A stretch of DNA of 64,000 bases from an uncultured Gammaproteobacteria bacterium (GTDB lineage Bacteria; Pseudomonadota; Gammaproteobacteria; HyVt-429). The notes below the pieces were generated by a model. The model ran no database searches. It was not told where the DNA came from and saw only the letters and a program-made list of their open reading frames with translations. The stretch spans positions 81,999 to 145,998 of the forward strand of contig CAMYOD010000077.1 in assembly GCA_947259975.1 (NCBI GenBank), in the 5' to 3' direction. A program made the position numbers and the translations under genes. The stretch's first letter is position 1; every line of letters begins with the position of its first letter. Of this stretch, positions 1 through 64,000 are shown one piece after another.

Positions 1-945
1 ACGCGACCAACCCTGGTGTTTACCGGCCCAGAGCACAGTGCACGCGTGGTGCGTGAGCGGCTCGGAGATATGTTCGACGTCCATGCGGTGGACGCCACCC
101 CGGAGTCTCTATTGCCGAAGTTCCGCCAGTGTACCGCTTTTCTGGATGCTTCGATGAAGGTGCCTCTGACGGCCACGGACATCGATGCGGCTGGGCAACT
201 CAAGCTAATCGTGACCGCCACCACCGGCGCCACCCATATCGATCAGGTAGCGTTGGCCGCACGTAACATTCCTTTGCTGACGCTGAAAGGGCAGCGTGAG
301 GTATTACGCGAACTGACACCGGCGGCGGAACTCAGCTGGGCGCTGGTCATGGCCTGCGCGCGCCGACTTAGGGGTGCGCTGGCCCACGTTCGGGACGGCG
401 GTTGGGAGCGTGTCGAGTTCCCCGGCCTGATGCTCAAGGGCCGTACCATCGGGATCATCGGCATGGGTCGTATTGGTGGCTGGATGGCGCGTTATGCCCA
501 TGCCTTCGGTATGCGCGTAGTGTATTTTGATCCAAATAATGAGGATGCGCCGGAGTATGCGCAGGCCGTCACGTTGACGGAGCTGGTCGGACAGTCGGAT
601 GTCGTTTCTATTCATGTACATGTAGGCGATCGGACGCTGGGCATGATCGATCGTGATCTGATTGCCCAGTTTAAATCAGGCTCTATTTTTGTTAACACGT
701 CTCGCGGCGAGTTAACCGATGAAGCTGCCCTGGTCGAGGCTCTGGCAAACGGGCACCTCGCCGCCGTCGGCGTCGACGTGCTGACAGACGAGCCGAACAT
801 TCGTGATAACGTGCTCTGGCAGTATGCACAGTCGCACGACAATGTGGTTATTACCCCTCATATCGGGGGCTTCTGCCCCGATGCGGTGGATTTCGTAGTG
901 GGTTATTCCTGTGACCGAATCCGCGACTGGTTCAACGCCGCATGA
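1..945 (+). CDS. D-isomer-specific 2-hydroxyacid dehydrogenase (SerA-like), probably 5'-truncated by the window edge
   Basis: GIIGMGRIG Rossmann motif, NTSRG, DV..EP and TPHIGG catalytic motifs. The frame is open from base 1 (TRPTLVFTG), so the true start likely lies upstream. Confidence 0.85.
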   Translation, partial: TRPTLVFTGPEHSARVVRERLGDMFDVHAVDATPESLLPKFRQCTAFLDASMKVPLTATDIDAAGQLKLIVTATTGATHIDQVALAARNIPLLTLKGQREVLRELTPAAELSWALVMACARRLRGALAHVRDGGWERVEFPGLMLKGRTIGIIGMGRIGGWMARYAHAFGMRVVYFDPNNEDAPEYAQAVTLTELVGQSDVVSIHVHVGDRTLGMIDRDLIAQFKSGSIFVNTSRGELTDEAALVEALANGHLAAVGVDVLTDEPNIRDNVLWQYAQSHDNVVITPHIGGFCPDAVDFVVGYSCDRIRDWFNAA

Positions 946-2516
946 GTGAACATGTCGTATCGTTGGTTAAGGGTTTGGCCGACGCCGGCATCGAGTATGC
1001 CTTCGGTATCACGGGGAGCGGCGCAAGCCTGGGTCTGATTACCGGGCTGCAGGAACGGGGTGTGCAGTATTATCCGGTCGGTCACGAGGGTGCGGCGGCA
1101 TTGATGGCAGGGGCCTGTTGCCGCGATGGTCGCAGCCGCGCCGTTGCGGTGTCGATCAAGGGTCCCGGTTTCATCAATATGGCGCCGGGGATGCTCTCAA
1201 ATTGGTATGAAGGTCGGCCCGCGCTGTCGGTGAGTGAAGCCTACGCTACGAACACGCCGCCAGCACGACAACATAAGCGTGCTGATCATGCCGCAATCGC
1301 CGGCACCCTGGTCAAGGCCTACGATCGCTGCGACGGGCGCCGAGAACAGGTCACCGAACTCGTAACGGTGGCGCAGGCCGAGTATCCAGGACCGGTGCAT
1401 CTGGATCTGGGTCTGCAACCGGAGGCGCAGCGGAGTCAGTTTGCCGTTGACGCATCTACCGCCGCGACACCTGCCGATGCCGTGACCGAGGTCTGCGAGC
1501 GCATCGCGGCGAGTCGACGACCCGCCGTGATCCTCGGTTCGGTTGCGCGGCGTGTGTTGGCAGACACAGACTGGAATTCGTTGCGCGTGCCGGTAGTTAC
1601 CACGGCATCCGCCAAGGGTGTGATGAATGAGACCAGTGACTTCGCCGGCGGTGTCATCACCGGTGAGATCACCGACTACGCGCCGGAGGCGGGCGTGCTC
1701 GCCGAAGCCGACCTGCTGGTCGGATTCGGTTTACGGAACAACGAGGTCGTCAAGGCGACCCCAATGGGCGCACCCATGATACTCATTGACTGCGTCGGTG
1801 GTGATGCCCAGGCCGGCTTCGAAGCGGAGACCGTGTTGCTCGACCGTGATCTCGTCAGGCCTGCGGAACGCACTGTTGCCGCGCTGCGGGAAAAACATTG
1901 GGGCGAGGACATTGTTGCAGTTCATCGGCAGCGCTGGAAGGAATTGTTGCTGACGGATGAATGGTTGCCGGCATCGGTGTTTTCCAGGCTACAGTCACAG
2001 ATCGATACCCGCCCCGTGCTTGTGCTCGATACCGGTTTTTTCTGTACAGTCGGCGAGACTGTATGGCAGGCCATGCAAGCGGATGGCTTTTGTGGCAGCT
2101 CTGTCGGGCGGTTCATGGGCACAGCGATACCCACCGCAATCGGAGTTGCAATCAGTACGGCACCGCAACCCGTCGTCTGTGTTGTAGGCGACGGCGGTAT
2201 TTCACCCTATGTCGGCGAGATCAAGCTGGCGGTTGCGGAGCGACTGCCCATTTTGTTTATGCTTTTCTCAGACGGTCGTTACGGTAGTGTCGCGGCATTC
2301 AGTGATATCAACCCCCTGGTCGAACGTGCGGTTAATTTTTCGGCCGCGGGATGGTGGCGAGTGGTCGAGTCGCTCGGCTGTGCGGCGCGGCCGGTAAGTG
2401 ATTTTGCCGCGCTCAGCAACGCCTTGTCTGCATGGGAGCCAACGGCGGGACCTTTCTTTATCGAGTGCGCATTTGAGCCCGAGCCCTACGCAGCGATCGC
2501 CAAGCGCCTACGTTAG
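942..2516 (+). CDS. Thiamine diphosphate-dependent enzyme (acetolactate synthase-like superfamily)
   Basis: N-terminal FGITG...HEGAAALMA (catalytic Glu), GPG, MGTAIPTAIG and the GDGG ThDP motif. ATGA overlap with the previous gene. Confidence 0.85.
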   Translation: MSEHVVSLVKGLADAGIEYAFGITGSGASLGLITGLQERGVQYYPVGHEGAAALMAGACCRDGRSRAVAVSIKGPGFINMAPGMLSNWYEGRPALSVSEAYATNTPPARQHKRADHAAIAGTLVKAYDRCDGRREQVTELVTVAQAEYPGPVHLDLGLQPEAQRSQFAVDASTAATPADAVTEVCERIAASRRPAVILGSVARRVLADTDWNSLRVPVVTTASAKGVMNETSDFAGGVITGEITDYAPEAGVLAEADLLVGFGLRNNEVVKATPMGAPMILIDCVGGDAQAGFEAETVLLDRDLVRPAERTVAALREKHWGEDIVAVHRQRWKELLLTDEWLPASVFSRLQSQIDTRPVLVLDTGFFCTVGETVWQAMQADGFCGSSVGRFMGTAIPTAIGVAISTAPQPVVCVVGDGGISPYVGEIKLAVAERLPILFMLFSDGRYGSVAAFSDINPLVERAVNFSAAGWWRVVESLGCAARPVSDFAALSNALSAWEPTAGPFFIECAFEPEPYAAIAKRLR

Positions 2517-2522
2517 ACATTC

Positions 2523-3536
2523 ATGTCCGCGGCTAAACACCATATTCTAGTTCTCGGTGCGGGATCTGTCGGTAAACGCCATATGCAGAATCTCAGCACA
2601 CTGGGTTGTGAGATCTCGGCCATGGATCCCCGCGACGAGCGTTTGAACGAGGCCAGCGACGTCGTCAGATTAATAGATCGCTACCGGTCGCTCGACGAAG
2701 TTAGCGGCCACTGGGAGCGCTACAGCGGTGTGGTCGTGGGATCGCCGCCGAACGTGCACGTTGCGCAATGCATCGCCGCCATCGAGGCGGGTGTGCCGGT
2801 CTTGCTCGAGAAACCGGTTTGTCCCGATTTGATGGGCGCACAGCGACTCGCGGACCATGTCGACAAGGCATCCGCAGCGCTTTTGCTGGGTTATACCTAC
2901 CGCTGGTGGCAGCCGTTGCGCTTGTTTCGAGACCGGCTCCAGGCGAACGCGGCGGGCAAACCGCTACACGCGAAATTTGTGATGAGCGCTCATCTTGCGG
3001 ATTGGCATCCCTGGGAGCGGTATCAGGACTTCTTTATGGCGAGCCGCGATCTCGGTGGCGGCGCCTTGTTGGATGAAAGTCACTTCGTCGATCTGATGCT
3101 GTGGTTCTTCGGCATGCCGGACACGGTCTACAGCCGTGTCGAGAAGCTAAGCGAACTGGAGATCGATACCGACGACAACGTCGACATCATCGCGACCTAC
3201 GCAAGCGGTCTGCGTGTCTACATCCATCTGGATCTTTATGGGCGACCGCACGAGAAATATATCTCCGTCACCGGCGAAGAGGGCACGCTGGAGTGGAGCT
3301 TTGATCCGAACCGAATTCGCATGGCAAAGAGCATGGAGCACACATGGGACGAGGAACTGTTTGCCTTCGAGCGCAATGACATGTTCGTCGCCGTCGCCCG
3401 GGAATTTCTTGGCGTGATTGAGGGGGATCAGCAACCCTCCTGCAGCATCGATGACGGTGTCAATGTGCTGCGCGTGCTTGAGGCCTGCCGGCAGAGTTCT
3501 GTCAGTGGTCGGGAAGTCGGGCCGGCACCAGTCTGA
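2523..3536 (+). CDS. Gfo/Idh/MocA family oxidoreductase
   Basis: LGAGSVG, LLEKP and GGGALLDESHFVD motifs. Confidence 0.9.
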   Translation: MSAAKHHILVLGAGSVGKRHMQNLSTLGCEISAMDPRDERLNEASDVVRLIDRYRSLDEVSGHWERYSGVVVGSPPNVHVAQCIAAIEAGVPVLLEKPVCPDLMGAQRLADHVDKASAALLLGYTYRWWQPLRLFRDRLQANAAGKPLHAKFVMSAHLADWHPWERYQDFFMASRDLGGGALLDESHFVDLMLWFFGMPDTVYSRVEKLSELEIDTDDNVDIIATYASGLRVYIHLDLYGRPHEKYISVTGEEGTLEWSFDPNRIRMAKSMEHTWDEELFAFERNDMFVAVAREFLGVIEGDQQPSCSIDDGVNVLRVLEACRQSSVSGREVGPAPV

Positions 3537-4264
3537 TGCTCGATGGCCAGAGAATACTGGCGGTGGTCCCGGCGCGCAGCGGCAGCAAAGGTATCCCCAA
3601 CAAGAATATGCGAATACTGCAGGGCGTTTCGTTGATCGGGCGTGCGGGGGACTGTCTCGCGCAGTTGCCATGGCTGGATGCCAGAATCATATCGACGGAT
3701 AGCGCGGAATATGCGGAAGAGGGTCGGCGTCACGGATTGGAGGCACCGTTTCTGAGGTCGGCGCGATATAGCGGCGATACCGCCACGGCGTTGGAGGTAA
3801 TGCGCGACGCGCTGGAACGCTATGAAGCCCACTCCGAAACCGAGTTCGATATCCTATTGTTGATTGAGCCGACTTCGCCATTACGTATCCCTGCGGATAT
3901 TGAGGGTGCCACCCGTGTGTTGCTGGATAACCATTGTGATTCGGTCATTTGTGTGAGTCCAGCGGATACCAAGTGCCACCCACTTAAAATGCTGACGATT
4001 GAGGATGACCGTATCGGTCTTTACCAGCCGGAGGCACAGAACATTACTGCCCGTCAGCAACTGAGTCAGCTCTATGTCCGCAACGGGGTGTGTTATGGGG
4101 TGACCAGGGACTGTTTGTTGAATAAGCAAGCAATCATTACCGAAAACACACTGCCCTATGTCATTGAGCGCCGATTAGTGAATGTCGACGAGCCCATTGA
4201 TTTGGAATGGGCGGAATTTCTTGTCACACGGCAGGCTGACGAGACCGTGACACAAACCCATTAG
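3536..4264 (+). CDS. neuA: Acylneuraminate (CMP-nonulosonate) cytidylyltransferase
   Basis: PARSGSKGIPNKN, ISTD, PFLR, EPTSPLR and NVDEPID motifs. Confidence 0.9.
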   Translation: MLDGQRILAVVPARSGSKGIPNKNMRILQGVSLIGRAGDCLAQLPWLDARIISTDSAEYAEEGRRHGLEAPFLRSARYSGDTATALEVMRDALERYEAHSETEFDILLLIEPTSPLRIPADIEGATRVLLDNHCDSVICVSPADTKCHPLKMLTIEDDRIGLYQPEAQNITARQQLSQLYVRNGVCYGVTRDCLLNKQAIITENTLPYVIERRLVNVDEPIDLEWAEFLVTRQADETVTQTH

Positions 4265-4283
4265 AGTTCGGGACCAAGTTATT

Positions 4284-5480
4284 ATGGCAAACAAGAGAAT
4301 TGCGGTCGTTCTGGTGGATCGGGCGAACTACGGTCGCCTGCGTCCCGTCATGGAGGCCATGCGGGACGAGCCGAACATCGACATGCAGCTCGTTGTCACC
4401 GGTACGATGTTGCTCGACCGCTTTGGAACCGCGGTAAACGTGGTCGAACAGGACGGTTTCGTGGTCGATGAGAAAATCTATATCGAACTCGAAGGCTCCG
4501 TACCCGCGACCATGGTCAAGAGCATGGGGTTGGCCATCATCGAACTGGGTAACACCTTTGCTCGCCTGAATCCGGATTTCGTCCTTTTGATCGGCGATCG
4601 GTACGAAGCCTTCAGCGCCGCGATAGCCGCTGTGTACCAGAACATCTGTCTGATCCATATCCAGGGCGGTGAAGTCACCGGCTCGATAGACGAATCAGCG
4701 CGTCACGCAATCACCAAGCTTGCGCATTATCACTTTCCGGCCACTCAGCGGGCCGCGGATTTCATAGTTGCGATGGGGGAGCCGCACGAGAAAGTGTTCA
4801 TGTGCGGTTGTCCGAGTGCAGATGTAGTGGCGCGCGCAGTTGTTCATGAACCAACCGACACCGCTGAGTATCTGGACCGACTTGGGGTCGGGCCGCACAT
4901 CAATCTGTCCGAACGATTTATCGTGGCTCTGTTTCATCCGGTGACGACCGAGTACCAGAGTGCCGAAACCCAGATGGACGAATTATTAAAAGCGCTGCAC
5001 AGGAGCGGTGAACAGGTTATCTTGATCTGGCCCAACATCGACGCGGGCAGCGACGGCGTTTCACAGGCGATACGTCGATTTCGCGAGTTCAACCGCGATG
5101 CGAAACTCCACGCCTACAAGAATTTCGAACCGGAACGCTACATACCGCTACTGAACCGAGCCGCCTGCCTGGTGGGAAATTCATCCAGTTTTATCCGCGA
5201 TGCCTCCTTTCTAGGTACGCCGGTAGTATTGGTTGGCTCAAGGCAGGATGGACGTGAACGCTGCAAGGCGGTAATGCGTGTTGATGCAGAATGTGAGCAG
5301 ATTCTGGATGCGTTAATCCAGCAGTTACAGCACGGACCCTACGCCCCGAGCACACTCTATGGTACCCCGGGGGTGGCAGCACGGCTCACGAAGGAGTTGC
5401 TTGGTCTGGCTGAGTTTTCCCAAAAACGTCTAGCCTATGGCCAGAATCCGCGTTCAGATGTTGATGAAGATATCACGTAA
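4284..5480 (+). CDS. neuC: Hydrolysing UDP-GlcNAc (or NDP-Bac2Ac4Ac) 2-epimerase
   Basis: RANYG, GDRYE, HIQGGE.TGSIDE..RHAITKLAHYHF, FHPVT, PNIDAG, VGNSSS and GSRQDGRE motifs. Confidence 0.9.
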   Translation: MANKRIAVVLVDRANYGRLRPVMEAMRDEPNIDMQLVVTGTMLLDRFGTAVNVVEQDGFVVDEKIYIELEGSVPATMVKSMGLAIIELGNTFARLNPDFVLLIGDRYEAFSAAIAAVYQNICLIHIQGGEVTGSIDESARHAITKLAHYHFPATQRAADFIVAMGEPHEKVFMCGCPSADVVARAVVHEPTDTAEYLDRLGVGPHINLSERFIVALFHPVTTEYQSAETQMDELLKALHRSGEQVILIWPNIDAGSDGVSQAIRRFREFNRDAKLHAYKNFEPERYIPLLNRAACLVGNSSSFIRDASFLGTPVVLVGSRQDGRERCKAVMRVDAECEQILDALIQQLQHGPYAPSTLYGTPGVAARLTKELLGLAEFSQKRLAYGQNPRSDVDEDIT

Positions 5481-5533
5481 TCGCTTTATTGAAAAATGGA
5501 CCTACATCTGAAACCAGAGGCCGATCTCTCAAG

Positions 5534-6739
5534 ATGAGTAACAGAGGAAGCAGTCCGCATTGCTACTTTGTTGTTGGCATTCGATCGAACTTCCGTGGAC
5601 TATTGAAGGATGCCATCGAAACGGCAAAACGCTACGGTTATGTAGCCCGAATACTTGATATTCATCAGATTGTGAGTGGTTGGGAGAAGCATCCGAACGA
5701 CTGGGATGAAGTCGGACTGCAGGACGAAGTGGTTCTGTTTTCGACAACACGCGAATTCGGCCGATTTGTCGCAAAAAATGTTGACCATGAATCACCCGTT
5801 CTTTTCTTATACCCGCCAGATCGTTTTATCAGAAAGTTCTGGTTCAAGTTTCAACGACGGAAGGCGCCCGTTGGATTAGTGACAATCGGCCCAGTCCCTA
5901 GTTTGCAACACTGTTCGCAAGCGGGTTTGATGGGACTGCGAAAAATTCTTTTTCTAATGTTGCGACCCTTGAAAGCGCTATTTAAGCCGTCCCTGGCTTT
6001 TTGGGTTGTATCTGGTACTGCTTGCACTAATAAAGACCGCCGAATGTTTAGGTCTTGGCGATCCGCACAGCTGATATATGCGCATTCAATAGACTATGAA
6101 CTGTTTCGGCTAATGAGCATGGATTCGAATAACCTAACGCGCAACGACGGTAGGGTGGTCCTGCTCGATCAAGGCTGGTTCAGCAAGCCTTTGCCGGAGT
6201 ATTATCGAAAGCCATCAATCTATCCGCCAACAACATATGACAACTACCGTCGAGGCATACTCGATTTTCTCGCCAGAATTGAGAAGCATACCGATTGTCC
6301 GGTAGTCATTGGCTGTCACCCGAAAGCGGATCTTGCTGAAACACAGCGACTGTATGAGGGATATGAAGTGGTGCGAGGCGCCACCAAGGAGTTGGTGGCG
6401 AGAGCGAGCATGGTGGTTGCGAATTCCACGACAAGTATCCAGTTTGCGGTTCTTTTCAGAAAACCGATATTGCTATTTACAAGTGATGAGTTGGAAACCT
6501 CGGTAATGGCACCATTGGTAGCAGGCTATCAGCATGAGCTTGGGCTAGAACTCGTGAATATTGATCGTTTGTCAGGGGTGAGTGAAATTATTGACAGAGT
6601 CGCGATAGACGAAGAACGATACGGGGTCTATATCAACCGATACATCAAGCAAGATGCATCACCGCAGTTGCCCCTATGGGAAATCGTGTTTCAAGGTTTG
6701 GCAAAATCGACCGGCGGGCCCCTACCCAGCGCCACATGA
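5534..6739 (+). CDS. Hypothetical polysaccharide biosynthesis protein, candidate CMP-nonulosonate transferase (GT-B-like C-terminus)
   Basis: Long ORF directly after neuC. The C-terminal GCHPK and NSTTSIQFAVLFRKP segments resemble the HP and SS/T motifs of CMP-sugar GT-B enzymes. Start is ATG 5534 or TTG 5489. Confidence 0.5.
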   Translation: MSNRGSSPHCYFVVGIRSNFRGLLKDAIETAKRYGYVARILDIHQIVSGWEKHPNDWDEVGLQDEVVLFSTTREFGRFVAKNVDHESPVLFLYPPDRFIRKFWFKFQRRKAPVGLVTIGPVPSLQHCSQAGLMGLRKILFLMLRPLKALFKPSLAFWVVSGTACTNKDRRMFRSWRSAQLIYAHSIDYELFRLMSMDSNNLTRNDGRVVLLDQGWFSKPLPEYYRKPSIYPPTTYDNYRRGILDFLARIEKHTDCPVVIGCHPKADLAETQRLYEGYEVVRGATKELVARASMVVANSTTSIQFAVLFRKPILLFTSDELETSVMAPLVAGYQHELGLELVNIDRLSGVSEIIDRVAIDEERYGVYINRYIKQDASPQLPLWEIVFQGLAKSTGGPLPSAT

Positions 6740-7185
6740 TGAGAAGTACGAACCAAATGGAAGGCGTCGTACTAACGCCGCTCTCAATTGTTCCAGCCCC
6801 CGGCGGCGACATCATGCACGCGCTAAAGTCGAGTGAGGCGCCGGAGTACCGCTTTGGGGAAGCATATTTTTCCTGGATTGCCCCCGGCGCCATCAAGGCA
6901 TGGAAGCGGCATCGCGAAATGACGCTGAATATCGTGGTTCCACTCGGCAGGATTCGTTTTGTCGTGGTCGACGATCGCACGAATTCAACAACGCGGAACA
7001 GCGTCGCCGAATTTGTCCTCGCGCCTAAGGGTCACTACGCCCGTCTCACAGTTGCACCTGGCCTATGGCTTGGGTTTCAGGGCCTGGCTTCGTACGACAG
7101 TCTCCTGCTCAATCTCGCGGACGTTGAGCATGATCCGGCGGAAATCGATCGTCTTGCGCCGGATAGATTCAAGTTCGACTGGTAA
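6736..7185 (+). CDS. Cupin NDP-4-keto-6-deoxyhexose epimerase (RmlC/WbcA-like)
   Basis: FGEAYFS, KAWKRH, FVVVDDR, RLTVAPGLWLGF and HDPAE motifs. ATG 6736 overlaps the upstream stop. Confidence 0.8.
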   Translation: MMRSTNQMEGVVLTPLSIVPAPGGDIMHALKSSEAPEYRFGEAYFSWIAPGAIKAWKRHREMTLNIVVPLGRIRFVVVDDRTNSTTRNSVAEFVLAPKGHYARLTVAPGLWLGFQGLASYDSLLLNLADVEHDPAEIDRLAPDRFKFDW

Positions 7186-7208
7186 CCAAAGCGGATGTAC
7201 TCAAAACA

Positions 7209-7973
7209 ATGAAAGTCGTAATACTTGCAGGTGGTTTCGGTACACGATTGGCCGAATATACCGATGTGATTCCGAAACCCATGGTGACTGTCGGTGGTCG
7301 GCCGATTCTCTGGCATATCATGAATCTGTATGCACGGGCCGGGCACAAGGATTTCTTTCTCGCGCTCGGTTACAAGGGTGATGTAATCAAGGAATATTTC
7401 CTTAATTATTATTCGTTGAATGCGGACGTCACGGTCGATCTGAGTGATGGCGAGGTCACCTGTCATAATTCGGCCACGGTGGACTGGCGGGTGACGATGG
7501 TCGATACGGGTCTGAAATCAATGACCGGCGGCCGCGTGAAGCGCATGCAAAACTACGTGGGTAATGAAACATTTTTGTTGACCTACGGAGACGGTTTGGC
7601 AGATATTGATATTCGTCAACTGGTCGATTTTCACAAGCAGCATGGCCGCCTGGTGACGGTGAGCGCCGTTCATCCTGGGGCCCGGTTTGGCGAACTGGTG
7701 TTGAACGGCGAACAGGTGCATGCATTTGCCGAGAAACCGCAGGTCGGCCAGGGTTGGATTAACGGCGGATTCTTCGTAATCGAGCCGGGGTTCTTCGAAT
7801 ACCTCGTGGACGACGACACGATACTCGAGCGTCAACCCCTCGAACGTGCCGCCGCGGATGGGCAAATGATGGCCTTTCGTCATGATGGATTCTGGCATTG
7901 TATGGATACAAAACGCGATCACGATTTTCTCGAAGATATGTGGGCATCCGGTGATGTGCCCTGGAGCCGATAG
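7209..7973 (+). CDS. rfbF: Glucose-1-phosphate cytidylyltransferase
   Basis: LAGGFGTRL...PKPMV, LGYKG, VDTG...TGGR, TYGDG, WINGGFF and FWHCMDTKRD motifs. Confidence 0.95.
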   Translation: MKVVILAGGFGTRLAEYTDVIPKPMVTVGGRPILWHIMNLYARAGHKDFFLALGYKGDVIKEYFLNYYSLNADVTVDLSDGEVTCHNSATVDWRVTMVDTGLKSMTGGRVKRMQNYVGNETFLLTYGDGLADIDIRQLVDFHKQHGRLVTVSAVHPGARFGELVLNGEQVHAFAEKPQVGQGWINGGFFVIEPGFFEYLVDDDTILERQPLERAAADGQMMAFRHDGFWHCMDTKRDHDFLEDMWASGDVPWSR

Positions 7974-7978
7974 ACAAG

Positions 7979-8932
7979 ATGGCTGAGGCGGGCCGACTTT
8001 TGATCACCGGTGGCACGGGTTTTCTGGGGCGCCACCTGGCCGTGGCCGCCGTAGGTCGAGGCTATCGCGTAAGCGTGACATCGAAGTCTGACGCCGCGGA
8101 TGTGTTGACGCCGCGTGGTGCAGAAAGAATCAACGTCGATTTGCGGGACAAATCGGCGGCTAACGCAGCCTTTGCCGGGCACAGCTTCGAATACGTCATT
8201 AACTGCGCGGGTTATATCGATCACACGCCATATTCCAAGGGCGGCCGCGATCTCATCGAAAGCCACTTTGTCGGCTTGTTGAATCTACTGGACGGTATTC
8301 CGTTGGGGGCCGTTCGCGCATTCGTGCAATTGGGAAGTAGCGACGAATACGGCGGAGCCCCGGCGCCGCAGCGCGAAGATCAGCGCGAGGCGCCCATTTC
8401 ACCGTACTCGTTCGCCAAGGTGGCTGCCACGCAATTCCTGCAAACCCTGTACCGCACCGAGGGTTTTCCGGCGACGGTGCTGCGATTGTTTCTGGTGTAT
8501 GGGCCCGGCCAGAATGAGGCGCGGTTCCTGCCGCAAATCATTCGCGGCTGTCAGGAAAACCGGGAATTTCCCGTGTCCGCGGGCGACCAGTTGCGCGACT
8601 TCTGTTACGTGGATGATGTCGCGGACGGAATCCTCGATGCGTTATCGGCTCGTGACGCGCGGGGTGAGGTGATCAACCTAGGTTCGGGGAGGCCGGTGAC
8701 CATCCGCGAGGTAATCGAAACCGTGCAGGCTATCGTCGGTACGGGCCGGCCGCAATTCGGCATGGTCCCTTATCGTCCCGGCGAGAACATGGCCCTGTAT
8801 CCGGATACCAAGAAAGCTCAGAAAATATTGAATTGGAAACCGCGATTCGAACTTGCTGACGGTCTGCGGCACACGATCAGTTCCTGGTGCGACAGCCGGA
8901 CTCGGGCAGCATCGCGAGGGAATCGCGCATGA
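7979..8932 (+). CDS. NAD-dependent epimerase/reductase (extended SDR), probable CDP-4-ketosugar reductase
   Basis: TGGTGFLG, GSSDEYG, YSFAK and RDFCYVDD motifs. Lies next to rfbF. Confidence 0.85.
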   Translation: MAEAGRLLITGGTGFLGRHLAVAAVGRGYRVSVTSKSDAADVLTPRGAERINVDLRDKSAANAAFAGHSFEYVINCAGYIDHTPYSKGGRDLIESHFVGLLNLLDGIPLGAVRAFVQLGSSDEYGGAPAPQREDQREAPISPYSFAKVAATQFLQTLYRTEGFPATVLRLFLVYGPGQNEARFLPQIIRGCQENREFPVSAGDQLRDFCYVDDVADGILDALSARDARGEVINLGSGRPVTIREVIETVQAIVGTGRPQFGMVPYRPGENMALYPDTKKAQKILNWKPRFELADGLRHTISSWCDSRTRAASRGNRA

Positions 8933-9729
8933 CACCAAAGATCAGTGTTCTGATGAATTGTTACAACGGCGCCAGGTATCTGCGCGAGGCGATCGAATCG
9001 GTCCTTGTGCAGACTTATCCCAATTGGGAGCTGATTTTTTGGGACAACCAATCAACCGATGCCAGCCGCGAGATTGCGGAGTCCTACGGCCCACATCATA
9101 CGATATTGGGTGAAGCGCGGCGGCTTGCCTCTACGTATTTTAGCGGTGAATGGATCGGCTTTCTGGACACCGACGACGTCTGGTTTCCGTTTAAGCTGGA
9201 GCGTCAGGTCGCGGCAATCAAAGACGATCGCAGTGGCAAGCTGGGTCTGGTCTATGGCGTTACCGAACCCTTGGTCGAGAGCGGTATTGCACCCCCACAT
9301 CGCTTTGCATTCCAGAGATTTGTCGGCGCACAGCAGCCGGAAGGCGAGATTTTCGGTGAATTAATAAAGTGTAATTTTATCGCCCTTCCATCCATGTTGG
9401 TGAAGTATTCGGCATTTACAGAGGTTGGCGGTTTTTCGGGGCGTTTTCCGGTATCAGAGGACTATTTTTTATCGCTTCGGATTGCGCATGATTATCACGC
9501 GCGGGCGGTGCAGGAGCCCATATGCCGTTATCGCATCCACGGCGATAATGCATCGCTCGACACCAATTACGGCGGCGTTGCCGAGGATCTAAGAGTCATT
9601 GGTCATTTTTTGCCGGAATTGCCCGCGGTTCGTGCACTACCACGCCTGAGCATGAGATACCTCCTTCACCGCTATCGGGATTTCAGGTATCGGACATGGC
9701 CGAAGCGTCTTCGGGCTAGAGGCGGTTGA
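8929..9729 (+). CDS. Glycosyltransferase family 2 (apparent short internal deletion)
   Basis: ISVLMNCYN, WDNQSTD, FLDTDD, SEDY and YRIHG motifs. ATG 8929 overlaps the upstream TGA. Confidence 0.85.
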   Translation: MTPKISVLMNCYNGARYLREAIESVLVQTYPNWELIFWDNQSTDASREIAESYGPHHTILGEARRLASTYFSGEWIGFLDTDDVWFPFKLERQVAAIKDDRSGKLGLVYGVTEPLVESGIAPPHRFAFQRFVGAQQPEGEIFGELIKCNFIALPSMLVKYSAFTEVGGFSGRFPVSEDYFLSLRIAHDYHARAVQEPICRYRIHGDNASLDTNYGGVAEDLRVIGHFLPELPAVRALPRLSMRYLLHRYRDFRYRTWPKRLRARGG

Positions 9730-9757
9730 GGGGCATCCATTACGTTCCGTTTGTGGC

Positions 9758-10558
9758 ATGACTCAGTATTCGCATCGTGATCTGGTGGAGCTGTACCGTG
9801 GTTTCGGCATATCCCGAGGTGATATCGTATCGCTCAAGACAGACCTGACCCGTCTAGGTATGTACGAGAAGCCCGCCAAGAACGAGATTCTTGAAGGTCA
9901 TTTCCGGGCCCTGGATGAAGTACTCGATTTCGATCGGGGTACGGTTGTCGTGGCCACGTCCACAACCAACCTTTGCAACACAGACATTCCATACGACCCG
10001 ATCCGATCACCGAGCATTGTGGGCCTGCTGACCGAGTATATTCGTAGTCAAGCCGGCTCGGTTCGTAGTTACCACGCATTTGAATCGTATACGGCGCTCG
10101 GCAGACATGCCGGCGAGCTATGCGGAGATGTATCAAAATACTCCTACGGTCTGGATACGCCGGAGGACCGCCTGATCAATATGGGTGCGAAATGCGTTAC
10201 GTTGGGCGTGGGGGCCAAGAGATGCTGTTCGACCGTGCACCACATGGAAATTCTATCGGCCGTACCCTACCGCTACGTTAAGGAATGCGATCATCCAGTA
10301 CAAAAAAACGACGAGCTCGTGGTGGACCGTTTTTTCCGGCACGTCTGGTATCTTGATAGCGATATTCGGAAGAATACCGATCGCCTGTTCGCACGGATGG
10401 ATGCAACCGGATTTCGCATCGCGACGGCGGTTATCGGGTCCGGTCACGCGCAGTGTTATTCGATGCCAGAACTATTCGAACATGGTATGGCGGCGTTTCG
10501 TACGGACCCCTATATTCCTCTCGAGTATGAGCCCCGAAAGAAGGTGTGGACGATATGA
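9758..10558 (+). CDS. AAC(3)/YokD family N-acyltransferase
   Basis: GISRGDIV, GLLTEYIR....RSYHAFESYTALG, TVHHME..VPYRYVK pattern. Confidence 0.8.
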   Translation: MTQYSHRDLVELYRGFGISRGDIVSLKTDLTRLGMYEKPAKNEILEGHFRALDEVLDFDRGTVVVATSTTNLCNTDIPYDPIRSPSIVGLLTEYIRSQAGSVRSYHAFESYTALGRHAGELCGDVSKYSYGLDTPEDRLINMGAKCVTLGVGAKRCCSTVHHMEILSAVPYRYVKECDHPVQKNDELVVDRFFRHVWYLDSDIRKNTDRLFARMDATGFRIATAVIGSGHAQCYSMPELFEHGMAAFRTDPYIPLEYEPRKKVWTI

Positions 10559-10581
10559 AGCGGCTCATTAGGTAACTGAAA

Positions 10582-11514
10582 ATGTACGGAATTGAGCGAA
10601 TCGCGAGTTATATACCCGAGGAGCAACTCGAAATTGGCCCACTGGCCGAAGCCGTGTCTGCAGACCCGGAATTTGTACGGACCAAGCTTGGCGTCACTAG
10701 ATTGCCGGTTCTGGATAGCGAACTCGATACGTCGGATCTCGCGGTTGCCGCCTTGAATCGATTAATGGCGGGTGACAGCGTCGCGCGAGATGAAATTGGT
10801 TGTCTTATCGTCTGTACCCAGAATCCGGACGGCGAAGGCCTGCCTCACACGTCAGCATTGGTGCAGGCAAAGGCCGGACTCCCTTCGTCTGTCGCCGCCT
10901 TCGATATTTCGCTCGGCTGCTCCGGCTATGTATACGGTATTGCGGCGGTCACAGGTTTTCTAGATGCAACGGGCATGGAGAAGGGCGTGCTGATCACTGC
11001 GGATCCATACTCAAAGATCGTGAACCGAAACGATCGAGACACTGCCTTGCTGTTCGGAGATGCGGCCACGGCAACGCTGGTGTCCCGCAATGGCCCATGG
11101 AAAATGATCGCAAGCGATTTTGGTACCGACGGTGCCGGGGCGGAAAATCTCGTCAAGCGTGACGGTCAGTTGTCGATGAACGGTCGCCAGGTGTTCAACT
11201 TTACGTTGAGCCGTGTCCCCGACCAGATCCGCAAAGTCGTCGCGGACGCGGAACTTAGGCTCGATGATATCCAGGTATTTGTCCTGCATCAGGGAAGCCG
11301 TTACATCGTCGAAAGCATTGGTCGGCGTCTCGGTGTGCCTGCCGCCAGGGTGCCGGTAGCAATCGAAGAAACCGGAAACACCGTATCCTCATCCATACCG
11401 CTAATCCTCGAGACAGTCCTGGAATCCAAAAATAACAAACACATCGTCATTTCGGGTTTCGGTGTCGGGCTCTCATGGGGGTCGGCGGTTTTAACCAGGA
11501 ACAGCAGCCAATGA
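10582..11514 (+). CDS. 3-oxoacyl-ACP synthase III (FabH-like)
   Basis: Cys-His-Asn triad: DISLGCSGY, LHQGS, GNTVSSSIP. Also FGDAA, MNG and GFGVGLSW. Confidence 0.92.
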   Translation: MYGIERIASYIPEEQLEIGPLAEAVSADPEFVRTKLGVTRLPVLDSELDTSDLAVAALNRLMAGDSVARDEIGCLIVCTQNPDGEGLPHTSALVQAKAGLPSSVAAFDISLGCSGYVYGIAAVTGFLDATGMEKGVLITADPYSKIVNRNDRDTALLFGDAATATLVSRNGPWKMIASDFGTDGAGAENLVKRDGQLSMNGRQVFNFTLSRVPDQIRKVVADAELRLDDIQVFVLHQGSRYIVESIGRRLGVPAARVPVAIEETGNTVSSSIPLILETVLESKNNKHIVISGFGVGLSWGSAVLTRNSSQ

Positions 11515-11741
11515 AGCTTTCAAACGAAAAAGTTTGCGAAATGATCAAACAGACACGGTCAGAGCTTAGCGATGAGGAGTTCGACGTGAATGCCTCTTTG
11601 CGGGGAATTGGTCTTGATTCGCTCGATATAATGGCGGTCCTGTATCTGGTTCAAGAGCAGACAGGGGTCGAGGTACCGGATGAAGAGATCAATAACCTAG
11701 ATACGATCGCGAAGATCGTAGAGTACGTAAATTCGCGATAG
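11511..11741 (+). CDS. Acyl carrier protein
   Basis: GLDSLD phosphopantetheine site in an acidic 76-aa protein. ATG 11511 overlaps the fabH stop. Confidence 0.9.
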   Translation: MKLSNEKVCEMIKQTRSELSDEEFDVNASLRGIGLDSLDIMAVLYLVQEQTGVEVPDEEINNLDTIAKIVEYVNSR

Positions 11742-11780
11742 ATCGGAATCAGTGGTTACGTTTCGGTTCGTGCCGTAAGC

Positions 11781-13387
<1,607 letters not shown>

Positions 13388-13390
13388 CAA

Positions 13391-14548
13391 TTGATTCCCT
13401 ACGGAAAACAGACACTGTCGCAGGAGGACATCGATGCCGTCATCGATGTCCTTCGCTCGGATTACCTGACCCAGGGGCCGGCTGTACCGGCCTTTGAAAA
13501 TGCACTATGCGACCGCGTTCAGGCGGGTCATTGCGTTGCGGCGAACAGTGCAACGTCCGCGTTGCACCTGGCCTGCCGTGCGCTCGGGCTCGGGCCGGGC
13601 GACTGGTTATGGACGTCTCCGATTACGTTTGTCGCCTCCGCCAATTGCGCATTGTATTGTGGCGCGGGCGTCGACTTTGTCGATATCGACGAAGACACAT
13701 GGAATATGTCGCCGGCCGCGCTTGAGGATAAGCTGTTACGTGCCGAAAGTGAGGGACGTCTACCCAAGATAGTCGTGCCTGTCCATCTCTGTGGACAGCC
13801 CTGCGATATGGAGGAAATACATGCACTTGGTCGGCGCTTCGGATTCAGGATTATTGAAGACGCATCTCACGCAACTGGCGCGCAATATCGCGATTTGCCG
13901 GTGGGTGCATGTGAACATTCAGATATCACCATCTTCAGTTTTCATCCGGTAAAAATCGTCACCACGGGGGAGGGCGGCGCCGCTCTGACAAACGACGAGA
14001 GGCTCGCGCAAAAAATGCGACAGCTGCGGAGTCACGGTGTGACGCGCGACCCGCAGGAAATGACGCAATCGCCCGATGGACCCTGGTACTACCAGCAAAT
14101 TGATCTTGGTTATAACTATCGCCTGAGCGACATCCATGCAGCACTGGGTATTGCTCAGTTGCGCCGACTGACAGAATTTGTCGCAACCCGACGTCGGATC
14201 GCCAGCCGCTATGACGATGCATTCGTCGATGCGCCGCTGACTTTGCAGCGTCACCGTCGGGATTCGCAGTCAAGCTTTCACTTGTATGTGATACGTCTGG
14301 ATATTGATCGAATAGCCGCTTCGCGATCCGAGGTCTTCAGCGCGCTGCTTGACCGGGGCATAGGCGTGAATGTGCACTATATTCCAGTACATCTTCAGCC
14401 ATACTACCGTGACCGGGGATTTCGGCCCGGAAGCTATCCGAATGCAGAAAGATATTATTCGGAGGCGATAAGTCTGCCGCTCTTTCCATCGCTTGACCAA
14501 GATCGCCAGGGCCATATTATCGATTCGGTATTGCGCATTGCGCAATAG
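13391..14548 (+). CDS. pseC: UDP-4-keto-6-deoxy-N-acetyl-L-altrosamine transaminase
   Basis: IPYGKQ..DIDAV, LTQGP, SFHPVK.TTGEGG, GYNYR and VHYIPVH motifs. TTG start. Confidence 0.93.
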   Translation: MIPYGKQTLSQEDIDAVIDVLRSDYLTQGPAVPAFENALCDRVQAGHCVAANSATSALHLACRALGLGPGDWLWTSPITFVASANCALYCGAGVDFVDIDEDTWNMSPAALEDKLLRAESEGRLPKIVVPVHLCGQPCDMEEIHALGRRFGFRIIEDASHATGAQYRDLPVGACEHSDITIFSFHPVKIVTTGEGGAALTNDERLAQKMRQLRSHGVTRDPQEMTQSPDGPWYYQQIDLGYNYRLSDIHAALGIAQLRRLTEFVATRRRIASRYDDAFVDAPLTLQRHRRDSQSSFHLYVIRLDIDRIAASRSEVFSALLDRGIGVNVHYIPVHLQPYYRDRGFRPGSYPNAERYYSEAISLPLFPSLDQDRQGHIIDSVLRIAQ

Positions 14549-14578
14549 TGTACGTCGCGACAGTCGGTCGACAGAAGA

Positions 14579-15283
14579 ATGAATATTGCTGTTATCCCGG
14601 CCCGAGGCGGAAGTAAGCGAATTCCAAACAAGAATATTCGTCCGTTCTGCGGCAAGCCGATTATTGCTTACTCGATCGAGTTGGCGGTGCAAAGCGGGTT
14701 GTTTGATCGTATTATCGTTTCAACGGACAGCGATAAAGTTGCCGGGGTCGCCGTACAACACGGCGCCGAGGTTCCCTTCAAGCGGCCAGAGACGCTTGCA
14801 GATGATTACACTGGAACTGGCGCAGTCGTCACTCACGCACTGCAGTGGTGTCGAGAGGAAGGGCTGGCGGTGGATTTTGCATGTTGTATCTATGCAACGG
14901 CGCCGCTGCTGCAGTTGCGATTCTTGCGCGAAGGGTGGGAGCGATTACGGAGTTCCGCCCAGGCCTATGCGTTCGCGGTAACGGCGTATGAGTTCCCTAT
15001 TCAGCGAAGCCTGCGCCTGGAGGGCGATGGCGTTGCGCCGATGTTTCCCGAGCATACCGAGACGCGATCACAGGATCTCGAGCCCGTCTATCACGATGCG
15101 GCGCAGTTTTATTGGGGACGTGCCGAGGCCTACCTGAAATCGATCCCGATGTATTCTCCCAGGTCGAGCCCGATCGTGATACCGAAACACCTGGTTCAGG
15201 ACATCGATCGCGAGGAGGACTGGATTCGTGCGGAACTCATGTACAGGGTTTCGCAAGAGAGGATTGGGCAGTCATGCGAGTAA
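14579..15283 (+). CDS. pseF: Pseudaminic acid cytidylyltransferase
   Basis: PARGGSKRIPNKNI, CCIYATAP, RSQDL...DAAQFYWG and QDID motifs. Confidence 0.93.
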   Translation: MNIAVIPARGGSKRIPNKNIRPFCGKPIIAYSIELAVQSGLFDRIIVSTDSDKVAGVAVQHGAEVPFKRPETLADDYTGTGAVVTHALQWCREEGLAVDFACCIYATAPLLQLRFLREGWERLRSSAQAYAFAVTAYEFPIQRSLRLEGDGVAPMFPEHTETRSQDLEPVYHDAAQFYWGRAEAYLKSIPMYSPRSSPIVIPKHLVQDIDREEDWIRAELMYRVSQERIGQSCE

Positions 15284-16800
15284 TGTTCCGGGCTGACGCG
15301 TCCGCGGCTCTTGGAATGGGCCATGTGATGCGTTGTTTGACGTTGGCTGAAGAGTTCGGTCGCGCGGACGCCGCGGTGGGGTTGATGGCTCGGCCGATGA
15401 ACGATCGCATACGCGCGATGGCGGAAATGCGCGGGACCCAGTTTCATGCGCTCACCTGGGAGGGAAGTAGCGATGAAAGCAGCGTCTCATCATACGACTG
15501 GGAAAGTGATTTGGCCGCGAGCGTTGCGATCCTGCGTGAGTGGCAGCCTGACTGGTTGGTTGTGGACCATTACGGCCTTGATGAACGCTGGGAGCGCGCA
15601 GTCCGGGCGGAAACGGGGAAATTGCTCGTCATCGACGATCTTGCCAATCGTGATCACGTTTGCGATGTGCTTCTCGATCAGACATACGGACGCCGGGAAT
15701 CCGACTATGCCAACCGGGTGCCCTCCGAATGCACTCCCCTGTTGGGGTCCCAATATGCCTTGCTGCGCCCGCAGTTCCGACAGCATCGAGTGGAGGCGAC
15801 AGTGCGGCGCGAGACCTGCGAACAGATCAATCGGGTTTTGATCACGATGGGCGGGATGGATAATGCCAATGTTACAGGTACCGTAGTTGACGTACTCAGT
15901 AATTTCGATTGGCCTGCACTGCCGAGTGTGGATGTGCTGTTGTCTGATGCCGCGCCCCACAAGAGTGCCGTGCAACAACAGGCGAATGCGTCGCCTCTGA
16001 ATGTCACCGTTCATGCGGGCGTCGATGATGTGGCCGGGCTGATCCTGGGCGCTGATCTCGCGATCGGAGCGGGCGGTACGACGACCTGGGAGCGCTGCTG
16101 CCTGGGTTTGCCATCCATCCTTACCGCTGTCGCCGAGAATCAGCGGACAGTGGTCGATATCGTCGACCGCGCCGGTGCGGCGATCGTAATCGAATGGCCG
16201 GAAAGCTATGAGCAGGCGGTGGGCGCCGCAATTGGGCGAGTGCTGGGCGATTGGCGTTTTTATCATTCTCTTTCGCGGCGATCATCGTCTATCTGTGACG
16301 GTCTCGGTTGTGCTCGAGTGATGGCGGCGCTGGGTGAGTCCACCGTGCTTGACGCGCCATTGGCTCTGAGGCCGGCGCAGACCGCGGATTGTGATTTATT
16401 ATTTCACTGGCAGGTACAGCCGGGGGTCCGGGCACACTCGCGTAATCCGGAGGTTCCTTCCTATCGGGAGCACACAGCATGGTTTGATCGCGTTTTCGCA
16501 GACCCCGGCAGGCATATCTTCATTGCTGAAACAGGGGGTGTTCCCGTGGGCATGTTGCGCCTTGATCAGGACAATGCCGAAATGAACAGGGCCGAGATAT
16601 CAATCCTGGTCGATCCCGCACTGCACGGCAGGAAAATCGGTCAACGGGCAATATCCGCTATACAAGAACTATTTCCAAACCTGCAATTGATTGCCGAGGT
16701 CGCGACCGAAAACGTGGCGTCGAACAGGCTTTTTCGATCCTGTGGCTTTGAGGGACCGGTTGAGGGCTTCTATCGCTGTGCCCCGCTCTCGGAAATGTAG
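15274..16800 (+). CDS. pseG: PseG hydrolase fused to a C-terminal PseH-like GNAT acetyltransferase
   Basis: FRADAS..GMGHVMRC, VVDHY, IDDLANR, GGMD and GAGGTTTWERCCLGLP. The C-terminus LRPA...EHTAWF...GMLRLD...NVASNRLF..CGF is GNAT-like. Start is ATG 15274. Confidence 0.9.
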   Translation: MRVMFRADASAALGMGHVMRCLTLAEEFGRADAAVGLMARPMNDRIRAMAEMRGTQFHALTWEGSSDESSVSSYDWESDLAASVAILREWQPDWLVVDHYGLDERWERAVRAETGKLLVIDDLANRDHVCDVLLDQTYGRRESDYANRVPSECTPLLGSQYALLRPQFRQHRVEATVRRETCEQINRVLITMGGMDNANVTGTVVDVLSNFDWPALPSVDVLLSDAAPHKSAVQQQANASPLNVTVHAGVDDVAGLILGADLAIGAGGTTTWERCCLGLPSILTAVAENQRTVVDIVDRAGAAIVIEWPESYEQAVGAAIGRVLGDWRFYHSLSRRSSSICDGLGCARVMAALGESTVLDAPLALRPAQTADCDLLFHWQVQPGVRAHSRNPEVPSYREHTAWFDRVFADPGRHIFIAETGGVPVGMLRLDQDNAEMNRAEISILVDPALHGRKIGQRAISAIQELFPNLQLIAEVATENVASNRLFRSCGFEGPVEGFYRCAPLSEM

Positions 16801-16809
16801 CGGACCATA

Positions 16810-17862
16810 ATGATGCAAATCGAAGCGCGAAAAATCGGGCGCCAGTATCCGCCATATATCATTGCGGAGTTGTCCGCGAATCATAATGGCAGTCTGCAAA
16901 CCGCTATCGAGACGATCGTTGAAGCAAAAGCGGCCGGAGCCGACGCGGTAAAGCTGCAGACCTATACACCCGACACAATGACGATAGACTGTGATTCCCA
17001 GGATTTTCAAATAGATGGGGGCCTGTGGGATGGTTACAGCCTCCACCAGCTTTACCAGGAGGCACATACACCGTTCGAGTGGCATAAAGATCTGTTCGCA
17101 AAAGCTCGGGAAATTAATATTACTATATTCAGTTCGCCCTTTGACGAGTCCGCTGTCGATCTGCTTGAGGATCTTGGCGCTCCAGCCTACAAGATCGCGT
17201 CGTTCGAAGCCGTCGACTTGCCTCTTATCCGATATGTTGCACGAACCGGAAAGCCGATGATTATTTCTACCGGTATGGCATTGGAGGCTGAAATCAATGA
17301 TGCAGTAGTAGCCGCACGAGAGGCGGGATGCACGCAACTAGCGTTATTGCATTGCGTTAGCAGCTACCCGGCGCCGATAGATGAATCGAATCTACGAACC
17401 ATACCCGAGTTGGAACGAAGGTATGGAGTTGTTGCCGGATTATCGGACCATTCGCTTGGGTCGACGGTAGCAATCGCGGCGACGGCTCTTGGTGCCAGTG
17501 TCATAGAAAAGCATTTTACCCTGTCGCGTGCCGAGCCCGGCCCGGATTCGGCGTTTTCTATGGAGCCACCGGAATTCAGGAGTCTTTGCGACCAGGCAAG
17601 GCAGGCATGGGCCGCAATCGGACAGGTTGCGTATGGGCCAACCGCAGCCGAGGAGAGCAATAAACGTTTTAGACGGTCTCTCTACGTGGTGCAACATGTA
17701 GCAGCGGGCGAGCGAGTCACGACACAAAACGTGCGACGCATCAGGCCGGGTTTCGGGTTGGCGCCGCGTCATTACGACGAGGTGCTGGGTATGCAGTTCA
17801 GACAAGATGTTGCGCGGGGAACCGCACTCACGTGGGATCTGCTCAAAAAAGGCGATGCGTAA
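16810..17862 (+). CDS. pseI: Pseudaminic acid synthase
   Basis: IAELSANHNG, KLQTY, KIASFE, STGMA, GLSDH, EKHFTL and a C-terminal SAF domain (RRSLY..IRPGFG). Confidence 0.95.
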   Translation: MMQIEARKIGRQYPPYIIAELSANHNGSLQTAIETIVEAKAAGADAVKLQTYTPDTMTIDCDSQDFQIDGGLWDGYSLHQLYQEAHTPFEWHKDLFAKAREINITIFSSPFDESAVDLLEDLGAPAYKIASFEAVDLPLIRYVARTGKPMIISTGMALEAEINDAVVAAREAGCTQLALLHCVSSYPAPIDESNLRTIPELERRYGVVAGLSDHSLGSTVAIAATALGASVIEKHFTLSRAEPGPDSAFSMEPPEFRSLCDQARQAWAAIGQVAYGPTAAEESNKRFRRSLYVVQHVAAGERVTTQNVRRIRPGFGLAPRHYDEVLGMQFRQDVARGTALTWDLLKKGDA

Positions 17863-17913
17863 ACAAGCGTATTACCAGGTTGTTAGACAAGATACTTAGC
17901 GAAGGTGGTACCA

Positions 17914-18798
17914 ATGGATGAAAAAAAACCTGTTGATGTTCATTACGATTCGGTTGCCGAAAACTATCACGAGCAATACGACCGAGAAAATCTTTATGAC
18001 CTAAAGAAACCCTACCCGGCAAACTATTTCCGCATGCAGTATATGCTGAATTCGTTTGCCGAGACGGGCGCGCAACGGGTTATCGAGGTCGGCGTCGGCG
18101 AGGGAACGCCGTTGGCAAACCTAGCTACAATGGGCGCGGATTGCTGGGGGTTCGACATTTCGGAAAACATGGTCGCGCGCGCCAAAGAGACATTCAAAGA
18201 GCGTGGTCTTGATGATTCACATATCTCATGGGGCGATATAACGGACGTCAACACCTATATGCATATGCTGAGAGGGGGTCGATTTGACGGCGCCATGGCC
18301 ATGGGAGTGATGCCGCATGTCCGGCACGATGATCAGACCCTCCAGAATATCAAGCGCTTGGTCAAGGAGGACGGGCGAGTTTTTATTGAATTTCGCAATA
18401 AGCTTTTCTCACTGTTCACGTTTAACCGGTACACCTTCGAGTTCATCATGGACGACCTTTTATCAGAGGTGTCGCAAGAGCTTAAGGCAAGCGTGGGCAA
18501 AGCGCTGGAGGGTATATTGAGGATGGATCTGCCGCCGGTACGCCGGGATACAGAGGCGGCGGGTTATGATGAAATATTGTCGCGCTTTCACAATCCGCTC
18601 GAAATCGAAGAGTTGTTCAGACGCAACGGCTATGACGATATTCAGTTTCATTGGTACCATTATCACGCGGCACCACCCCTCGCGGGGATGGAGGTCCCCG
18701 AGCTGTTTCGCGCCGATTCCATAAATCTGGAATTTGAACCATCCGGCTGGAAGGGACTGTTTCTTTGCAGTGCGTTTGTAGTTGAGGCGACCGCGTGA
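17914..18798 (+). CDS. Class I SAM-dependent methyltransferase
   Basis: IEVGVGEG motif I, GFDISENMV, GDI and FDG..AMGVMPHV. Confidence 0.85.
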   Translation: MDEKKPVDVHYDSVAENYHEQYDRENLYDLKKPYPANYFRMQYMLNSFAETGAQRVIEVGVGEGTPLANLATMGADCWGFDISENMVARAKETFKERGLDDSHISWGDITDVNTYMHMLRGGRFDGAMAMGVMPHVRHDDQTLQNIKRLVKEDGRVFIEFRNKLFSLFTFNRYTFEFIMDDLLSEVSQELKASVGKALEGILRMDLPPVRRDTEAAGYDEILSRFHNPLEIEELFRRNGYDDIQFHWYHYHAAPPLAGMEVPELFRADSINLEFEPSGWKGLFLCSAFVVEATA

Positions 18799-20096
18799 CG
18801 GCGGAGGAATTCGTAAACGCCGCGAAGTCCGAAATGCTGGAGCTCGGCAAGGAGCTCTTTCCGATCTGCCGCAGTATTACTGGCGACGGGTTTCGTGAAT
18901 CGCTCGCTATTGTCGCGCGGCATATGCCGCTGCGTACGACGGAAGTTGCTTCCGGCACCCGGGTCTTCGACTGGACCGTACCCCAGGAATGGAATATCCG
19001 GGACGCTTGGATCAAGGACCCGGACGGGCGCAAGATCATTGATTTCAAGGAAAATAATCTTCATGTGGTGTCCTACTCCGAGCCCTTTCGCGGGTTTCTC
19101 GACAGGGAATCACTGAATGAGCACTTGTTCAGCCTCGAGGATTTGCCGGATGCAATCCCTTATGTAACGTCGTATTACAAGCGCCGGTGGGGGTTCTGTA
19201 CGACCCATCGTCAGCGCATGCAGCTTACCGAGGGCGACTATGAGGTCTATATCGACTCGGAACTCGCCGACGGTGGGTTGACCTATGGCGAGGCGGTGCT
19301 TGACGGTAAGTCGGATAAGGTTGTCCTGATCTCCACCTATCTCTGCCATCCGTCGATGGCCAATAATGAGTTGTCGGGACCGATCGTGAGTAGTTTCCTG
19401 TACAAGTATTTGCAGGCACGATCAGATCGCCGATATACCTACCACTTTGTCGTCGTTCCAGAGACCATTGGCTCGATCACCTTTATAAGTCGCAACCTTG
19501 ATTACCTGAAAAACAAGGTTATCTGCGGTTTCAACTTAAGTTGTATCGGGGACGAACGGGCCTACTCGATGGTAGCGAGCCCGTCGCAAGACACACTGGC
19601 AGATAAAGTCGCTCATGCAGTACTGAGCCGACGAGAAAATTTTGTCCACTATTCGTTCCTTGATCGCGGCAGCGACGAGCGGCAGTATTGCGCACCGCGC
19701 GTGAAACTTCCGTTGGTGACCCTTTGCCGTTCGAAATTCGGGGAGTATGACGAATACCATACTTCGCTCGATAATTTTGATTTGGTGACCGAGAATGGAC
19801 TGGGCGGGGGATTGGATGCGGCAATCGAATGCATCGAATTGCTTGAAAACAATGGATGCGTTGGTACGACTGTAAACTGTGAACCGCAGATGGGGAAACG
19901 CGGGCTTTACCCTACGACCTCAACGCGCAACGCGCGCGGTGACGAGACCAAGCTATGGATGGATATTTTGGCCCATGCTGACGGCAAGCGCGATCTGGCG
20001 GAACTGAGCACACTTCTGGCACGCCGTCCACGGGAGGTTATCGACGCCGTGAAACTGCTGGAAGAACATGGGCTGCTGGACGTAGTGCAAGCTTGA
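18795..20096 (+). CDS. DUF4910/DUF2172 M28 peptidase-like protein with C-terminal winged helix
   Basis: LFPICRSITGDG, VFDWTVPQEW, NNLHVV.YS, AIPYVTSYY, CHPSMANNELSGP, PETIGS, GSDERQYC, YHTSLD and EPQMGKRGLYP. Confidence 0.9.
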   Translation: MTAEEFVNAAKSEMLELGKELFPICRSITGDGFRESLAIVARHMPLRTTEVASGTRVFDWTVPQEWNIRDAWIKDPDGRKIIDFKENNLHVVSYSEPFRGFLDRESLNEHLFSLEDLPDAIPYVTSYYKRRWGFCTTHRQRMQLTEGDYEVYIDSELADGGLTYGEAVLDGKSDKVVLISTYLCHPSMANNELSGPIVSSFLYKYLQARSDRRYTYHFVVVPETIGSITFISRNLDYLKNKVICGFNLSCIGDERAYSMVASPSQDTLADKVAHAVLSRRENFVHYSFLDRGSDERQYCAPRVKLPLVTLCRSKFGEYDEYHTSLDNFDLVTENGLGGGLDAAIECIELLENNGCVGTTVNCEPQMGKRGLYPTTSTRNARGDETKLWMDILAHADGKRDLAELSTLLARRPREVIDAVKLLEEHGLLDVVQA

Positions 20097-20100
20097 AGTC

Positions 20101-22059
20101 ATGCCGTTGACCGTTGTTATCTCGGAGTTGGGCAGCTTGACGATGCTTCTAGGCCTATATCATCGTTGCCTCGGTCGTCCGGTATATTTCTACCAACCTT
20201 TCTCGGAGGCTTTTGCCGGGCGTTGGCGGCGCGTACTCAATTTTGTCGGATTCACGCGGATCGATTTTCAAAGCGCAGCGCGTGTCGACACCAACTATAT
20301 ATTCGGTGACCGCTACGATGTGGTCGGGCCAATCGTAGCGCGATTCCTGCCACCGGTGGTGTACACAGTAGCAGACGGTTTACTCGCCGGCATTGCTAAT
20401 CATGGCGCCAAGCTCAGGACGCTGGTGCGCGCGCATATTGACTCCGCATGTGCAGCAGCGGCGGAGATTGCGACATGGTGCGCAGGCCGGGAGCGGCGCG
20501 GTGAGCTGCTGATTATAGGGCCGTTAGGCCTATGGCCGCGCCGCTACCTGGAAGCCGCGGTGTCCGATCTGCGCGTCGGCCGGCTCGCGCCATTACTGTA
20601 CGGCCTCGCGGTGAGCAACAAGCTTTTGGTCCGATTGTGGCGCCGAAGATCGCGACTAAAGAAGCGTGTTGATGCCGCGCAGGAGACGTGCGACGTGCGC
20701 CTGCCGGGCGACGTTACCGGCCAAACGAGCTACGAGCAATCGGTGTTATTCTTCCCGCACCAGACGATCAGGTATGGAAATCTGTTCCTAAAGGATCATT
20801 TCTACAATTCTGACAGGAACTCGCCATTTCATTCGAGCAAGATCCTGCACGTTGAGTTAGGGGCGCTGCCGGCGGGCACCGTAACAGAGGATTTGTGCGA
20901 GATCTACGAGAGGCACGACATCAGGTATTGTCGTCTCAACGCGGATGTGAGTCTGCCCAGCGTGTCGACCGTGCATGAGTTTGTGCGCCATTGCTGGCGG
21001 CGGGGCGGATTCACCTTTATCTTGCGCAACCGCCAAGTCCTGATGGCGATATTGCGGAGCTGGTCCAGGTTTCGGTCATTCTGTACTGCATTGAAGCCGT
21101 TCAACAAGGCAAGGATTGCATTAGTCGGTTACGAGATGTTGTTTCCCAAGGAGCTTTCTCTTGCGCTCGAAGCACGTGGCATCAGAACCGTTGCCACGCA
21201 GGAGCGCTTTTTGGCTTCAACCTTTTATCGAAACTGGAATTACATCCTCGATACCTATCTGGTAGCGAGTCGGCGCGTATGCGAGGAAATTGACGCGGAT
21301 GAGTCTAAGTTGGTCAAGAACTGCATTCCCGTTGGGCTCGTTCGCGCTGATCTGATTCTGCAATTACCGGGCGTTGAAGCACCCGCGACCGACGATGAGG
21401 GAACGCCGGCGTTCGAGCATCTCGTGGTTGCCTACGATTTCCCGTCTCTGGATGATCGTTTCGCGAACATGCGCCGGCCGGTGGCGAACTGGGCGTCGAA
21501 TCGGCAATTCTATGAGGATATTTTGCGACTGGCGCGCGAATTCCCGCACGCGCGATTCGTCGTTCGCAGCAGGCAATTGAATTGGCTTCGGCTAGCCTAT
21601 TTCCAGAACGTGATAAATGCCCTCGGGCGCCAGGACAACGTAGTGATCAGTGAGGACTTCGCACGCTATGCAGTTCAGTACCGGTTGGGTGCGAGTGCCG
21701 ATCTGGTGATTGCAAAACATTCATCGATCGCCGAGGAGCTTATCGCCGCCGGCAAGCCCGTGATTCTGCATGACTACATCTGCAACGCGAGCACGACATT
21801 CAGTCAGGCCTATGCCTACGAGGGCGTGGCAGTGTTCGCCAGAAGCTACAACGAGCTAGCGAAAATGACGCATGCCGCACTGGAAAACGGAGACTTTCTC
21901 GCGCCGGGCGAAACGACGCGCCTGCGAGACGCTGTTAACAACGGACTTGCGGATGGAAAGGTTGGTGCACGGATTCAACAGGCGCTTTCGCGCATGCATG
22001 ATGAACAGCCGGTGGACATGAATTCAGGCGCATCAGAGCCTAGAAAAGCGATCGCCTAG
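20101..22059 (+). CDS. Hypothetical 652-aa protein, candidate ulosonate glycosyltransferase
   Basis: Long ORF. The C-terminal half is GT-B-like (TVATQER, VGLVRAD, ADLVIAKHSSIAEELIAAGKPVILHD). Confidence 0.5.
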   Translation: MPLTVVISELGSLTMLLGLYHRCLGRPVYFYQPFSEAFAGRWRRVLNFVGFTRIDFQSAARVDTNYIFGDRYDVVGPIVARFLPPVVYTVADGLLAGIANHGAKLRTLVRAHIDSACAAAAEIATWCAGRERRGELLIIGPLGLWPRRYLEAAVSDLRVGRLAPLLYGLAVSNKLLVRLWRRRSRLKKRVDAAQETCDVRLPGDVTGQTSYEQSVLFFPHQTIRYGNLFLKDHFYNSDRNSPFHSSKILHVELGALPAGTVTEDLCEIYERHDIRYCRLNADVSLPSVSTVHEFVRHCWRRGGFTFILRNRQVLMAILRSWSRFRSFCTALKPFNKARIALVGYEMLFPKELSLALEARGIRTVATQERFLASTFYRNWNYILDTYLVASRRVCEEIDADESKLVKNCIPVGLVRADLILQLPGVEAPATDDEGTPAFEHLVVAYDFPSLDDRFANMRRPVANWASNRQFYEDILRLAREFPHARFVVRSRQLNWLRLAYFQNVINALGRQDNVVISEDFARYAVQYRLGASADLVIAKHSSIAEELIAAGKPVILHDYICNASTTFSQAYAYEGVAVFARSYNELAKMTHAALENGDFLAPGETTRLRDAVNNGLADGKVGARIQQALSRMHDEQPVDMNSGASEPRKAIA

Positions 22060-22120
22060 ATGCGTTTCACGGTGCATCGATACTGAATAAACACGTCAGG
22101 ACGGATATCGGGGAATTCCT

Positions 22121-23002
22121 ATGTTAAATCAAGCAAATGCGGTGGTGAATGTCGGCGGCGGTGATGTGCACGAGGTCAAAATCGGTAAGGATCAGCCGCT
22201 CGCTGTTTTGGCGGGACCTTGTGCCATTGAGAGCGAGACGCACGCGATGACCATGGCGGAAGGCATCCGTAAAATTGCCGACCGAGTGGGTGTCCCGCTG
22301 ATTTACAAGTCATGCTTCGATAAGGATTGCCGGTCATCACCGGACTCCTATCACGGTTGCGGCATCGATAGCGGTCTGAAGATTCTGGCGAAGATTCGGG
22401 CTGAGTTTGGTATTCCGGTAGTCACAGACGTCAGCAACGTCGAGTGGGTTGCGGAAACTGCTGAGGTGGCGGATATGCTGCAGATCCCGGCTTATCTTTG
22501 CCGGCAAACCCATCTTCTACGCGCCTGCGCCGCAACAAAGAAACCCTTGCACTTGAAAAAGGGTCAGTTTATGAATCCTCGTAATATGAAGAACTCACTG
22601 GCCAAAATCTATCGTGAGGAAAACTTTCAGGTGGTGTTGACCGACCGCGGTACATTCTTCGGTTATGACGATCTGGTTAACGACTTTCGCTCGTTGCAGA
22701 TCATGAAAGAGTTTGGCACCCCTGTGTGTTACGATGCGACCCATTCGATTCAACAGCCAACCGGGCACGGCAGTGTGTCGCAAGGGCTGCGGGAATTCAT
22801 TCCCGGGCTCGTCCGTGCCGCCTGTGCAATGAACGTCGACGCACTGTTTATGGAGGTTCACGATAATCCGGACCAGGCGTTAAGCGACCCCGCCACACAA
22901 CTCGATATCCAGTTTCTGGAGGCCATATTGCGTCAGTCCAAGGAAGTTAGTGACGTATCCCGGGCGGTCATACAACAGTATCCGACGGATGGGATAATCT
23001 GA
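22121..23002 (+). CDS. kdsA: KDO8P synthase family protein, metal-dependent type, atypical substrate loop
   Basis: AGPCAIES, FDKDCRSS (canonical FDKANRSS), QIPAYLCRQT, KKGQF, RG..FGY, DATHS and FMEVHDNP..ALSD. Confidence 0.85.
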   Translation: MLNQANAVVNVGGGDVHEVKIGKDQPLAVLAGPCAIESETHAMTMAEGIRKIADRVGVPLIYKSCFDKDCRSSPDSYHGCGIDSGLKILAKIRAEFGIPVVTDVSNVEWVAETAEVADMLQIPAYLCRQTHLLRACAATKKPLHLKKGQFMNPRNMKNSLAKIYREENFQVVLTDRGTFFGYDDLVNDFRSLQIMKEFGTPVCYDATHSIQQPTGHGSVSQGLREFIPGLVRAACAMNVDALFMEVHDNPDQALSDPATQLDIQFLEAILRQSKEVSDVSRAVIQQYPTDGII

Positions 23003-23038
23003 AGTACAGCATCAATCGGTTAAATATGAGGAAACGAT

Positions 23039-23737
23039 ATGACTGTAGCGGTCCTGATTCCGGCAAAGGGTAAAAGTAAACGCATTCCGCAAAAGAACCT
23101 CCAGAAAATAGGAGATGAAACGCTCGCCGAGCGTTGTGTTCGTAAGATGCTGGAGTGCAAGAATATCGATCGACTGATTCTGGATACTGACTCGGACGAG
23201 ATTATCGAGCTCGTTGATGGCTATCGGCAACAGGACGAGCGTCTTGTGATACGGGAGCGCTCCACGGAATTGATTGGAGATGACGTAGGCACGCCGGAAC
23301 TCTGCGTTAATCTGTTGAATCAGGAGCCCAATATTGATTATCTCGGCGTCATGCACGTGACCGCACCCTATTTAAGCAGTGCGAGCATCGATAAGTGCGT
23401 GGAGGTTTTTGTTACCTGTAATGCAGCGTATGACAGTCTGTTTACCGTCGAAGTATTGCATGACTATATCTGGAAGGATCAGCCGCTGAACTTTAACGTC
23501 GATTGTCGCACAAGTACTGACCAGGTCGACGTTTACTATAAATTGACTGGCGGATTCTTCATTGCACCAAGAAAATACATTCTCGAGCATAAGACGTTCA
23601 TTGGTCGCAATCCGATCCTCTATCCGGTGTCTGTTCTAGAGGGCCTGGATATCAATTATCCCAATGAACTTGAGTTGGCCCGGGTGATCCATGCCGGTCT
23701 CGACGCCCTGGGCCACGACGAGGAGCATCTGAAATGA
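23039..23737 (+). CDS. NeuA-type CMP-ulosonate cytidylyltransferase
   Basis: LIPAKGKSKRIPQKN, DTDS, HVTAPY and DINYPNE motifs. Confidence 0.85.
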   Translation: MTVAVLIPAKGKSKRIPQKNLQKIGDETLAERCVRKMLECKNIDRLILDTDSDEIIELVDGYRQQDERLVIRERSTELIGDDVGTPELCVNLLNQEPNIDYLGVMHVTAPYLSSASIDKCVEVFVTCNAAYDSLFTVEVLHDYIWKDQPLNFNVDCRTSTDQVDVYYKLTGGFFIAPRKYILEHKTFIGRNPILYPVSVLEGLDINYPNELELARVIHAGLDALGHDEEHLK

Positions 23738-24405
23738 GTGCGGAGGGTTTATCGCGCCTGACATCTGCTGTCATCTATGACGTCATGACTTTTGATTTGG
23801 CGTACGACCGTCAGTTCGCTCTCAAAAACGAGATTCGTCTGGCTACGGGAACGAAGGTAGTAGGGCCCGCTTTCACGGTGGCGGGTCAATTCACACCCAA
23901 TCGATTATCCAAATACGAGGAACGCGCACGGGTTATCGATATGCTGGAGCATATGTCCGCGGGCGTGATTGAGGTTCTACAGCCAAATTACGCCGGCCCC
24001 CTGGGATCGTGGGGCGACTTTACCGCAACATTGGTGAGAAAGTTTGGATGTACAGGTGCTGTCGTGGACGGCTTTACCCGGGATATCAAAGGTCTGAATG
24101 AAATGCAATTCAGTCTATTCTGTAAGGGAACGAGCCTTGTCAATGGATTTGGCAGTGGTTGGCAAATCAGCGACTTCCAGTGCCCGGTAGCGATGCCGGG
24201 CCCGTTGGAAGTACCGGTTACCGTGAATCCAGGCGATTATGTCGTCGGCGACGATGACGGAGTCGTCATCGTACCGCGGGAAATGATTGATGACGTTGTT
24301 GAGCATGCCATCCGTCGACTAGATCGGGAAGAGGATCTTAAAGCCCAGTTGGCACAGGACGGTCTCACCCCCGCCGATCTGAAAAAAACAATATTTGAGT
24401 GGTAG
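23734..24405 (+). CDS. RraA / HMG(CHA)-aldolase family protein
   Basis: VGPAFTV, WGD, GAVVDGFTRD and VNPGDYVVGDDDGVVIVP motifs. ATGA overlap. Confidence 0.88.
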   Translation: MSAEGLSRLTSAVIYDVMTFDLAYDRQFALKNEIRLATGTKVVGPAFTVAGQFTPNRLSKYEERARVIDMLEHMSAGVIEVLQPNYAGPLGSWGDFTATLVRKFGCTGAVVDGFTRDIKGLNEMQFSLFCKGTSLVNGFGSGWQISDFQCPVAMPGPLEVPVTVNPGDYVVGDDDGVVIVPREMIDDVVEHAIRRLDREEDLKAQLAQDGLTPADLKKTIFEW

Positions 24406-24493
24406 CACAGGTGCGACCGTGTGGAACGTATTGGAGTTCCACCACCGCCGGCGACCGTGAATTGCAAAATTTCTACGAGCACATTATGTCAGG

Positions 24494-26227
24494 GTGAGCA
24501 CCCTGGATAGTCATCAAGCAGGGACTATCGATCTGGGTTTTCGGGCCGAATTCGATGTGGGTGTCGGCCGCATGTATGACCAGATTAGCCTTGAGCTTAG
24601 GCAACCATTTTGCAGGTTCGTCGAACGGTTGTCGTCCTCATTTTGTATGCAGGTAGATTGGTGGGTGGGGCTACCGTCCAGCCGCGATCAATATAGCAGC
24701 CAATTGTTCCACGTCTGTACTGCATTGGTGCTTTTGGATCACTTGATTAACAGCGGTCACCGAATCGATAAAATCATCGTCGATGATGCAGCAATGCAGC
24801 AATGTGTGCTCGCGCTACTGCGCCGACAAAATGCGCACATACAAGTCTCTCGTCGGCAGACACCGACACAGCGTTGGGTTCGGTATATGCGTGAGATTCT
24901 TGCACCATTCCGCGCCATCGCACGCATCTGGCTCGAAACATTCATAATTCGCCAAGGCAGAGTTGACCATGGTATCGCCGATGTCGCTGATCTGATACTC
25001 GTGGACACGTTTGTTATACCGCCCTCCGATTTGAACCGTGACCGATACTACCCGGGTCTGTGGGAGGGACTGCGTGAAGAGCAGCGCGTGCGTTTACGCT
25101 TCGTGCCTCAATTTCTCATGTATCCGATCAGCAAGTTGCGGCGGATCGTGCGAGAGGCCCGTCGCGCGCCCGAAAAGTATCTCATCAAGGAAGACCTTAT
25201 CACCGTCACCGATCTACTTTGGGTCGCGGCGCACTGGTGGCGTATTCGCCGCTGGAAAATCGACAACGTCCGCTTTCACGACAATGATCTCTCACCGGTT
25301 GTAAGGCGCGAATTGTACTCGGGCATCGGCTTTCGGTCCGCGTTGCGCGGCCTATTGAATTTTCGATTTGTGATGCGTGCTCGCCAAGCGGGCTTGCAAA
25401 TCGCCCGAGCAATCGACTGGTTTGAAAATCAGACAGTCGATCGTGGCTGGAATCTGGGGCTTCACACTTACTATCCGAAGGTGCCGCGCATCGGGTACCT
25501 GGGATTCTCCGCAACCTCTCAGGCCGCGCGTCCGGCACAATATGAGGCGGCCGCGGGCGTAGTGCCAGATGAGTTCGCTGTCATGGGTAATGGACATATT
25601 GCCGATATGAGCGAGTTTCACGCTGAGGTGCGGACGCAGATTGCGCCTGCGTTTCGGTATGGCTGGTTGTGGCAGGAAGATGGCGAGATGCCCACGGCTG
25701 ACGCGGGTGTCGCAGATACGATTCTGGTTATGTTGCCGATTGAAAAGGGGGCGGCTTCGTTCTGCCTGGACCTCGTGTGCCAGCTTGCAGCGAGGCGGCA
25801 CCATTTTTGCTTTGTGGTCAAGGCGCATCCGATGCTACCGATTGCGGACATTGAGTTACCGACGAGTACATTACCGGCCGCAGTCATGGAGACGAACGAG
25901 GCGATTCCTGAACAGCTCAAGCGGGCGGGATGTGCAGTTTCCGGGGGCAGTACCACCGCCGGACTCGAAGCCCTGGCCTCCGCGGTACCGGTAGTTTTCG
26001 TGGCGTCGCCTGGACATCGGTCCGAGCTGCCGATACCAACGGCACTGCCACATGCGAATTATCGGGTGGCGCAGGATATCGACGCGTTCGAGCAAGCGCT
26101 CGACGACCTGCGCGAACGACGGATACAGCAGGCCGATCGATTACGTTCGGACGCTGCTGCCGTCAAGCGGGATTTCTTTGCACCATTGTCTGACGCCACA
26201 CTCGGCGATCTTGTTGGTGTGCGTTAG
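24494..26227 (+). CDS. Hypothetical 577-aa protein, candidate ulosonate glycosyltransferase
   Basis: Long ORF with WFENQ..DRG, APAFRY, VKAHPM and STTAGLEALASAVPV in a GT-B-like C-terminus. Confidence 0.5.
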   Translation: MSTLDSHQAGTIDLGFRAEFDVGVGRMYDQISLELRQPFCRFVERLSSSFCMQVDWWVGLPSSRDQYSSQLFHVCTALVLLDHLINSGHRIDKIIVDDAAMQQCVLALLRRQNAHIQVSRRQTPTQRWVRYMREILAPFRAIARIWLETFIIRQGRVDHGIADVADLILVDTFVIPPSDLNRDRYYPGLWEGLREEQRVRLRFVPQFLMYPISKLRRIVREARRAPEKYLIKEDLITVTDLLWVAAHWWRIRRWKIDNVRFHDNDLSPVVRRELYSGIGFRSALRGLLNFRFVMRARQAGLQIARAIDWFENQTVDRGWNLGLHTYYPKVPRIGYLGFSATSQAARPAQYEAAAGVVPDEFAVMGNGHIADMSEFHAEVRTQIAPAFRYGWLWQEDGEMPTADAGVADTILVMLPIEKGAASFCLDLVCQLAARRHHFCFVVKAHPMLPIADIELPTSTLPAAVMETNEAIPEQLKRAGCAVSGGSTTAGLEALASAVPVVFVASPGHRSELPIPTALPHANYRVAQDIDAFEQALDDLRERRIQQADRLRSDAAAVKRDFFAPLSDATLGDLVGVR

Positions 26228-26290
26228 ATGAACATCGCGTAAACCGAGGCACAATACGTCATCATACTAGCTTGGTCCGGAGCACGTTCA

Positions 26291-27403
26291 ATGTATTTCA
26301 ATGATGTATACAAGCACCGCAAGGTCCTTGTATTTGGTCACACCGGCTTCAAGGGTTCGTGGTTGGTCGCGTGGTTGCGTGAGCTGGGTGCTGATGTCGT
26401 CGGTGTATCGAATTGCGTTCCTACACAACCTGCCCATATTGAGGTGACAGGGCTTGATCGCGCCGTGAAGGGACACACACTCGATATTCGTGACTTGGCG
26501 GCAGTGTCGCGCGTGATCGAAATGGAACAACCGGATTGGGTATTCCATCTTGCTGCCCAGTCATTGGTCAAGTATTCGTACGATGAACCGATCGAGACTT
26601 TTACGACGAATGCGATCGGTACGGCTCATATTCTGGAGGCCTTGCGACGCCAAGGTCGTCCATGTATTGGCATTATTATTACGAGCGACAAGTGTTACGA
26701 CAACGTCGAGTGGATATGGGGATACCGGGAGACAGATCGCCTGGGTGGCAAGGATCCGTATAGTGCGTCGAAGGGTGCCGCAGAATTGGTGATACGATCC
26801 TACGTGGAGTCATACTTCTCAGCCAAAAACTGCCCGATTCGTCTCGGTATCGGACGCGCAGGAAACGTCATCGGTGGCGGTGATTGGGCCGCTGATCGAG
26901 TGGTTCCGGACTGCATAAGGGCGTGGTCAGAGAGTGATAACGTATCGATTCGGAACCCAAATGCAACACGCCCCTGGCAGCATGTGCTCGAACCCTTGAG
27001 TGGATACCTTGCGCTGGGCGCGCAGCTTCATGCGGATGCGACGCTGCAAGGCGAAGCCTTCAACTTCGGACCATCTGCGGACATGAGCCACTCCGTGCGC
27101 GATTTGGTCGAACAGATGTCGCGTGATTGGCCGGGTGTGACTTGGCAAGACACGTCAGACCCACATCATCCACATACGGAAGCGGGTCTACTGAAGTTGA
27201 ATTGCGATAAGGCCCTCGCAAAACTGGGTTGGCGCGGCGTGCTCACATTTCCTGAGACTGTTTCCATGACCACGAGCTGGTATCGAGATTATTACTCGAA
27301 AGGCGCAGGGAAAATATTGGCGCTGACCACAGATCAAATCCACCATTTCTGTGATCTGGCGTCGGCGCGCGGTATCGCCTGGGCAACTCGGCTCGATGGT
27401 TAA
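26291..27403 (+). CDS. rfbG: CDP-glucose 4,6-dehydratase
   Basis: GHTGFKGSWL, HLAAQSLV, TSDKCY, DPYSASK, RAGNVIGGGDW, RPWQHVLEPL and NFGP motifs. Confidence 0.95.
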   Translation: MYFNDVYKHRKVLVFGHTGFKGSWLVAWLRELGADVVGVSNCVPTQPAHIEVTGLDRAVKGHTLDIRDLAAVSRVIEMEQPDWVFHLAAQSLVKYSYDEPIETFTTNAIGTAHILEALRRQGRPCIGIIITSDKCYDNVEWIWGYRETDRLGGKDPYSASKGAAELVIRSYVESYFSAKNCPIRLGIGRAGNVIGGGDWAADRVVPDCIRAWSESDNVSIRNPNATRPWQHVLEPLSGYLALGAQLHADATLQGEAFNFGPSADMSHSVRDLVEQMSRDWPGVTWQDTSDPHHPHTEAGLLKLNCDKALAKLGWRGVLTFPETVSMTTSWYRDYYSKGAGKILALTTDQIHHFCDLASARGIAWATRLDG

Positions 27404-27415
27404 GGCATTGCTCCC

Positions 27416-28525
27416 GTGAAGGTTGGGATTATCGTTGGAAATCTGGCCCTTATGGCGGGCGGTGAGCGCGTCGCGAGCAATATGGCGGATTATTTTGTCG
27501 CCAAACTCGATTATGAAGTCGATCTCGTCTCCATAAGTCAGCTGGATAGTCAGCCCGCCTATCGTGTCAACCCGCGCGTCGGAATAGCGTCTCTTGGAAT
27601 CAACCTCAGCGGAAAAAGTCTGCTGGCAAAGTTTCTAGCAAAACTCAAATCGGTGTTCGCCATGCGACGCTACCTGCGCAGTCATTACTATGACGTCGTG
27701 CTGGGAACGGGAACCTATCCAAGCCTGCTTATGTGCTTTCAGGGACGGTCGGAGGCCATGTTGGTGGGCTGTGAACACCTGTCTTATTCGGCGTGTCCGC
27801 TACTGTGGCGAATCATGCGACGAATTATGTACCCCGCACTCGACTGGGTCGTCACGCTCACAATGAGTGATAAGCCAAATTATCAACGCTTTCACAAGAA
27901 TGTGCGCGTCATTCCCAATAGCCGCAGCTTCTTTCCTGAGCGCCCTGCTGAACTGGAGAACCCGCGTATTTTGACCGTGGGCCGGATCGATTATCAGAAA
28001 GGATATGACTTGCTACTCGAAGTAGCCGCTATTGTGTGCACGGCCCGCCCGAATTGGCGCTTTCGAATCATCGGGGACGGGCCGCTTGCTGATGAAATCA
28101 AACGTAGCACGGAGGAGCGTGGGTTATCCGATGCAATTGAGTTCTGTGACGTGTCGAGTGAAATCCAAAAAGAATATTTGTGTGCGTCGCTCTATTTGAT
28201 GACGTCACGTTTTGAAGGCCTCCCCATGGTCCTGCTTGAGGCTCAAGCGTGCGGGTTGCCAATAGTGAGCTTTGACTGCCCGACGGGACCCTCGGATATA
28301 GTCACCGAGGGAGTAGACGGTTATCTGATTGAGCCATTTGATTGTGATGCAATGGCAGAGCACGTAACCCGGTTGATTGACGATCAAGACCGTAGGACGC
28401 GATTCGGACGTGCAGCACGCACAAATTCGGATCGTTTCGCTGAAAAACAAGTGTATGCGGCATGGCAGGATCTATTCGAACAACGGCCGAAGATCTCCGC
28501 GTCAGCTGTCAGACCCATTGTGTAA
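27416..28525 (+). CDS. Glycosyltransferase family 4 (AmsD-like)
   Basis: GGERV, VGRIDYQKG and SRFEGLPMVLLEA..G.P.VSFDCPTGP. Confidence 0.92.
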   Translation: MKVGIIVGNLALMAGGERVASNMADYFVAKLDYEVDLVSISQLDSQPAYRVNPRVGIASLGINLSGKSLLAKFLAKLKSVFAMRRYLRSHYYDVVLGTGTYPSLLMCFQGRSEAMLVGCEHLSYSACPLLWRIMRRIMYPALDWVVTLTMSDKPNYQRFHKNVRVIPNSRSFFPERPAELENPRILTVGRIDYQKGYDLLLEVAAIVCTARPNWRFRIIGDGPLADEIKRSTEERGLSDAIEFCDVSSEIQKEYLCASLYLMTSRFEGLPMVLLEAQACGLPIVSFDCPTGPSDIVTEGVDGYLIEPFDCDAMAEHVTRLIDDQDRRTRFGRAARTNSDRFAEKQVYAAWQDLFEQRPKISASAVRPIV

Positions 28526-28567
28526 TTACCTTAACTAGCCATCTGTTACGAGACGACGTCTGTCGGA

Positions 28568-29695
28568 ATGCGAATCGGGCTCAACCTTTTAGCCGTTCGG
28601 AGCCAACACCAAGTCGGTGTCGATCAGTTTGTGCGCAATGTCGTTGGAAACCTTCAACTACCCGACGATGCTGAGATCACGGTAGCGCTGCGTCGGACGG
28701 TGGCACTCGAAAACGCCCTTGGAGATGATTTCAGTCGGCACAATAGAAATATCCGCCTTTCACGTTGGTCGGTGGGACCCACACCAATGCGCATATTGAT
28801 CGAAATGTTTATTTTACCGCTACGGCTTTTCAATGATGACATCATACTGTCAATAAACAACTTCGGTCCAGTGTTCGGAAAGCGTCTACAGAAGCGAGTC
28901 GTCGTTGTGCACGATGTCTGGTTCTTGTCCGACGCATATGATGGAAGCAAGGTGCTTGCGGGGCTATTTCACCTCCTGTTGCGTATACAGCAGCGCGTGG
29001 CACAAAAAGTAGTGACGGTTTCAGAATTCTCGCGACGCGCACTAGTGAGCTGCATGCGCATTAGAGGCGCGGACGTCACGGTGGTAGGTAACTGCCTGCC
29101 GACGTCCGATGCCGTAAACCACGCGCACAGTGCACTCGTGAATGCTGATGAGGCCGCTTGTGGTAATAGTCCATATTTTCTATTAATCGGTTCCGATCGT
29201 GGGAACAAGAATATCGAGCGCGCAGTGGCAGCCTATGCACATTATTGCGGGAGCACAGACGAGGCAATTCAGCTGGTGGTTGTGGGAACGTATGGTGACG
29301 ATTTTGTTGGCAAGTTGAGACAAAAGTATTCCGAGATCTTCGATAAGGGACTACGGATAGAAGGTTATGTGACTCGCGAGGAGTTTAAGGATCTTCTACG
29401 TGGGTCGACGGCAGTGGTGTTTCCGTCACTCTATGAAGGTTATGGAATACCCGTGGCCGAGGCGCTCGCCAACGGGAAATTTGTTCTTGTGTCGCGAGGC
29501 ACAGTATGTGAGGAACTCGCGGGCGAGATGGGGGTCGTAGTCGATGGTCATGACGTTACTTCTATTGCGCAGGGCCTAGAAAAGTTGCAGCAGTGTGCGT
29601 CACACAAAGCACTGCCAAAAATCCATAGGCGGGTTACCGACTTTTTCGACTGTGCGGCTCGAGCGCGCACATTGGCGCAAACGCTAATGTCCTGA
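28568..29695 (+). CDS. Glycosyltransferase family 4 (MtfB-like)
   Basis: VHD, TVSEFS, KNI and PSLYEGYGIPVAEA motifs. Confidence 0.9.
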   Translation: MRIGLNLLAVRSQHQVGVDQFVRNVVGNLQLPDDAEITVALRRTVALENALGDDFSRHNRNIRLSRWSVGPTPMRILIEMFILPLRLFNDDIILSINNFGPVFGKRLQKRVVVVHDVWFLSDAYDGSKVLAGLFHLLLRIQQRVAQKVVTVSEFSRRALVSCMRIRGADVTVVGNCLPTSDAVNHAHSALVNADEAACGNSPYFLLIGSDRGNKNIERAVAAYAHYCGSTDEAIQLVVVGTYGDDFVGKLRQKYSEIFDKGLRIEGYVTREEFKDLLRGSTAVVFPSLYEGYGIPVAEALANGKFVLVSRGTVCEELAGEMGVVVDGHDVTSIAQGLEKLQQCASHKALPKIHRRVTDFFDCAARARTLAQTLMS

Positions 29696-29709
29696 GGAAC
29701 AAGTCGCCC

Positions 29710-30546
29710 ATGCCATTCTCTGTGCTTATGTCGATATACAGCAAGAGCAGGCCAGATGATCTGTCCGCCTGTCTTGAGAGTATTGCGATGCAGTCGCTGC
29801 AACCAGCCGAAGTAGTCATAATTTACGACGGACCGGTGGCGACGGAGACGGATGCCTGTGTCAACGACTATGCCAGCCGTCTACCTATAAAGACCATCAT
29901 ATTCTCGGAGAATCGTGGCCTTGGCGCGGCGTTACGAGACGGCATAGAGCACTGTGAGAACGAAATCATTGCACGCATGGATACGGACTGCGTGTGTTGC
30001 CCGGGACGATTCGAGAAGCAACACGCTTTAATTACGAGCCATAATGACGTGAGTGTAATCGGCGGTATTATCCGCGAGCACCTAGAAGATCAAACAGAAC
30101 GACAGGTAGTTGAGAGACAGTTGCCGGAATCGTCGAGCGCGATTGCGCGTTGGGCGCGATATCGCAATCCATTGAATCATCCCACCGTCATGTACCGCAA
30201 ACAAGCAGTCCTGGAGGCGGGCAATTATGTTCCGATCGACCTCTTTGAAGACTATTATCTCTGGGCACGCATGCTCACTGCGGGCTTCAAATTCTTGAAT
30301 TTGCCCGTGGTGCTGGTGGAGACGACCGTCGACGACGCGTTCTTTAGGCGCCGTGCCGGATGGTCCTACCTTTGCGTGGAACTTCGCCTTGCGCAATTGC
30401 TTCGGCGCGCCGGCTTCCATAATCTCTGGGATACGTTGCGCTTCGTGGTGACACGTGCGCCAACGCGACTTATGCCGCGATCGGCGCTCGCCTGGCTTTA
30501 TCGTTATTCATTACGCAAACAGTCGACTGCAATTGTGCGGCCATGA
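29710..30546 (+). CDS. Glycosyltransferase family 2 (AmsE-like)
   Basis: FSVLMSIY, DGP, NRGLG.AL, ARMDTD, NHPTVMYRK and EDYYLW motifs. Confidence 0.92.
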   Translation: MPFSVLMSIYSKSRPDDLSACLESIAMQSLQPAEVVIIYDGPVATETDACVNDYASRLPIKTIIFSENRGLGAALRDGIEHCENEIIARMDTDCVCCPGRFEKQHALITSHNDVSVIGGIIREHLEDQTERQVVERQLPESSSAIARWARYRNPLNHPTVMYRKQAVLEAGNYVPIDLFEDYYLWARMLTAGFKFLNLPVVLVETTVDDAFFRRRAGWSYLCVELRLAQLLRRAGFHNLWDTLRFVVTRAPTRLMPRSALAWLYRYSLRKQSTAIVRP

Positions 30547-30599
30547 ATGTGTTTGTTGCGTCGAATCGGCCCCAGTCGATTGGTATGTAGGCTCGAATC

Positions 30600-31631
30600 A
30601 TGATCGCCGCGCATGATATGGCGTTTTACTTGTTTCTCGTGCAGGGCGTAGCCATGGTGGTAACCGTTTATTCGCCACAATCACCCGCGTTATTACGCCG
30701 CGCGCTGCTGGCGCAAGTCGCCTTGATCGCTGTGTTTTGGTTTGTCTGGAGTGGTTACTCAAGGGATGCGTGGCGATATCTTTCCGCGTTTGACGGTAAT
30801 CCTCTCAGTTTCGAGGAAGAACATCTCTTTTGGTTGGCGGGCCATGGCCTGAGTCGTGTATTTCCGGACCCATGGTCATTGAAGATCCTAACCGTCGTGG
30901 GCGCGCTGATCTTCTGTGCTGCATTGGTGACATTCTTTCGCGGCAAGTCGCACGAGTACCCGATCATTGGTCTTTATGTCGCACTTCTGGTGCCGGGTTT
31001 TATTTTGTTGTTTGGAAACACCTTGCGACAGGGCATGGCCGCCGCAATGGTCCTCTTAGGGATGAACCTTTTATTTGCAAGTAGATATGCATTATTCGCG
31101 TTAAGCGTGATTGTGGCGTTCCTCGTTCATCAGACGGCGTTAATTCTCGCGGCGGCGATCCTGATGGGTAGGTATTTTACGGTGTGGGCGAAGTATCTTC
31201 TTCTATTGGCGCCCTTCGTTAGTTATCTCGCCGCATATGGGTTGAGTTTGGCGGGGGAAGATCTGGGCGCCATCATTCGATACTCAGATCGAACCGAAGG
31301 CGTTTTCCATTTCGAAAAATTTCTGGTCAGCTATTTGCTTGCATGGCTGGTGGTTATCATGGGGCAAAAAGGAGAGGGACCGTGGGCATGGCTTTATGCG
31401 GCCTATGTATATATGGTTGCGATCAGCGCCTGTTTTCTAAAGTACGAAGTGCCGTTTGAGCGTTTACTTCTATACTCGGACATGTTGTTGCCCTTCGTCA
31501 TACCAGCGCTGGCCCTACCCTGGCTGAGCTCCAGAAGAGCAAAAGGTATTGGGTTCGCGGCCGGAATGCTGGCCGGGCTTGTATTGTGGACTCACCCATC
31601 TGTTGTCACCGCGCTCGGTTATGCGGTCTAG
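30600..31631 (+). CDS. EpsG-family polytopic protein, probable Wzy polymerase
   Basis: About 10 hydrophobic segments with D..RY...F, NTLRQGMA, FLVH and ER patterns typical of EpsG. Confidence 0.7.
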   Translation: MIAAHDMAFYLFLVQGVAMVVTVYSPQSPALLRRALLAQVALIAVFWFVWSGYSRDAWRYLSAFDGNPLSFEEEHLFWLAGHGLSRVFPDPWSLKILTVVGALIFCAALVTFFRGKSHEYPIIGLYVALLVPGFILLFGNTLRQGMAAAMVLLGMNLLFASRYALFALSVIVAFLVHQTALILAAAILMGRYFTVWAKYLLLLAPFVSYLAAYGLSLAGEDLGAIIRYSDRTEGVFHFEKFLVSYLLAWLVVIMGQKGEGPWAWLYAAYVYMVAISACFLKYEVPFERLLLYSDMLLPFVIPALALPWLSSRRAKGIGFAAGMLAGLVLWTHPSVVTALGYAV

Positions 31632-31682
31632 ACGGCCTATGAGCGGGAGGCCAGGTCTCTCCTGGTTTATGGCGTCCGACCA

Positions 31683-32780
31683 ATGAATGCCGACCATCGG
31701 CAGTCAGTTTACGATCCCCAAACCTGGATTTTGATCGGTCTCGTCATTGGGGCGTTGATCGTGGCCGCCTGGCGCTGGAATCATCCTCCATTATCACCGC
31801 GATTCGAAATTCGGCTTGCTAAGGCGGAAACCAGTCTGAGTCTCGGCGACGCGCGTGGGGCAGCCCATGCTTTTCGTTACGCTTTAACGCTAGATGAGAC
31901 CAACGCCGCGGTTAGTATTCGATCACAGATTGCACACGTTCTCTATTATGTTCGTAAATATCCTACGGATACGATGCTGGCGCTCGGAGTGAGGCAGCTA
32001 GAACGAATTCGCGAGCAGGATCCGCGTGCGATGGCAGCCCTTGGTAGTCTGATGGCCCGCAATCATCGCGAGAGTGAAGCAATTTCGGTGCTGCGGCGTG
32101 CCATAGAACGGTGGCCTGAAGCCGCGTTTGCACGCTGCGAGTTGCTCGCGAGTCTTTGGGCTGTGGGAGAGATTCGTGAAGCACAGGAGGTGTTCGCGCA
32201 GGCACTGAGGCAGGACCCTGGGCTGGAGTGTTTTGTGACGCCAAGTCGCGTCGGCCCGAACGATGCGATAGAGCGGCGAGAAATCGTACTCGCCTACGAG
32301 GCACTTCGACGCGCTCATCCTAGCGCCCTGAGTCTTATCGTTAGAACGGCTCAGGCGAACATTCAGGCGGGCGACTTGGGTGCTGCGATCGACGCTCAAA
32401 GAGAACTTGTCCGCGAGCTTGAAAAACTGAATGAGAGAGAGGATGAGAATCACAGGGTTTGGTTTTTTGACACACGGAGTGGCACCGTTTTCCTGAATTC
32501 TGTGCCCAGCAAGAAGGCGTATGCGGCGTATACTTTATCCTGGCTATACTTCCTGCACGGGGATTCGCTCGCAGCTAAGAAAGTAGTTTACCCAAACACG
32601 GACCGTCGAACATTAAAACGTGCGCGAAATCTGGTTGCCCATGATCTCGCGACGCTCACCGACTATCAACCTATGTGGCGAGAGAGGGTCGGGCAGTACC
32701 GACAACAATTTCGAATTCCCCGTATATCCCGCGCGCGACCCATCGCGCCGGAGTGGTTGCGACAAAAGCTCGCGAACTGA
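31683..32780 (+). CDS. Membrane-anchored tetratricopeptide-repeat protein
   Basis: N-terminal TM (WILIGLVIGALIVAAW). TPR-like helices: EAISVLRRAIERWP, GEIREAQEVFAQALRQDP, AGDLGAAI. Confidence 0.65.
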   Translation: MNADHRQSVYDPQTWILIGLVIGALIVAAWRWNHPPLSPRFEIRLAKAETSLSLGDARGAAHAFRYALTLDETNAAVSIRSQIAHVLYYVRKYPTDTMLALGVRQLERIREQDPRAMAALGSLMARNHRESEAISVLRRAIERWPEAAFARCELLASLWAVGEIREAQEVFAQALRQDPGLECFVTPSRVGPNDAIERREIVLAYEALRRAHPSALSLIVRTAQANIQAGDLGAAIDAQRELVRELEKLNEREDENHRVWFFDTRSGTVFLNSVPSKKAYAAYTLSWLYFLHGDSLAAKKVVYPNTDRRTLKRARNLVAHDLATLTDYQPMWRERVGQYRQQFRIPRISRARPIAPEWLRQKLAN

Positions 32781-32822
32781 TCACGCCCGAAAGTAGAGTC
32801 GAGCACGCCGAGACCTCCCTCA

Positions 32823-34757
32823 ATGACGAGCTTTTTAGCCTTAGTGATTTATACTGGGTACCTATTCTTACCGGGTTGGGTGATCATCTGGCTGGCGGGC
32901 TGTCGTCGCCACCTTTACCTGTTGTCCTACTCGCTCAGTTTTACACTACTTATATTGACGCAGGTTCCACTGCGCCTCGGCGGCGGAGACGTATTAGTCT
33001 GGGCGATTGGATATCATTGCACGGTTGCGCTAATTATCGGGGCGCTCATGATGCGCCGTAGACTAGCCGCGCGATCCGTTGTTGTTGGGGCTGCCTCGAC
33101 AATGCATCTTAAACAACATTCCAAGATCGTGGCGGTGTTTGTTCTCAGCCTATTGGCGTATGCTGGTTACCATATCGCCGTCGGTGGTTATGCCGAGGTT
33201 CCGGCAGATATCTTCAATCATCTAGTACGTACCAATTGGGAATTCCTCACCATCGAGCGTGGTGGATTGCTTGATTATGGAGTCTCTTTGGCGGGTGTCA
33301 GTAACCGCGGATTGGCGCATAGCCTCCACGCACTCGTGGCAGCCGCCGTCGGTGTTTTTCCGTACGAGATTCTGACCACTGTCACCCTGATAACGTCGGC
33401 AATATTTCTTGGCAGCATTTTCTGGTTTTCGTGTTGGCTATTTGCGTCCGAGCGTGTTGCAGTATCCGGGAAGATTATGTTGTCAGTTCTTGCGCTCTTA
33501 TTTACTGCGGCATGGATGGGAATAAACGTGTTTTCATTCATAAGATATTACGCTTACGCGCCCGTAATGCTAAACATGATCCTGTTCTTCACCGTTATAA
33601 CGTTGGTTGTCGATTATTTACGCAGGCCGTCGGCATCGATACTGAATTTAGTCGGCGCATCTATGTTCACTATCACCATGTTTCTGGTGCATATTCAAGA
33701 AGCCATTTTTGCAGTGGTGTTCGTCGGCTTGATACTGCTCTACGCGGCATGGCGGGACTTAAAAAGGCGCAAATCACCGGCCGTCAATACTGCTGTGTCG
33801 ATACGCGTGCGTATCTTGGGCGCATTGACGCTTGTAGCGGGTGTACCGTTGGTGTGGTACTCGCTTTCTCAGCGTGCGGCGAACGAGGCCAGGGTCCCAA
33901 TGTTGATCGAACTCAAAAAGATATTTCCGTTTGTGGACAATTTATACATTCTCAATCCGTGGTTTCAGTTCTACCAGGTATTGGCGCTTTTCGGTGTAAT
34001 GGTCTACCTCTACTATTTCTATGCCCACAGACGATTCGCAAATAATTACTTTATTACCGTGGGCATGTGGCTGCCGCTTTTGACGGTATTTAATCCACTA
34101 TTCGTTGAATTATATTTGCGCTATGCAACATCGATTACACTGTGGCGTTTACTTTTTGTCGTTCCATTGGCCTTTGTAGCAGCACATTGGGTGGTGTGTA
34201 TATGGAATCTTATTCGTGATCAACGTGCACTATATCTGCGGGCAGCCGCAACCGCGCTATTGGCGGCGATATTCATGTCGCTGCTTCCATTTGAAACGCG
34301 ATACCTGCATAACCAGTACAGTCGCCACCATACGCTCGCGACTTTGGCGCCGTCACAGACCCATGCGTGGATTGACGACGTGATCCAGTACCTCAATACC
34401 GTCGATCAAGAACACATCATTACCGACCCCGTCACATCGTACGTTTTACGAGCGACCACGCGGCACGGCCTGCCGGGGCGAAAGTTCCGCGTCGGTGCGT
34501 CGGGTTACGATCTGCGCACGGGCGGGAATACAATTACACAATCATTGAGCAAACATAAGCAGGGGCTGATTGTCGTTAATCGTCGCAACGGCCCGGCGAG
34601 TCGTAACGGCGAAATCTCAAGACATTGGCCGGCCGATGTCCTCAAGGTGACACAGTGGTATACGCATGACTTGGAAGCGCAGTTGGCGGCGCATGCAGAT
34701 CGCTTTGTGAAAATTTGGGAGCAAAACGACGTTACGATCTTCAGGATCCAGTCCTAG
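32823..34757 (+). CDS. Polytopic membrane protein, GT-C-like
   Basis: More than 12 hydrophobic segments, an early loop EVPADIFNH and a soluble C-terminal domain (IITDP). Confidence 0.55.
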   Translation: MTSFLALVIYTGYLFLPGWVIIWLAGCRRHLYLLSYSLSFTLLILTQVPLRLGGGDVLVWAIGYHCTVALIIGALMMRRRLAARSVVVGAASTMHLKQHSKIVAVFVLSLLAYAGYHIAVGGYAEVPADIFNHLVRTNWEFLTIERGGLLDYGVSLAGVSNRGLAHSLHALVAAAVGVFPYEILTTVTLITSAIFLGSIFWFSCWLFASERVAVSGKIMLSVLALLFTAAWMGINVFSFIRYYAYAPVMLNMILFFTVITLVVDYLRRPSASILNLVGASMFTITMFLVHIQEAIFAVVFVGLILLYAAWRDLKRRKSPAVNTAVSIRVRILGALTLVAGVPLVWYSLSQRAANEARVPMLIELKKIFPFVDNLYILNPWFQFYQVLALFGVMVYLYYFYAHRRFANNYFITVGMWLPLLTVFNPLFVELYLRYATSITLWRLLFVVPLAFVAAHWVVCIWNLIRDQRALYLRAAATALLAAIFMSLLPFETRYLHNQYSRHHTLATLAPSQTHAWIDDVIQYLNTVDQEHIITDPVTSYVLRATTRHGLPGRKFRVGASGYDLRTGGNTITQSLSKHKQGLIVVNRRNGPASRNGEISRHWPADVLKVTQWYTHDLEAQLAAHADRFVKIWEQNDVTIFRIQS

Positions 34758-34808
34758 GAGCAAGGTCGGTATGGCGAACATGGTTTTAGGCGCATTGGAG
34801 TTGATAGA

Positions 34809-35480
34809 ATGTCTATGAGTGAGTCCAATAAAGATTCGATTGATCGTCCCGCGGGTAGCAATACTGTTTGGCATCATGCATCGGTAACTCGCGAGCGGCG
34901 CGAGGCACTTAATGGGCATCGTGCTGCGGTGGTCTGGTTTACGGGACTTTCTGGATCAGGTAAGTCGACATTGGCGCACTCGGTCGAAGAGGAATTGCAT
35001 CGACTGGGTTGTCGAACGTATGTATTCGACGGTGACAATGTGCGTCATGGATTGTGCGGCGATCTTGCCTTCTCTGCAGCGGACCGTACGGAAAATATCC
35101 GTCGCATCGGGGAGATGGCCCGATTGTTCGTAGATGCGGGCGTAATCGGGCTGACCGCATTTATTTCTCCGTTTGGGGTTGATCGTCGCTTCGTCCGGGA
35201 TCTGGTCGGCGCGGACAGCTTTCTCGAGGTTTATTGCAAGTGCGCCATCGAGGTCTGCGAGGCGCGCGATGTGAAGGGGTTGTATAAACGGGCGCGCGCC
35301 GGGGAAATCAAGGAGTTCACGGGCATTTCTTCTCCCTACGAAGAACCTGAGCAGCCGGAGCTCGTGGTGGACACAGGCGCCGAATCCCTTGAGCGCTGTG
35401 TCGCCAAGGTTGTCGCGCTACTAATCGACCGTGGAATCGTGCAACGCGACAAGGTGATGGAAAAAGAAGGCAGCACGTAA
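34809..35480 (+). CDS. cysC: Adenylyl-sulfate kinase
   Basis: [37 protein letters not shown] and FTGISSPYE motifs. Confidence 0.96.
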
Positions 35481-35494
35481 CGTTGGTGCGCAGG

Positions 35495-35536
35495 TTGACT
35501 CGCACCGAGGCCAATTTTAACTTGTATATCTGGAGG
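35495..35536 (+). promoter_or_regulatory. Possible sigma70 promoter and RBS for rmlB
   Basis: TTGACT (35495-35500), 17-bp spacer, TAACTT (35518-35523). GGAGG at 35532-35536 precedes the TTG start. Confidence 0.3.
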
Positions 35537-35541
35537 CGATT

Positions 35542-36600
35542 TTGCGTATTGTTGTAACTGGCGGGGCGGGATTTATTGGATCGGCCCTGATCCGATTCCT
35601 TTTGCGTGAGACTGACGCAACGGTCGTCAATGTGGATAAACTGACCTATGCGGGCAATCTTGAATCACTGGATAGCGTGTCCGGGTTACCGGGATACTCT
35701 TTCGAGCAGGTAGATATATGTGACGCAGATGCCATGGCGCGGATCTTCCATGACTATCAACCGAGCGCAGTTATGCATCTGGCGGCCGAGTCACACGTCG
35801 ACCGATCAATCGACGGGCCGGCACAGTTTATCGAAACGAATCTGGTAGGCACGTATACATTGCTGGAGTCAGCCCGTAAATATTGGGACGCCGTTAAGGC
35901 CGACGGTCGACAGTTTCGCTTTCTCCATGTCTCTACCGATGAAGTCTACGGAACACTTGGCGAGGATGGGCTTTTTACTGAGGAGACGAATTACAAGCCG
36001 AATTCGCCTTATTCGGCCAGCAAGGCAGGGTCTGATCATCTTGTGCGCGCGTGGCACCATACTTACGGATTCCCCGTGGTCACGTCGAATTGCTCGAACA
36101 ACTATGGCCCTTACCAGTTTCCGGAAAAACTCATCCCGGTAGTAATTCTGAACGCACTTGCCGGTCGGCCAATCCCGGTGTATGGCGAAGGTAAGAACAT
36201 TCGCGACTGGTTGTACGTAGATGATCACGCCCGCGCCCTGTACACGGTTATGACCGAGGGCAGGGAGGGTGAGACCTATAATATCGGTGGCCATAATGAG
36301 AAGACTAATCTCGAGGTAGTTCAGACAATCTGCGAGATTCTCGATGCTATGACTCCGTCGGAGACCTTAGACAGCTATAAATCCTTGATCACATTTGTGG
36401 CTGACCGACCGGGGCACGATCAGCGCTACGCGATCGACGCAAGCAAAATCGAGCATGAGCTTGGCTGGGTACCGGCGGAAAGTTTCGATTCCGGACTCCA
36501 GAAGACGGTGCGCTGGTATCTGGACAATCAAGACTGGTGTAACCGGGTTGTGGACGGCAGTTATCGTGGTGAGCGGCTAGGATTGGGGGGCACGTCATGA
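35542..36600 (+). CDS. rmlB: dTDP-glucose 4,6-dehydratase
   Basis: [40 protein letters not shown] and DRPGHD motifs. Confidence 0.96.
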
Positions 36601-37472
36601 AAGGTATCATCCTGGCAGGCGGTGCCGGCACACGGTTGCATCCGGTTACCCAGGTAACCTCCAAGCAGCTTTTGCCGGTGTATGACAAGCCGATGATTTA
36701 TTATCCGCTATCGACATTAATGCTGGCAGGTATTCGGGATGTTCTCGTAATTTCTACACCGGAAGATACGCCGCGATTCGAGTCACTTCTGCAAGACGGC
36801 AGCCAGTGGGGAATGAACATCAGCTATGCCGTGCAACCCACTCCGGGCGGCCTGGCGCAGGCTTTTTTGATCGGCGAGGAGTTTATTGAGAACGCGCCCT
36901 GTGCATTGGTGTTGGGCGACAATATTTTTCATGGACACGATTTCTCCAATATTGTCCAACGCGCGGCCACTCGGACCGAAGGTGCCACCGTGCTGGCCTA
37001 CCCGGTCCACGATCCGGAACGATACGGGGTCGTCGAGTTCGATGCGGATGGTCGGGTCCTTAGCCTCGAGGAGAAGCCACAGAAGCCCAAGTCACGATAT
37101 GCGGTCACGGGGCTATATTTTTACGATCATAAAGTCTGTGAGCTTGCGCATACTCTGAAGCCATCGCATCGCGGTGAGCTCGAAATTACCGACCTGAATC
37201 GCTTGTACCTCGAGGCGGGCGAACTCGCAGTGGAACTGCTTGGTCGCGGCATGGCATGGCTGGATACCGGTACACATGAATCACTGCTCGAAGCATCCAC
37301 GTTTATTGAGACCATCGAGCGGCGCCAGGGTTTGAAGGTGTGCTGCCCCGAGGAGATCGCCTACCGTATGGGCTATATCGACCGTGACGCGCTGGCGGCG
37401 TTGGCACAAAAATTCAGCAAGAATGGCTACGGCCGCTATCTGCAGGAGCTCCTGGATCAACAGGTCTTCTAA
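36597..37472 (+). CDS. rmlA: Glucose-1-phosphate thymidylyltransferase
   Basis: [36 protein letters not shown] and WLDTGT motifs. Confidence 0.96.
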
Positions 37473-37532
37473 CTGTTCAAGCAGCCTCCACTCGTACTGG
37501 CCACCACGTGAACCGTCCAGGCGGGACCGTGC

Positions 37533-38360
37533 GTGGGCTCTGATCAGATAGGATTGCACTTGCTCGTGTCCCCAATCAGCAGTTTCAGACGTAATCTGGC
37601 CTTGGTCGGGCAACTTACCAGGCGTGAGGTCCTGGGCCGTTATCGCGGCTCTTTCTTCGGGCTGGTGTGGTCTTTCTTCTATCCGCTGCTGATGCTGGCG
37701 GTATATACATTCGTGTTCAGCGTCATATTCAACGCGCGGTGGGGCGGTGCGACTGACGATCGCGCAGGATTTGCGATCGCTGTTTTTGCGGGCCTCATTA
37801 TTCATTCGCTGTTTTCCGAGTGCGCCATTCGGGCACCGACCCTGATTCTCGGCAACGTGAATTACGTCAAGAAAGTGGTTTTCCCGCTGGAAATTCTGCC
37901 GTGGGCGGTCATCGGCTCAGCCCTGTTCCATGCCGTGGTGAGCGCGATCGTGCTGCTGGCGTTTTTCTTGTACATAAACAGCTATCTGCATGTCACGTTC
38001 CTTTTGTTCCCTATCGTGATCATACCCTTGATCATCCTGATTGCCGGCGTGTCCTGGTTTCTGGCGGCGATTGGCGTGTATGTGCGTGATATCAATCAAA
38101 TCGTCGGTGTCTTGACAACCGTGCTGCTGTTTCTTAGCCCCATATTCTATCCGCAAAGCGCGTTACCGGAAGCATTTCAACCTTATCTGCTGTTCAATCC
38201 GCTGACTTTCATTATCGAGCAGGCGCGCAATGTGTTGTTGTGGGGTAAATGGCCGGATTGGGCCGGCCTCGCGATATATACCGTATTCAGTGTAATTTTT
38301 GCACAGCTTGGATTCCTGACGTTCCAGAAGCTCCGCAAGGGTTTTGCAGATGTCCTCTAG
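37533..38360 (+). CDS. wzm: O-antigen ABC transporter permease
   Basis: RYRGS.FG..W, NYVKKVVFP, RD, SPIFYP and NPL motifs. Start uncertain (37533-37566). Confidence 0.93.
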   Translation: MGSDQIGLHLLVSPISSFRRNLALVGQLTRREVLGRYRGSFFGLVWSFFYPLLMLAVYTFVFSVIFNARWGGATDDRAGFAIAVFAGLIIHSLFSECAIRAPTLILGNVNYVKKVVFPLEILPWAVIGSALFHAVVSAIVLLAFFLYINSYLHVTFLLFPIVIIPLIILIAGVSWFLAAIGVYVRDINQIVGVLTTVLLFLSPIFYPQSALPEAFQPYLLFNPLTFIIEQARNVLLWGKWPDWAGLAIYTVFSVIFAQLGFLTFQKLRKGFADVL

Positions 38361-39702
38361 TAATATTGCGCTCGAGGTGCAGCAGCTCAGCAAGTGTTAC
38401 CACATCTATAGCAATCCCAGGGATCGCTTATGGCAAACATTCCTGCGAGGAAACAAAAAGCTATACAAGGAGTTCTGGGCTCTCAGGGATATAAGTTTCA
38501 GTGTGCAAAGAGGTGAGGCGGTTGCAATTATCGGCGCAAATGGCTCCGGTAAGTCGACGCTCCTGCAGATCATTGCGCAGACGACCCCGGCAACTGCGGG
38601 TGAGGTCGTTGCTAACGGACGCGTGGCGGCACTGCTCGAGCTAGGAGCAGGATTTAATCCGGAATTCACCGGACGGGAAAATATACAAATGAACGGTGCG
38701 ATTATGGGCCTGTCGCGTCGCGAGATTGATACCCACATGGATGATATCGTGGAATTCGCCGAGATCGGCGAATTTATCGATCAGCCGGTCAAAACCTACT
38801 CCAGCGGAATGTACGTGCGCCTGGCTTTTGCAGGTTCGGTGTCTCTTGCGCCTGACATACTTATTGTCGACGAGGCGTTGTCGGTCGGCGATATCAAGTT
38901 TCAGCGCAAATGTTTCCGACGATTGGAGGAGCTTCGGCAGCAACAGACCAGCATCTTGCTCGTTACGCATGCGACCGAGACTGTCATCAATCATTTTGAT
39001 CGCGCAATCTTGCTGGACAAAGGCAAACTGCAGGAGATTGGTGAGCCAAGTCGTGTCGTGCACGCCTACGTAACGCAGCTCCTCGGCAGCAAGCCTGCGT
39101 CTGTAGAGACAATGGCTGGCAACGAGGATGATTTGGCGGCAGGCGGGCGTTCGCCCCCCAGTAGCGATTTGAATCTAAGTTATGAAGTCGATGGTTGTGC
39201 GATGCGCGCTTCTTATAATCACAGCGAATATCGCTGGGGTGACCAAAGAGCACGTATCATCGACTATATATTGACCTGTGACGGCGAGACGGATGTAGCA
39301 ACGTGCCGTCAACGTGGCGCACTGAAGATCGATATGGTTGTCCATTTTGCCGCTGCCGCGGAGCGCCCGGTCTATGGCCTGCTGATCCGGACAGTGGAGG
39401 GAACGAAGGTATTTGGGACCAACAGTCTGCAACAGGAGCTTGAGGTTGAGCGGAAACAGGCAGGGGATTTGGTGAAGGTAACATTTGCGTTGCCGGCAGA
39501 TCTCGGTACGGGTGACTACTTCGTATCACTGGGTGTAGTGGATCATCCGTTGGCTGATGATATTGTGCCAATGGATCGACGTTACGATCTGATTCAGTTA
39601 GTGATTGAGGGCAAGATCGGCGGCTATGGCGTGGCCCTGCTCGACGTCAATGTAAATGAACAAAGGCTGGATCCCGGGGCCGTGGAAGTCGCCACGAACT
39701 GA
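38350..39702 (+). CDS. wzt: O-antigen ABC transporter ATPase with C-terminal carbohydrate-binding domain
   Basis: GANGSGKST, YSSGMYVRLAF, VDEALSVGD, and an extended C-terminal Wzt_C-like domain (GTN, GDYFVSLGV). Start is ATG 38350. Confidence 0.93.
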   Translation: MSSSNIALEVQQLSKCYHIYSNPRDRLWQTFLRGNKKLYKEFWALRDISFSVQRGEAVAIIGANGSGKSTLLQIIAQTTPATAGEVVANGRVAALLELGAGFNPEFTGRENIQMNGAIMGLSRREIDTHMDDIVEFAEIGEFIDQPVKTYSSGMYVRLAFAGSVSLAPDILIVDEALSVGDIKFQRKCFRRLEELRQQQTSILLVTHATETVINHFDRAILLDKGKLQEIGEPSRVVHAYVTQLLGSKPASVETMAGNEDDLAAGGRSPPSSDLNLSYEVDGCAMRASYNHSEYRWGDQRARIIDYILTCDGETDVATCRQRGALKIDMVVHFAAAAERPVYGLLIRTVEGTKVFGTNSLQQELEVERKQAGDLVKVTFALPADLGTGDYFVSLGVVDHPLADDIVPMDRRYDLIQLVIEGKIGGYGVALLDVNVNEQRLDPGAVEVATN

Positions 39703-39738
39703 GCCTGGGTCGCCTGTCAGGCGACATTCGTAGTCACG

Positions 39739-40413
39739 GTGTTAGTCTCTATACATATCCCAAAGACAGGGGGAATCAGTTTTCAGGGCCTCCTCGAGGC
39801 GCTGTTTGGTGCACACCTCGTTCTCGACTACGGCGACAAGATCCTGTTGCCTAATATGTGGTGGCGGCGGCTGGGACGCCCGGTGGGAGTTCGCGCCGTG
39901 CCGGTACCTGCCGATACGGCATGCATACATGGTCATTTTCTGGCCCGCAAATACGATCGAAAGTATCCGCATGCGCTGAAGGTGACATGGTTTCGCGACC
40001 CGGTGGAGCGCCTGATTTCACACTATCAGTTTTGGCTCCGTAAGCCGGACCCTGACCATCCCTTGTTGGCACAGTGGGGCGGAACTCTACCTGCGTTGAG
40101 TGATTTTGCCGCAGCGCGCCCGCTACGCAATGTATATAGCACCTATCTCGATGGCGTGCCGTTGAGTCAATTCGCGTTTGTAGGCATTACAGAGCAGTAC
40201 GAGCGCAGCCTCGTGCTATTCCATAAGTTGTTTGCTAGCGACGAATCATTGTCGATCAAGCCCGAGAACGTGAATGAGGCACGGGGAGGCGCACGTTATG
40301 AGGTGGAACCGCAGCTGCGTGAGCGCATTTGTGCACTGAACGCACGCGACCTGCGGCTCTATGGCGACGCGGTAAAAAAATTCGAACATCTATGTAGTGA
40401 GTATTCGGTGTGA
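39739..40413 (+). CDS. PAPS-dependent sulfotransferase (Sulfotransfer_2-like)
   Basis: 5'-PSB motif HIPKTGG and 3'-PB motif RDPVERLISHY, plus FVGITE and N..D..LY. Confidence 0.85.
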   Translation: MLVSIHIPKTGGISFQGLLEALFGAHLVLDYGDKILLPNMWWRRLGRPVGVRAVPVPADTACIHGHFLARKYDRKYPHALKVTWFRDPVERLISHYQFWLRKPDPDHPLLAQWGGTLPALSDFAAARPLRNVYSTYLDGVPLSQFAFVGITEQYERSLVLFHKLFASDESLSIKPENVNEARGGARYEVEPQLRERICALNARDLRLYGDAVKKFEHLCSEYSV

Positions 40414-42311
40414 ATCCTGATTCGCCCGCGACCGTGCTGGATAGCTCAGTCTACAACCTGGATCCGGAGACCGGTGTCTGGCGACGGGGGCGCGAGTCCA
40501 CATTTGCGTACAGCGACGGGGACGACGCGGAAAATTATCTGCAGCAGGTGTTCGAGCAAACGCAGGATGTCTCCTGCGCATCAGATGAACTCGTTCGCGA
40601 AATCCGCGATTGGCCGAGTGAGTACCATTTATCGCCGACACGACACAATCTGCTGCGAGGACTCCATTTCTCGTCGCAGGATCGCATTCTTGAAATTGGC
40701 TCCGGATGCGGCGCCCTCACTCGGTTTCTGGGTGAATCCGGCGCCGATGTCCTGGCGCTGGAAGGCAGTTCGCGACGCGCGGGTCTTACCGCGAACCGTT
40801 GCCGTGACCTCGATAACGTGTCCGTCTGCAACGACAATTTCCAGGATTTTCAGGCCAGTGGCCAATTTTCCGTGGTAACGATGATCGGTGTACTGGAATA
40901 CGCGCCCATCTTCTTCGATTCCGACGATCCGGTAGGCGCGTTTTTGCGTCGCGCGAGTGACCTGTTGGATCTCGAGGGTGTTTTGGTGCTCGCGATAGAA
41001 AACCGGCTGGGTCTGAAGTATTTCAACGGCTGTAGCGAGGATCACACCAATCGTTATTTTGATTCTATCAACGACCTATATGAACCCAAAGGTCCGCGGA
41101 CATTCGGCTACCAGGAACTGTCACGATTGTTGAACGACGCCGACCTGAGTCACCGCGAATGGATATATCCCTTTCCGGACTACAAGCTTCCAACCGCACT
41201 GGTACGTGAGTCGGCGACGGATAACAAAGTGCTGGATGTGGCGACAATCGCGGGTCATGGCATAGCCAGAGACTATGTACGCGAGCGCCGACCCTTGTTC
41301 AGCGACCGGCTGGCGTGGTCTGCGATCGCGCGTAACGGTTTGCTACCGCATATGGCCAACTCGTTCCTGGTGGCGGCGAGTCGGGTCCCGATAAAGGCGG
41401 AGTTTATGAATAACGCCTGGCAGATCAAGACGTTTTCGAGTGTCCGCAAGAGCCCGTATCGCACCGAGAACACGGTGGAGCGAAGGAACGATGCGTGGAT
41501 TGTCAACAAATGCGATCTACATGGGGCGCCGACCGCAACGGGACCACTGCGCAGGATTCCGTTGACAGAGCAGCCGTATATCACGGGTGAACTATTGAGT
41601 ATGCGCCTGGAACGTATCACGTTTGAGCCCGACAGCCATTCACGCTATCTGCGGTACCTGAAGGCGTATCTCGATTACCTTGCGGCACATATTGCCAGCG
41701 CACAGGAGCAAACCAAGCCTCTTGGTGATCGTTTGCTTCCGCCGGATCACTTCGACTGCATACCTGGCAATCTCATCGTTGATAGCCAGGGCGATTGGCA
41801 TTATATCGATCGCGAGTGGGAGTTCGAGATGCCGGTGACACTCGGCTACCTTTTATTCCGGGCTATGATTCACGATTTAACGCGGGTCACCGTATATGGG
41901 TCGTTTGATGTTTTTGCCGGCGCTACCAATCTGCGTGAGTTTATTGAGCTTGTATTTTCGAAACTCGGTATTCAATGTTCTGCGACGAACTGGCGAACAT
42001 GGATAGACAATGAAGGGCGCGTACTCGACCAGTTGCTGGTGATGCCCGATCCCGCGCATCCATTGCATCGCCTGGATGCTGCACTAGAGGACCTCTTTGT
42101 GCGTGTGGCGGATCCTCTGGCGTGGCGGGGCGTGCCGCATGAGGGCGCTGGTGCGACGGAGAACCTGCGGCAGCAATTGCGTGATGCCCTCTCCGTGAAA
42201 CAGGAAATCGAGATGTCGACAAGCTATCGGATTGGACGCGTACTGGTGGGCGTCATACACCGACCGATGCAGGCTGTCGTGCGGCTGTTCAGACGTGACA
42301 AGGTGGTGTAA
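40410..42311 (+). CDS. WbdD-like methyltransferase / kinase-like / coiled-coil protein
   Basis: LEIGSGCG SAM motif, IGVLEY and IENRLG. Kinase-like DCIPGN...IDREW. C-terminal helix STSYRIGR. Confidence 0.75.
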   Translation: MNPDSPATVLDSSVYNLDPETGVWRRGRESTFAYSDGDDAENYLQQVFEQTQDVSCASDELVREIRDWPSEYHLSPTRHNLLRGLHFSSQDRILEIGSGCGALTRFLGESGADVLALEGSSRRAGLTANRCRDLDNVSVCNDNFQDFQASGQFSVVTMIGVLEYAPIFFDSDDPVGAFLRRASDLLDLEGVLVLAIENRLGLKYFNGCSEDHTNRYFDSINDLYEPKGPRTFGYQELSRLLNDADLSHREWIYPFPDYKLPTALVRESATDNKVLDVATIAGHGIARDYVRERRPLFSDRLAWSAIARNGLLPHMANSFLVAASRVPIKAEFMNNAWQIKTFSSVRKSPYRTENTVERRNDAWIVNKCDLHGAPTATGPLRRIPLTEQPYITGELLSMRLERITFEPDSHSRYLRYLKAYLDYLAAHIASAQEQTKPLGDRLLPPDHFDCIPGNLIVDSQGDWHYIDREWEFEMPVTLGYLLFRAMIHDLTRVTVYGSFDVFAGATNLREFIELVFSKLGIQCSATNWRTWIDNEGRVLDQLLVMPDPAHPLHRLDAALEDLFVRVADPLAWRGVPHEGAGATENLRQQLRDALSVKQEIEMSTSYRIGRVLVGVIHRPMQAVVRLFRRDKVV

Positions 42312-42313
42312 CT

Positions 42314-43231
42314 GTGGGCGTGGGCGGCATTAAAGTCACCGTAATTTCGCACTTCTGGAACAACGCGGCGATACTGCCTTACTGGCTGCGTCATCATGTT
42401 CGTCTGTTTGATCATGGCATCATGATCGACCACGGCGCATCGGATGGATCTGTCGAATTGATCCGGCGTTATGCGCCGTCCTGGGAGATCCGCCAGACGG
42501 AGCGCTGTCAGGAGGCGTTTATCGCCAGCGCAGCGGATCGGGAAGTAATGGCGATAGAAGAAGAGGTTGCGGGATGGAAAATGGTCCTGAATGTCACCGA
42601 GTTCCTGATCACTACCGATGTTAAGGCCTATATCCGTTCCCTGCCTCGTCATGTGCATGGTGTCACGACCAGCGGGGTCGTGCTCGTCGAGGCGCCGCAG
42701 ACGCGATACGCCAAACTATCGGATGAGCCGCTCTTCCTGCAGAAGACTTTCGGTTACTTCGAGTCGGAATTGGGAAAAAAGCCCGAAGACTATGGTGTGC
42801 CGGGCGTTTGGCGTAGTCGTCTTCTGCACGATTACCCGAATGGTAAATACGAAACCGGGCGTCATGTCACGAAGGTAGACCACATTAACGATCCGAGACT
42901 TTTTCTTGCGTGGGCGGGTTGGGCGCCCTTTGAACTGATCAAGCAGATGAAGATGCAGGTACAGACCCGTATACCGCGCGAAGAGTTCGCGAATGATTTC
43001 TCGGTACAGCACCTGTTGAAATCCGAACAGGATTTGGATGACCGGCTCGCGGAAGAACAGGCCCGTAGTCACGACCTGTTATCCGACTCGCATTATGCAG
43101 CCGCACTGCAGCGCATGCGTGCATGGTATATCTCGGGCCGGACATCGGATGGGTTCGCGGGCTGGGTTCGTGCCTATGCCCGGCGGGCGCGGCGCTGGGC
43201 GACCAGTCTCGGCTCACCGCGCTCGGCGTGA
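42314..43231 (+). CDS. GT-A fold glycosyltransferase (Glyco_tranf_2_4-like)
   Basis: TVISHFWN...LPYWLRHH...FDHGIMID.GASDGS, WKMVLNVTEFL and GRH. Confidence 0.75.
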   Translation: MGVGGIKVTVISHFWNNAAILPYWLRHHVRLFDHGIMIDHGASDGSVELIRRYAPSWEIRQTERCQEAFIASAADREVMAIEEEVAGWKMVLNVTEFLITTDVKAYIRSLPRHVHGVTTSGVVLVEAPQTRYAKLSDEPLFLQKTFGYFESELGKKPEDYGVPGVWRSRLLHDYPNGKYETGRHVTKVDHINDPRLFLAWAGWAPFELIKQMKMQVQTRIPREEFANDFSVQHLLKSEQDLDDRLAEEQARSHDLLSDSHYAAALQRMRAWYISGRTSDGFAGWVRAYARRARRWATSLGSPRSA

Positions 43232-44208
43232 CACCCGGCAACGGCGTTGTGACCAGATCGCTGCCGCGCATCGAAATCGTCACGCTGACGCATAATTCCG
43301 AACGATATGTCGACGCCTATTTTCGCGCGCTGGCAGCGGTTGACTACCCGTCTGAGCGACTGCGTTTGACCCTTCTCGACAATGCCTCGACAGACGGTAC
43401 CGTCACGCGACTCAAGCAGCATTCGGAAGACGCCGCGCGCGTTCCCGTTTCCGTGCAGCTCGAAGTATCGTCTACGAACCTGGGGTTTGCGGCCGGCAAT
43501 AACCTAGTTTTGCGCCAGCTTCTCAAGGAGGCGCGAGCCGATTTCGTGCTCCTGCTGAATCCGGATACGGAGATCGATTCGCAATGTATCAGTCGGTTGC
43601 TTGAAACAATGCGGAGTGATTCACGCATCGGGCTGGTGGAGGCCCGCCAGACGCCACGTGAACACCCCAAGTGGTATGACCCGATCACACATGAGACCGG
43701 ATGGTGCTCAGGGGGCGGCGTATTGGTGCGCTGTGAGGCGTTACGAGAGGTCGGGCTCTTTGATGCCAAGTTTTTCCTGTACTGCGAGGATGTGGATCTT
43801 AGTTGGCGCATGTGGTTGCGCAATTGGAAATGCCTGATCAACCCGGAGGCGGTCTATCGCCACTACACGGAGGATCTGGATGAGGCACGAGACCGCAAGG
43901 TGCAGTTGTTTTATACACTACGCAACAGTTTCTTCATGCACCTGAAATACGATTCGTGGAAGGGTCTGCGACAGCACACCAGGTTTTTTAATCAGGTGAT
44001 GAATGCACAAAGCGATCCAGAGCTGCGCGCTATCTACAGCAATGCAAAGCGGGCCTATTATCGATTTGTGCCACAGTTGCTCTGGGATCGTGTGCGATTG
44101 GGTTGGCGCAAGAAATCACCCTGGATCGTGTTCGACGGGTTCAATTTTGAGCGTCGTAGAAGCTATACAGACACCGCCGATGGCGGGCGTATCGTTTATG
44201 ACAGCTGA
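43228..44208 (+). CDS. Glycosyltransferase family 2
   Basis: DNASTD, NLGFAAGNN, LLNPD and FFLYCEDVDLSWR. GTG 43228 overlaps the upstream TGA. Confidence 0.9.
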   Translation: MTPGNGVVTRSLPRIEIVTLTHNSERYVDAYFRALAAVDYPSERLRLTLLDNASTDGTVTRLKQHSEDAARVPVSVQLEVSSTNLGFAAGNNLVLRQLLKEARADFVLLLNPDTEIDSQCISRLLETMRSDSRIGLVEARQTPREHPKWYDPITHETGWCSGGGVLVRCEALREVGLFDAKFFLYCEDVDLSWRMWLRNWKCLINPEAVYRHYTEDLDEARDRKVQLFYTLRNSFFMHLKYDSWKGLRQHTRFFNQVMNAQSDPELRAIYSNAKRAYYRFVPQLLWDRVRLGWRKKSPWIVFDGFNFERRRSYTDTADGGRIVYDS

Positions 44209-44256
44209 CATCGATTTCGGGGCGCGAAATCCTGTATCTCCGGACCGGAGAAATAT

Positions 44257-46842
44257 TTGACTGCGACATCATCAAGCAGCCCCGTGGTTTCGGTGGTGAT
44301 CCCTTGTCACAACCACGGCCAATATCTCGACGAGGCAGTGGCGTCTGTGCGCGCCCAGTCCTATCCGCATTGGGAGATCATCATCATCGATGACGGTTCG
44401 ACTGACCCGGATACCGTCGCCGTCCTCGATCGACTCGGGCAAACGGAGTCGATCGCGGTTTTGCGAACGGAGCAGAACGGACCCGCCATTGCGCGCAACA
44501 ACGGAATCGGAAAAGCGCGAGGACAGTACATATTGCCACTCGATGCCGATGACAGTATCGGTGTCGACTATCTGAAACAGGCGGTTGCGGTGCTCGAGTC
44601 GCAACCTGAAACTGGAATCGTCTATTGTCATGCCGAGTATTTTGGTGCCCGAAACGGACCATGGGAACTTTCAGAGTACTCATTTCCGGGAATCCTGCTC
44701 GATAACTGTATTTTTTCGTCGATGGTGTATCGGCGTGCGGACTGGCAGAGGACAATCGGGTACAACCCGAATATGACACACGGCTGGGAGGACTATGACT
44801 TCGTTCTCTCGTTGGTCGAACTCGGTGTCGGTATCGTGCGGTTACCAGATGTCCTGTTTTATTACCGAATCACCCCCGGGTCCCGTGATCACGCAATGAC
44901 ATCGGCGATGCAGGTGGACGCCTATGCGCAGATGTATCGAAATCATAGGGATCTGTACGACTCGAATATCGAATCTGTGTTTCGTGAGATGTTAGATCTC
45001 CGCAGAGCCCGTCGACATGAGCAAGTACTGGAAGAGCAGTTGGATGCGGATGCGCAGGCACGAAAGGAGCAAATCAAACATTATCGCGATCGCATTACAC
45101 AATTGGAGGAGACCGTATCAGGGTTACAGACGTCGGGGTTACACGCTGCAATACAACACCTGCGAATGCGTCGAACAGCGCCCACAGCGTCGTCTACGCC
45201 CGTGACGCATCAAAGCTACGAGCAATGGTGGGAGGCCTATAGCGCGGGTAACTCCGAGCATCCGCCGCTTCCCGTGCCTACGGGTACAACCTCATCGGAA
45301 CCGTCATTCGCGCTTGTGACGTATGTCAATGGGCCAAATTACAGATATTTGTCGGGCCTGATTCGCTCGCTGCAGGATCAGAATTACGCCCATTGGCAAT
45401 TGGGTGTCGCGATTGCCGGTGTCGCGCAGGATGTCATTACGCAAACACTACCCGAGGACGGGCGTGTGCACTGTATCGCGGTGGCGGAGGATCGCGCCCA
45501 AGGCGCCGCACTCCAGGCCGCTGCCGAGTCCGTACACGGCGACTACCTTGGCGTGCTGGTTCCTGAACTTGAGTTTGCCAGTGATGGGCTTACAGCGCTT
45601 GCCGCGCCCGTTGCAAACTACGGTGCTGATTTTGTTTACGGTGACAGCGATGAGATTGATCAATCCGGTCGCCACGTGAATCCGAACTTCAAACCTGATT
45701 TTTCGCCGGATCTTCTGCTCGGAGTTAACTATATCGATGACAGTTTTGTTTTGAGCAGAAGGCTATTTAACGAGATATCCGGTTTTGATCTGGGTCGATC
45801 CGAGGGGGCGCGCTCGGATTTGGTCTTGCGTGCCACTGAGCGCGCGAGCTTGATATTCCATACGCGCAGGATCACGCACCACAAGCGTGCACTCGACAAG
45901 CAGCCAGACCAAGCGCAGCGCAGTGGTGATGAGGTCGCTGTATTGCAGGAAGCAATTCGCCGCCAGGGCGTGGATGCCACGCTGGAACCATTGGAAAAGG
46001 GGTACGGTTTTCGCGTACGACGCGCCTTACCGACGCACCCGTTGATCAGTATCGTCGTTCCCTGGTCGCCTGCGATGCCGATGAGTACACCGGCGGCGGT
46101 TTCAATCCTCGAGAAAACTGCGTATTCGGCACTTGAGTTCATGATTTCCTCGCCTTTGCAAAAGGAAGAGGCTGCCGCGTGGGCGGCGACTCGTGACGTT
46201 ATTTGGTGTCACCAGCCTGCCGCGACACATTGGGCGGACCTGGCAAATGCAGCGGGCGGGCAGGCCAAGGGCGAGCATCTCGTTTTCCTCGATCCGCGCG
46301 CGAATCTCGTTTCGGCGGACTGGCTGGAACCCATGTTGGAGCACTCCTTGCGCGCAAATATCGGAGCAGTTGGCGCAACGATTTATGATGAAGCTGAGCG
46401 AATCTTCTCGGCAGGCCTATATATTGATCCACAGAATGTCGTTGGTCACGCCCACCATGGTCTTCCGCGTGGCGCGGGCGGATACCAAAACCGTCTGCAA
46501 CTGGCGCAGAACGTAACCGGCGTCAGTGGCGCCTGTTTGATGATTAAGCGAGATCTTTTTCATCATGTTTCCGGGTTTGACACCAGAAATTTCGCGACTT
46601 GCTATCACGACATGGATTTGTGCCTGCGCCTGCTGAGCAGCGGGTACCTCAATATGTTTACCCCATTCTCGGAGATGGCGATACATTCAGGCCGAGAGGG
46701 GATGGGGGCATCTGACGTTGACAAGTCATGCGAGGAGACCGAGACGGACTTTTTCCGCGTGCGGCATAAAGAGATCTTCGGCCACGGCGACTATTACTTC
46801 AGCCCGGCACTCGTGGCCCTCCGCGATCAGCTGCTGTCATAG
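44257..46842 (+). CDS. Multidomain GT2: intact N-terminal GT2, coiled coil, two degenerate GT2 domains
   Basis: N-terminal DDGSTD, LDADD and WEDY. Later YGDSD..FKPDFSPDLL and VSGACLM..DMDLCLR. Confidence 0.85.
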   Translation: MTATSSSSPVVSVVIPCHNHGQYLDEAVASVRAQSYPHWEIIIIDDGSTDPDTVAVLDRLGQTESIAVLRTEQNGPAIARNNGIGKARGQYILPLDADDSIGVDYLKQAVAVLESQPETGIVYCHAEYFGARNGPWELSEYSFPGILLDNCIFSSMVYRRADWQRTIGYNPNMTHGWEDYDFVLSLVELGVGIVRLPDVLFYYRITPGSRDHAMTSAMQVDAYAQMYRNHRDLYDSNIESVFREMLDLRRARRHEQVLEEQLDADAQARKEQIKHYRDRITQLEETVSGLQTSGLHAAIQHLRMRRTAPTASSTPVTHQSYEQWWEAYSAGNSEHPPLPVPTGTTSSEPSFALVTYVNGPNYRYLSGLIRSLQDQNYAHWQLGVAIAGVAQDVITQTLPEDGRVHCIAVAEDRAQGAALQAAAESVHGDYLGVLVPELEFASDGLTALAAPVANYGADFVYGDSDEIDQSGRHVNPNFKPDFSPDLLLGVNYIDDSFVLSRRLFNEISGFDLGRSEGARSDLVLRATERASLIFHTRRITHHKRALDKQPDQAQRSGDEVAVLQEAIRRQGVDATLEPLEKGYGFRVRRALPTHPLISIVVPWSPAMPMSTPAAVSILEKTAYSALEFMISSPLQKEEAAAWAATRDVIWCHQPAATHWADLANAAGGQAKGEHLVFLDPRANLVSADWLEPMLEHSLRANIGAVGATIYDEAERIFSAGLYIDPQNVVGHAHHGLPRGAGGYQNRLQLAQNVTGVSGACLMIKRDLFHHVSGFDTRNFATCYHDMDLCLRLLSSGYLNMFTPFSEMAIHSGREGMGASDVDKSCEETETDFFRVRHKEIFGHGDYYFSPALVALRDQLLS

Positions 46843-46856
46843 GCCCGGCGCAAGTT

Positions 46857-49382
46857 ATGACCTCAATCACTCGTAATCAGTCAACCGTTCCGGATAAAGC
46901 GCCGGTGGACTCGCCAGCGTGCCATGTGGAGCTGCTCTGGGCCCCGCATGGCACCGAGCCAACCGGCATGTGGCATGGCGCGGGAAAGGCACAGTTGGTG
47001 GATCGCCGGCAGGAAATAGGTTTTGATTTACCAGATGAATTACATGAGAGCCCGTGGTTACGAATCGTCCTGCATGCCGCGCCCGGTTTTTTCCATATCT
47101 ACCGCGTGGCGCTGGTCACGAACAATGGGACCGCATCCCCGGATACGGTCTGGCAGACACAGACACTGCAGGATCTGGCCGCTGTTACCGACATATATTC
47201 TGGAAAGATTTGTCGATCGGCGGTTGGCGAGGTGATCATGTCAACTGGCGCGAACCCTGAATTAATTATCAAACCCCCCCGTGAGCACGCTCGCGCCAAG
47301 GCGAGCACCTATCGCGTGCTTATCGAGCTCGATGCACCTCATTCCTGGGATTATGCGGCGGCAAAGGAATTCCTCCTGCAGGAGGAGCAGGTGTTGCGGG
47401 ACCAGCTAACGGAGCAGGCGACACGTTTGGCAAAGTTAGAGAAGGCTGCCACCGAGCTGGAGACGATAAAGCGCTCAAAGGTTTGGCGGATTGCGGAAGC
47501 GCTCCGCAAGGCGGTGTATCTCACCGGGTTAAGTCGTTTTCCGCGACTGCAGAGTTCATTGCTCGCGGTTACACGGCGCGGGCTTGGCCCCGCCCTGCAG
47601 GCCCTGACTGCAGGTGTGCGACAACACGGTCCCTTCGGTTATTGGCATCAATCGGGCGTGGCGGCGAGAACTACAGAGGCACACGACACGAATTTGGATT
47701 ACCGGCGATTTCGGCAGTTGCATCAGCTTACCGACGAGCGAGCGGCCACAATCGCGCATGACATCACCGCGTTTGAGCGACGGCCCCTGATTAGCATCGT
47801 AATGCCTGTTTATAACGCGCCGCTGGAGTGGTTGCGGCGGGCGATAAGCTCAGTCGAGACCCAGCTTTATGAGAACTGGGAGCTATGCATTGTCGACGAC
47901 TGTTCCACACAGCAGCGCGTTGTGGACTTCCTTAAGTCACTAAATCATCCGCGAATGCGGGTTCGGCTCCTCAAGCAAAACAAGAATATCGCCGGCGCGA
48001 CCAATGAGGCAATCGCTATGTGCACCGGAGAATATATCGCCCTTCTTGATAATGATGACGAGCTGACGATTGATGCATTGTTCGAGGTGGTAGCAGCGAT
48101 TAATGCCCAGGATCCGGATATGATCTATTCGGACGAAGATTTTATCGACCTGGACGGTGAGTTAAGCAATCCACACTTCAAGCCGGACTTCTCGCCGGAT
48201 CTACTGCTGTCGCATAACTATATTACTCATCTGCTTGTATTGCAGCGCGGGTTACTCGACCGAGCGGGTCTACTTGACTCTCGCTATGATGGGGCGCAGG
48301 ACTATGATCTGGTTTTGCGCGCCAGTGAGATGGCGCGGTGCGTTCATCATATTCCGAAGGTGTTATACCACTGGCGGCAAAGCGAGGGTTCGACAAGTTT
48401 CGATGAGGAAGCTAAACCCAAGGCACTGGTACGAACGCGCAGGGTGTTAGAAGAGACTCTGCGTCGTCGGGGCATCGAAGGCACCGTCGAACCGGCCAAC
48501 ATGCGTTACTTTTTCCGCATCAAGCGAGAAATCCCGGACGATGTGCCGCCGCTGGTGAGTATTATCGTCCCCTTTAAGGATCAGCCGAAACTGCTCGAGG
48601 CGTGTGTGCAGTCGATCCTCAATAGGTCGACATACAGCAACTTCGAGATTATCGGTATTTCGAACAATAGTGAGCGACCCGAGACGTTTGCGTTGATGCG
48701 CCAGCTCGCAGCGGAGGATCGTCGGATTCGCTTCCTGGAGTATAACGTTCCGTTTAATTTCTCGAAGATTAATAACTATGGAGTATCGCAGGCAAAGGGC
48801 GAATATGTAGTATTACTCAATAATGATGTCGAGATAATCAGTTGGGACTGGATCGAAAGTATGCTGGAGCATTCGATGCGTGTTGAAGTCGGAGTGGTGG
48901 GCGGAAAGCTTTATTATCCCGACCACAGCATTCAGCATGCCGGCATCATCGTGGGTATTGGCGGTTACGCTGGCCATGCGCACAAGCACTTTCTTGGCAA
49001 TCGTACCGGCTACTTCAATCGACTGCATCTGATTCAGGATGTCAGCGCAGTAACCGGGGCGTGGATGATGGTGAAAAAATCGCTCTACGAGGAACTGGGG
49101 GGTCTGGACGAGAAACATCTCGGAGTTGCATGCAATGACGTCGATTTTTGCCTTCGGGCGCGCGAATTGGGTTACTACAATATCTTTACACCCTACGCGG
49201 AGGCCTATCACCATGAATCGAAAAGTCGCGGCTATGAGGACACCCCGGAAAAGATCGCACGTTTCGAGCGCGAGAAGGGCTATTTTCAGGAGCGGCATAA
49301 AGAGATCCTCGAGCGAGGTGATCCGTTTTACAACCCGAATTTAGCCCTGGATTCAGAAGGTTTCGAGTTACGTCTGAACTAG
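46857..49382 (+). CDS. Tandem GT2-GT2 glycosyltransferase (RfbC/WsaE-like) with N-terminal domain and coiled coil
   Basis: VDDCS, LDNDD, YSDED, FKPDFSPDLL, GAQDYDL, FNFSKINN, LLNND, AVTGA, NDVDFCLR and DPFYNPNL. Confidence 0.9.
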   Translation: MTSITRNQSTVPDKAPVDSPACHVELLWAPHGTEPTGMWHGAGKAQLVDRRQEIGFDLPDELHESPWLRIVLHAAPGFFHIYRVALVTNNGTASPDTVWQTQTLQDLAAVTDIYSGKICRSAVGEVIMSTGANPELIIKPPREHARAKASTYRVLIELDAPHSWDYAAAKEFLLQEEQVLRDQLTEQATRLAKLEKAATELETIKRSKVWRIAEALRKAVYLTGLSRFPRLQSSLLAVTRRGLGPALQALTAGVRQHGPFGYWHQSGVAARTTEAHDTNLDYRRFRQLHQLTDERAATIAHDITAFERRPLISIVMPVYNAPLEWLRRAISSVETQLYENWELCIVDDCSTQQRVVDFLKSLNHPRMRVRLLKQNKNIAGATNEAIAMCTGEYIALLDNDDELTIDALFEVVAAINAQDPDMIYSDEDFIDLDGELSNPHFKPDFSPDLLLSHNYITHLLVLQRGLLDRAGLLDSRYDGAQDYDLVLRASEMARCVHHIPKVLYHWRQSEGSTSFDEEAKPKALVRTRRVLEETLRRRGIEGTVEPANMRYFFRIKREIPDDVPPLVSIIVPFKDQPKLLEACVQSILNRSTYSNFEIIGISNNSERPETFALMRQLAAEDRRIRFLEYNVPFNFSKINNYGVSQAKGEYVVLLNNDVEIISWDWIESMLEHSMRVEVGVVGGKLYYPDHSIQHAGIIVGIGGYAGHAHKHFLGNRTGYFNRLHLIQDVSAVTGAWMMVKKSLYEELGGLDEKHLGVACNDVDFCLRARELGYYNIFTPYAEAYHHESKSRGYEDTPEKIARFEREKGYFQERHKEILERGDPFYNPNLALDSEGFELRLN

Positions 49383-49408
49383 ACGGCGCACTCTCGTAAG
49401 TTGATGCA

Positions 49409-52189
49409 ATGCACGAACTGATTTGGAAAATGGAATCAGCCTGGCCCCAGACGATCGAGGTCGGCCGGGGCAGCGTGATCGCGGCAAAAGGTTACTGCTT
49501 TTTTGTCAACGGGCCACTACGAGAACTCACCCTTATGCTCGGATCGCAGCGCCACTCGATCGCTTCGATCGGTGAGCCGCGCGACGATGTGTTTCAGGCC
49601 TACGTGGGGCTTGACCAAGAGGGATACAGCCGTCTGTCAGGATTCTGGGACACCATTCCGCTTTCGGCGGACCTGTGTGGGCAGACCCTGCCGGTTGCGC
49701 TCGAGGCAACAGATACGCATGGCGATAGGGCGCGAGTTGAGTTGGGCGAGCACAGCTTCGTGGCGCGCGCCGACGTCGAGAAACCCGATTTTGCCGCCAA
49801 ATCAGGGCCAGATTCAGGCGTGGCGATATGTATGGCGACCTATGAGCCGGATCTCGAGGCCTTCGCGCGTCAAATTGATTCGATTTTGGCGCAGACCCAT
49901 GACAACTGGATTTGTATCGTCAATGACGATGGCTCCACGCCGGACAGATATGCTCGGATCAAGGAGCTGTGCGGCAAGGATCCAAGGTTTTTCGTATACC
50001 AAAACACGAACAACCAGGGTTTTTATCGCAATTTCGAGACCTGCCTCAAGCGTGTTCCCGATACAATATCGTTCGTGGCGCTAGCCGATCAGGATGATTA
50101 TTGGTATCCGGAAAAATTGCAGCGCTGTTTGGAACGGTTCGATAGTGAGACCCAGCTCGTCTATTCGGACATGCGTATCATCGACGAAAATGGCAGCGTG
50201 ATTTCGGATACCTATTGGAAGCGGCGCAAAAACAACTATACGAAACTCGACGTCCTTTTAATCGCCAATACCATTACCGGCGCGGCATCGATGTTTCGTG
50301 CCGCACTTATCGACCAGCTGATCCCCTTTCCTGAGCGTATTGGACATAGCTTCCATGATCATTGGATCGGCTTGGTCGCACTCGCGACTGGGCGAATCGA
50401 ATACATCGACGAGCCCCTCTATGACTATATCCAGTACGAGGACAGCGTCATCGGTCATTGCGATTTCGCCCCGGTTACCGTGCAACGGCGGATGCGAGGC
50501 GTGGCGCGGTGGGTGGGGAAGTTGGCAGGCGCCATTGCGCGTCGAATGCGGCGTGGCCTGGCCTTCGGGCGTATCAAGGAGAATGTTCTCTTTCTTCGGG
50601 ATCGTCTTGTCGACATCTATGAACATGAGTACCGGCGCTTGCAGTTGCTTGGCGAGGTATTACAAATACGCACCGGAGCAAGCGACGGCAAAGCGGAACG
50701 TTTTCGTAACCTTTTCAGCGGCCGCAGCAGCACGATGCTTGCGTTGTTAGGCGCACATACGCGCATCTGGTTCCAGCGCGAGACGACTAACGATGCCGAA
50801 TTACGTCTACTCTTGGCCTACATAACCTATCGAATGAATCGATTTGTTGTGCGCATCGCGCGGCCGCGCTACGTACGAAAATCGCAAGCGCTTCTCGAAG
50901 CTGATGCACGAAACAACGCGCAAGTCGTGGATTTTCTACGCGCAAAGATTGCGCCTTTAGTTCTTGATATTCAGGAGACCCAACCCCGTCGAATAAACAT
51001 TATTGTGCCTGAGGTAAAATTTGACGTGCTTTTCGGCGGTTATCTCGGCAAGCTTAATTTGGCGCGACGTCTTATCGAAGAAGGCCATCGTGTGCGCATG
51101 CTGGTGGTGGATGATTGCGAGATCGATCCGGCAGCACTGAACCGGCTGGGCCTATTGGACCCGAGGTTGAGTTCTGCCTTATGCCGGCTTGAGATACAGG
51201 CTTGTTATGATCGTACGCAGACGATAGGGATGCATCCGCGGGATGTGTTGGTGGCCACCACCTGGTGGACGGCGCATATTGCTCACGCGGCACTCCAGCA
51301 CCTGACGGCGGAGCGTTTTCTGTATTTGATCCAGGAGTATGAGCCGTTTACATCCCCCCTGGGAACCTACTATTCATTGGCCGAGCAATCCTATCGGTTG
51401 CCGCATCATGCTTTGTTCTCGTCGCAAATTCTTCGAGATTTCTTTGCCGAACAGGGTATTGGCGTATTTGCAGATGACTCTGGAACGGATGCGCGGCAGG
51501 CAGCCTTTGAAAATGCGGTTACGGCACCGTCGGTGAGTGTCGAGAAGCTCGCCAGCCACAAACAAAAACGTCTTCTGTTCTATGCCCGTTCAGGCACGCA
51601 TGCGGCGCGCAATCTCTTTGAGATTGGCGTCCTCGGCCTCGAAAAGGCGATCGCGGAAGGCACGTTTCCTGCCGACGAATGGGAATTCTGGGCGATGGGC
51701 AGCACCTACGGTGAGCTGCCGTTGGCAGACGGGCGAACGCTTAAGATGGTAGGTAAGCTGGCGCTGGACGAATATCACAAGCAATTGGCTGAGTTTGATC
51801 TGGGTATGAGCCTGATGTACACACCCCACCCAAGCTTGGTGCCAATTGAAATGGCTGCCGCGGGACTCGTGGTGGTCACGACTAACTGTATGAACAAGAC
51901 GGAGGAGCGCTTGCGCGACATTTCGCAGAATATTCTTGGTGTCGACGCGACCGTAGAGGCTGTCGCCGCGGGCCTGCGGGCGGCCGCCGCGCGGGTGCCG
52001 GATCTTGAGGCGCGTGTGGCGGGCGCACATGTAAACTGGTCCACCCGCTGGGAGGCTACATTTCCCAAACCTTTGATCGACGATGTTTTGGGATGGTTTA
52101 GCGCCGCGACGATCGATATGGCGAACACACCTGAAATCTCCGCGGAAGCTGGTCCGCAAGACATCACCGGTTCGGCCGTTGGCGAGTGA
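49409..52189 (+). CDS. GT2 + WsaF-like GT4 bifunctional glycosyltransferase
   Basis: GT2 part: MATYE, DDGS, LADQDD, HDHW. WsaF-like part: ATTWWTA, YLIQEYEP, FYAR, RNLFE, PHPSLVPIEMAAAG. Confidence 0.85.
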   Translation: MHELIWKMESAWPQTIEVGRGSVIAAKGYCFFVNGPLRELTLMLGSQRHSIASIGEPRDDVFQAYVGLDQEGYSRLSGFWDTIPLSADLCGQTLPVALEATDTHGDRARVELGEHSFVARADVEKPDFAAKSGPDSGVAICMATYEPDLEAFARQIDSILAQTHDNWICIVNDDGSTPDRYARIKELCGKDPRFFVYQNTNNQGFYRNFETCLKRVPDTISFVALADQDDYWYPEKLQRCLERFDSETQLVYSDMRIIDENGSVISDTYWKRRKNNYTKLDVLLIANTITGAASMFRAALIDQLIPFPERIGHSFHDHWIGLVALATGRIEYIDEPLYDYIQYEDSVIGHCDFAPVTVQRRMRGVARWVGKLAGAIARRMRRGLAFGRIKENVLFLRDRLVDIYEHEYRRLQLLGEVLQIRTGASDGKAERFRNLFSGRSSTMLALLGAHTRIWFQRETTNDAELRLLLAYITYRMNRFVVRIARPRYVRKSQALLEADARNNAQVVDFLRAKIAPLVLDIQETQPRRINIIVPEVKFDVLFGGYLGKLNLARRLIEEGHRVRMLVVDDCEIDPAALNRLGLLDPRLSSALCRLEIQACYDRTQTIGMHPRDVLVATTWWTAHIAHAALQHLTAERFLYLIQEYEPFTSPLGTYYSLAEQSYRLPHHALFSSQILRDFFAEQGIGVFADDSGTDARQAAFENAVTAPSVSVEKLASHKQKRLLFYARSGTHAARNLFEIGVLGLEKAIAEGTFPADEWEFWAMGSTYGELPLADGRTLKMVGKLALDEYHKQLAEFDLGMSLMYTPHPSLVPIEMAAAGLVVVTTNCMNKTEERLRDISQNILGVDATVEAVAAGLRAAAARVPDLEARVAGAHVNWSTRWEATFPKPLIDDVLGWFSAATIDMANTPEISAEAGPQDITGSAVGE

Positions 52190-52253
52190 GATTCGCATGC
52201 GATGCCGGAGCGATCGAAAATCCCGAATTTAACGTGACTAAGGAGCTTAAACC

Positions 52254-53192
52254 TTGGATCTCTCGGTAGTTCTACCCGTTTACAACGAAGCGCCCAACCT
52301 CGATGCATTACACACAGAGTTAACGGATGCGCTGGTGAATATCGGTCTACAGTATGAGATTATTTATGTGGATGATGGCAGCAAAGATGCAAGCTTTTCG
52401 CTTCTAAAAAAGATCAAGGAAAACGATGCCAACGTACGCGTAATCCGGTTTCGGCGCAATTTTGGTCAGACGGCGGCGCTCGCCGCGGGCTTCGATCATG
52501 CCGCCGGCGAGATTATCATTACGTTGGATGCGGATCGTCAAAATGATCCACGGGACATACCCAAGCTGCTCGATAAAATCAAGGAAGGCTATGACCTGGT
52601 CAATGGTTGGCGATTCGATCGCAAGGACCCGTTCCTGAGCCGCAAGCTTCCATCAATGATCGCGAATAAGATCATTTCCACAACCACGGATGTGAAGCTG
52701 AATGATTACGGATGTACCTTGAAGGCGTTTACGAAAGACGTCGCCAAGAATATTGAGTTGTATGGTGAAATGCATCGTTTTATTCCGGCGATCGCCAGCT
52801 GGATGGGTGTTTCGATCGGTGAGGTCAAGGTAAACCATCGGCCGCGTGTGGCCGGGACATCGAAGTATGGTATATCGCGAACACTTCGGGTCGTGTTGGA
52901 TCTTATTACCGTCAAATTCCTTTTAAGTTATTCGGTGCGGCCGCTGCAGTTTTTTGGCCTAATCGGAATTGCGTCGGGAGGCGTTGGGCTACTGATCGCC
53001 TTGTACCTCACAGTACAGAAGTTGTTTTTTGATATGTCGTTGGCGGATCGACCGATCCTTCTATTGGCGGTCTTACTGATATTCATGGGACTCCAGTTCA
53101 TTACCTTTGGCTTGTTGGGCGAGATGCAAACTCGCACGTACCACGAAAGTCAGAACAAGCCGATCTATGTCATTCGCGAAGTGTTAAGTTAG
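52254..53192 (+). CDS. Polyprenyl-phosphate glycosyltransferase (DPM1/ArnC/GtrB-like GT2)
   Basis: VDDGSKD, FRRNFGQTAA, LDADRQNDP, HRFIP, SKY and two C-terminal TMs. AAGGAG RBS before the TTG start. Confidence 0.92.
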   Translation: MDLSVVLPVYNEAPNLDALHTELTDALVNIGLQYEIIYVDDGSKDASFSLLKKIKENDANVRVIRFRRNFGQTAALAAGFDHAAGEIIITLDADRQNDPRDIPKLLDKIKEGYDLVNGWRFDRKDPFLSRKLPSMIANKIISTTTDVKLNDYGCTLKAFTKDVAKNIELYGEMHRFIPAIASWMGVSIGEVKVNHRPRVAGTSKYGISRTLRVVLDLITVKFLLSYSVRPLQFFGLIGIASGGVGLLIALYLTVQKLFFDMSLADRPILLLAVLLIFMGLQFITFGLLGEMQTRTYHESQNKPIYVIREVLS

Positions 53193-53201
53193 CCTTATCT
53201 C

Positions 53202-54191
53202 ATGACTGTTCTTTCGGACGCGCGGGTGGCGGTCATTGTCGTGAACTGGAATTCCGGATCGCTGCTAAAAAAATGCATCACAGCGATTCATCGACAGACG
53301 CGGGCGCCTGCGCATATAACGATTATTGATAACGCCAGCGGCGATGAATCCCTCGCCGCGATAGAAGAAGACTATCCCGACGTACATATCGAGAAGCTCG
53401 AAACGAATGCCGGTTTCGCTGCCGCCAATAATGTAGCCGCGCGAAGTGTTGCAGATTGCGACTGGCTCGCGTTTGTCAATCCGGACGCATTTCTCGAACG
53501 CGAATGGCTCGAAAAAATGTTAACGGCAGCGGCCAGGAATCCTGAGTATGCCTTCTTTGGTTGCCGGCTTGTGCAGTCAGGTTCGCCCGATACGCTGGAC
53601 GGCACGGGAGATGTGTATCACGTTAGCGGACTAGCGTGGCGAAGAGGCTATGGTAACCCGGTGGATACGGCGCCGACGAAAGATCAGGAAATATTTGCAC
53701 CGTGTGCGGCCGCAGCCCTGTACCGGCGGGATGTATTTCTCGCCGCCGGGGGGTTCGATGAGCATTTTTTCTGCTATTTCGAGGACGTCGATCTGGGCTT
53801 TCGGCTGCGCCTTGCGGGCCAGCGTTGCCTATACGTGGCAGGTGCAAGCGCACAGCATGTCGGCTCCGGGACGACTGGCAAGAGTAGTGATTTCTCGGTC
53901 TATTACGGCCATCGCAACCTTGTCTGGACCTTCGTGAAGAATATGCCCGGGCTCTGGTTTTGGGCCTATTTGCCGCAGCATATAATCCTTAATATAGTCA
54001 GCGCCTTGGTTTACTCGGCGCGGGGCAAAGCAAAGGTCATATTGCGCGCGAAGCGAGACGCGATCCTGGGTCTGGCCTGGGCGTGGCGTGCGCGGCGGCA
54101 GCTGCAGTCGCAGCAGCGCGGTGAACCAGCAATACTCCGGCGTGTAATGCTTAAAGGCTTTTTCCGCCCCTACGTGAGGCGACATGTCTAA
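53202..54191 (+). CDS. Glycosyltransferase family 2
   Basis: DNASGD, NAGFAAANN, NPDA and FFCYFEDVDLGFR motifs. Confidence 0.92.
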   Translation: MTVLSDARVAVIVVNWNSGSLLKKCITAIHRQTRAPAHITIIDNASGDESLAAIEEDYPDVHIEKLETNAGFAAANNVAARSVADCDWLAFVNPDAFLEREWLEKMLTAAARNPEYAFFGCRLVQSGSPDTLDGTGDVYHVSGLAWRRGYGNPVDTAPTKDQEIFAPCAAAALYRRDVFLAAGGFDEHFFCYFEDVDLGFRLRLAGQRCLYVAGASAQHVGSGTTGKSSDFSVYYGHRNLVWTFVKNMPGLWFWAYLPQHIILNIVSALVYSARGKAKVILRAKRDAILGLAWAWRARRQLQSQQRGEPAILRRVMLKGFFRPYVRRHV

Positions 54192-57141
54192 ACCTGATCT
54201 GATTTCCGTCATTATCGTCAATTTCAACGGTGGCGCGCTCCTGACGGAGAGCGTGCGCTCGGTATTGGCCTCTGATGTCCCGGTTGAGGTTTTGGTGATT
54301 GACAATGCCTCGACGGACAACAGCATTTACGCATTACGGCAATCGCTGGCCGATGAGGAGCGGCTGTCAATCCTGGAAAATCAAAGTAATCTCGGATTTG
54401 CATCAGCCAATAATATCGCCGCGCCGCACACGAAAGGAGATTACCTGCTGTTCCTGAATCCGGACTGCATAATCGGGCAGGACACGATCGCACAGATGGT
54501 TGAGATTATGGACGCCCACCCCAAGGCCGGGATGGCGGGCAGCCTGATTCTTAATGTCGACGGCACGGAGCAAAAGGGGTGTCGACGCCGGGTGCCGACA
54601 CCATGGCGTACATTTGTACGCGTCATGGGGATCTCAAAACTGCTGCCGGACCATCCCTGGTTCAGCGATTTCGATATGGCAAGCCGCCCCCTGCCGGACT
54701 CGCCTGTGCCCGTGGATGCGATATCCGGGTCCTTCATGTTTGTCCGGCGTTCCGCCATGGAGGCCGTGGGACCGATGGATGAGGCCTACTTTCTTCACTG
54801 TGAAGATCTCGATTGGTGCATGCGATTTCGGCAGCAGGGTTATGACGTCCTGTTTGTACCGGGTGTGGCGGTCACCCATTACAAAGGTGTGTGTGGCCGC
54901 GATCGACCTATCCGTGTCATGTGGCATATGCATAGCGGAATGGTCCGATTTTATCGAAAGTTTTTCCGCTATAAATACTCGATCGCGCTCATGTGGCTGG
55001 TGTTTGCCGCGGTATGGGGCCGATTTGTGGCCTTGGCCACACTCACCAACCTGCGTCGCCTGATTCCAATTCCAACGCGCGCCGCCGCCATGCAGCAGGC
55101 TCTGAGCTTTCCCGAGCCGGCGTTTTTGCGTGCTCAGTCGGCAAAGGCAACAGGCTCACCCGCACGAGGTAGCGAAGGCAGAATCCTGGTAAGTGGGGCG
55201 AGCAGCCAGATCGGCCACTTTTTAGTGCCGAAGTTATTCGAACAACGATTTGATGTGGTGGCGCTTGGTAGGCGCCGCAAACGCGTGCCGATCGACCAAC
55301 GCGTGGAGTGGCGGCAGGCGGATTTAAGTGATGCACAGCTTTCGATCGACAGCCCTGTGCGCACATCCAGTATGATACATCTGGCACCAATCTGGCTATT
55401 ACCGCAACATGTTACGATGCTCGCCGAGCAGGGCGTGCAGCGTATTGTCGCTTTCAGTTCCACCAGCCGATATTCCAAAAGCGATTCGCCTAACACAAAA
55501 GATAACCATCTGGCCCATCGTCTTGAGCAAGCCGAGGCTGAGTGCATCAAGGCCTGCGACGATAACAACGTAAATCTTACGATCCTGCGTCCAACCCTGG
55601 TTTACGGCTGCGGAATGGATAAGAATGTCACTTTCATTGCGCGATTTGCCCGATTGTTTGGATTCTTTCCATTGGCGGGTGCGGCGAACGGGTTGAGGCA
55701 GCCCGTGCATGCCGATGATCTCGCGCAGGCGGCGTTATCGGCGCTGTCGGAGCCCGTGACCTTCAAACGTTCCTATAACTTGAGTGGCGGTGAGACGCTC
55801 AGTTACCGGCGAATGGTTGAAGATATCTTCCTGGCGCTCGGTCGAACACCGCGTTTCCTCGAATTGCCGATCGCATGGCTTGGTGCTGGCCTAAAGGCCC
55901 TGGCCAATATACCGCGCTTCGCGTTTGTGACCGACGCAATGGCACAGCGTATGAACGAGGATCTTTGTTTTGATCACTCGGATGCGACGCGTGATTTTGG
56001 TTATCTGCCACGACGTTTCCTCGGCGGCGCCCGGATTGTGAACGATACGGCTTCCCTGGTTCATCCGACGCCCAATCAACCGATTGCGGGCAAGACCGTA
56101 CTCGTCACCGGTGCGAGCGGGTTTATAGGTTCCGCGCTTTGCGATGAATTGCTGAAACGCGGTGCTAGGGTGATTGGAGTCGTACGCTCGATGGAGGCTT
56201 CAAGGGCCGTATCGTCGGGGGTCGATCTGAGAGTCGTGGCGGATATTTCCAACAATGTGGCCTGGGCATCGTATCTGCAGGGCGTCGATTGCATCATTCA
56301 CCTTGCGGCGTTCGTGCATGAGACGCCTACCGGCCCCCTGGTCGCGGCACAAAAACAGTATCAAAGCCTTAATGTCGACGCGACTGAATGCCTGGCACAG
56401 GCGGCCGTACAAGCGGGCGTAACGAGGTTCATATACATTAGTAGTGTCAAGGTGCATGGTGAAAAGACGGAACCAGGCGAGGCGTTTTCCGAGGCGAATT
56501 CGCCGGATCCAGTTGGACCCTACGCGGAAAGCAAGCTGTATGCCGAATATGCACTGCGCCGTATTGAGCATGAGCATGGGCTTGAAGTCGTGGTCATGCG
56601 CCCGCCCTTGGTCTACGGACCCGGCGTGAAGGCAAATTTTCTGCGCCTTATTCGATCAATTGAACGCGGCTACCCGTTGCCGCTTGCAAATGTCGAGAAT
56701 CGCCGCAGTTTCGTTTATCTGGGAAATTTGGTGGATATCCTCGCAAATGCCGTCTCTAACCCTGCCGCCGCGGGTGAGACCTTTCTGGTAAGTGACGGTG
56801 AAGACGTGTCCACGCCCCGCCTTATACGAACCATTACCTACTTCTTTGCGCGCGATGCCAAACTTATCCCGGTACCGGTACAGCTGCTGAAGTTGTTGGG
56901 TAATATTAGTGGTGGCACGGCATCCATTAACCGGCTGATCGACTCATTAGTCATCGACAATGGTAAAGCGAAAAGGGTCCTGGATTGGCAGCCGCCTTAC
57001 ACAATGACGCAAGGCCTTGAGCAAACGGTGCAATGGTATACGGAACGGGTTTATCCGTTGAAGAGCCATGCATTTCGTCGCGATAGATCATTCGCGCGGC
57101 AGTATCGGGAGCAGTGGTTCCGTACTCACTCACACACATGA
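54184..57141 (+). CDS. Triple fusion: GT2 + atypical SDR + NAD-dependent epimerase/dehydratase
   Basis: GT2 (NLGFASANN, LNPD, YFLHCEDLD), SDR1 (SGASSQIG, LRPTLVYG, RQPVHADD) and SDR2 (TGASGFIG, YAESK, RPPLVYG) in one 985-aa frame. Confidence 0.85.
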   Translation: MSKPDLISVIIVNFNGGALLTESVRSVLASDVPVEVLVIDNASTDNSIYALRQSLADEERLSILENQSNLGFASANNIAAPHTKGDYLLFLNPDCIIGQDTIAQMVEIMDAHPKAGMAGSLILNVDGTEQKGCRRRVPTPWRTFVRVMGISKLLPDHPWFSDFDMASRPLPDSPVPVDAISGSFMFVRRSAMEAVGPMDEAYFLHCEDLDWCMRFRQQGYDVLFVPGVAVTHYKGVCGRDRPIRVMWHMHSGMVRFYRKFFRYKYSIALMWLVFAAVWGRFVALATLTNLRRLIPIPTRAAAMQQALSFPEPAFLRAQSAKATGSPARGSEGRILVSGASSQIGHFLVPKLFEQRFDVVALGRRRKRVPIDQRVEWRQADLSDAQLSIDSPVRTSSMIHLAPIWLLPQHVTMLAEQGVQRIVAFSSTSRYSKSDSPNTKDNHLAHRLEQAEAECIKACDDNNVNLTILRPTLVYGCGMDKNVTFIARFARLFGFFPLAGAANGLRQPVHADDLAQAALSALSEPVTFKRSYNLSGGETLSYRRMVEDIFLALGRTPRFLELPIAWLGAGLKALANIPRFAFVTDAMAQRMNEDLCFDHSDATRDFGYLPRRFLGGARIVNDTASLVHPTPNQPIAGKTVLVTGASGFIGSALCDELLKRGARVIGVVRSMEASRAVSSGVDLRVVADISNNVAWASYLQGVDCIIHLAAFVHETPTGPLVAAQKQYQSLNVDATECLAQAAVQAGVTRFIYISSVKVHGEKTEPGEAFSEANSPDPVGPYAESKLYAEYALRRIEHEHGLEVVVMRPPLVYGPGVKANFLRLIRSIERGYPLPLANVENRRSFVYLGNLVDILANAVSNPAAAGETFLVSDGEDVSTPRLIRTITYFFARDAKLIPVPVQLLKLLGNISGGTASINRLIDSLVIDNGKAKRVLDWQPPYTMTQGLEQTVQWYTERVYPLKSHAFRRDRSFARQYREQWFRTHSHT

Positions 57142-57217
57142 GAGGCAGAAGTGGTTCGCTTTGATCTCATACCCCCGCTTGCTTTGGTCGGCAAGGAAAC
57201 AAGCTCGATTGATTGAT

Positions 57218-58258
57218 ATGAACCATACCGCCGCATTGGCCGTCGGTATGTGCGTCATCTTTTTGGCCGTGATTGTGATGACGGGTCTTGCGCGAGGTTT
57301 CGCTATCAGGCGTTCATTGCTAGACCTGCCCACGGCGCGCAGCTCACATGGTCTGCCTACGCCCACCGGTGGCGGCCTGATCTTTGCCAGCATGCTGGTT
57401 GGCGGGATGGCGGCTTTGGCGCTGCTGGCCACGCCGGACAGGTCGGTATTGAGCGTGCTCGTGGCCGCGACTTTGAGTCTCGGACTCGTAGGCTGGTTCG
57501 ATGATCACAAAAATCTGACGCCCTGGTTACGTCTTGCGGCCCAGATGGTGGTCGCCGTTGCCGTTATAGCGGTTCTCGGGCCGCTACAGACGGTCAGGAT
57601 CGCCGGCATAGAATGGTCAATCGGCCATTTTGCCTGGCCATTGACGCTGGTCTGGCTCGTCTGGTTCACCAATCTCTATAATTTTATGGACGGTATCGAC
57701 GGTCTGGCGGGAATTCACGCGGTCATCTCGGGTGGCGTGATGGCGCTGTGGTTTGGATATCATGGCGATATCAGTTTGGTGTTGGTTTGCCTGCTAATGG
57801 TGGTCTCGGTATTGGGGTTCCTGGTCTGGAACTGGCCTCCGGCACACCTGTTCATGGGGGATGTCGGGAGCCTGAGTCTCGGCATTCTCCTGGCCAGCCT
57901 GGCGGTCATCGGGATCAATCGGTACGGGTTTTCGTGGTCCGCCTTTCTGGTGCTGCACGGTGTCTTTCTGGCTGATGCGACCATCACCCTGCTGCGCCGC
58001 CTCTTCAGTGGGGAGCGGGTGACCCAGGCGCATCGCTCACATTTCTATCAGCGCGCCATCCAATCCGGACTCACTCACCGCCAGGTTACGGTCGGTATTG
58101 CCGGGGCAACCCTTTTCCTGGGCATGTTTGCCACTTTGGAAGTGTTAGACTACGGCTCACAGGTAATCTGGTCGGCATGCGCGATCGCCCTGTTGGCGGT
58201 ACTGGGTACGATGGTCGTGTGGCGCGAAGCGCGCGCTGGCAGCGCACGCAGCGCTTGA
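57218..58258 (+). CDS. Undecaprenyl-phosphate HexNAc-1-phosphate transferase (WbpL/WecA-like)
   Basis: RSSH..PTPTGGG, GWFDD, NLYNFMDGIDG, FMGDVGS and AHRSHFYQ. Start is ATG 57218. Confidence 0.92.
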   Translation: MNHTAALAVGMCVIFLAVIVMTGLARGFAIRRSLLDLPTARSSHGLPTPTGGGLIFASMLVGGMAALALLATPDRSVLSVLVAATLSLGLVGWFDDHKNLTPWLRLAAQMVVAVAVIAVLGPLQTVRIAGIEWSIGHFAWPLTLVWLVWFTNLYNFMDGIDGLAGIHAVISGGVMALWFGYHGDISLVLVCLLMVVSVLGFLVWNWPPAHLFMGDVGSLSLGILLASLAVIGINRYGFSWSAFLVLHGVFLADATITLLRRLFSGERVTQAHRSHFYQRAIQSGLTHRQVTVGIAGATLFLGMFATLEVLDYGSQVIWSACAIALLAVLGTMVVWREARAGSARSA

Positions 58259-58269
58259 CGCAGTTCATT

Positions 58270-60159
58270 ATGAGCAATCTCAAATACTATTTTCGCCATC
58301 TCAAGAATCGTTGGGTTGTCTTAACGCACGACCTGATAATGATTCCCATCGCGTGGTTGGGCGCCTATTGGTTGCGCTACAATCTTGGGGAGATTCCCGC
58401 ACACTTTTTCGACCAGGCGATTCTTCTCCTGCCGCTTGTAATCACTGTACAGGGTATCGTCTTCGTATTCTTCGGTTTGTACCGCGGCGTATGGCGATTC
58501 GCATCGGTGCCCGATCTGGCGCGAATTGTCAAAGCGGTAATAGCCGGCACCGCGATCGTGGCGATCAGCATCTTTTTCCTGACGCGCCTACTCTATGTTC
58601 CGCGGACGGTCTTCGTTTTTTATGGCCTTCTGTTGCCACTGTTGCTAGGTGGGCCGCGCTTTCTCTATCGCTTGGTTAAGGACCGCGAATTCGGCGCCAC
58701 GCTCGATAAAAAGGCTCTCGTGGTCGGCGCCGGAGCGGCAGGTGAAATGTTGGTGCGCGATCTTTTGCGTAATTCGCCGAAGATTTATCACCCCGTGGGA
58801 TTTCTCGATGACGATCGTCGCAAACTCGGCAAGGAGATCCACGGTGTCCGGGTCATCGGTACCACCGAGGGTTTGAGCCAAATTGTGGAGGAATGGGCTG
58901 TGGACCTCATTCTCCTCGCCGTCCCCAGTGCTACTGCGCAACAGATGCGGAGAATCGTTGAAAAGTGCGAACAAAGTGGCGTGCCGTTCCGCACCTTGCC
59001 GAAAATTCAGGACCTTCTCAGGGGTGATGTCGATATCGGCAAGCTACGCGAAGTGCAAATCGACGATCTCCTGGGGCGTGAGCCGGTATCTCTCGATTGG
59101 CAGGCCATTAGATCCGATCTCAAGGGTAAGTCTATTCTTGTCTCAGGCGGTGGCGGATCGATCGGTGCTGAATTGTGCCGGCAAATCGCGCGCCTCGAAC
59201 CGGATGCGCTTATCATATTTGAGCAAAGCGAGTTTAATCTTTACAGCACCGAGCTTGAGCTCCGACGCGTCCATCCGGATTTGAATCTGCATGCCTGTCT
59301 TGGTGATGTTTGTGATGCGGCGGCGGTTCAGAACGTTTTCGAAACTCATGCACCGGACATCGTGTTTCATGCAGCTGCCTATAAACATGTGCCGATGCTG
59401 GAACACCAGGTTCGTGAGGCCGTGCGCAATAATGTCTTCGGATCGAGAAACGTGGCCAATCAAGCGGACCGATCTGGCTGCGAGACCTTTGTGATGATCT
59501 CCACAGACAAGGCGGTCAATCCACATAACATCATGGGAGTCACCAAGCGGGTCGCCGAAATCTACAGCCAGACCCTGGGTCAGCGCTCAAAGACCCGATT
59601 TATCACCGTCCGTTTCGGAAACGTGTTGGGCTCAGCCGGGAGCGTGATCCCACTGTTTCAAAACCAGATTGCCGCCGGTGGGCCGGTTACCGTAACCGAT
59701 CCAGAGGTTACCCGCTACTTCATGACGATCTCGGAGGCGAGCCAATTGATCCTACAGGCGAGCGTCATGGGGCAGGGTGGTGAGATCTATGTCCTCGATA
59801 TGGGTGAACCGATAAAGATCGCCTATCTGGCGGAACAACTCATTCGTCTCTCCGGCCGGTCACCGAATGATGATATCGAGATCGTGTTTACTGGATTAAG
59901 GCCGGGCGAAAAACGTTACGAGGAGTTATTTCATCCGGACGAGGAAACAACCGATACCGGACATGCCAAGATACTCCTGGCGAAAAGCCGTGACGCGAAA
60001 TGGGACTGGTTGAGCGAGCATTTACAGACTCTCGAGTCGGCATGTTCAGATTTCAATGAAGATGAAATCCTTCGCGTAATTCACGCGTTGGTCCCGGAGA
60101 AATCTTCGCCCGTGGGTGATTCGCGCTCATCTGTTCCGAATCTGGTCAAGCAAGCCTAA
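58270..60159 (+). CDS. Membrane-bound NDP-sugar 4,6-dehydratase (WbpM/CapD/PglF-like)
   Basis: Four N-terminal TMs, GAGAAG, DLLGR, GGGGSIG, HAAAYKHVP, STDKAV, VRFGNVLGS and GLRPGEK motifs. Confidence 0.93.
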   Translation: MSNLKYYFRHLKNRWVVLTHDLIMIPIAWLGAYWLRYNLGEIPAHFFDQAILLLPLVITVQGIVFVFFGLYRGVWRFASVPDLARIVKAVIAGTAIVAISIFFLTRLLYVPRTVFVFYGLLLPLLLGGPRFLYRLVKDREFGATLDKKALVVGAGAAGEMLVRDLLRNSPKIYHPVGFLDDDRRKLGKEIHGVRVIGTTEGLSQIVEEWAVDLILLAVPSATAQQMRRIVEKCEQSGVPFRTLPKIQDLLRGDVDIGKLREVQIDDLLGREPVSLDWQAIRSDLKGKSILVSGGGGSIGAELCRQIARLEPDALIIFEQSEFNLYSTELELRRVHPDLNLHACLGDVCDAAAVQNVFETHAPDIVFHAAAYKHVPMLEHQVREAVRNNVFGSRNVANQADRSGCETFVMISTDKAVNPHNIMGVTKRVAEIYSQTLGQRSKTRFITVRFGNVLGSAGSVIPLFQNQIAAGGPVTVTDPEVTRYFMTISEASQLILQASVMGQGGEIYVLDMGEPIKIAYLAEQLIRLSGRSPNDDIEIVFTGLRPGEKRYEELFHPDEETTDTGHAKILLAKSRDAKWDWLSEHLQTLESACSDFNEDEILRVIHALVPEKSSPVGDSRSSVPNLVKQA

Positions 60160-60163
60160 GCTC

Positions 60164-61636
60164 TTGAGTTCCACGACCATTATCCCTGTGATCCTGTCGG
60201 GTGGTTCGGGCACGCGCCTGTGGCCGTTGTCCCGTGAGCTATATCCGAAACAATTTCACGCTCTGGTGGGTGAGCAGACGCTGCTGCAGGCGACGGCAGC
60301 GCGCCTGCAGGGGATGGGTGATGTTTCAGCGCCCATCATTGTCTGTAACCATGAACATCGGTTCATGGTGGCCGAGCAACTGCGGCAAATGAGTATTGAG
60401 CCTGCTGCGATCTATCTGGAACCGGAGGCCCGAAACACGGCGCCAGCGGCGGCCATCGCCGCACTGGCTGCACTCGAAATGGATACGGATCCCATCATGC
60501 TGGTTTTGCCGGCGGACCACATCATTTCGGATCCGCAGGCGCTGCATGCCGCAGTCACGACGGCAGCGGAATGGGCACGTAGTGGCTACATGGCGACCCT
60601 CGGCATTCGACCAATTGAGCCCGAAACTGGCTATGGCTATATCAAGCAGGGCGCATGCCTGCAGCGCTCCGCAGACGGGGACAATACGGGATCGACAAAT
60701 GCAGATAAATCGGTCCTGCCGATCTTTGAAGTGGAGCAATTCGTCGAGAAGCCGGCTCTGGATGTCGCAGAACGTTATCTGGCATCGGGGAATTACCTAT
60801 GGAACTCCGGCATGTTCGTTTTTAGTGCGACGCGTTACCTGGAGGAGCTCACCACACACCGGCCTGAGGTCGTAGAGGCCTGTCGTGGCGCCATGGCGGA
60901 TGCCCAGGTTGATCTTGATTTCGTGCGGATCGACGCGGCGGCGTTCAGTCGTTGTCCAAGTGATTCGATTGATTATGCTGTCATGGAACATTGTCAAAGA
61001 GCCGTCGTGGTCCCTTTGGATGCTGGCTGGAGCGATGTGGGGTCGTGGTCGAGTCTTTGGGATGTGGTGCGCCAGGATGACAACGGTAATGTCATCGTCG
61101 GTGACGTCATGTCCGTCGATGTGCGGGACTCCTATATTCATGCGCAAGATAGGCTGGTGGCTGGCATTGGACTCGATGAACACGTAATTGTAGAGACGAG
61201 CGATGCGGTCTTGGTGGCGCGCAAGGATCGCATGCAGGACGTGAAACAGATTGTGGAGCAACTGCGGTCTGCCGATCGTGAAGAGCACCGGGTTCACAAG
61301 AGGGTGCGTCGTCCGTGGGGTTCCTATGAATGTGTCAACATGGGTGAGCGCTTCCAGGTGAAGAAGCTGGTAATCAATCCAGGCGCGAAACTTTCACTGC
61401 AATTTCACAAGCACCGTGCCGAGCATTGGGTCGTTGTCCGGGGTGAAGCGAAAATAATTCGCGGCGAAGAAACACTAACACTGGGCGAGGATCAATCGAC
61501 CTACATCCCGCTCGGTGCTATGCACCAGCTGGAAAATGCGGGCGATGTGCCGCTCGAGGTGATCGAGGTCCAGACCGGTTCCTATCTCGGCGAGGACGAT
61601 ATCGTGCGTCTTGAGGATCGATACGGCAGGGCGTAA
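60164..61636 (+). CDS. manC: Mannose-1-phosphate guanylyltransferase / mannose-6-phosphate isomerase
   Basis: ILSGGSGTRLWPLSR..PKQF, EP..RNTAPA, ADH, FVEKP, SIDYAVME, WSDVGSW and the RPWG cupin. Probable TTG start at 60164. Confidence 0.95.
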   Translation: MSSTTIIPVILSGGSGTRLWPLSRELYPKQFHALVGEQTLLQATAARLQGMGDVSAPIIVCNHEHRFMVAEQLRQMSIEPAAIYLEPEARNTAPAAAIAALAALEMDTDPIMLVLPADHIISDPQALHAAVTTAAEWARSGYMATLGIRPIEPETGYGYIKQGACLQRSADGDNTGSTNADKSVLPIFEVEQFVEKPALDVAERYLASGNYLWNSGMFVFSATRYLEELTTHRPEVVEACRGAMADAQVDLDFVRIDAAAFSRCPSDSIDYAVMEHCQRAVVVPLDAGWSDVGSWSSLWDVVRQDDNGNVIVGDVMSVDVRDSYIHAQDRLVAGIGLDEHVIVETSDAVLVARKDRMQDVKQIVEQLRSADREEHRVHKRVRRPWGSYECVNMGERFQVKKLVINPGAKLSLQFHKHRAEHWVVVRGEAKIIRGEETLTLGEDQSTYIPLGAMHQLENAGDVPLEVIEVQTGSYLGEDDIVRLEDRYGRA

Positions 61637-61788
61637 CAAGTTGGATGGCGCGCGCGTGGTGTGGCGGGTAACTTATTGATTATCCGAGGTAATACGGATC
61701 CGGCGGTAGGGGTGAAGCTGAGTGCAGCATTTTTTTCGGGCGACCGTCGCGACGTCCATGGAGCAGGTCGTTGAGGTCAAGCCCGAAT

Positions 61789-62340
61789 ATGGCAACGCCA
61801 GCCGAGGTCATTTCCGTATTGGAGCACGCGGACTGTCTCTACGATGAAGCCGCGGTCGAAGGCGTGCTTGATACCATGGCGATCGACATCGACCGCCGCC
61901 TTGGTGACCGCAATCCCTTGGTTATATCGATTCTGCTCGGCGGATTGGTGGTGTTTGATCGCTTGCTCTCACGCCTCAGCTTCCCGCTTGAAATCGATTA
62001 TCTTCATGCATCCCGTTACCAGGGCGCGCTTACGGGCGCCGAATTGCAGTGGTTGGCGGGACCTTATTCGGACCCCAGGGCGCGAACCGTCCTGCTGATC
62101 GACGACATTCTCGACGAAGGGATTACGCTGGCGGCCATCGAAAAGCGGTTTATCGAACTGGGTGCTGCTGAAGTCTTTAAGGCAGTTCTGGTACAGAAGC
62201 AACGTCCGCGCAACATCGAGGTGAGCATCGACTTTCTTGGCTTGGAAGTGCCAGATCGGTATGTATTTGGCTATGGCATGGACTATCGGGGCTATTGGCG
62301 TAATTTGCGCGGCATATATGCAGTCGGGGAGGATGGATGA
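61789..62340 (+). CDS. hpt: Hypoxanthine-guanine phosphoribosyltransferase
   Basis: LLIDDILDEGITL PRPP motif and PDRYVFGYGMDY..RNL. Confidence 0.9.
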   Translation: MATPAEVISVLEHADCLYDEAAVEGVLDTMAIDIDRRLGDRNPLVISILLGGLVVFDRLLSRLSFPLEIDYLHASRYQGALTGAELQWLAGPYSDPRARTVLLIDDILDEGITLAAIEKRFIELGAAEVFKAVLVQKQRPRNIEVSIDFLGLEVPDRYVFGYGMDYRGYWRNLRGIYAVGEDG

Positions 62341-63101
62341 GTTCATTGGCTGTAATCGGCGGTAGCGGTTTGACTCGATTTGAGGGCGTGACTGTGACCC
62401 ACCGTGAAGTAGTGCGCACTCCCTATGGTGAAACCTCGGGACCGTTAATCTTCGGCGACCTGTCCGGCAATGAAATCGTTTTTCTGGCGCGTCATGGATA
62501 CGGACACACGATTCCGCCGCATCTGGTTAATTATCGTGCCAATCTATGGGCATTAAAGGAAGCCGGTGTCGAAAATATCATCGCGGTGAACGCCGTGGGC
62601 GCAATTAATGTCGAGCTTGCGACCGCAACTTTGGTTACTCCGGACCAGATCATCGACTATACCCATTCCCGTGAACACACTTTTTTTGATGGACAAAACG
62701 ACCCTGTGATGCATGTCGATGTGACTGAGCCCTATTGTGCGCAACTGAGAGAACTGCTGATTGAGGCAGCAGACGAAGCGGAGATTGAGATTGCGCATAG
62801 CGCAACGTATGCGGCAACACAGGGCCCGCGTTTTGAAACTGCCGCGGAGATCGAACGCCTCGCGCGCGACGGTGCCGATATCGTGGGAATGACCGGCATG
62901 CCGGAAGCGGCGCTCGCACGGGAGTTGCAGTTTTGCTATGCCTCGCTCGCGGTAATTGCTAACCCTGCGGCCGGGCGCACGGATTCCGGGATCGAGTTGG
63001 CCGATATCGAACAAGCCCTGCGCGCGGGTATGCTCAAGGTGCTTGCCGTACTTCGGCAAGCGATCCCGCTGGCGACGACACGACTCGGTATTCAGAACTA
63101 G
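62337..63101 (+). CDS. mtnP: S-methyl-5'-thioinosine / MTA phosphorylase
   Basis: IGGSG, TPYG, RHG..H..PPH.VNYRAN, GPRFET.AE, GMT.MPE..LARE and N.AAG motifs. Confidence 0.9.
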   Translation: MSSLAVIGGSGLTRFEGVTVTHREVVRTPYGETSGPLIFGDLSGNEIVFLARHGYGHTIPPHLVNYRANLWALKEAGVENIIAVNAVGAINVELATATLVTPDQIIDYTHSREHTFFDGQNDPVMHVDVTEPYCAQLRELLIEAADEAEIEIAHSATYAATQGPRFETAAEIERLARDGADIVGMTGMPEAALARELQFCYASLAVIANPAAGRTDSGIELADIEQALRAGMLKVLAVLRQAIPLATTRLGIQN

Positions 63102-63120
63102 CCGCCGGTAGTGATGCGAG

Positions 63121-63702
63121 TTATTTCTTTGCCGGAATCAATGCCACGAGTGCACCGAACTTGGGATGGTCGAAATAGTGTACTTGCTTCGGCCGTAAGC
63201 GTATTTTCTGACTAATCGTAAATCCGGATTCGGAGTCGTAGATCGAGGTCGGCCACGTGTTACCTGCCGATTGAGATGTGATCCCGTCGGGAAAATAATT
63301 CAGCGCCAGGTCAAGCTGCAGAAACCGCGCCTGATAGAAATGTGCGGTGCCTTCAAGTGAAGACGAGGCGTCGGTGATCCGGACTGGCCGGGACTGTTTT
63401 TTACCCGCCGATTCCTGTTGCCAGCGCTGGCGATGTAGAAGTCGATAGTCGGCATTGGCGCGCAATAACTGAACTGCGGTATCAAGGTGCCAGCCGCTAG
63501 CGTGCACCCGTTCGCCGGTGGCGGCCGATGACAGAGCGGGCAAATCACTGGCACGAAGGAACACCTCTCCCGCACTCGTATCGGGCCCGGTATTCTCGAA
63601 TACGACCAGTTCGATTATGTAGTCTTTGGCTTGCGCCGCACTGGTCAGAATCAGGCCCAGTACGGTAATAATCAATCTCAAATGTGACGTGTATCCACGC
63701 AT
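63121..63702 (-). CDS. CsiV-like exported (peptidoglycan-binding) protein
   Basis: Signal peptide (..SAAQA/KD), YIIELVVFE, YRLL...W.Q and HYFDHPKFGALV. Confidence 0.75.
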   Translation of the reverse strand: MRGYTSHLRLIITVLGLILTSAAQAKDYIIELVVFENTGPDTSAGEVFLRASDLPALSSAATGERVHASGWHLDTAVQLLRANADYRLLHRQRWQQESAGKKQSRPVRITDASSSLEGTAHFYQARFLQLDLALNYFPDGITSQSAGNTWPTSIYDSESGFTISQKIRLRPKQVHYFDHPKFGALVALIPAKK

Positions 63703-63789
63703 GGATAATTTACCCGGTTTTTCGATGCAGTTGCGCCGGATCGGAAGTATGTCGGAAATCGCAGCGGAATTCGAGGCAAGACGAGGCTA

Positions 63790-64000
63790 ATGGCAGTACG
63801 GCCAGTATTGAAGATGGGCGAGCCGCGACTTTTCGAAGTGAGCGAGGCCGTGTCGGAAGAAGAGTTTGAAACCGTTGAGCTGCGTTCACTTATCGCGGAT
63901 ATGTTCGATACCATGGCCGCGCTGGAGGGGGCGGGACTCGCTGCGCCGCAAATCGGCATATTGAAACGGGTCGTAATCTTCGGCGTGGCTGAGAATTCGC
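63790..64000 (+). CDS. def: Peptide deformylase (3'-truncated by window end; absent from the ORF track)
   Basis: Translates as MAVRPVLKMGEPRL...LIADMFDTM..GAGLAAPQIG, the PDF motif 1. GAGG RBS upstream. Confidence 0.9.
   Translation, partial: MAVRPVLKMGEPRLFEVSEAVSEEEFETVELRSLIADMFDTMAALEGAGLAAPQIGILKRVVIFGVAENS

What the first reader, a model, noticed from the sequence alone, without database searches (positions are those of the whole stretch)
22121..23002. KdsA homologue with KANRS replaced by KDCRS
Seen: YKSCFDKDCRSSPDSYHGCG, where KDO8P synthases usually have FKASFDKANRSS..S.RGPG. Also PAYL for PAFL and HLKKGQ for N.KKGQ. The metal ligands (Cys in GPC, His in DATH, Glu in MEVH, Asp in LSD) and PEP-binding Lys/Arg are intact. 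Established: the KANRS loop selects arabinose 5-phosphate, and KPR(S/T) is its counterpart in DAH7P synthases. Inference: an active synthase with a different aldehyde substrate.
Basis: partly seen in the sequence, partly recalled or inferred. Interest (0 to 1): 0.75.

Follow-up and report, generated by a model that had tools for sequence, protein, structure and literature searches.

The report
Rewired Kdo-8-phosphate synthase paralogue in glycan island
This gene is a second, horizontally acquired copy of the enzyme that normally makes the cell-envelope sugar Kdo, but its sugar-binding pocket is rebuilt in a fixed way, so it probably makes a different, still unidentified acidic sugar for a surface polysaccharide.

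Summary
ORF 22121-23002 (+, 293 aa) is a KDO8P-synthase-family protein carrying KDCRS where the family has KANRS.

The motif is not a local oddity:
- All 120 best database relatives carry KDCRS.
- They form one well-supported clade, separate from canonical KdsA.
- Ten further positions co-vary with the motif. Several lie in elements that shape the aldose pocket (S43C, H83S, F103Y, G191T in Aquifex numbering).
- The metal ligands, PEP ligands and aldose-phosphate ligands are all kept.

The genome has its own canonical kdsA (pyrG-kdsA-eno), kdsD and kdsB elsewhere. The variant sits in a low-GC glycan island next to a cytidylyltransferase, an RraA-like aldolase and two glycosyltransferase-like proteins.

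Two actinobacterial MAGs hold only the variant and no arabinose-5-phosphate isomerase.

Best reading (about 0.6): an active metal-dependent PEP condensing enzyme with changed aldose-phosphate specificity, feeding a CMP-activated non-Kdo ulosonic acid into a surface glycan. The substrate itself is not shown; ribose 5-phosphate is my best guess.

The scan had already noted this KDCRS variant on other DNA (three earlier notes). This window holds a different cassette: no CBS gene, and an RraA-like gene where others have HpcH. No paper in the searched library mentions the motif.

The parts
22121..23002 (+). KdsA* : KDO8P-synthase-family paralogue of the KDCRS clade (293 aa), metal-dependent type
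   Evidence: clade membership
22322..22336 (+). codons for K68-D69-C70-R71-S72 (KDCRS, replaces KANRS of loop L2)
   Evidence: translation; alignment to 1fwn (K46-A47-N48-R49-S50)
23039..23737 (+). divergent cytidylyltransferase (CTP_transf_3). It lies below every NCBIfam cut-off (PseF 51.9 bits, KdsB models 25-42 bits). Presumed activator of the KdsA* product.
23734..24405 (+). RraA-like class II aldolase/decarboxylase homologue; its start overlaps the previous gene by 4 nt. The two proteins align over vvDGftRD (query) / vvDGriRD (5x15).
24494..26227 (+). 577-aa protein with no Pfam hit, predicted GT-B glycosyltransferase-like fold; only 5 homologues found
   Evidence: (TIGR04326, 54 bits, below cut-off)
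20101..22059 (+). 652-aa protein with no Pfam hit. Language-model neighbours are clusters partly carrying Glyphos_transf, Capsule_synth or LIC12162 families. This is a lead only.
12392..17862 (+). upstream pseudaminic-acid-type operon: PseB-like, PseC-like, PseF-like, GNAT fusion, NeuB/PseI-like. This is context, not shown to be one pathway with KdsA*.

Best explanation
KdsA* is an active, divalent-metal-dependent enzyme of the KDO8P-synthase family. It condenses phosphoenolpyruvate with a phosphorylated aldose that is probably not arabinose 5-phosphate. The product would be the phosphate of a Kdo-like 2-keto-3-deoxy sugar acid.

After dephosphorylation, the acid would be activated to a CMP-sugar by the adjacent cytidylyltransferase. 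The flanking GT-B-like proteins would then transfer it onto a surface glycan encoded by this island.

Shown here:
- family, fold and intact catalytic set;
- a separate clade;
- paralogue status beside a canonical kdsA;
- the glycan-island context.

Inferred:
- the changed aldose specificity, from the fixed replacement of the pocket residues;
- the order of the later steps;
- the role of the RraA-like protein. I suggest it acts on the 4-hydroxy-2-oxo acid product, as the HpcH aldolase may do in the common cassettes.

Best guess for the aldose: a ubiquitous pentose 5-phosphate, ribose 5-phosphate first. Two observations point that way. The loop keeps the KANRS length rather than the shorter KPRS length. 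Most cassettes carry no gene that would supply a special sugar phosphate.
For: (1) Catalytic set intact. By alignment to 1fwn: C34, H208, E245, D256 (metal); K63, K68, K146, R176 (PEP); R71, S72, R128 (aldose phosphate). All are invariant in 38 of 38 clade rows.

(2) Fold. AlphaFold model pLDDT 89.7, pTM 0.90. The only weak stretches are loops L2 and L7. Foldseek TM 0.85-0.97 and rmsd 1.4-1.8 A to solved KDO8PS.

(3) Distinct clade.
- 120 of 120 best hits carry KDCRS.
- In the exhaustive 50%-representative library the clade collapses to one full-length representative (372.9 bits, 58% identity). The next hit drops to 269.9 bits and 49% identity.
- FastTree, 152 rows: KDCRS 38 of 38 on one branch, support 99.
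- IQ-TREE quick, 83 rows with 6 DAH7PS outgroups: KDCRS 26 of 26, SH-aLRT 100, stem 0.43.

(4) Concerted change. These positions are fixed in the clade and rare or absent in KANRS rows: S43C (37/38 v 0/99), H83S (38/38 v 1/99), F103Y (38/38 v 6/99), G191T (38/38 v 0/99), D133N, T157F, and W109, T113, S159. The PEP and metal sites are unchanged.
In passages I read of a computational paper on the Neisseria enzyme (PMC6650799), Asn57 and Arg58 interact with the hydroxylated inhibitor, and Pro110, Phe112 and Leu113 contact the inhibitor portion in the A5P pocket. Asp90 is reported as showing repulsion. By my own motif-based mapping these are the KANRS N and R, the PAFL motif and the TDxH Asp.
Cys at the Asn position occurs in 0 of 113 non-clade family rows; Asn occurs in 110 of them.

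(5) Paralogue. G000 has a canonical kdsA (408.7 bits, KANRS, between pyrG and eno), one kdsD (363.9 bits) and one kdsB (291.8 bits) on other contigs.

(6) Context elsewhere. 67 related loci were examined; the motif was seen in 58 of them. Of the 59 with at least 500 nt downstream, 56 have a CBS-pair gene directly after KdsA*. Within 9 kb, a KdsB-like cytidylyltransferase occurs in 42 of 67, a 496-aa unknown in 26, an HpcH aldolase in 24, SDRs in 23 and 22, and a HAD phosphatase in 7.

(7) Two actinobacterial MAGs (G041, G042) have only the KDCRS copy and no full-length KpsF/KdsD match; only the CBS pair matches.

(8) Horizontal origin. None of 399 other genomes sampled from the class reaches E <= 1e-90, and none of 3 others in the order. 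The island is 53-57% GC and KdsA* 53.2%, against 60.0% for the genome and 61.8% for the canonical kdsA.

(9) Neighbour 24494-26227 models as a GT-B fold (pLDDT 79.6; all top Foldseek hits are GT-B transferases, E 3.5e-7 and weaker, TM 0.4-0.58).
Against: - No substrate was tested or docked.
- The protein still passes two NCBIfam KDO8P-synthase equivalog cut-offs.
- All three ligands of the aldose phosphate, and the loop length, are those of an A5P-using enzyme. A5P is therefore not excluded.
- G000 and at least 5 of the 10 other KDCRS genomes have a KdsD over cut-off that could supply A5P.
- The partner in most cassettes is KdsB-like, and the CBS pair is most like the C-terminus of KdsD.
- The two actinobacterial genomes and the Balneolaceae MAG are MAGs of unstated completeness, so 'no KdsD' means not found, not absent.
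- The functional roles of N48, H83 and S43 are recalled or inferred. I could not read the primary structural papers.
- Asp at the Ala position also occurs in 7 non-clade representatives (KDNR x5, KDWR, RDDR), so that change alone is not diagnostic.
- The window's cassette lacks the CBS, KdsB-like and 496-aa genes of the other loci (0 of 67 loci have RraA, the 577-aa or the 652-aa homologues). The later pathway steps here rest on adjacency alone.
Confidence: 0.6

Rival explanations
1. KdsA* is an ordinary Kdo8P synthase (A5P + PEP). It would be a dedicated second copy that boosts CMP-Kdo supply for a Kdo-containing capsule or O-antigen, as KpsF and KpsU duplicate KdsD and KdsB in capsule loci. 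On this reading the KDCRS signature is a neutral or regulatory peculiarity of one lineage.
For: - It passes NF003543 and TIGR01362. In total 10 of 11 KDCRS copies score 315.8-329.1 bits, above the 314 cut-off.
- All PEP, metal and phosphate ligands are kept, and so is the KANRS loop length.
- A KdsB-like partner occurs in 42 of 67 loci, and a KdsD-like CBS pair in 56 of 59.
- G000 has a KdsD.
Against: - The Asn is replaced by Cys in every clade member, and in 0 of 113 other family rows.
- The replacement comes together with S43C, H83S, F103Y and G191T.
- The clade scores 310-329 bits on TIGR01362, against 347-409 for the canonical copies in the same genomes.
- Two actinobacterial MAGs have the variant without a KdsD or a canonical KdsA.
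- From recall: mutating this Asn impairs A5P use.
Confidence: 0.25
2. The enzyme uses an aldehyde of a different chain length or a modified one (erythrose 4-phosphate, a hexose 6-phosphate, or a deoxy or amino pentose phosphate). The new Asp and Tyr hydroxyl would bind a group that A5P lacks. This is a sub-case of the best explanation with another substrate than ribose 5-phosphate.
For: A new acidic side chain (D69) and a new Tyr hydroxyl (Y125) appear at positions I map to the pocket, and Asn and His are lost. Some cassettes add SDRs, an aldolase, a radical SAM enzyme or aminotransferases nearby.
Against: The minimal cassette (KdsA*-CBS-KdsB-like-496 aa) carries no gene to make a special sugar phosphate. 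The loop has the KANRS length, not the shorter KPRS length of DAH7PS.
Confidence: 0.15
3. KdsA* is catalytically dead or has a non-enzymatic (regulatory or structural) role.
For: Only that the canonical motif is broken.
Against: Every known catalytic and ligand-binding residue is invariant across 38 of 38 clade rows. The clade is tightly conserved: internal branches are 0.02-0.26, against 0.3-0.9 for canonical rows. The model is a confident TIM barrel.
Confidence: 0.02

Closest known systems
[quoted passage not shown] Aquifex aeolicus KDO8PS, PDB 1fwn/1fxq)
   Same: - Same (beta/alpha)8 fold (TM 0.83-0.95), at 45-46% identity.
- Same metal ligands (Cys, His, Glu, Asp).
- Same PEP-binding Lys/Lys/Lys/Arg.
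- Same Arg-Ser and trans-subunit Arg for the aldose phosphate.
- Same L2 loop length and an extended L7 loop.
   Different: - KANRS is KDCRS.
- S43C, R56H (32/38), H83S, F103Y, D133N, T157F and G191T are fixed or nearly so.
- It forms a separate clade.
- It is not in the pyrG-kdsA-eno context but in a glycan island.
- It occurs in two actinobacterial MAGs in which no canonical kdsA or kdsD was found.
Capsule-locus duplicates of the CMP-Kdo pathway (KpsF/KpsU of group 2 capsule loci; recalled)
   Same: An accessory copy of a Kdo-pathway enzyme placed in a surface-polysaccharide locus, next to a cytidylyltransferase and transferases.
   Different: The known duplicates keep the canonical active sites and make ordinary CMP-Kdo. 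Here the duplicated step is KdsA itself and its aldose pocket is rebuilt. No KpsF-type isomerase lies in the cassette; other loci have only a CBS pair, and this window has none.
Type I-beta DAH7P synthase (KPR(S/T) motif)
   Same: Same superfamily, same PEP and metal chemistry, and a related 'SP.SF.G' stretch after the motif.
   Different: The loop is two residues shorter (KPRT) and there is no extended L7. KdsA* scores only 133-139 bits against cut-offs of 268-335. The DAH7PS rows form the outgroup in the tree.
KDCRS cassettes noted earlier in this scan (e1-5241465, e1-2304267, e1-2082785)
   Same: The same variant KdsA clade, and the same idea of a non-Kdo ulosonic acid made by a mobile cassette.
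   Different: Those cassettes are KdsA*-CBS-(HpcH-SDR-SDR)-KdsB-like-unknown, or carry a radical SAM enzyme. This window has no CBS, no HpcH, no SDR pair and no KdsB-like gene. Instead it has a divergent cytidylyltransferase, an RraA-like aldolase homologue and two GT-B-like proteins found in 0 of 67 other loci. Its KdsA* lies in a separate 5-row subclade.

Membership tests
KDO8P synthase (TIGR01362 / NF003543 / PF00793) | Profile score over the curated cut-off | tested here: met
   NF003543 scores 339.2 against 242. TIGR01362 scores 323.7 against 314, which is borderline. Canonical copies in the same genomes score 347-409.
KDO8P synthase (TIGR01362 / NF003543 / PF00793) | (beta/alpha)8 barrel superposable on solved KDO8PS | tested here: met
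   pLDDT 89.7; TM 0.85-0.97, rmsd 1.4-1.8 A
KDO8P synthase (TIGR01362 / NF003543 / PF00793) | Metal ligands Cys11/His185/Glu222/Asp233 (metallo class) and PEP ligands K41/K46/K124/R154 | tested here: met
   C34, H208, E245, D256; K63, K68, K146, R176
KDO8P synthase (TIGR01362 / NF003543 / PF00793) | Conserved KANRS motif of loop L2 (recalled as 'absolutely conserved' in the literature) | tested here: not met
   The window and all 120 of 120 best hits have KDCRS. Asn occurs in 110 of 113 non-clade family rows and Cys in 0.
KDO8P synthase (TIGR01362 / NF003543 / PF00793) | Catalyses A5P + PEP -> Kdo8P | not testable with these tools
   Needs an enzyme assay or complementation.
Housekeeping CMP-Kdo pathway (KdsD-KdsA-KdsC-KdsB for lipid A core) | Single essential copy in a conserved housekeeping context, present in close relatives | tested here: not met
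   The canonical kdsA is elsewhere, between pyrG and eno. The variant was not found in the 40 nearest relatives' genomes, in 399 other class genomes or in 3 other order genomes.
DAH7P synthase type I-beta | KPR(S/T) motif and profile score over cut-off | tested here: not met
   TIGR01361 scores 133.1 against 267.75, and NF006421 139.2 against 335. The motif is two residues longer.
KdsB / PseF cytidylyltransferases (for neighbour 23039-23737) | Equivalog score over cut-off | tested here: not met
   PseF scores 51.9 against 205.7. The KdsB models score 24.7-41.8 against 155-281, matching the N-terminus only. Pfam CTP_transf_3 is met at 62.3 against 22.6.
RraA-like class II aldolase/decarboxylase (for neighbour 23734-24405) | Pfam RraA-like domain; equivalog-level match to HMG/CHA aldolase | tested here: inconclusive
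   PF03737 scores 83.9 against 24.5 (met). LigK/PcmE TIGR02798 scores 77.6 against 304.5 (not met). The protein aligns with 5x15 over vvDGftRD / vvDGriRD. The role of the Arg-Asp pair is recalled.

The most novel reading that the evidence does not exclude
The KDCRS clade is a ribose-5-phosphate (or other ubiquitous pentose-phosphate) : PEP condensing enzyme. It would open an isomerase-independent route to an undescribed eight-carbon 2-keto-3-deoxy acid: a C5 epimer of Kdo, namely 3-deoxy-D-altro-octulosonate if the facial selectivity is kept. Mobile cassettes would install this sugar on cell surfaces across phyla, including bacteria such as freshwater Actinomycetota in whose MAGs no Kdo pathway was found here. 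The unrelated HpcH and RraA-like aldolases would be alternative tailoring enzymes acting on its 4-hydroxy-2-oxo acid form.
Probability: 0.25. Interest if true: 0.8.

Novelty: new variant of a known kind. Interest (0 to 1): 0.62.

Why it matters
From recall, KANRS is treated as a universally conserved signature of KDO8P synthases, and as the element that sets them apart from DAH7P synthases.

A tight, widely transferred clade replaces that motif in one fixed way and keeps all the chemistry around it. It looks like a natural experiment in substrate re-specification within a well-studied enzyme family.

Annotation pipelines call these genes KdsA: 10 of 11 copies pass the TIGR01362 cut-off. Kdo and LPS inferences from genomes, including two actinobacterial MAGs in which no canonical KdsA was found, can therefore be wrong.

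If the product is a new ulosonic acid, it adds a surface sugar, with its activating and transferring enzymes, to the Kdo/sialic-acid family. One cassette (L019) lies in a cultured isolate, which makes this directly testable.

Tried and rejected
Literature
- 'KDCRS' anywhere: 3 unrelated papers.
- 'KANRS': 84 papers; the 20 listed are unrelated.
- 'KANRS' + 'KDO8P': 0.
- KDO8PS + A5P + active site + crystal structure: 0.
- KdsA / ulosonic / paralog / HpcH terms: nothing on this variant among the 20 listed.
- Names of non-manno octulosonic configurations: nothing relevant among the 25 listed.
- Two primary papers were not held. The roles of N48/KANRS are therefore recalled, with partial support from passages of PMC6650799 and PMC3052366.

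Closer relatives of the window's own subclade (P0002-P0014, 64-80% identity)
- Their contigs could not be fetched.
- The genome and metagenome scans returned nothing above 61% identity.
- Class and order samples held none.
- So I do not know whether the RraA-type cassette recurs elsewhere.

Other searches that led nowhere
- Fused forms: of the 50 best proteins of 514-2000 aa examined, 47 are KANRS. The other 3 lack the motif region and are canonical-type; 0 are KDCRS.
- Earlier notes near this place or like the RraA gene: none.
- Sequencing runs: none was listed, so no read laying was done.
- L148, a KDCRS locus without a CBS gene: its four neighbours have no Pfam family.

Limits of the analysis
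- Rooting: with one outgroup the clade appeared sister to all the rest. With six outgroups it nests inside the KdsA radiation, with backbone support of only 91 or less. I draw no conclusion on its origin.
- The structure models give no coordinates to scripts. I could not test whether C65, D69 and C70 form a second metal site or a disulphide.
Full report
**1.
The ORF listing gives an ORF at 22121..23002 (+), ATG start, 293 aa. It contains YKSCFDKDCRSSPDSYHGCG, QIPAYLCRQTH, LHLKKGQF, YDATHS, FMEVHD and ALSDP. A GGGGA precedes the ATG by 8-12 nt.
- Pfam: DAHP_synth_1, E 1.1e-60.
- NCBIfam: the KDO8P-synthase equivalogs are passed. NF003543 scores 339.2 bits against 242. TIGR01362 scores 323.7 against 314, which is borderline.
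- All DAH7PS models fall far below their cut-offs.

**2. Residue mapping.**
The HMMER alignment to Aquifex aeolicus KDO8PS (1fwn) maps the residues as follows.
- Metal ligands: C34=C11, H208=H185, E245=E222, D256=D233.
- PEP side: K63=K41, K68=K46, K146=K124, R176=R154.
- Phosphate side: R71=R49, S72=S50, R128=R106.
- Changed positions: C65=S43, D69=A47, C70=N48, H78=R56, S105=H83, Y125=F103, H131=D109, H144=N122, N155=D133, F179=T157, T214=G191.

The assignment of roles (metal, PEP, aldose phosphate) is from my recall of the Aquifex and E. coli structural literature, which I could not read here (not held; searches found nothing). Passages of a computational paper on the Neisseria enzyme (PMC6650799) give partial support.
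- Lys50, Lys55, Lys133, Arg163 and His197 are named on the PEP side.
- Asn57 and Arg58 are named as interacting with the hydroxylated inhibitor.
- Pro110, Phe112 and Leu113 contact the inhibitor portion in the A5P pocket.
- Asp90 is reported as showing repulsion.

By motif position these are the KANRS Asn and Arg, the PAFL motif and the TDxH Asp. That mapping is my inference.

PMC3052366 (abstract, passages and reference list) confirms the Cys/Asn split between metallo and non-metallo forms. The window protein is the Cys (metallo) type.

**3. A clade, not a one-off.**
- All 120 of the 120 best hits of the 5.8-billion-protein search (55-80% identity) carry KDCRS.
- In the exhaustive search of 50%-identity representatives, the clade is one full-length representative (372.9 bits, 58%). 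The next hit falls to 269.9 bits and 49%.
- A FastTree of 152 rows puts all 38 KDCRS rows on one branch (support 99) and all 99 KANRS rows on the other side.
- An IQ-TREE quick tree of 83 rows gives KDCRS 26 of 26, SH-aLRT 100, stem 0.43. For this tree I kept 26 of the 38 KDCRS rows, a random 38 of the 99 KANRS rows plus the genome's own KdsA, and 13 of the 14 other variants (rep_P0263 left out). I added 6 DAH7PS outgroups.
- Internal branches of the clade are short.
- The backbone is weak (91 or less). I therefore do not say where in the KdsA radiation the clade arose.
- The window's protein sits in a 5-row subclade apart from the 21-row subclade that holds every locus with known context.

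**4. What changed with the motif.**
I split rows by motif and then counted other columns.

| Position (Aquifex numbering) | KDCRS rows (n=38) | KANRS rows (n=99) |
|---|---|---|
| S43 | C 37/38 | S 99/99 |
| H83 | S 38/38 | H 97/99 |
| F103 | Y 38/38 | F79 L10 Y6 M4 |
| D133 | N 38/38 | D60 |
| T157 | F 38/38 | S55 T18 F7 |
| G191 | T 38/38 | G72 |
| R56 | H 32/38 | R93 |

- W109, T113 and S159 are also fixed in the clade.
- Every metal, PEP and phosphate ligand is invariant in both groups.
- The A47 and N48 columns define the groups, so their 99/99 is circular. The non-circular count is over the 113 non-clade family rows: 110 have Asn and 0 have Cys. Seven have Asp at the Ala position (KDNR x5, KDWR, RDDR). 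None of those seven shares the rest of the signature, except one odd representative (KDWRS, with S105 and Y125).
- The remodelling is thus confined to the elements that, by recall and, shape the aldose site (L2, the end of beta3, PAFL, L7).

**5. Fold.**
With the 39-row clade alignment, AlphaFold gives pLDDT 89.7 and pTM 0.90. The only soft stretches are residues 71-80 (L2) and 211-220 (L7). Foldseek finds solved KDO8PS first, with TM 0.85-0.97 and rmsd 1.4-1.8 A.

**6. It is a second copy.**
G000 (3.22 Mb, 92.8% complete) holds the canonical pathway on other contigs.
- A canonical kdsA lies at C48 (408.7 bits; KANRS, GPC, PAFL), between pyrG and eno.
- One kdsD scores 363.9 bits.
- One kdsB scores 291.8 bits.

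The variant is not found in the 40 nearest relatives' genomes, where the best match is 49% identical and canonical. It is also not found in 399 other genomes sampled from the class, nor in the 3 others of the order, at E <= 1e-90.

The island (C77, 70-150 kb) is 53-57% GC against 60.0% for the genome. KdsA* is 53.2% and the canonical kdsA 61.8%. This fits horizontal acquisition with the glycan island.

**7. Surroundings in the window.**

| Coordinates | Gene or feature |
|---|---|
| 12392-17862 | Pseudaminic-acid-type operon |
| 17905-18798 | Methyltransferase |
| 18795-20096 | DUF4910 protein |
| 20101-22059 | 652-aa protein without a family |
| 22121-23002 | KdsA* |
| 23039-23737 | CTP_transf_3 protein, below all KdsB and PseF cut-offs |
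| 23734-24405 | RraA-like protein, overlapping the previous gene by 4 nt |
| 24494-26227 | 577-aa protein without a Pfam family |
| 26291-27403 | CDP-glucose 4,6-dehydratase |
| downstream | GT4 and GT2 transferases, an EpsG-like protein and, further on, Wzm/Wzt |

- The RraA-like protein's best solved relatives are 5x15 and the HMG/CHA aldolase 3noj. It aligns with 5x15 over vvDGftRD / vvDGriRD.
- The 577-aa protein has only 5 homologues in the big database. It models as an alpha/beta two-domain protein (pLDDT 79.6). All of its top Foldseek hits are GT-B glycosyltransferases (E 3.5e-7 and weaker, TM 0.4-0.58).
- Language-model neighbours of both unknowns include clusters with LIC12162, Capsule_synth and Glyphos_transf families, in under half of the members. 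These are leads only.

**8. Surroundings elsewhere.**
The genome scan gave 10 KDCRS loci among the best 80. Their record titles name Balneolaceae, Leptospira, Alphaproteobacteria, Legionella, Caldithrix, Anianabacter salinae, Ca. Nanopelagicus, Actinomycetota, Pelagibacter and Dinoroseobacter. The metagenome scan gave 57 more. The motif itself was seen in 58 of the 67; the rest are partial genes above 50% identity.

By Pfam on the ten genome loci, and by tblastn on all 67:
- Of the 59 loci with at least 500 nt downstream, 56 have a CBS-pair gene directly after KdsA*. It is most like the C-terminus of KdsD.
- Within 9 kb, a KdsB-like cytidylyltransferase occurs in 42 of 67.
- A 496-aa unknown occurs in 26.
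- An HpcH aldolase occurs in 24.
- Two SDRs occur in 23 and 22.
- A HAD phosphatase occurs in 7.
- A radical SAM enzyme occurs in 4.

Many loci are short, so these counts are floors.

The window's RraA-like, 577-aa and 652-aa genes occur in 0 of 67, and the window has no CBS gene. The window therefore holds a third cassette type.

An aldolase of the 4-hydroxy-2-oxo-acid kind stands beside KdsA* in two unrelated folds: HpcH elsewhere and RraA-like here. This suggests, but does not show, a tailoring step on the open-chain product.

**9. Genomes that hold the clade (with 6 and 62 for G000).**
Copies were assigned by their adjacency to the CBS-only match.
- Eight of 11 genomes have a canonical copy (347.4-408.7 bits) as well as the KDCRS copy (309.8-329.1 bits).
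- Three have only the KDCRS copy: the two actinobacterial MAGs (1.2 and 1.3 Mb) and the Balneolaceae MAG.
- A full-length KpsF/KdsD over cut-off was found in 6 of 11. One further full-length match lies below cut-off (Pelagibacter, 176.9 bits).
- No KdsD was found in the two actinobacterial MAGs, the Balneolaceae MAG or the Anianabacter genome.
- Completeness of these genomes is not given, so this is 'not found', not 'absent'.

**10. Reading.**
The enzyme is almost certainly active. It almost certainly serves a surface glycan and not the lipid A core. That it uses another aldose phosphate than A5P is the best-supported but unproven inference (about 0.6). Four points support it:
- the invariant loss of the Asn, together with four or more other positions that I map to the pocket;
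- the intact phosphate grip and loop length, which suggest a phosphorylated five-carbon aldose;
- the lack of any supply gene in the minimal cassette;
- its presence without KdsD in two actinobacterial MAGs.

Ribose 5-phosphate is the obvious ubiquitous candidate. This is my inference, and no call tests it.

The main rival (about 0.25) is a dedicated ordinary Kdo8P synthase.

**11. Novelty.**
No paper in the searched library mentions the motif. The scan itself had noted the same variant on other DNA three times. I re-tested their two main claims: the conserved cassette, and occurrence without the Kdo pathway. Both hold on my loci. New here are the window's different cassette, the position-by-position signature, the clade statistics and the GT-B model of a neighbour.

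I class it as a new variant of a known kind.

Noticed in passing
window 12392-17862: Complete pseudaminic-acid-type operon directly upstream: PseB-like Polysacc_synt_2, PseC-like DegT aminotransferase, PseF-like cytidylyltransferase, a 562-aa protein with a C-terminal GNAT domain, and NeuB/PseI-like with a SAF domain. NeuB-like genes also lie near KdsA* in L015, L131 and L143.
   Followed up: partly
window 942-5480: A further sugar-acid-like module: a TPP-dependent enzyme, a GFO/IDH/MocA oxidoreductase, a third CTP_transf_3 cytidylyltransferase and a UDP-GlcNAc 2-epimerase-family protein. The window thus encodes three CMP-type cytidylyltransferases.
   Followed up: no
window 37533-42311 and 44257-57141: Wzm/Wzt ABC exporter with a Wzt C-terminal carbohydrate-binding domain, followed by a 633-aa methyltransferase-domain protein and very large multi-domain GT2 proteins (861, 841, 926 and 985 aa). 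This looks like an ABC-transporter-dependent O-polysaccharide system with a chain-end modifier. An EpsG (Wzy-like) gene at 30600-31631 suggests a second, Wzy-type system.
   Followed up: no
window 34809-35480: APS kinase gene inside the glycan island, hinting at a sulfated glycan.
   Followed up: no
G000 contig C77, about 70-150 kb (window and flanks): The whole island is 53-57% GC against a genome mean of 60.0%. Only 2% of 1-kb windows genome-wide are below 52%.
   Followed up: yes
representative proteins P0148, P0164, P0215, P0222, P0252 (KDNR), P0251 (KDWRS), P0254 (RDDRP), P0162/P0204/L046 (KGNR), P0168/P0197 (KSNR): Other rare variants of the 'invariant' KANRS motif exist in the KdsA family and are scattered over the tree. 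They keep S43 and mostly H83, so they are not intermediates of the KDCRS signature. P0251 is strongly divergent and has S at H83 and Y at F103.
   Followed up: partly
L014 (Balneolaceae MAG, G407) and L019 (Anianabacter salinae, G045): In G407, neither a canonical KdsA nor a KdsD was found. In G045, a canonical KdsA was found but no full-length KpsF/KdsD. This could be incompleteness or another isomerase.
   Followed up: no
L147, L148: Two metagenome loci have a KDCRS-type gene but no CBS gene downstream. The four ORFs after it in L148 have no Pfam family.
   Followed up: partly
L015 5866-7896; L021 2936-4914: A CTP_transf_3 domain is fused to (L015), or adjacent to (L021), a class-III aminotransferase close to the KdsA* cassette; L021 also has an aldo-keto reductase beside them. 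This may be another CMP-linked pathway in the same islands.
   Followed up: no
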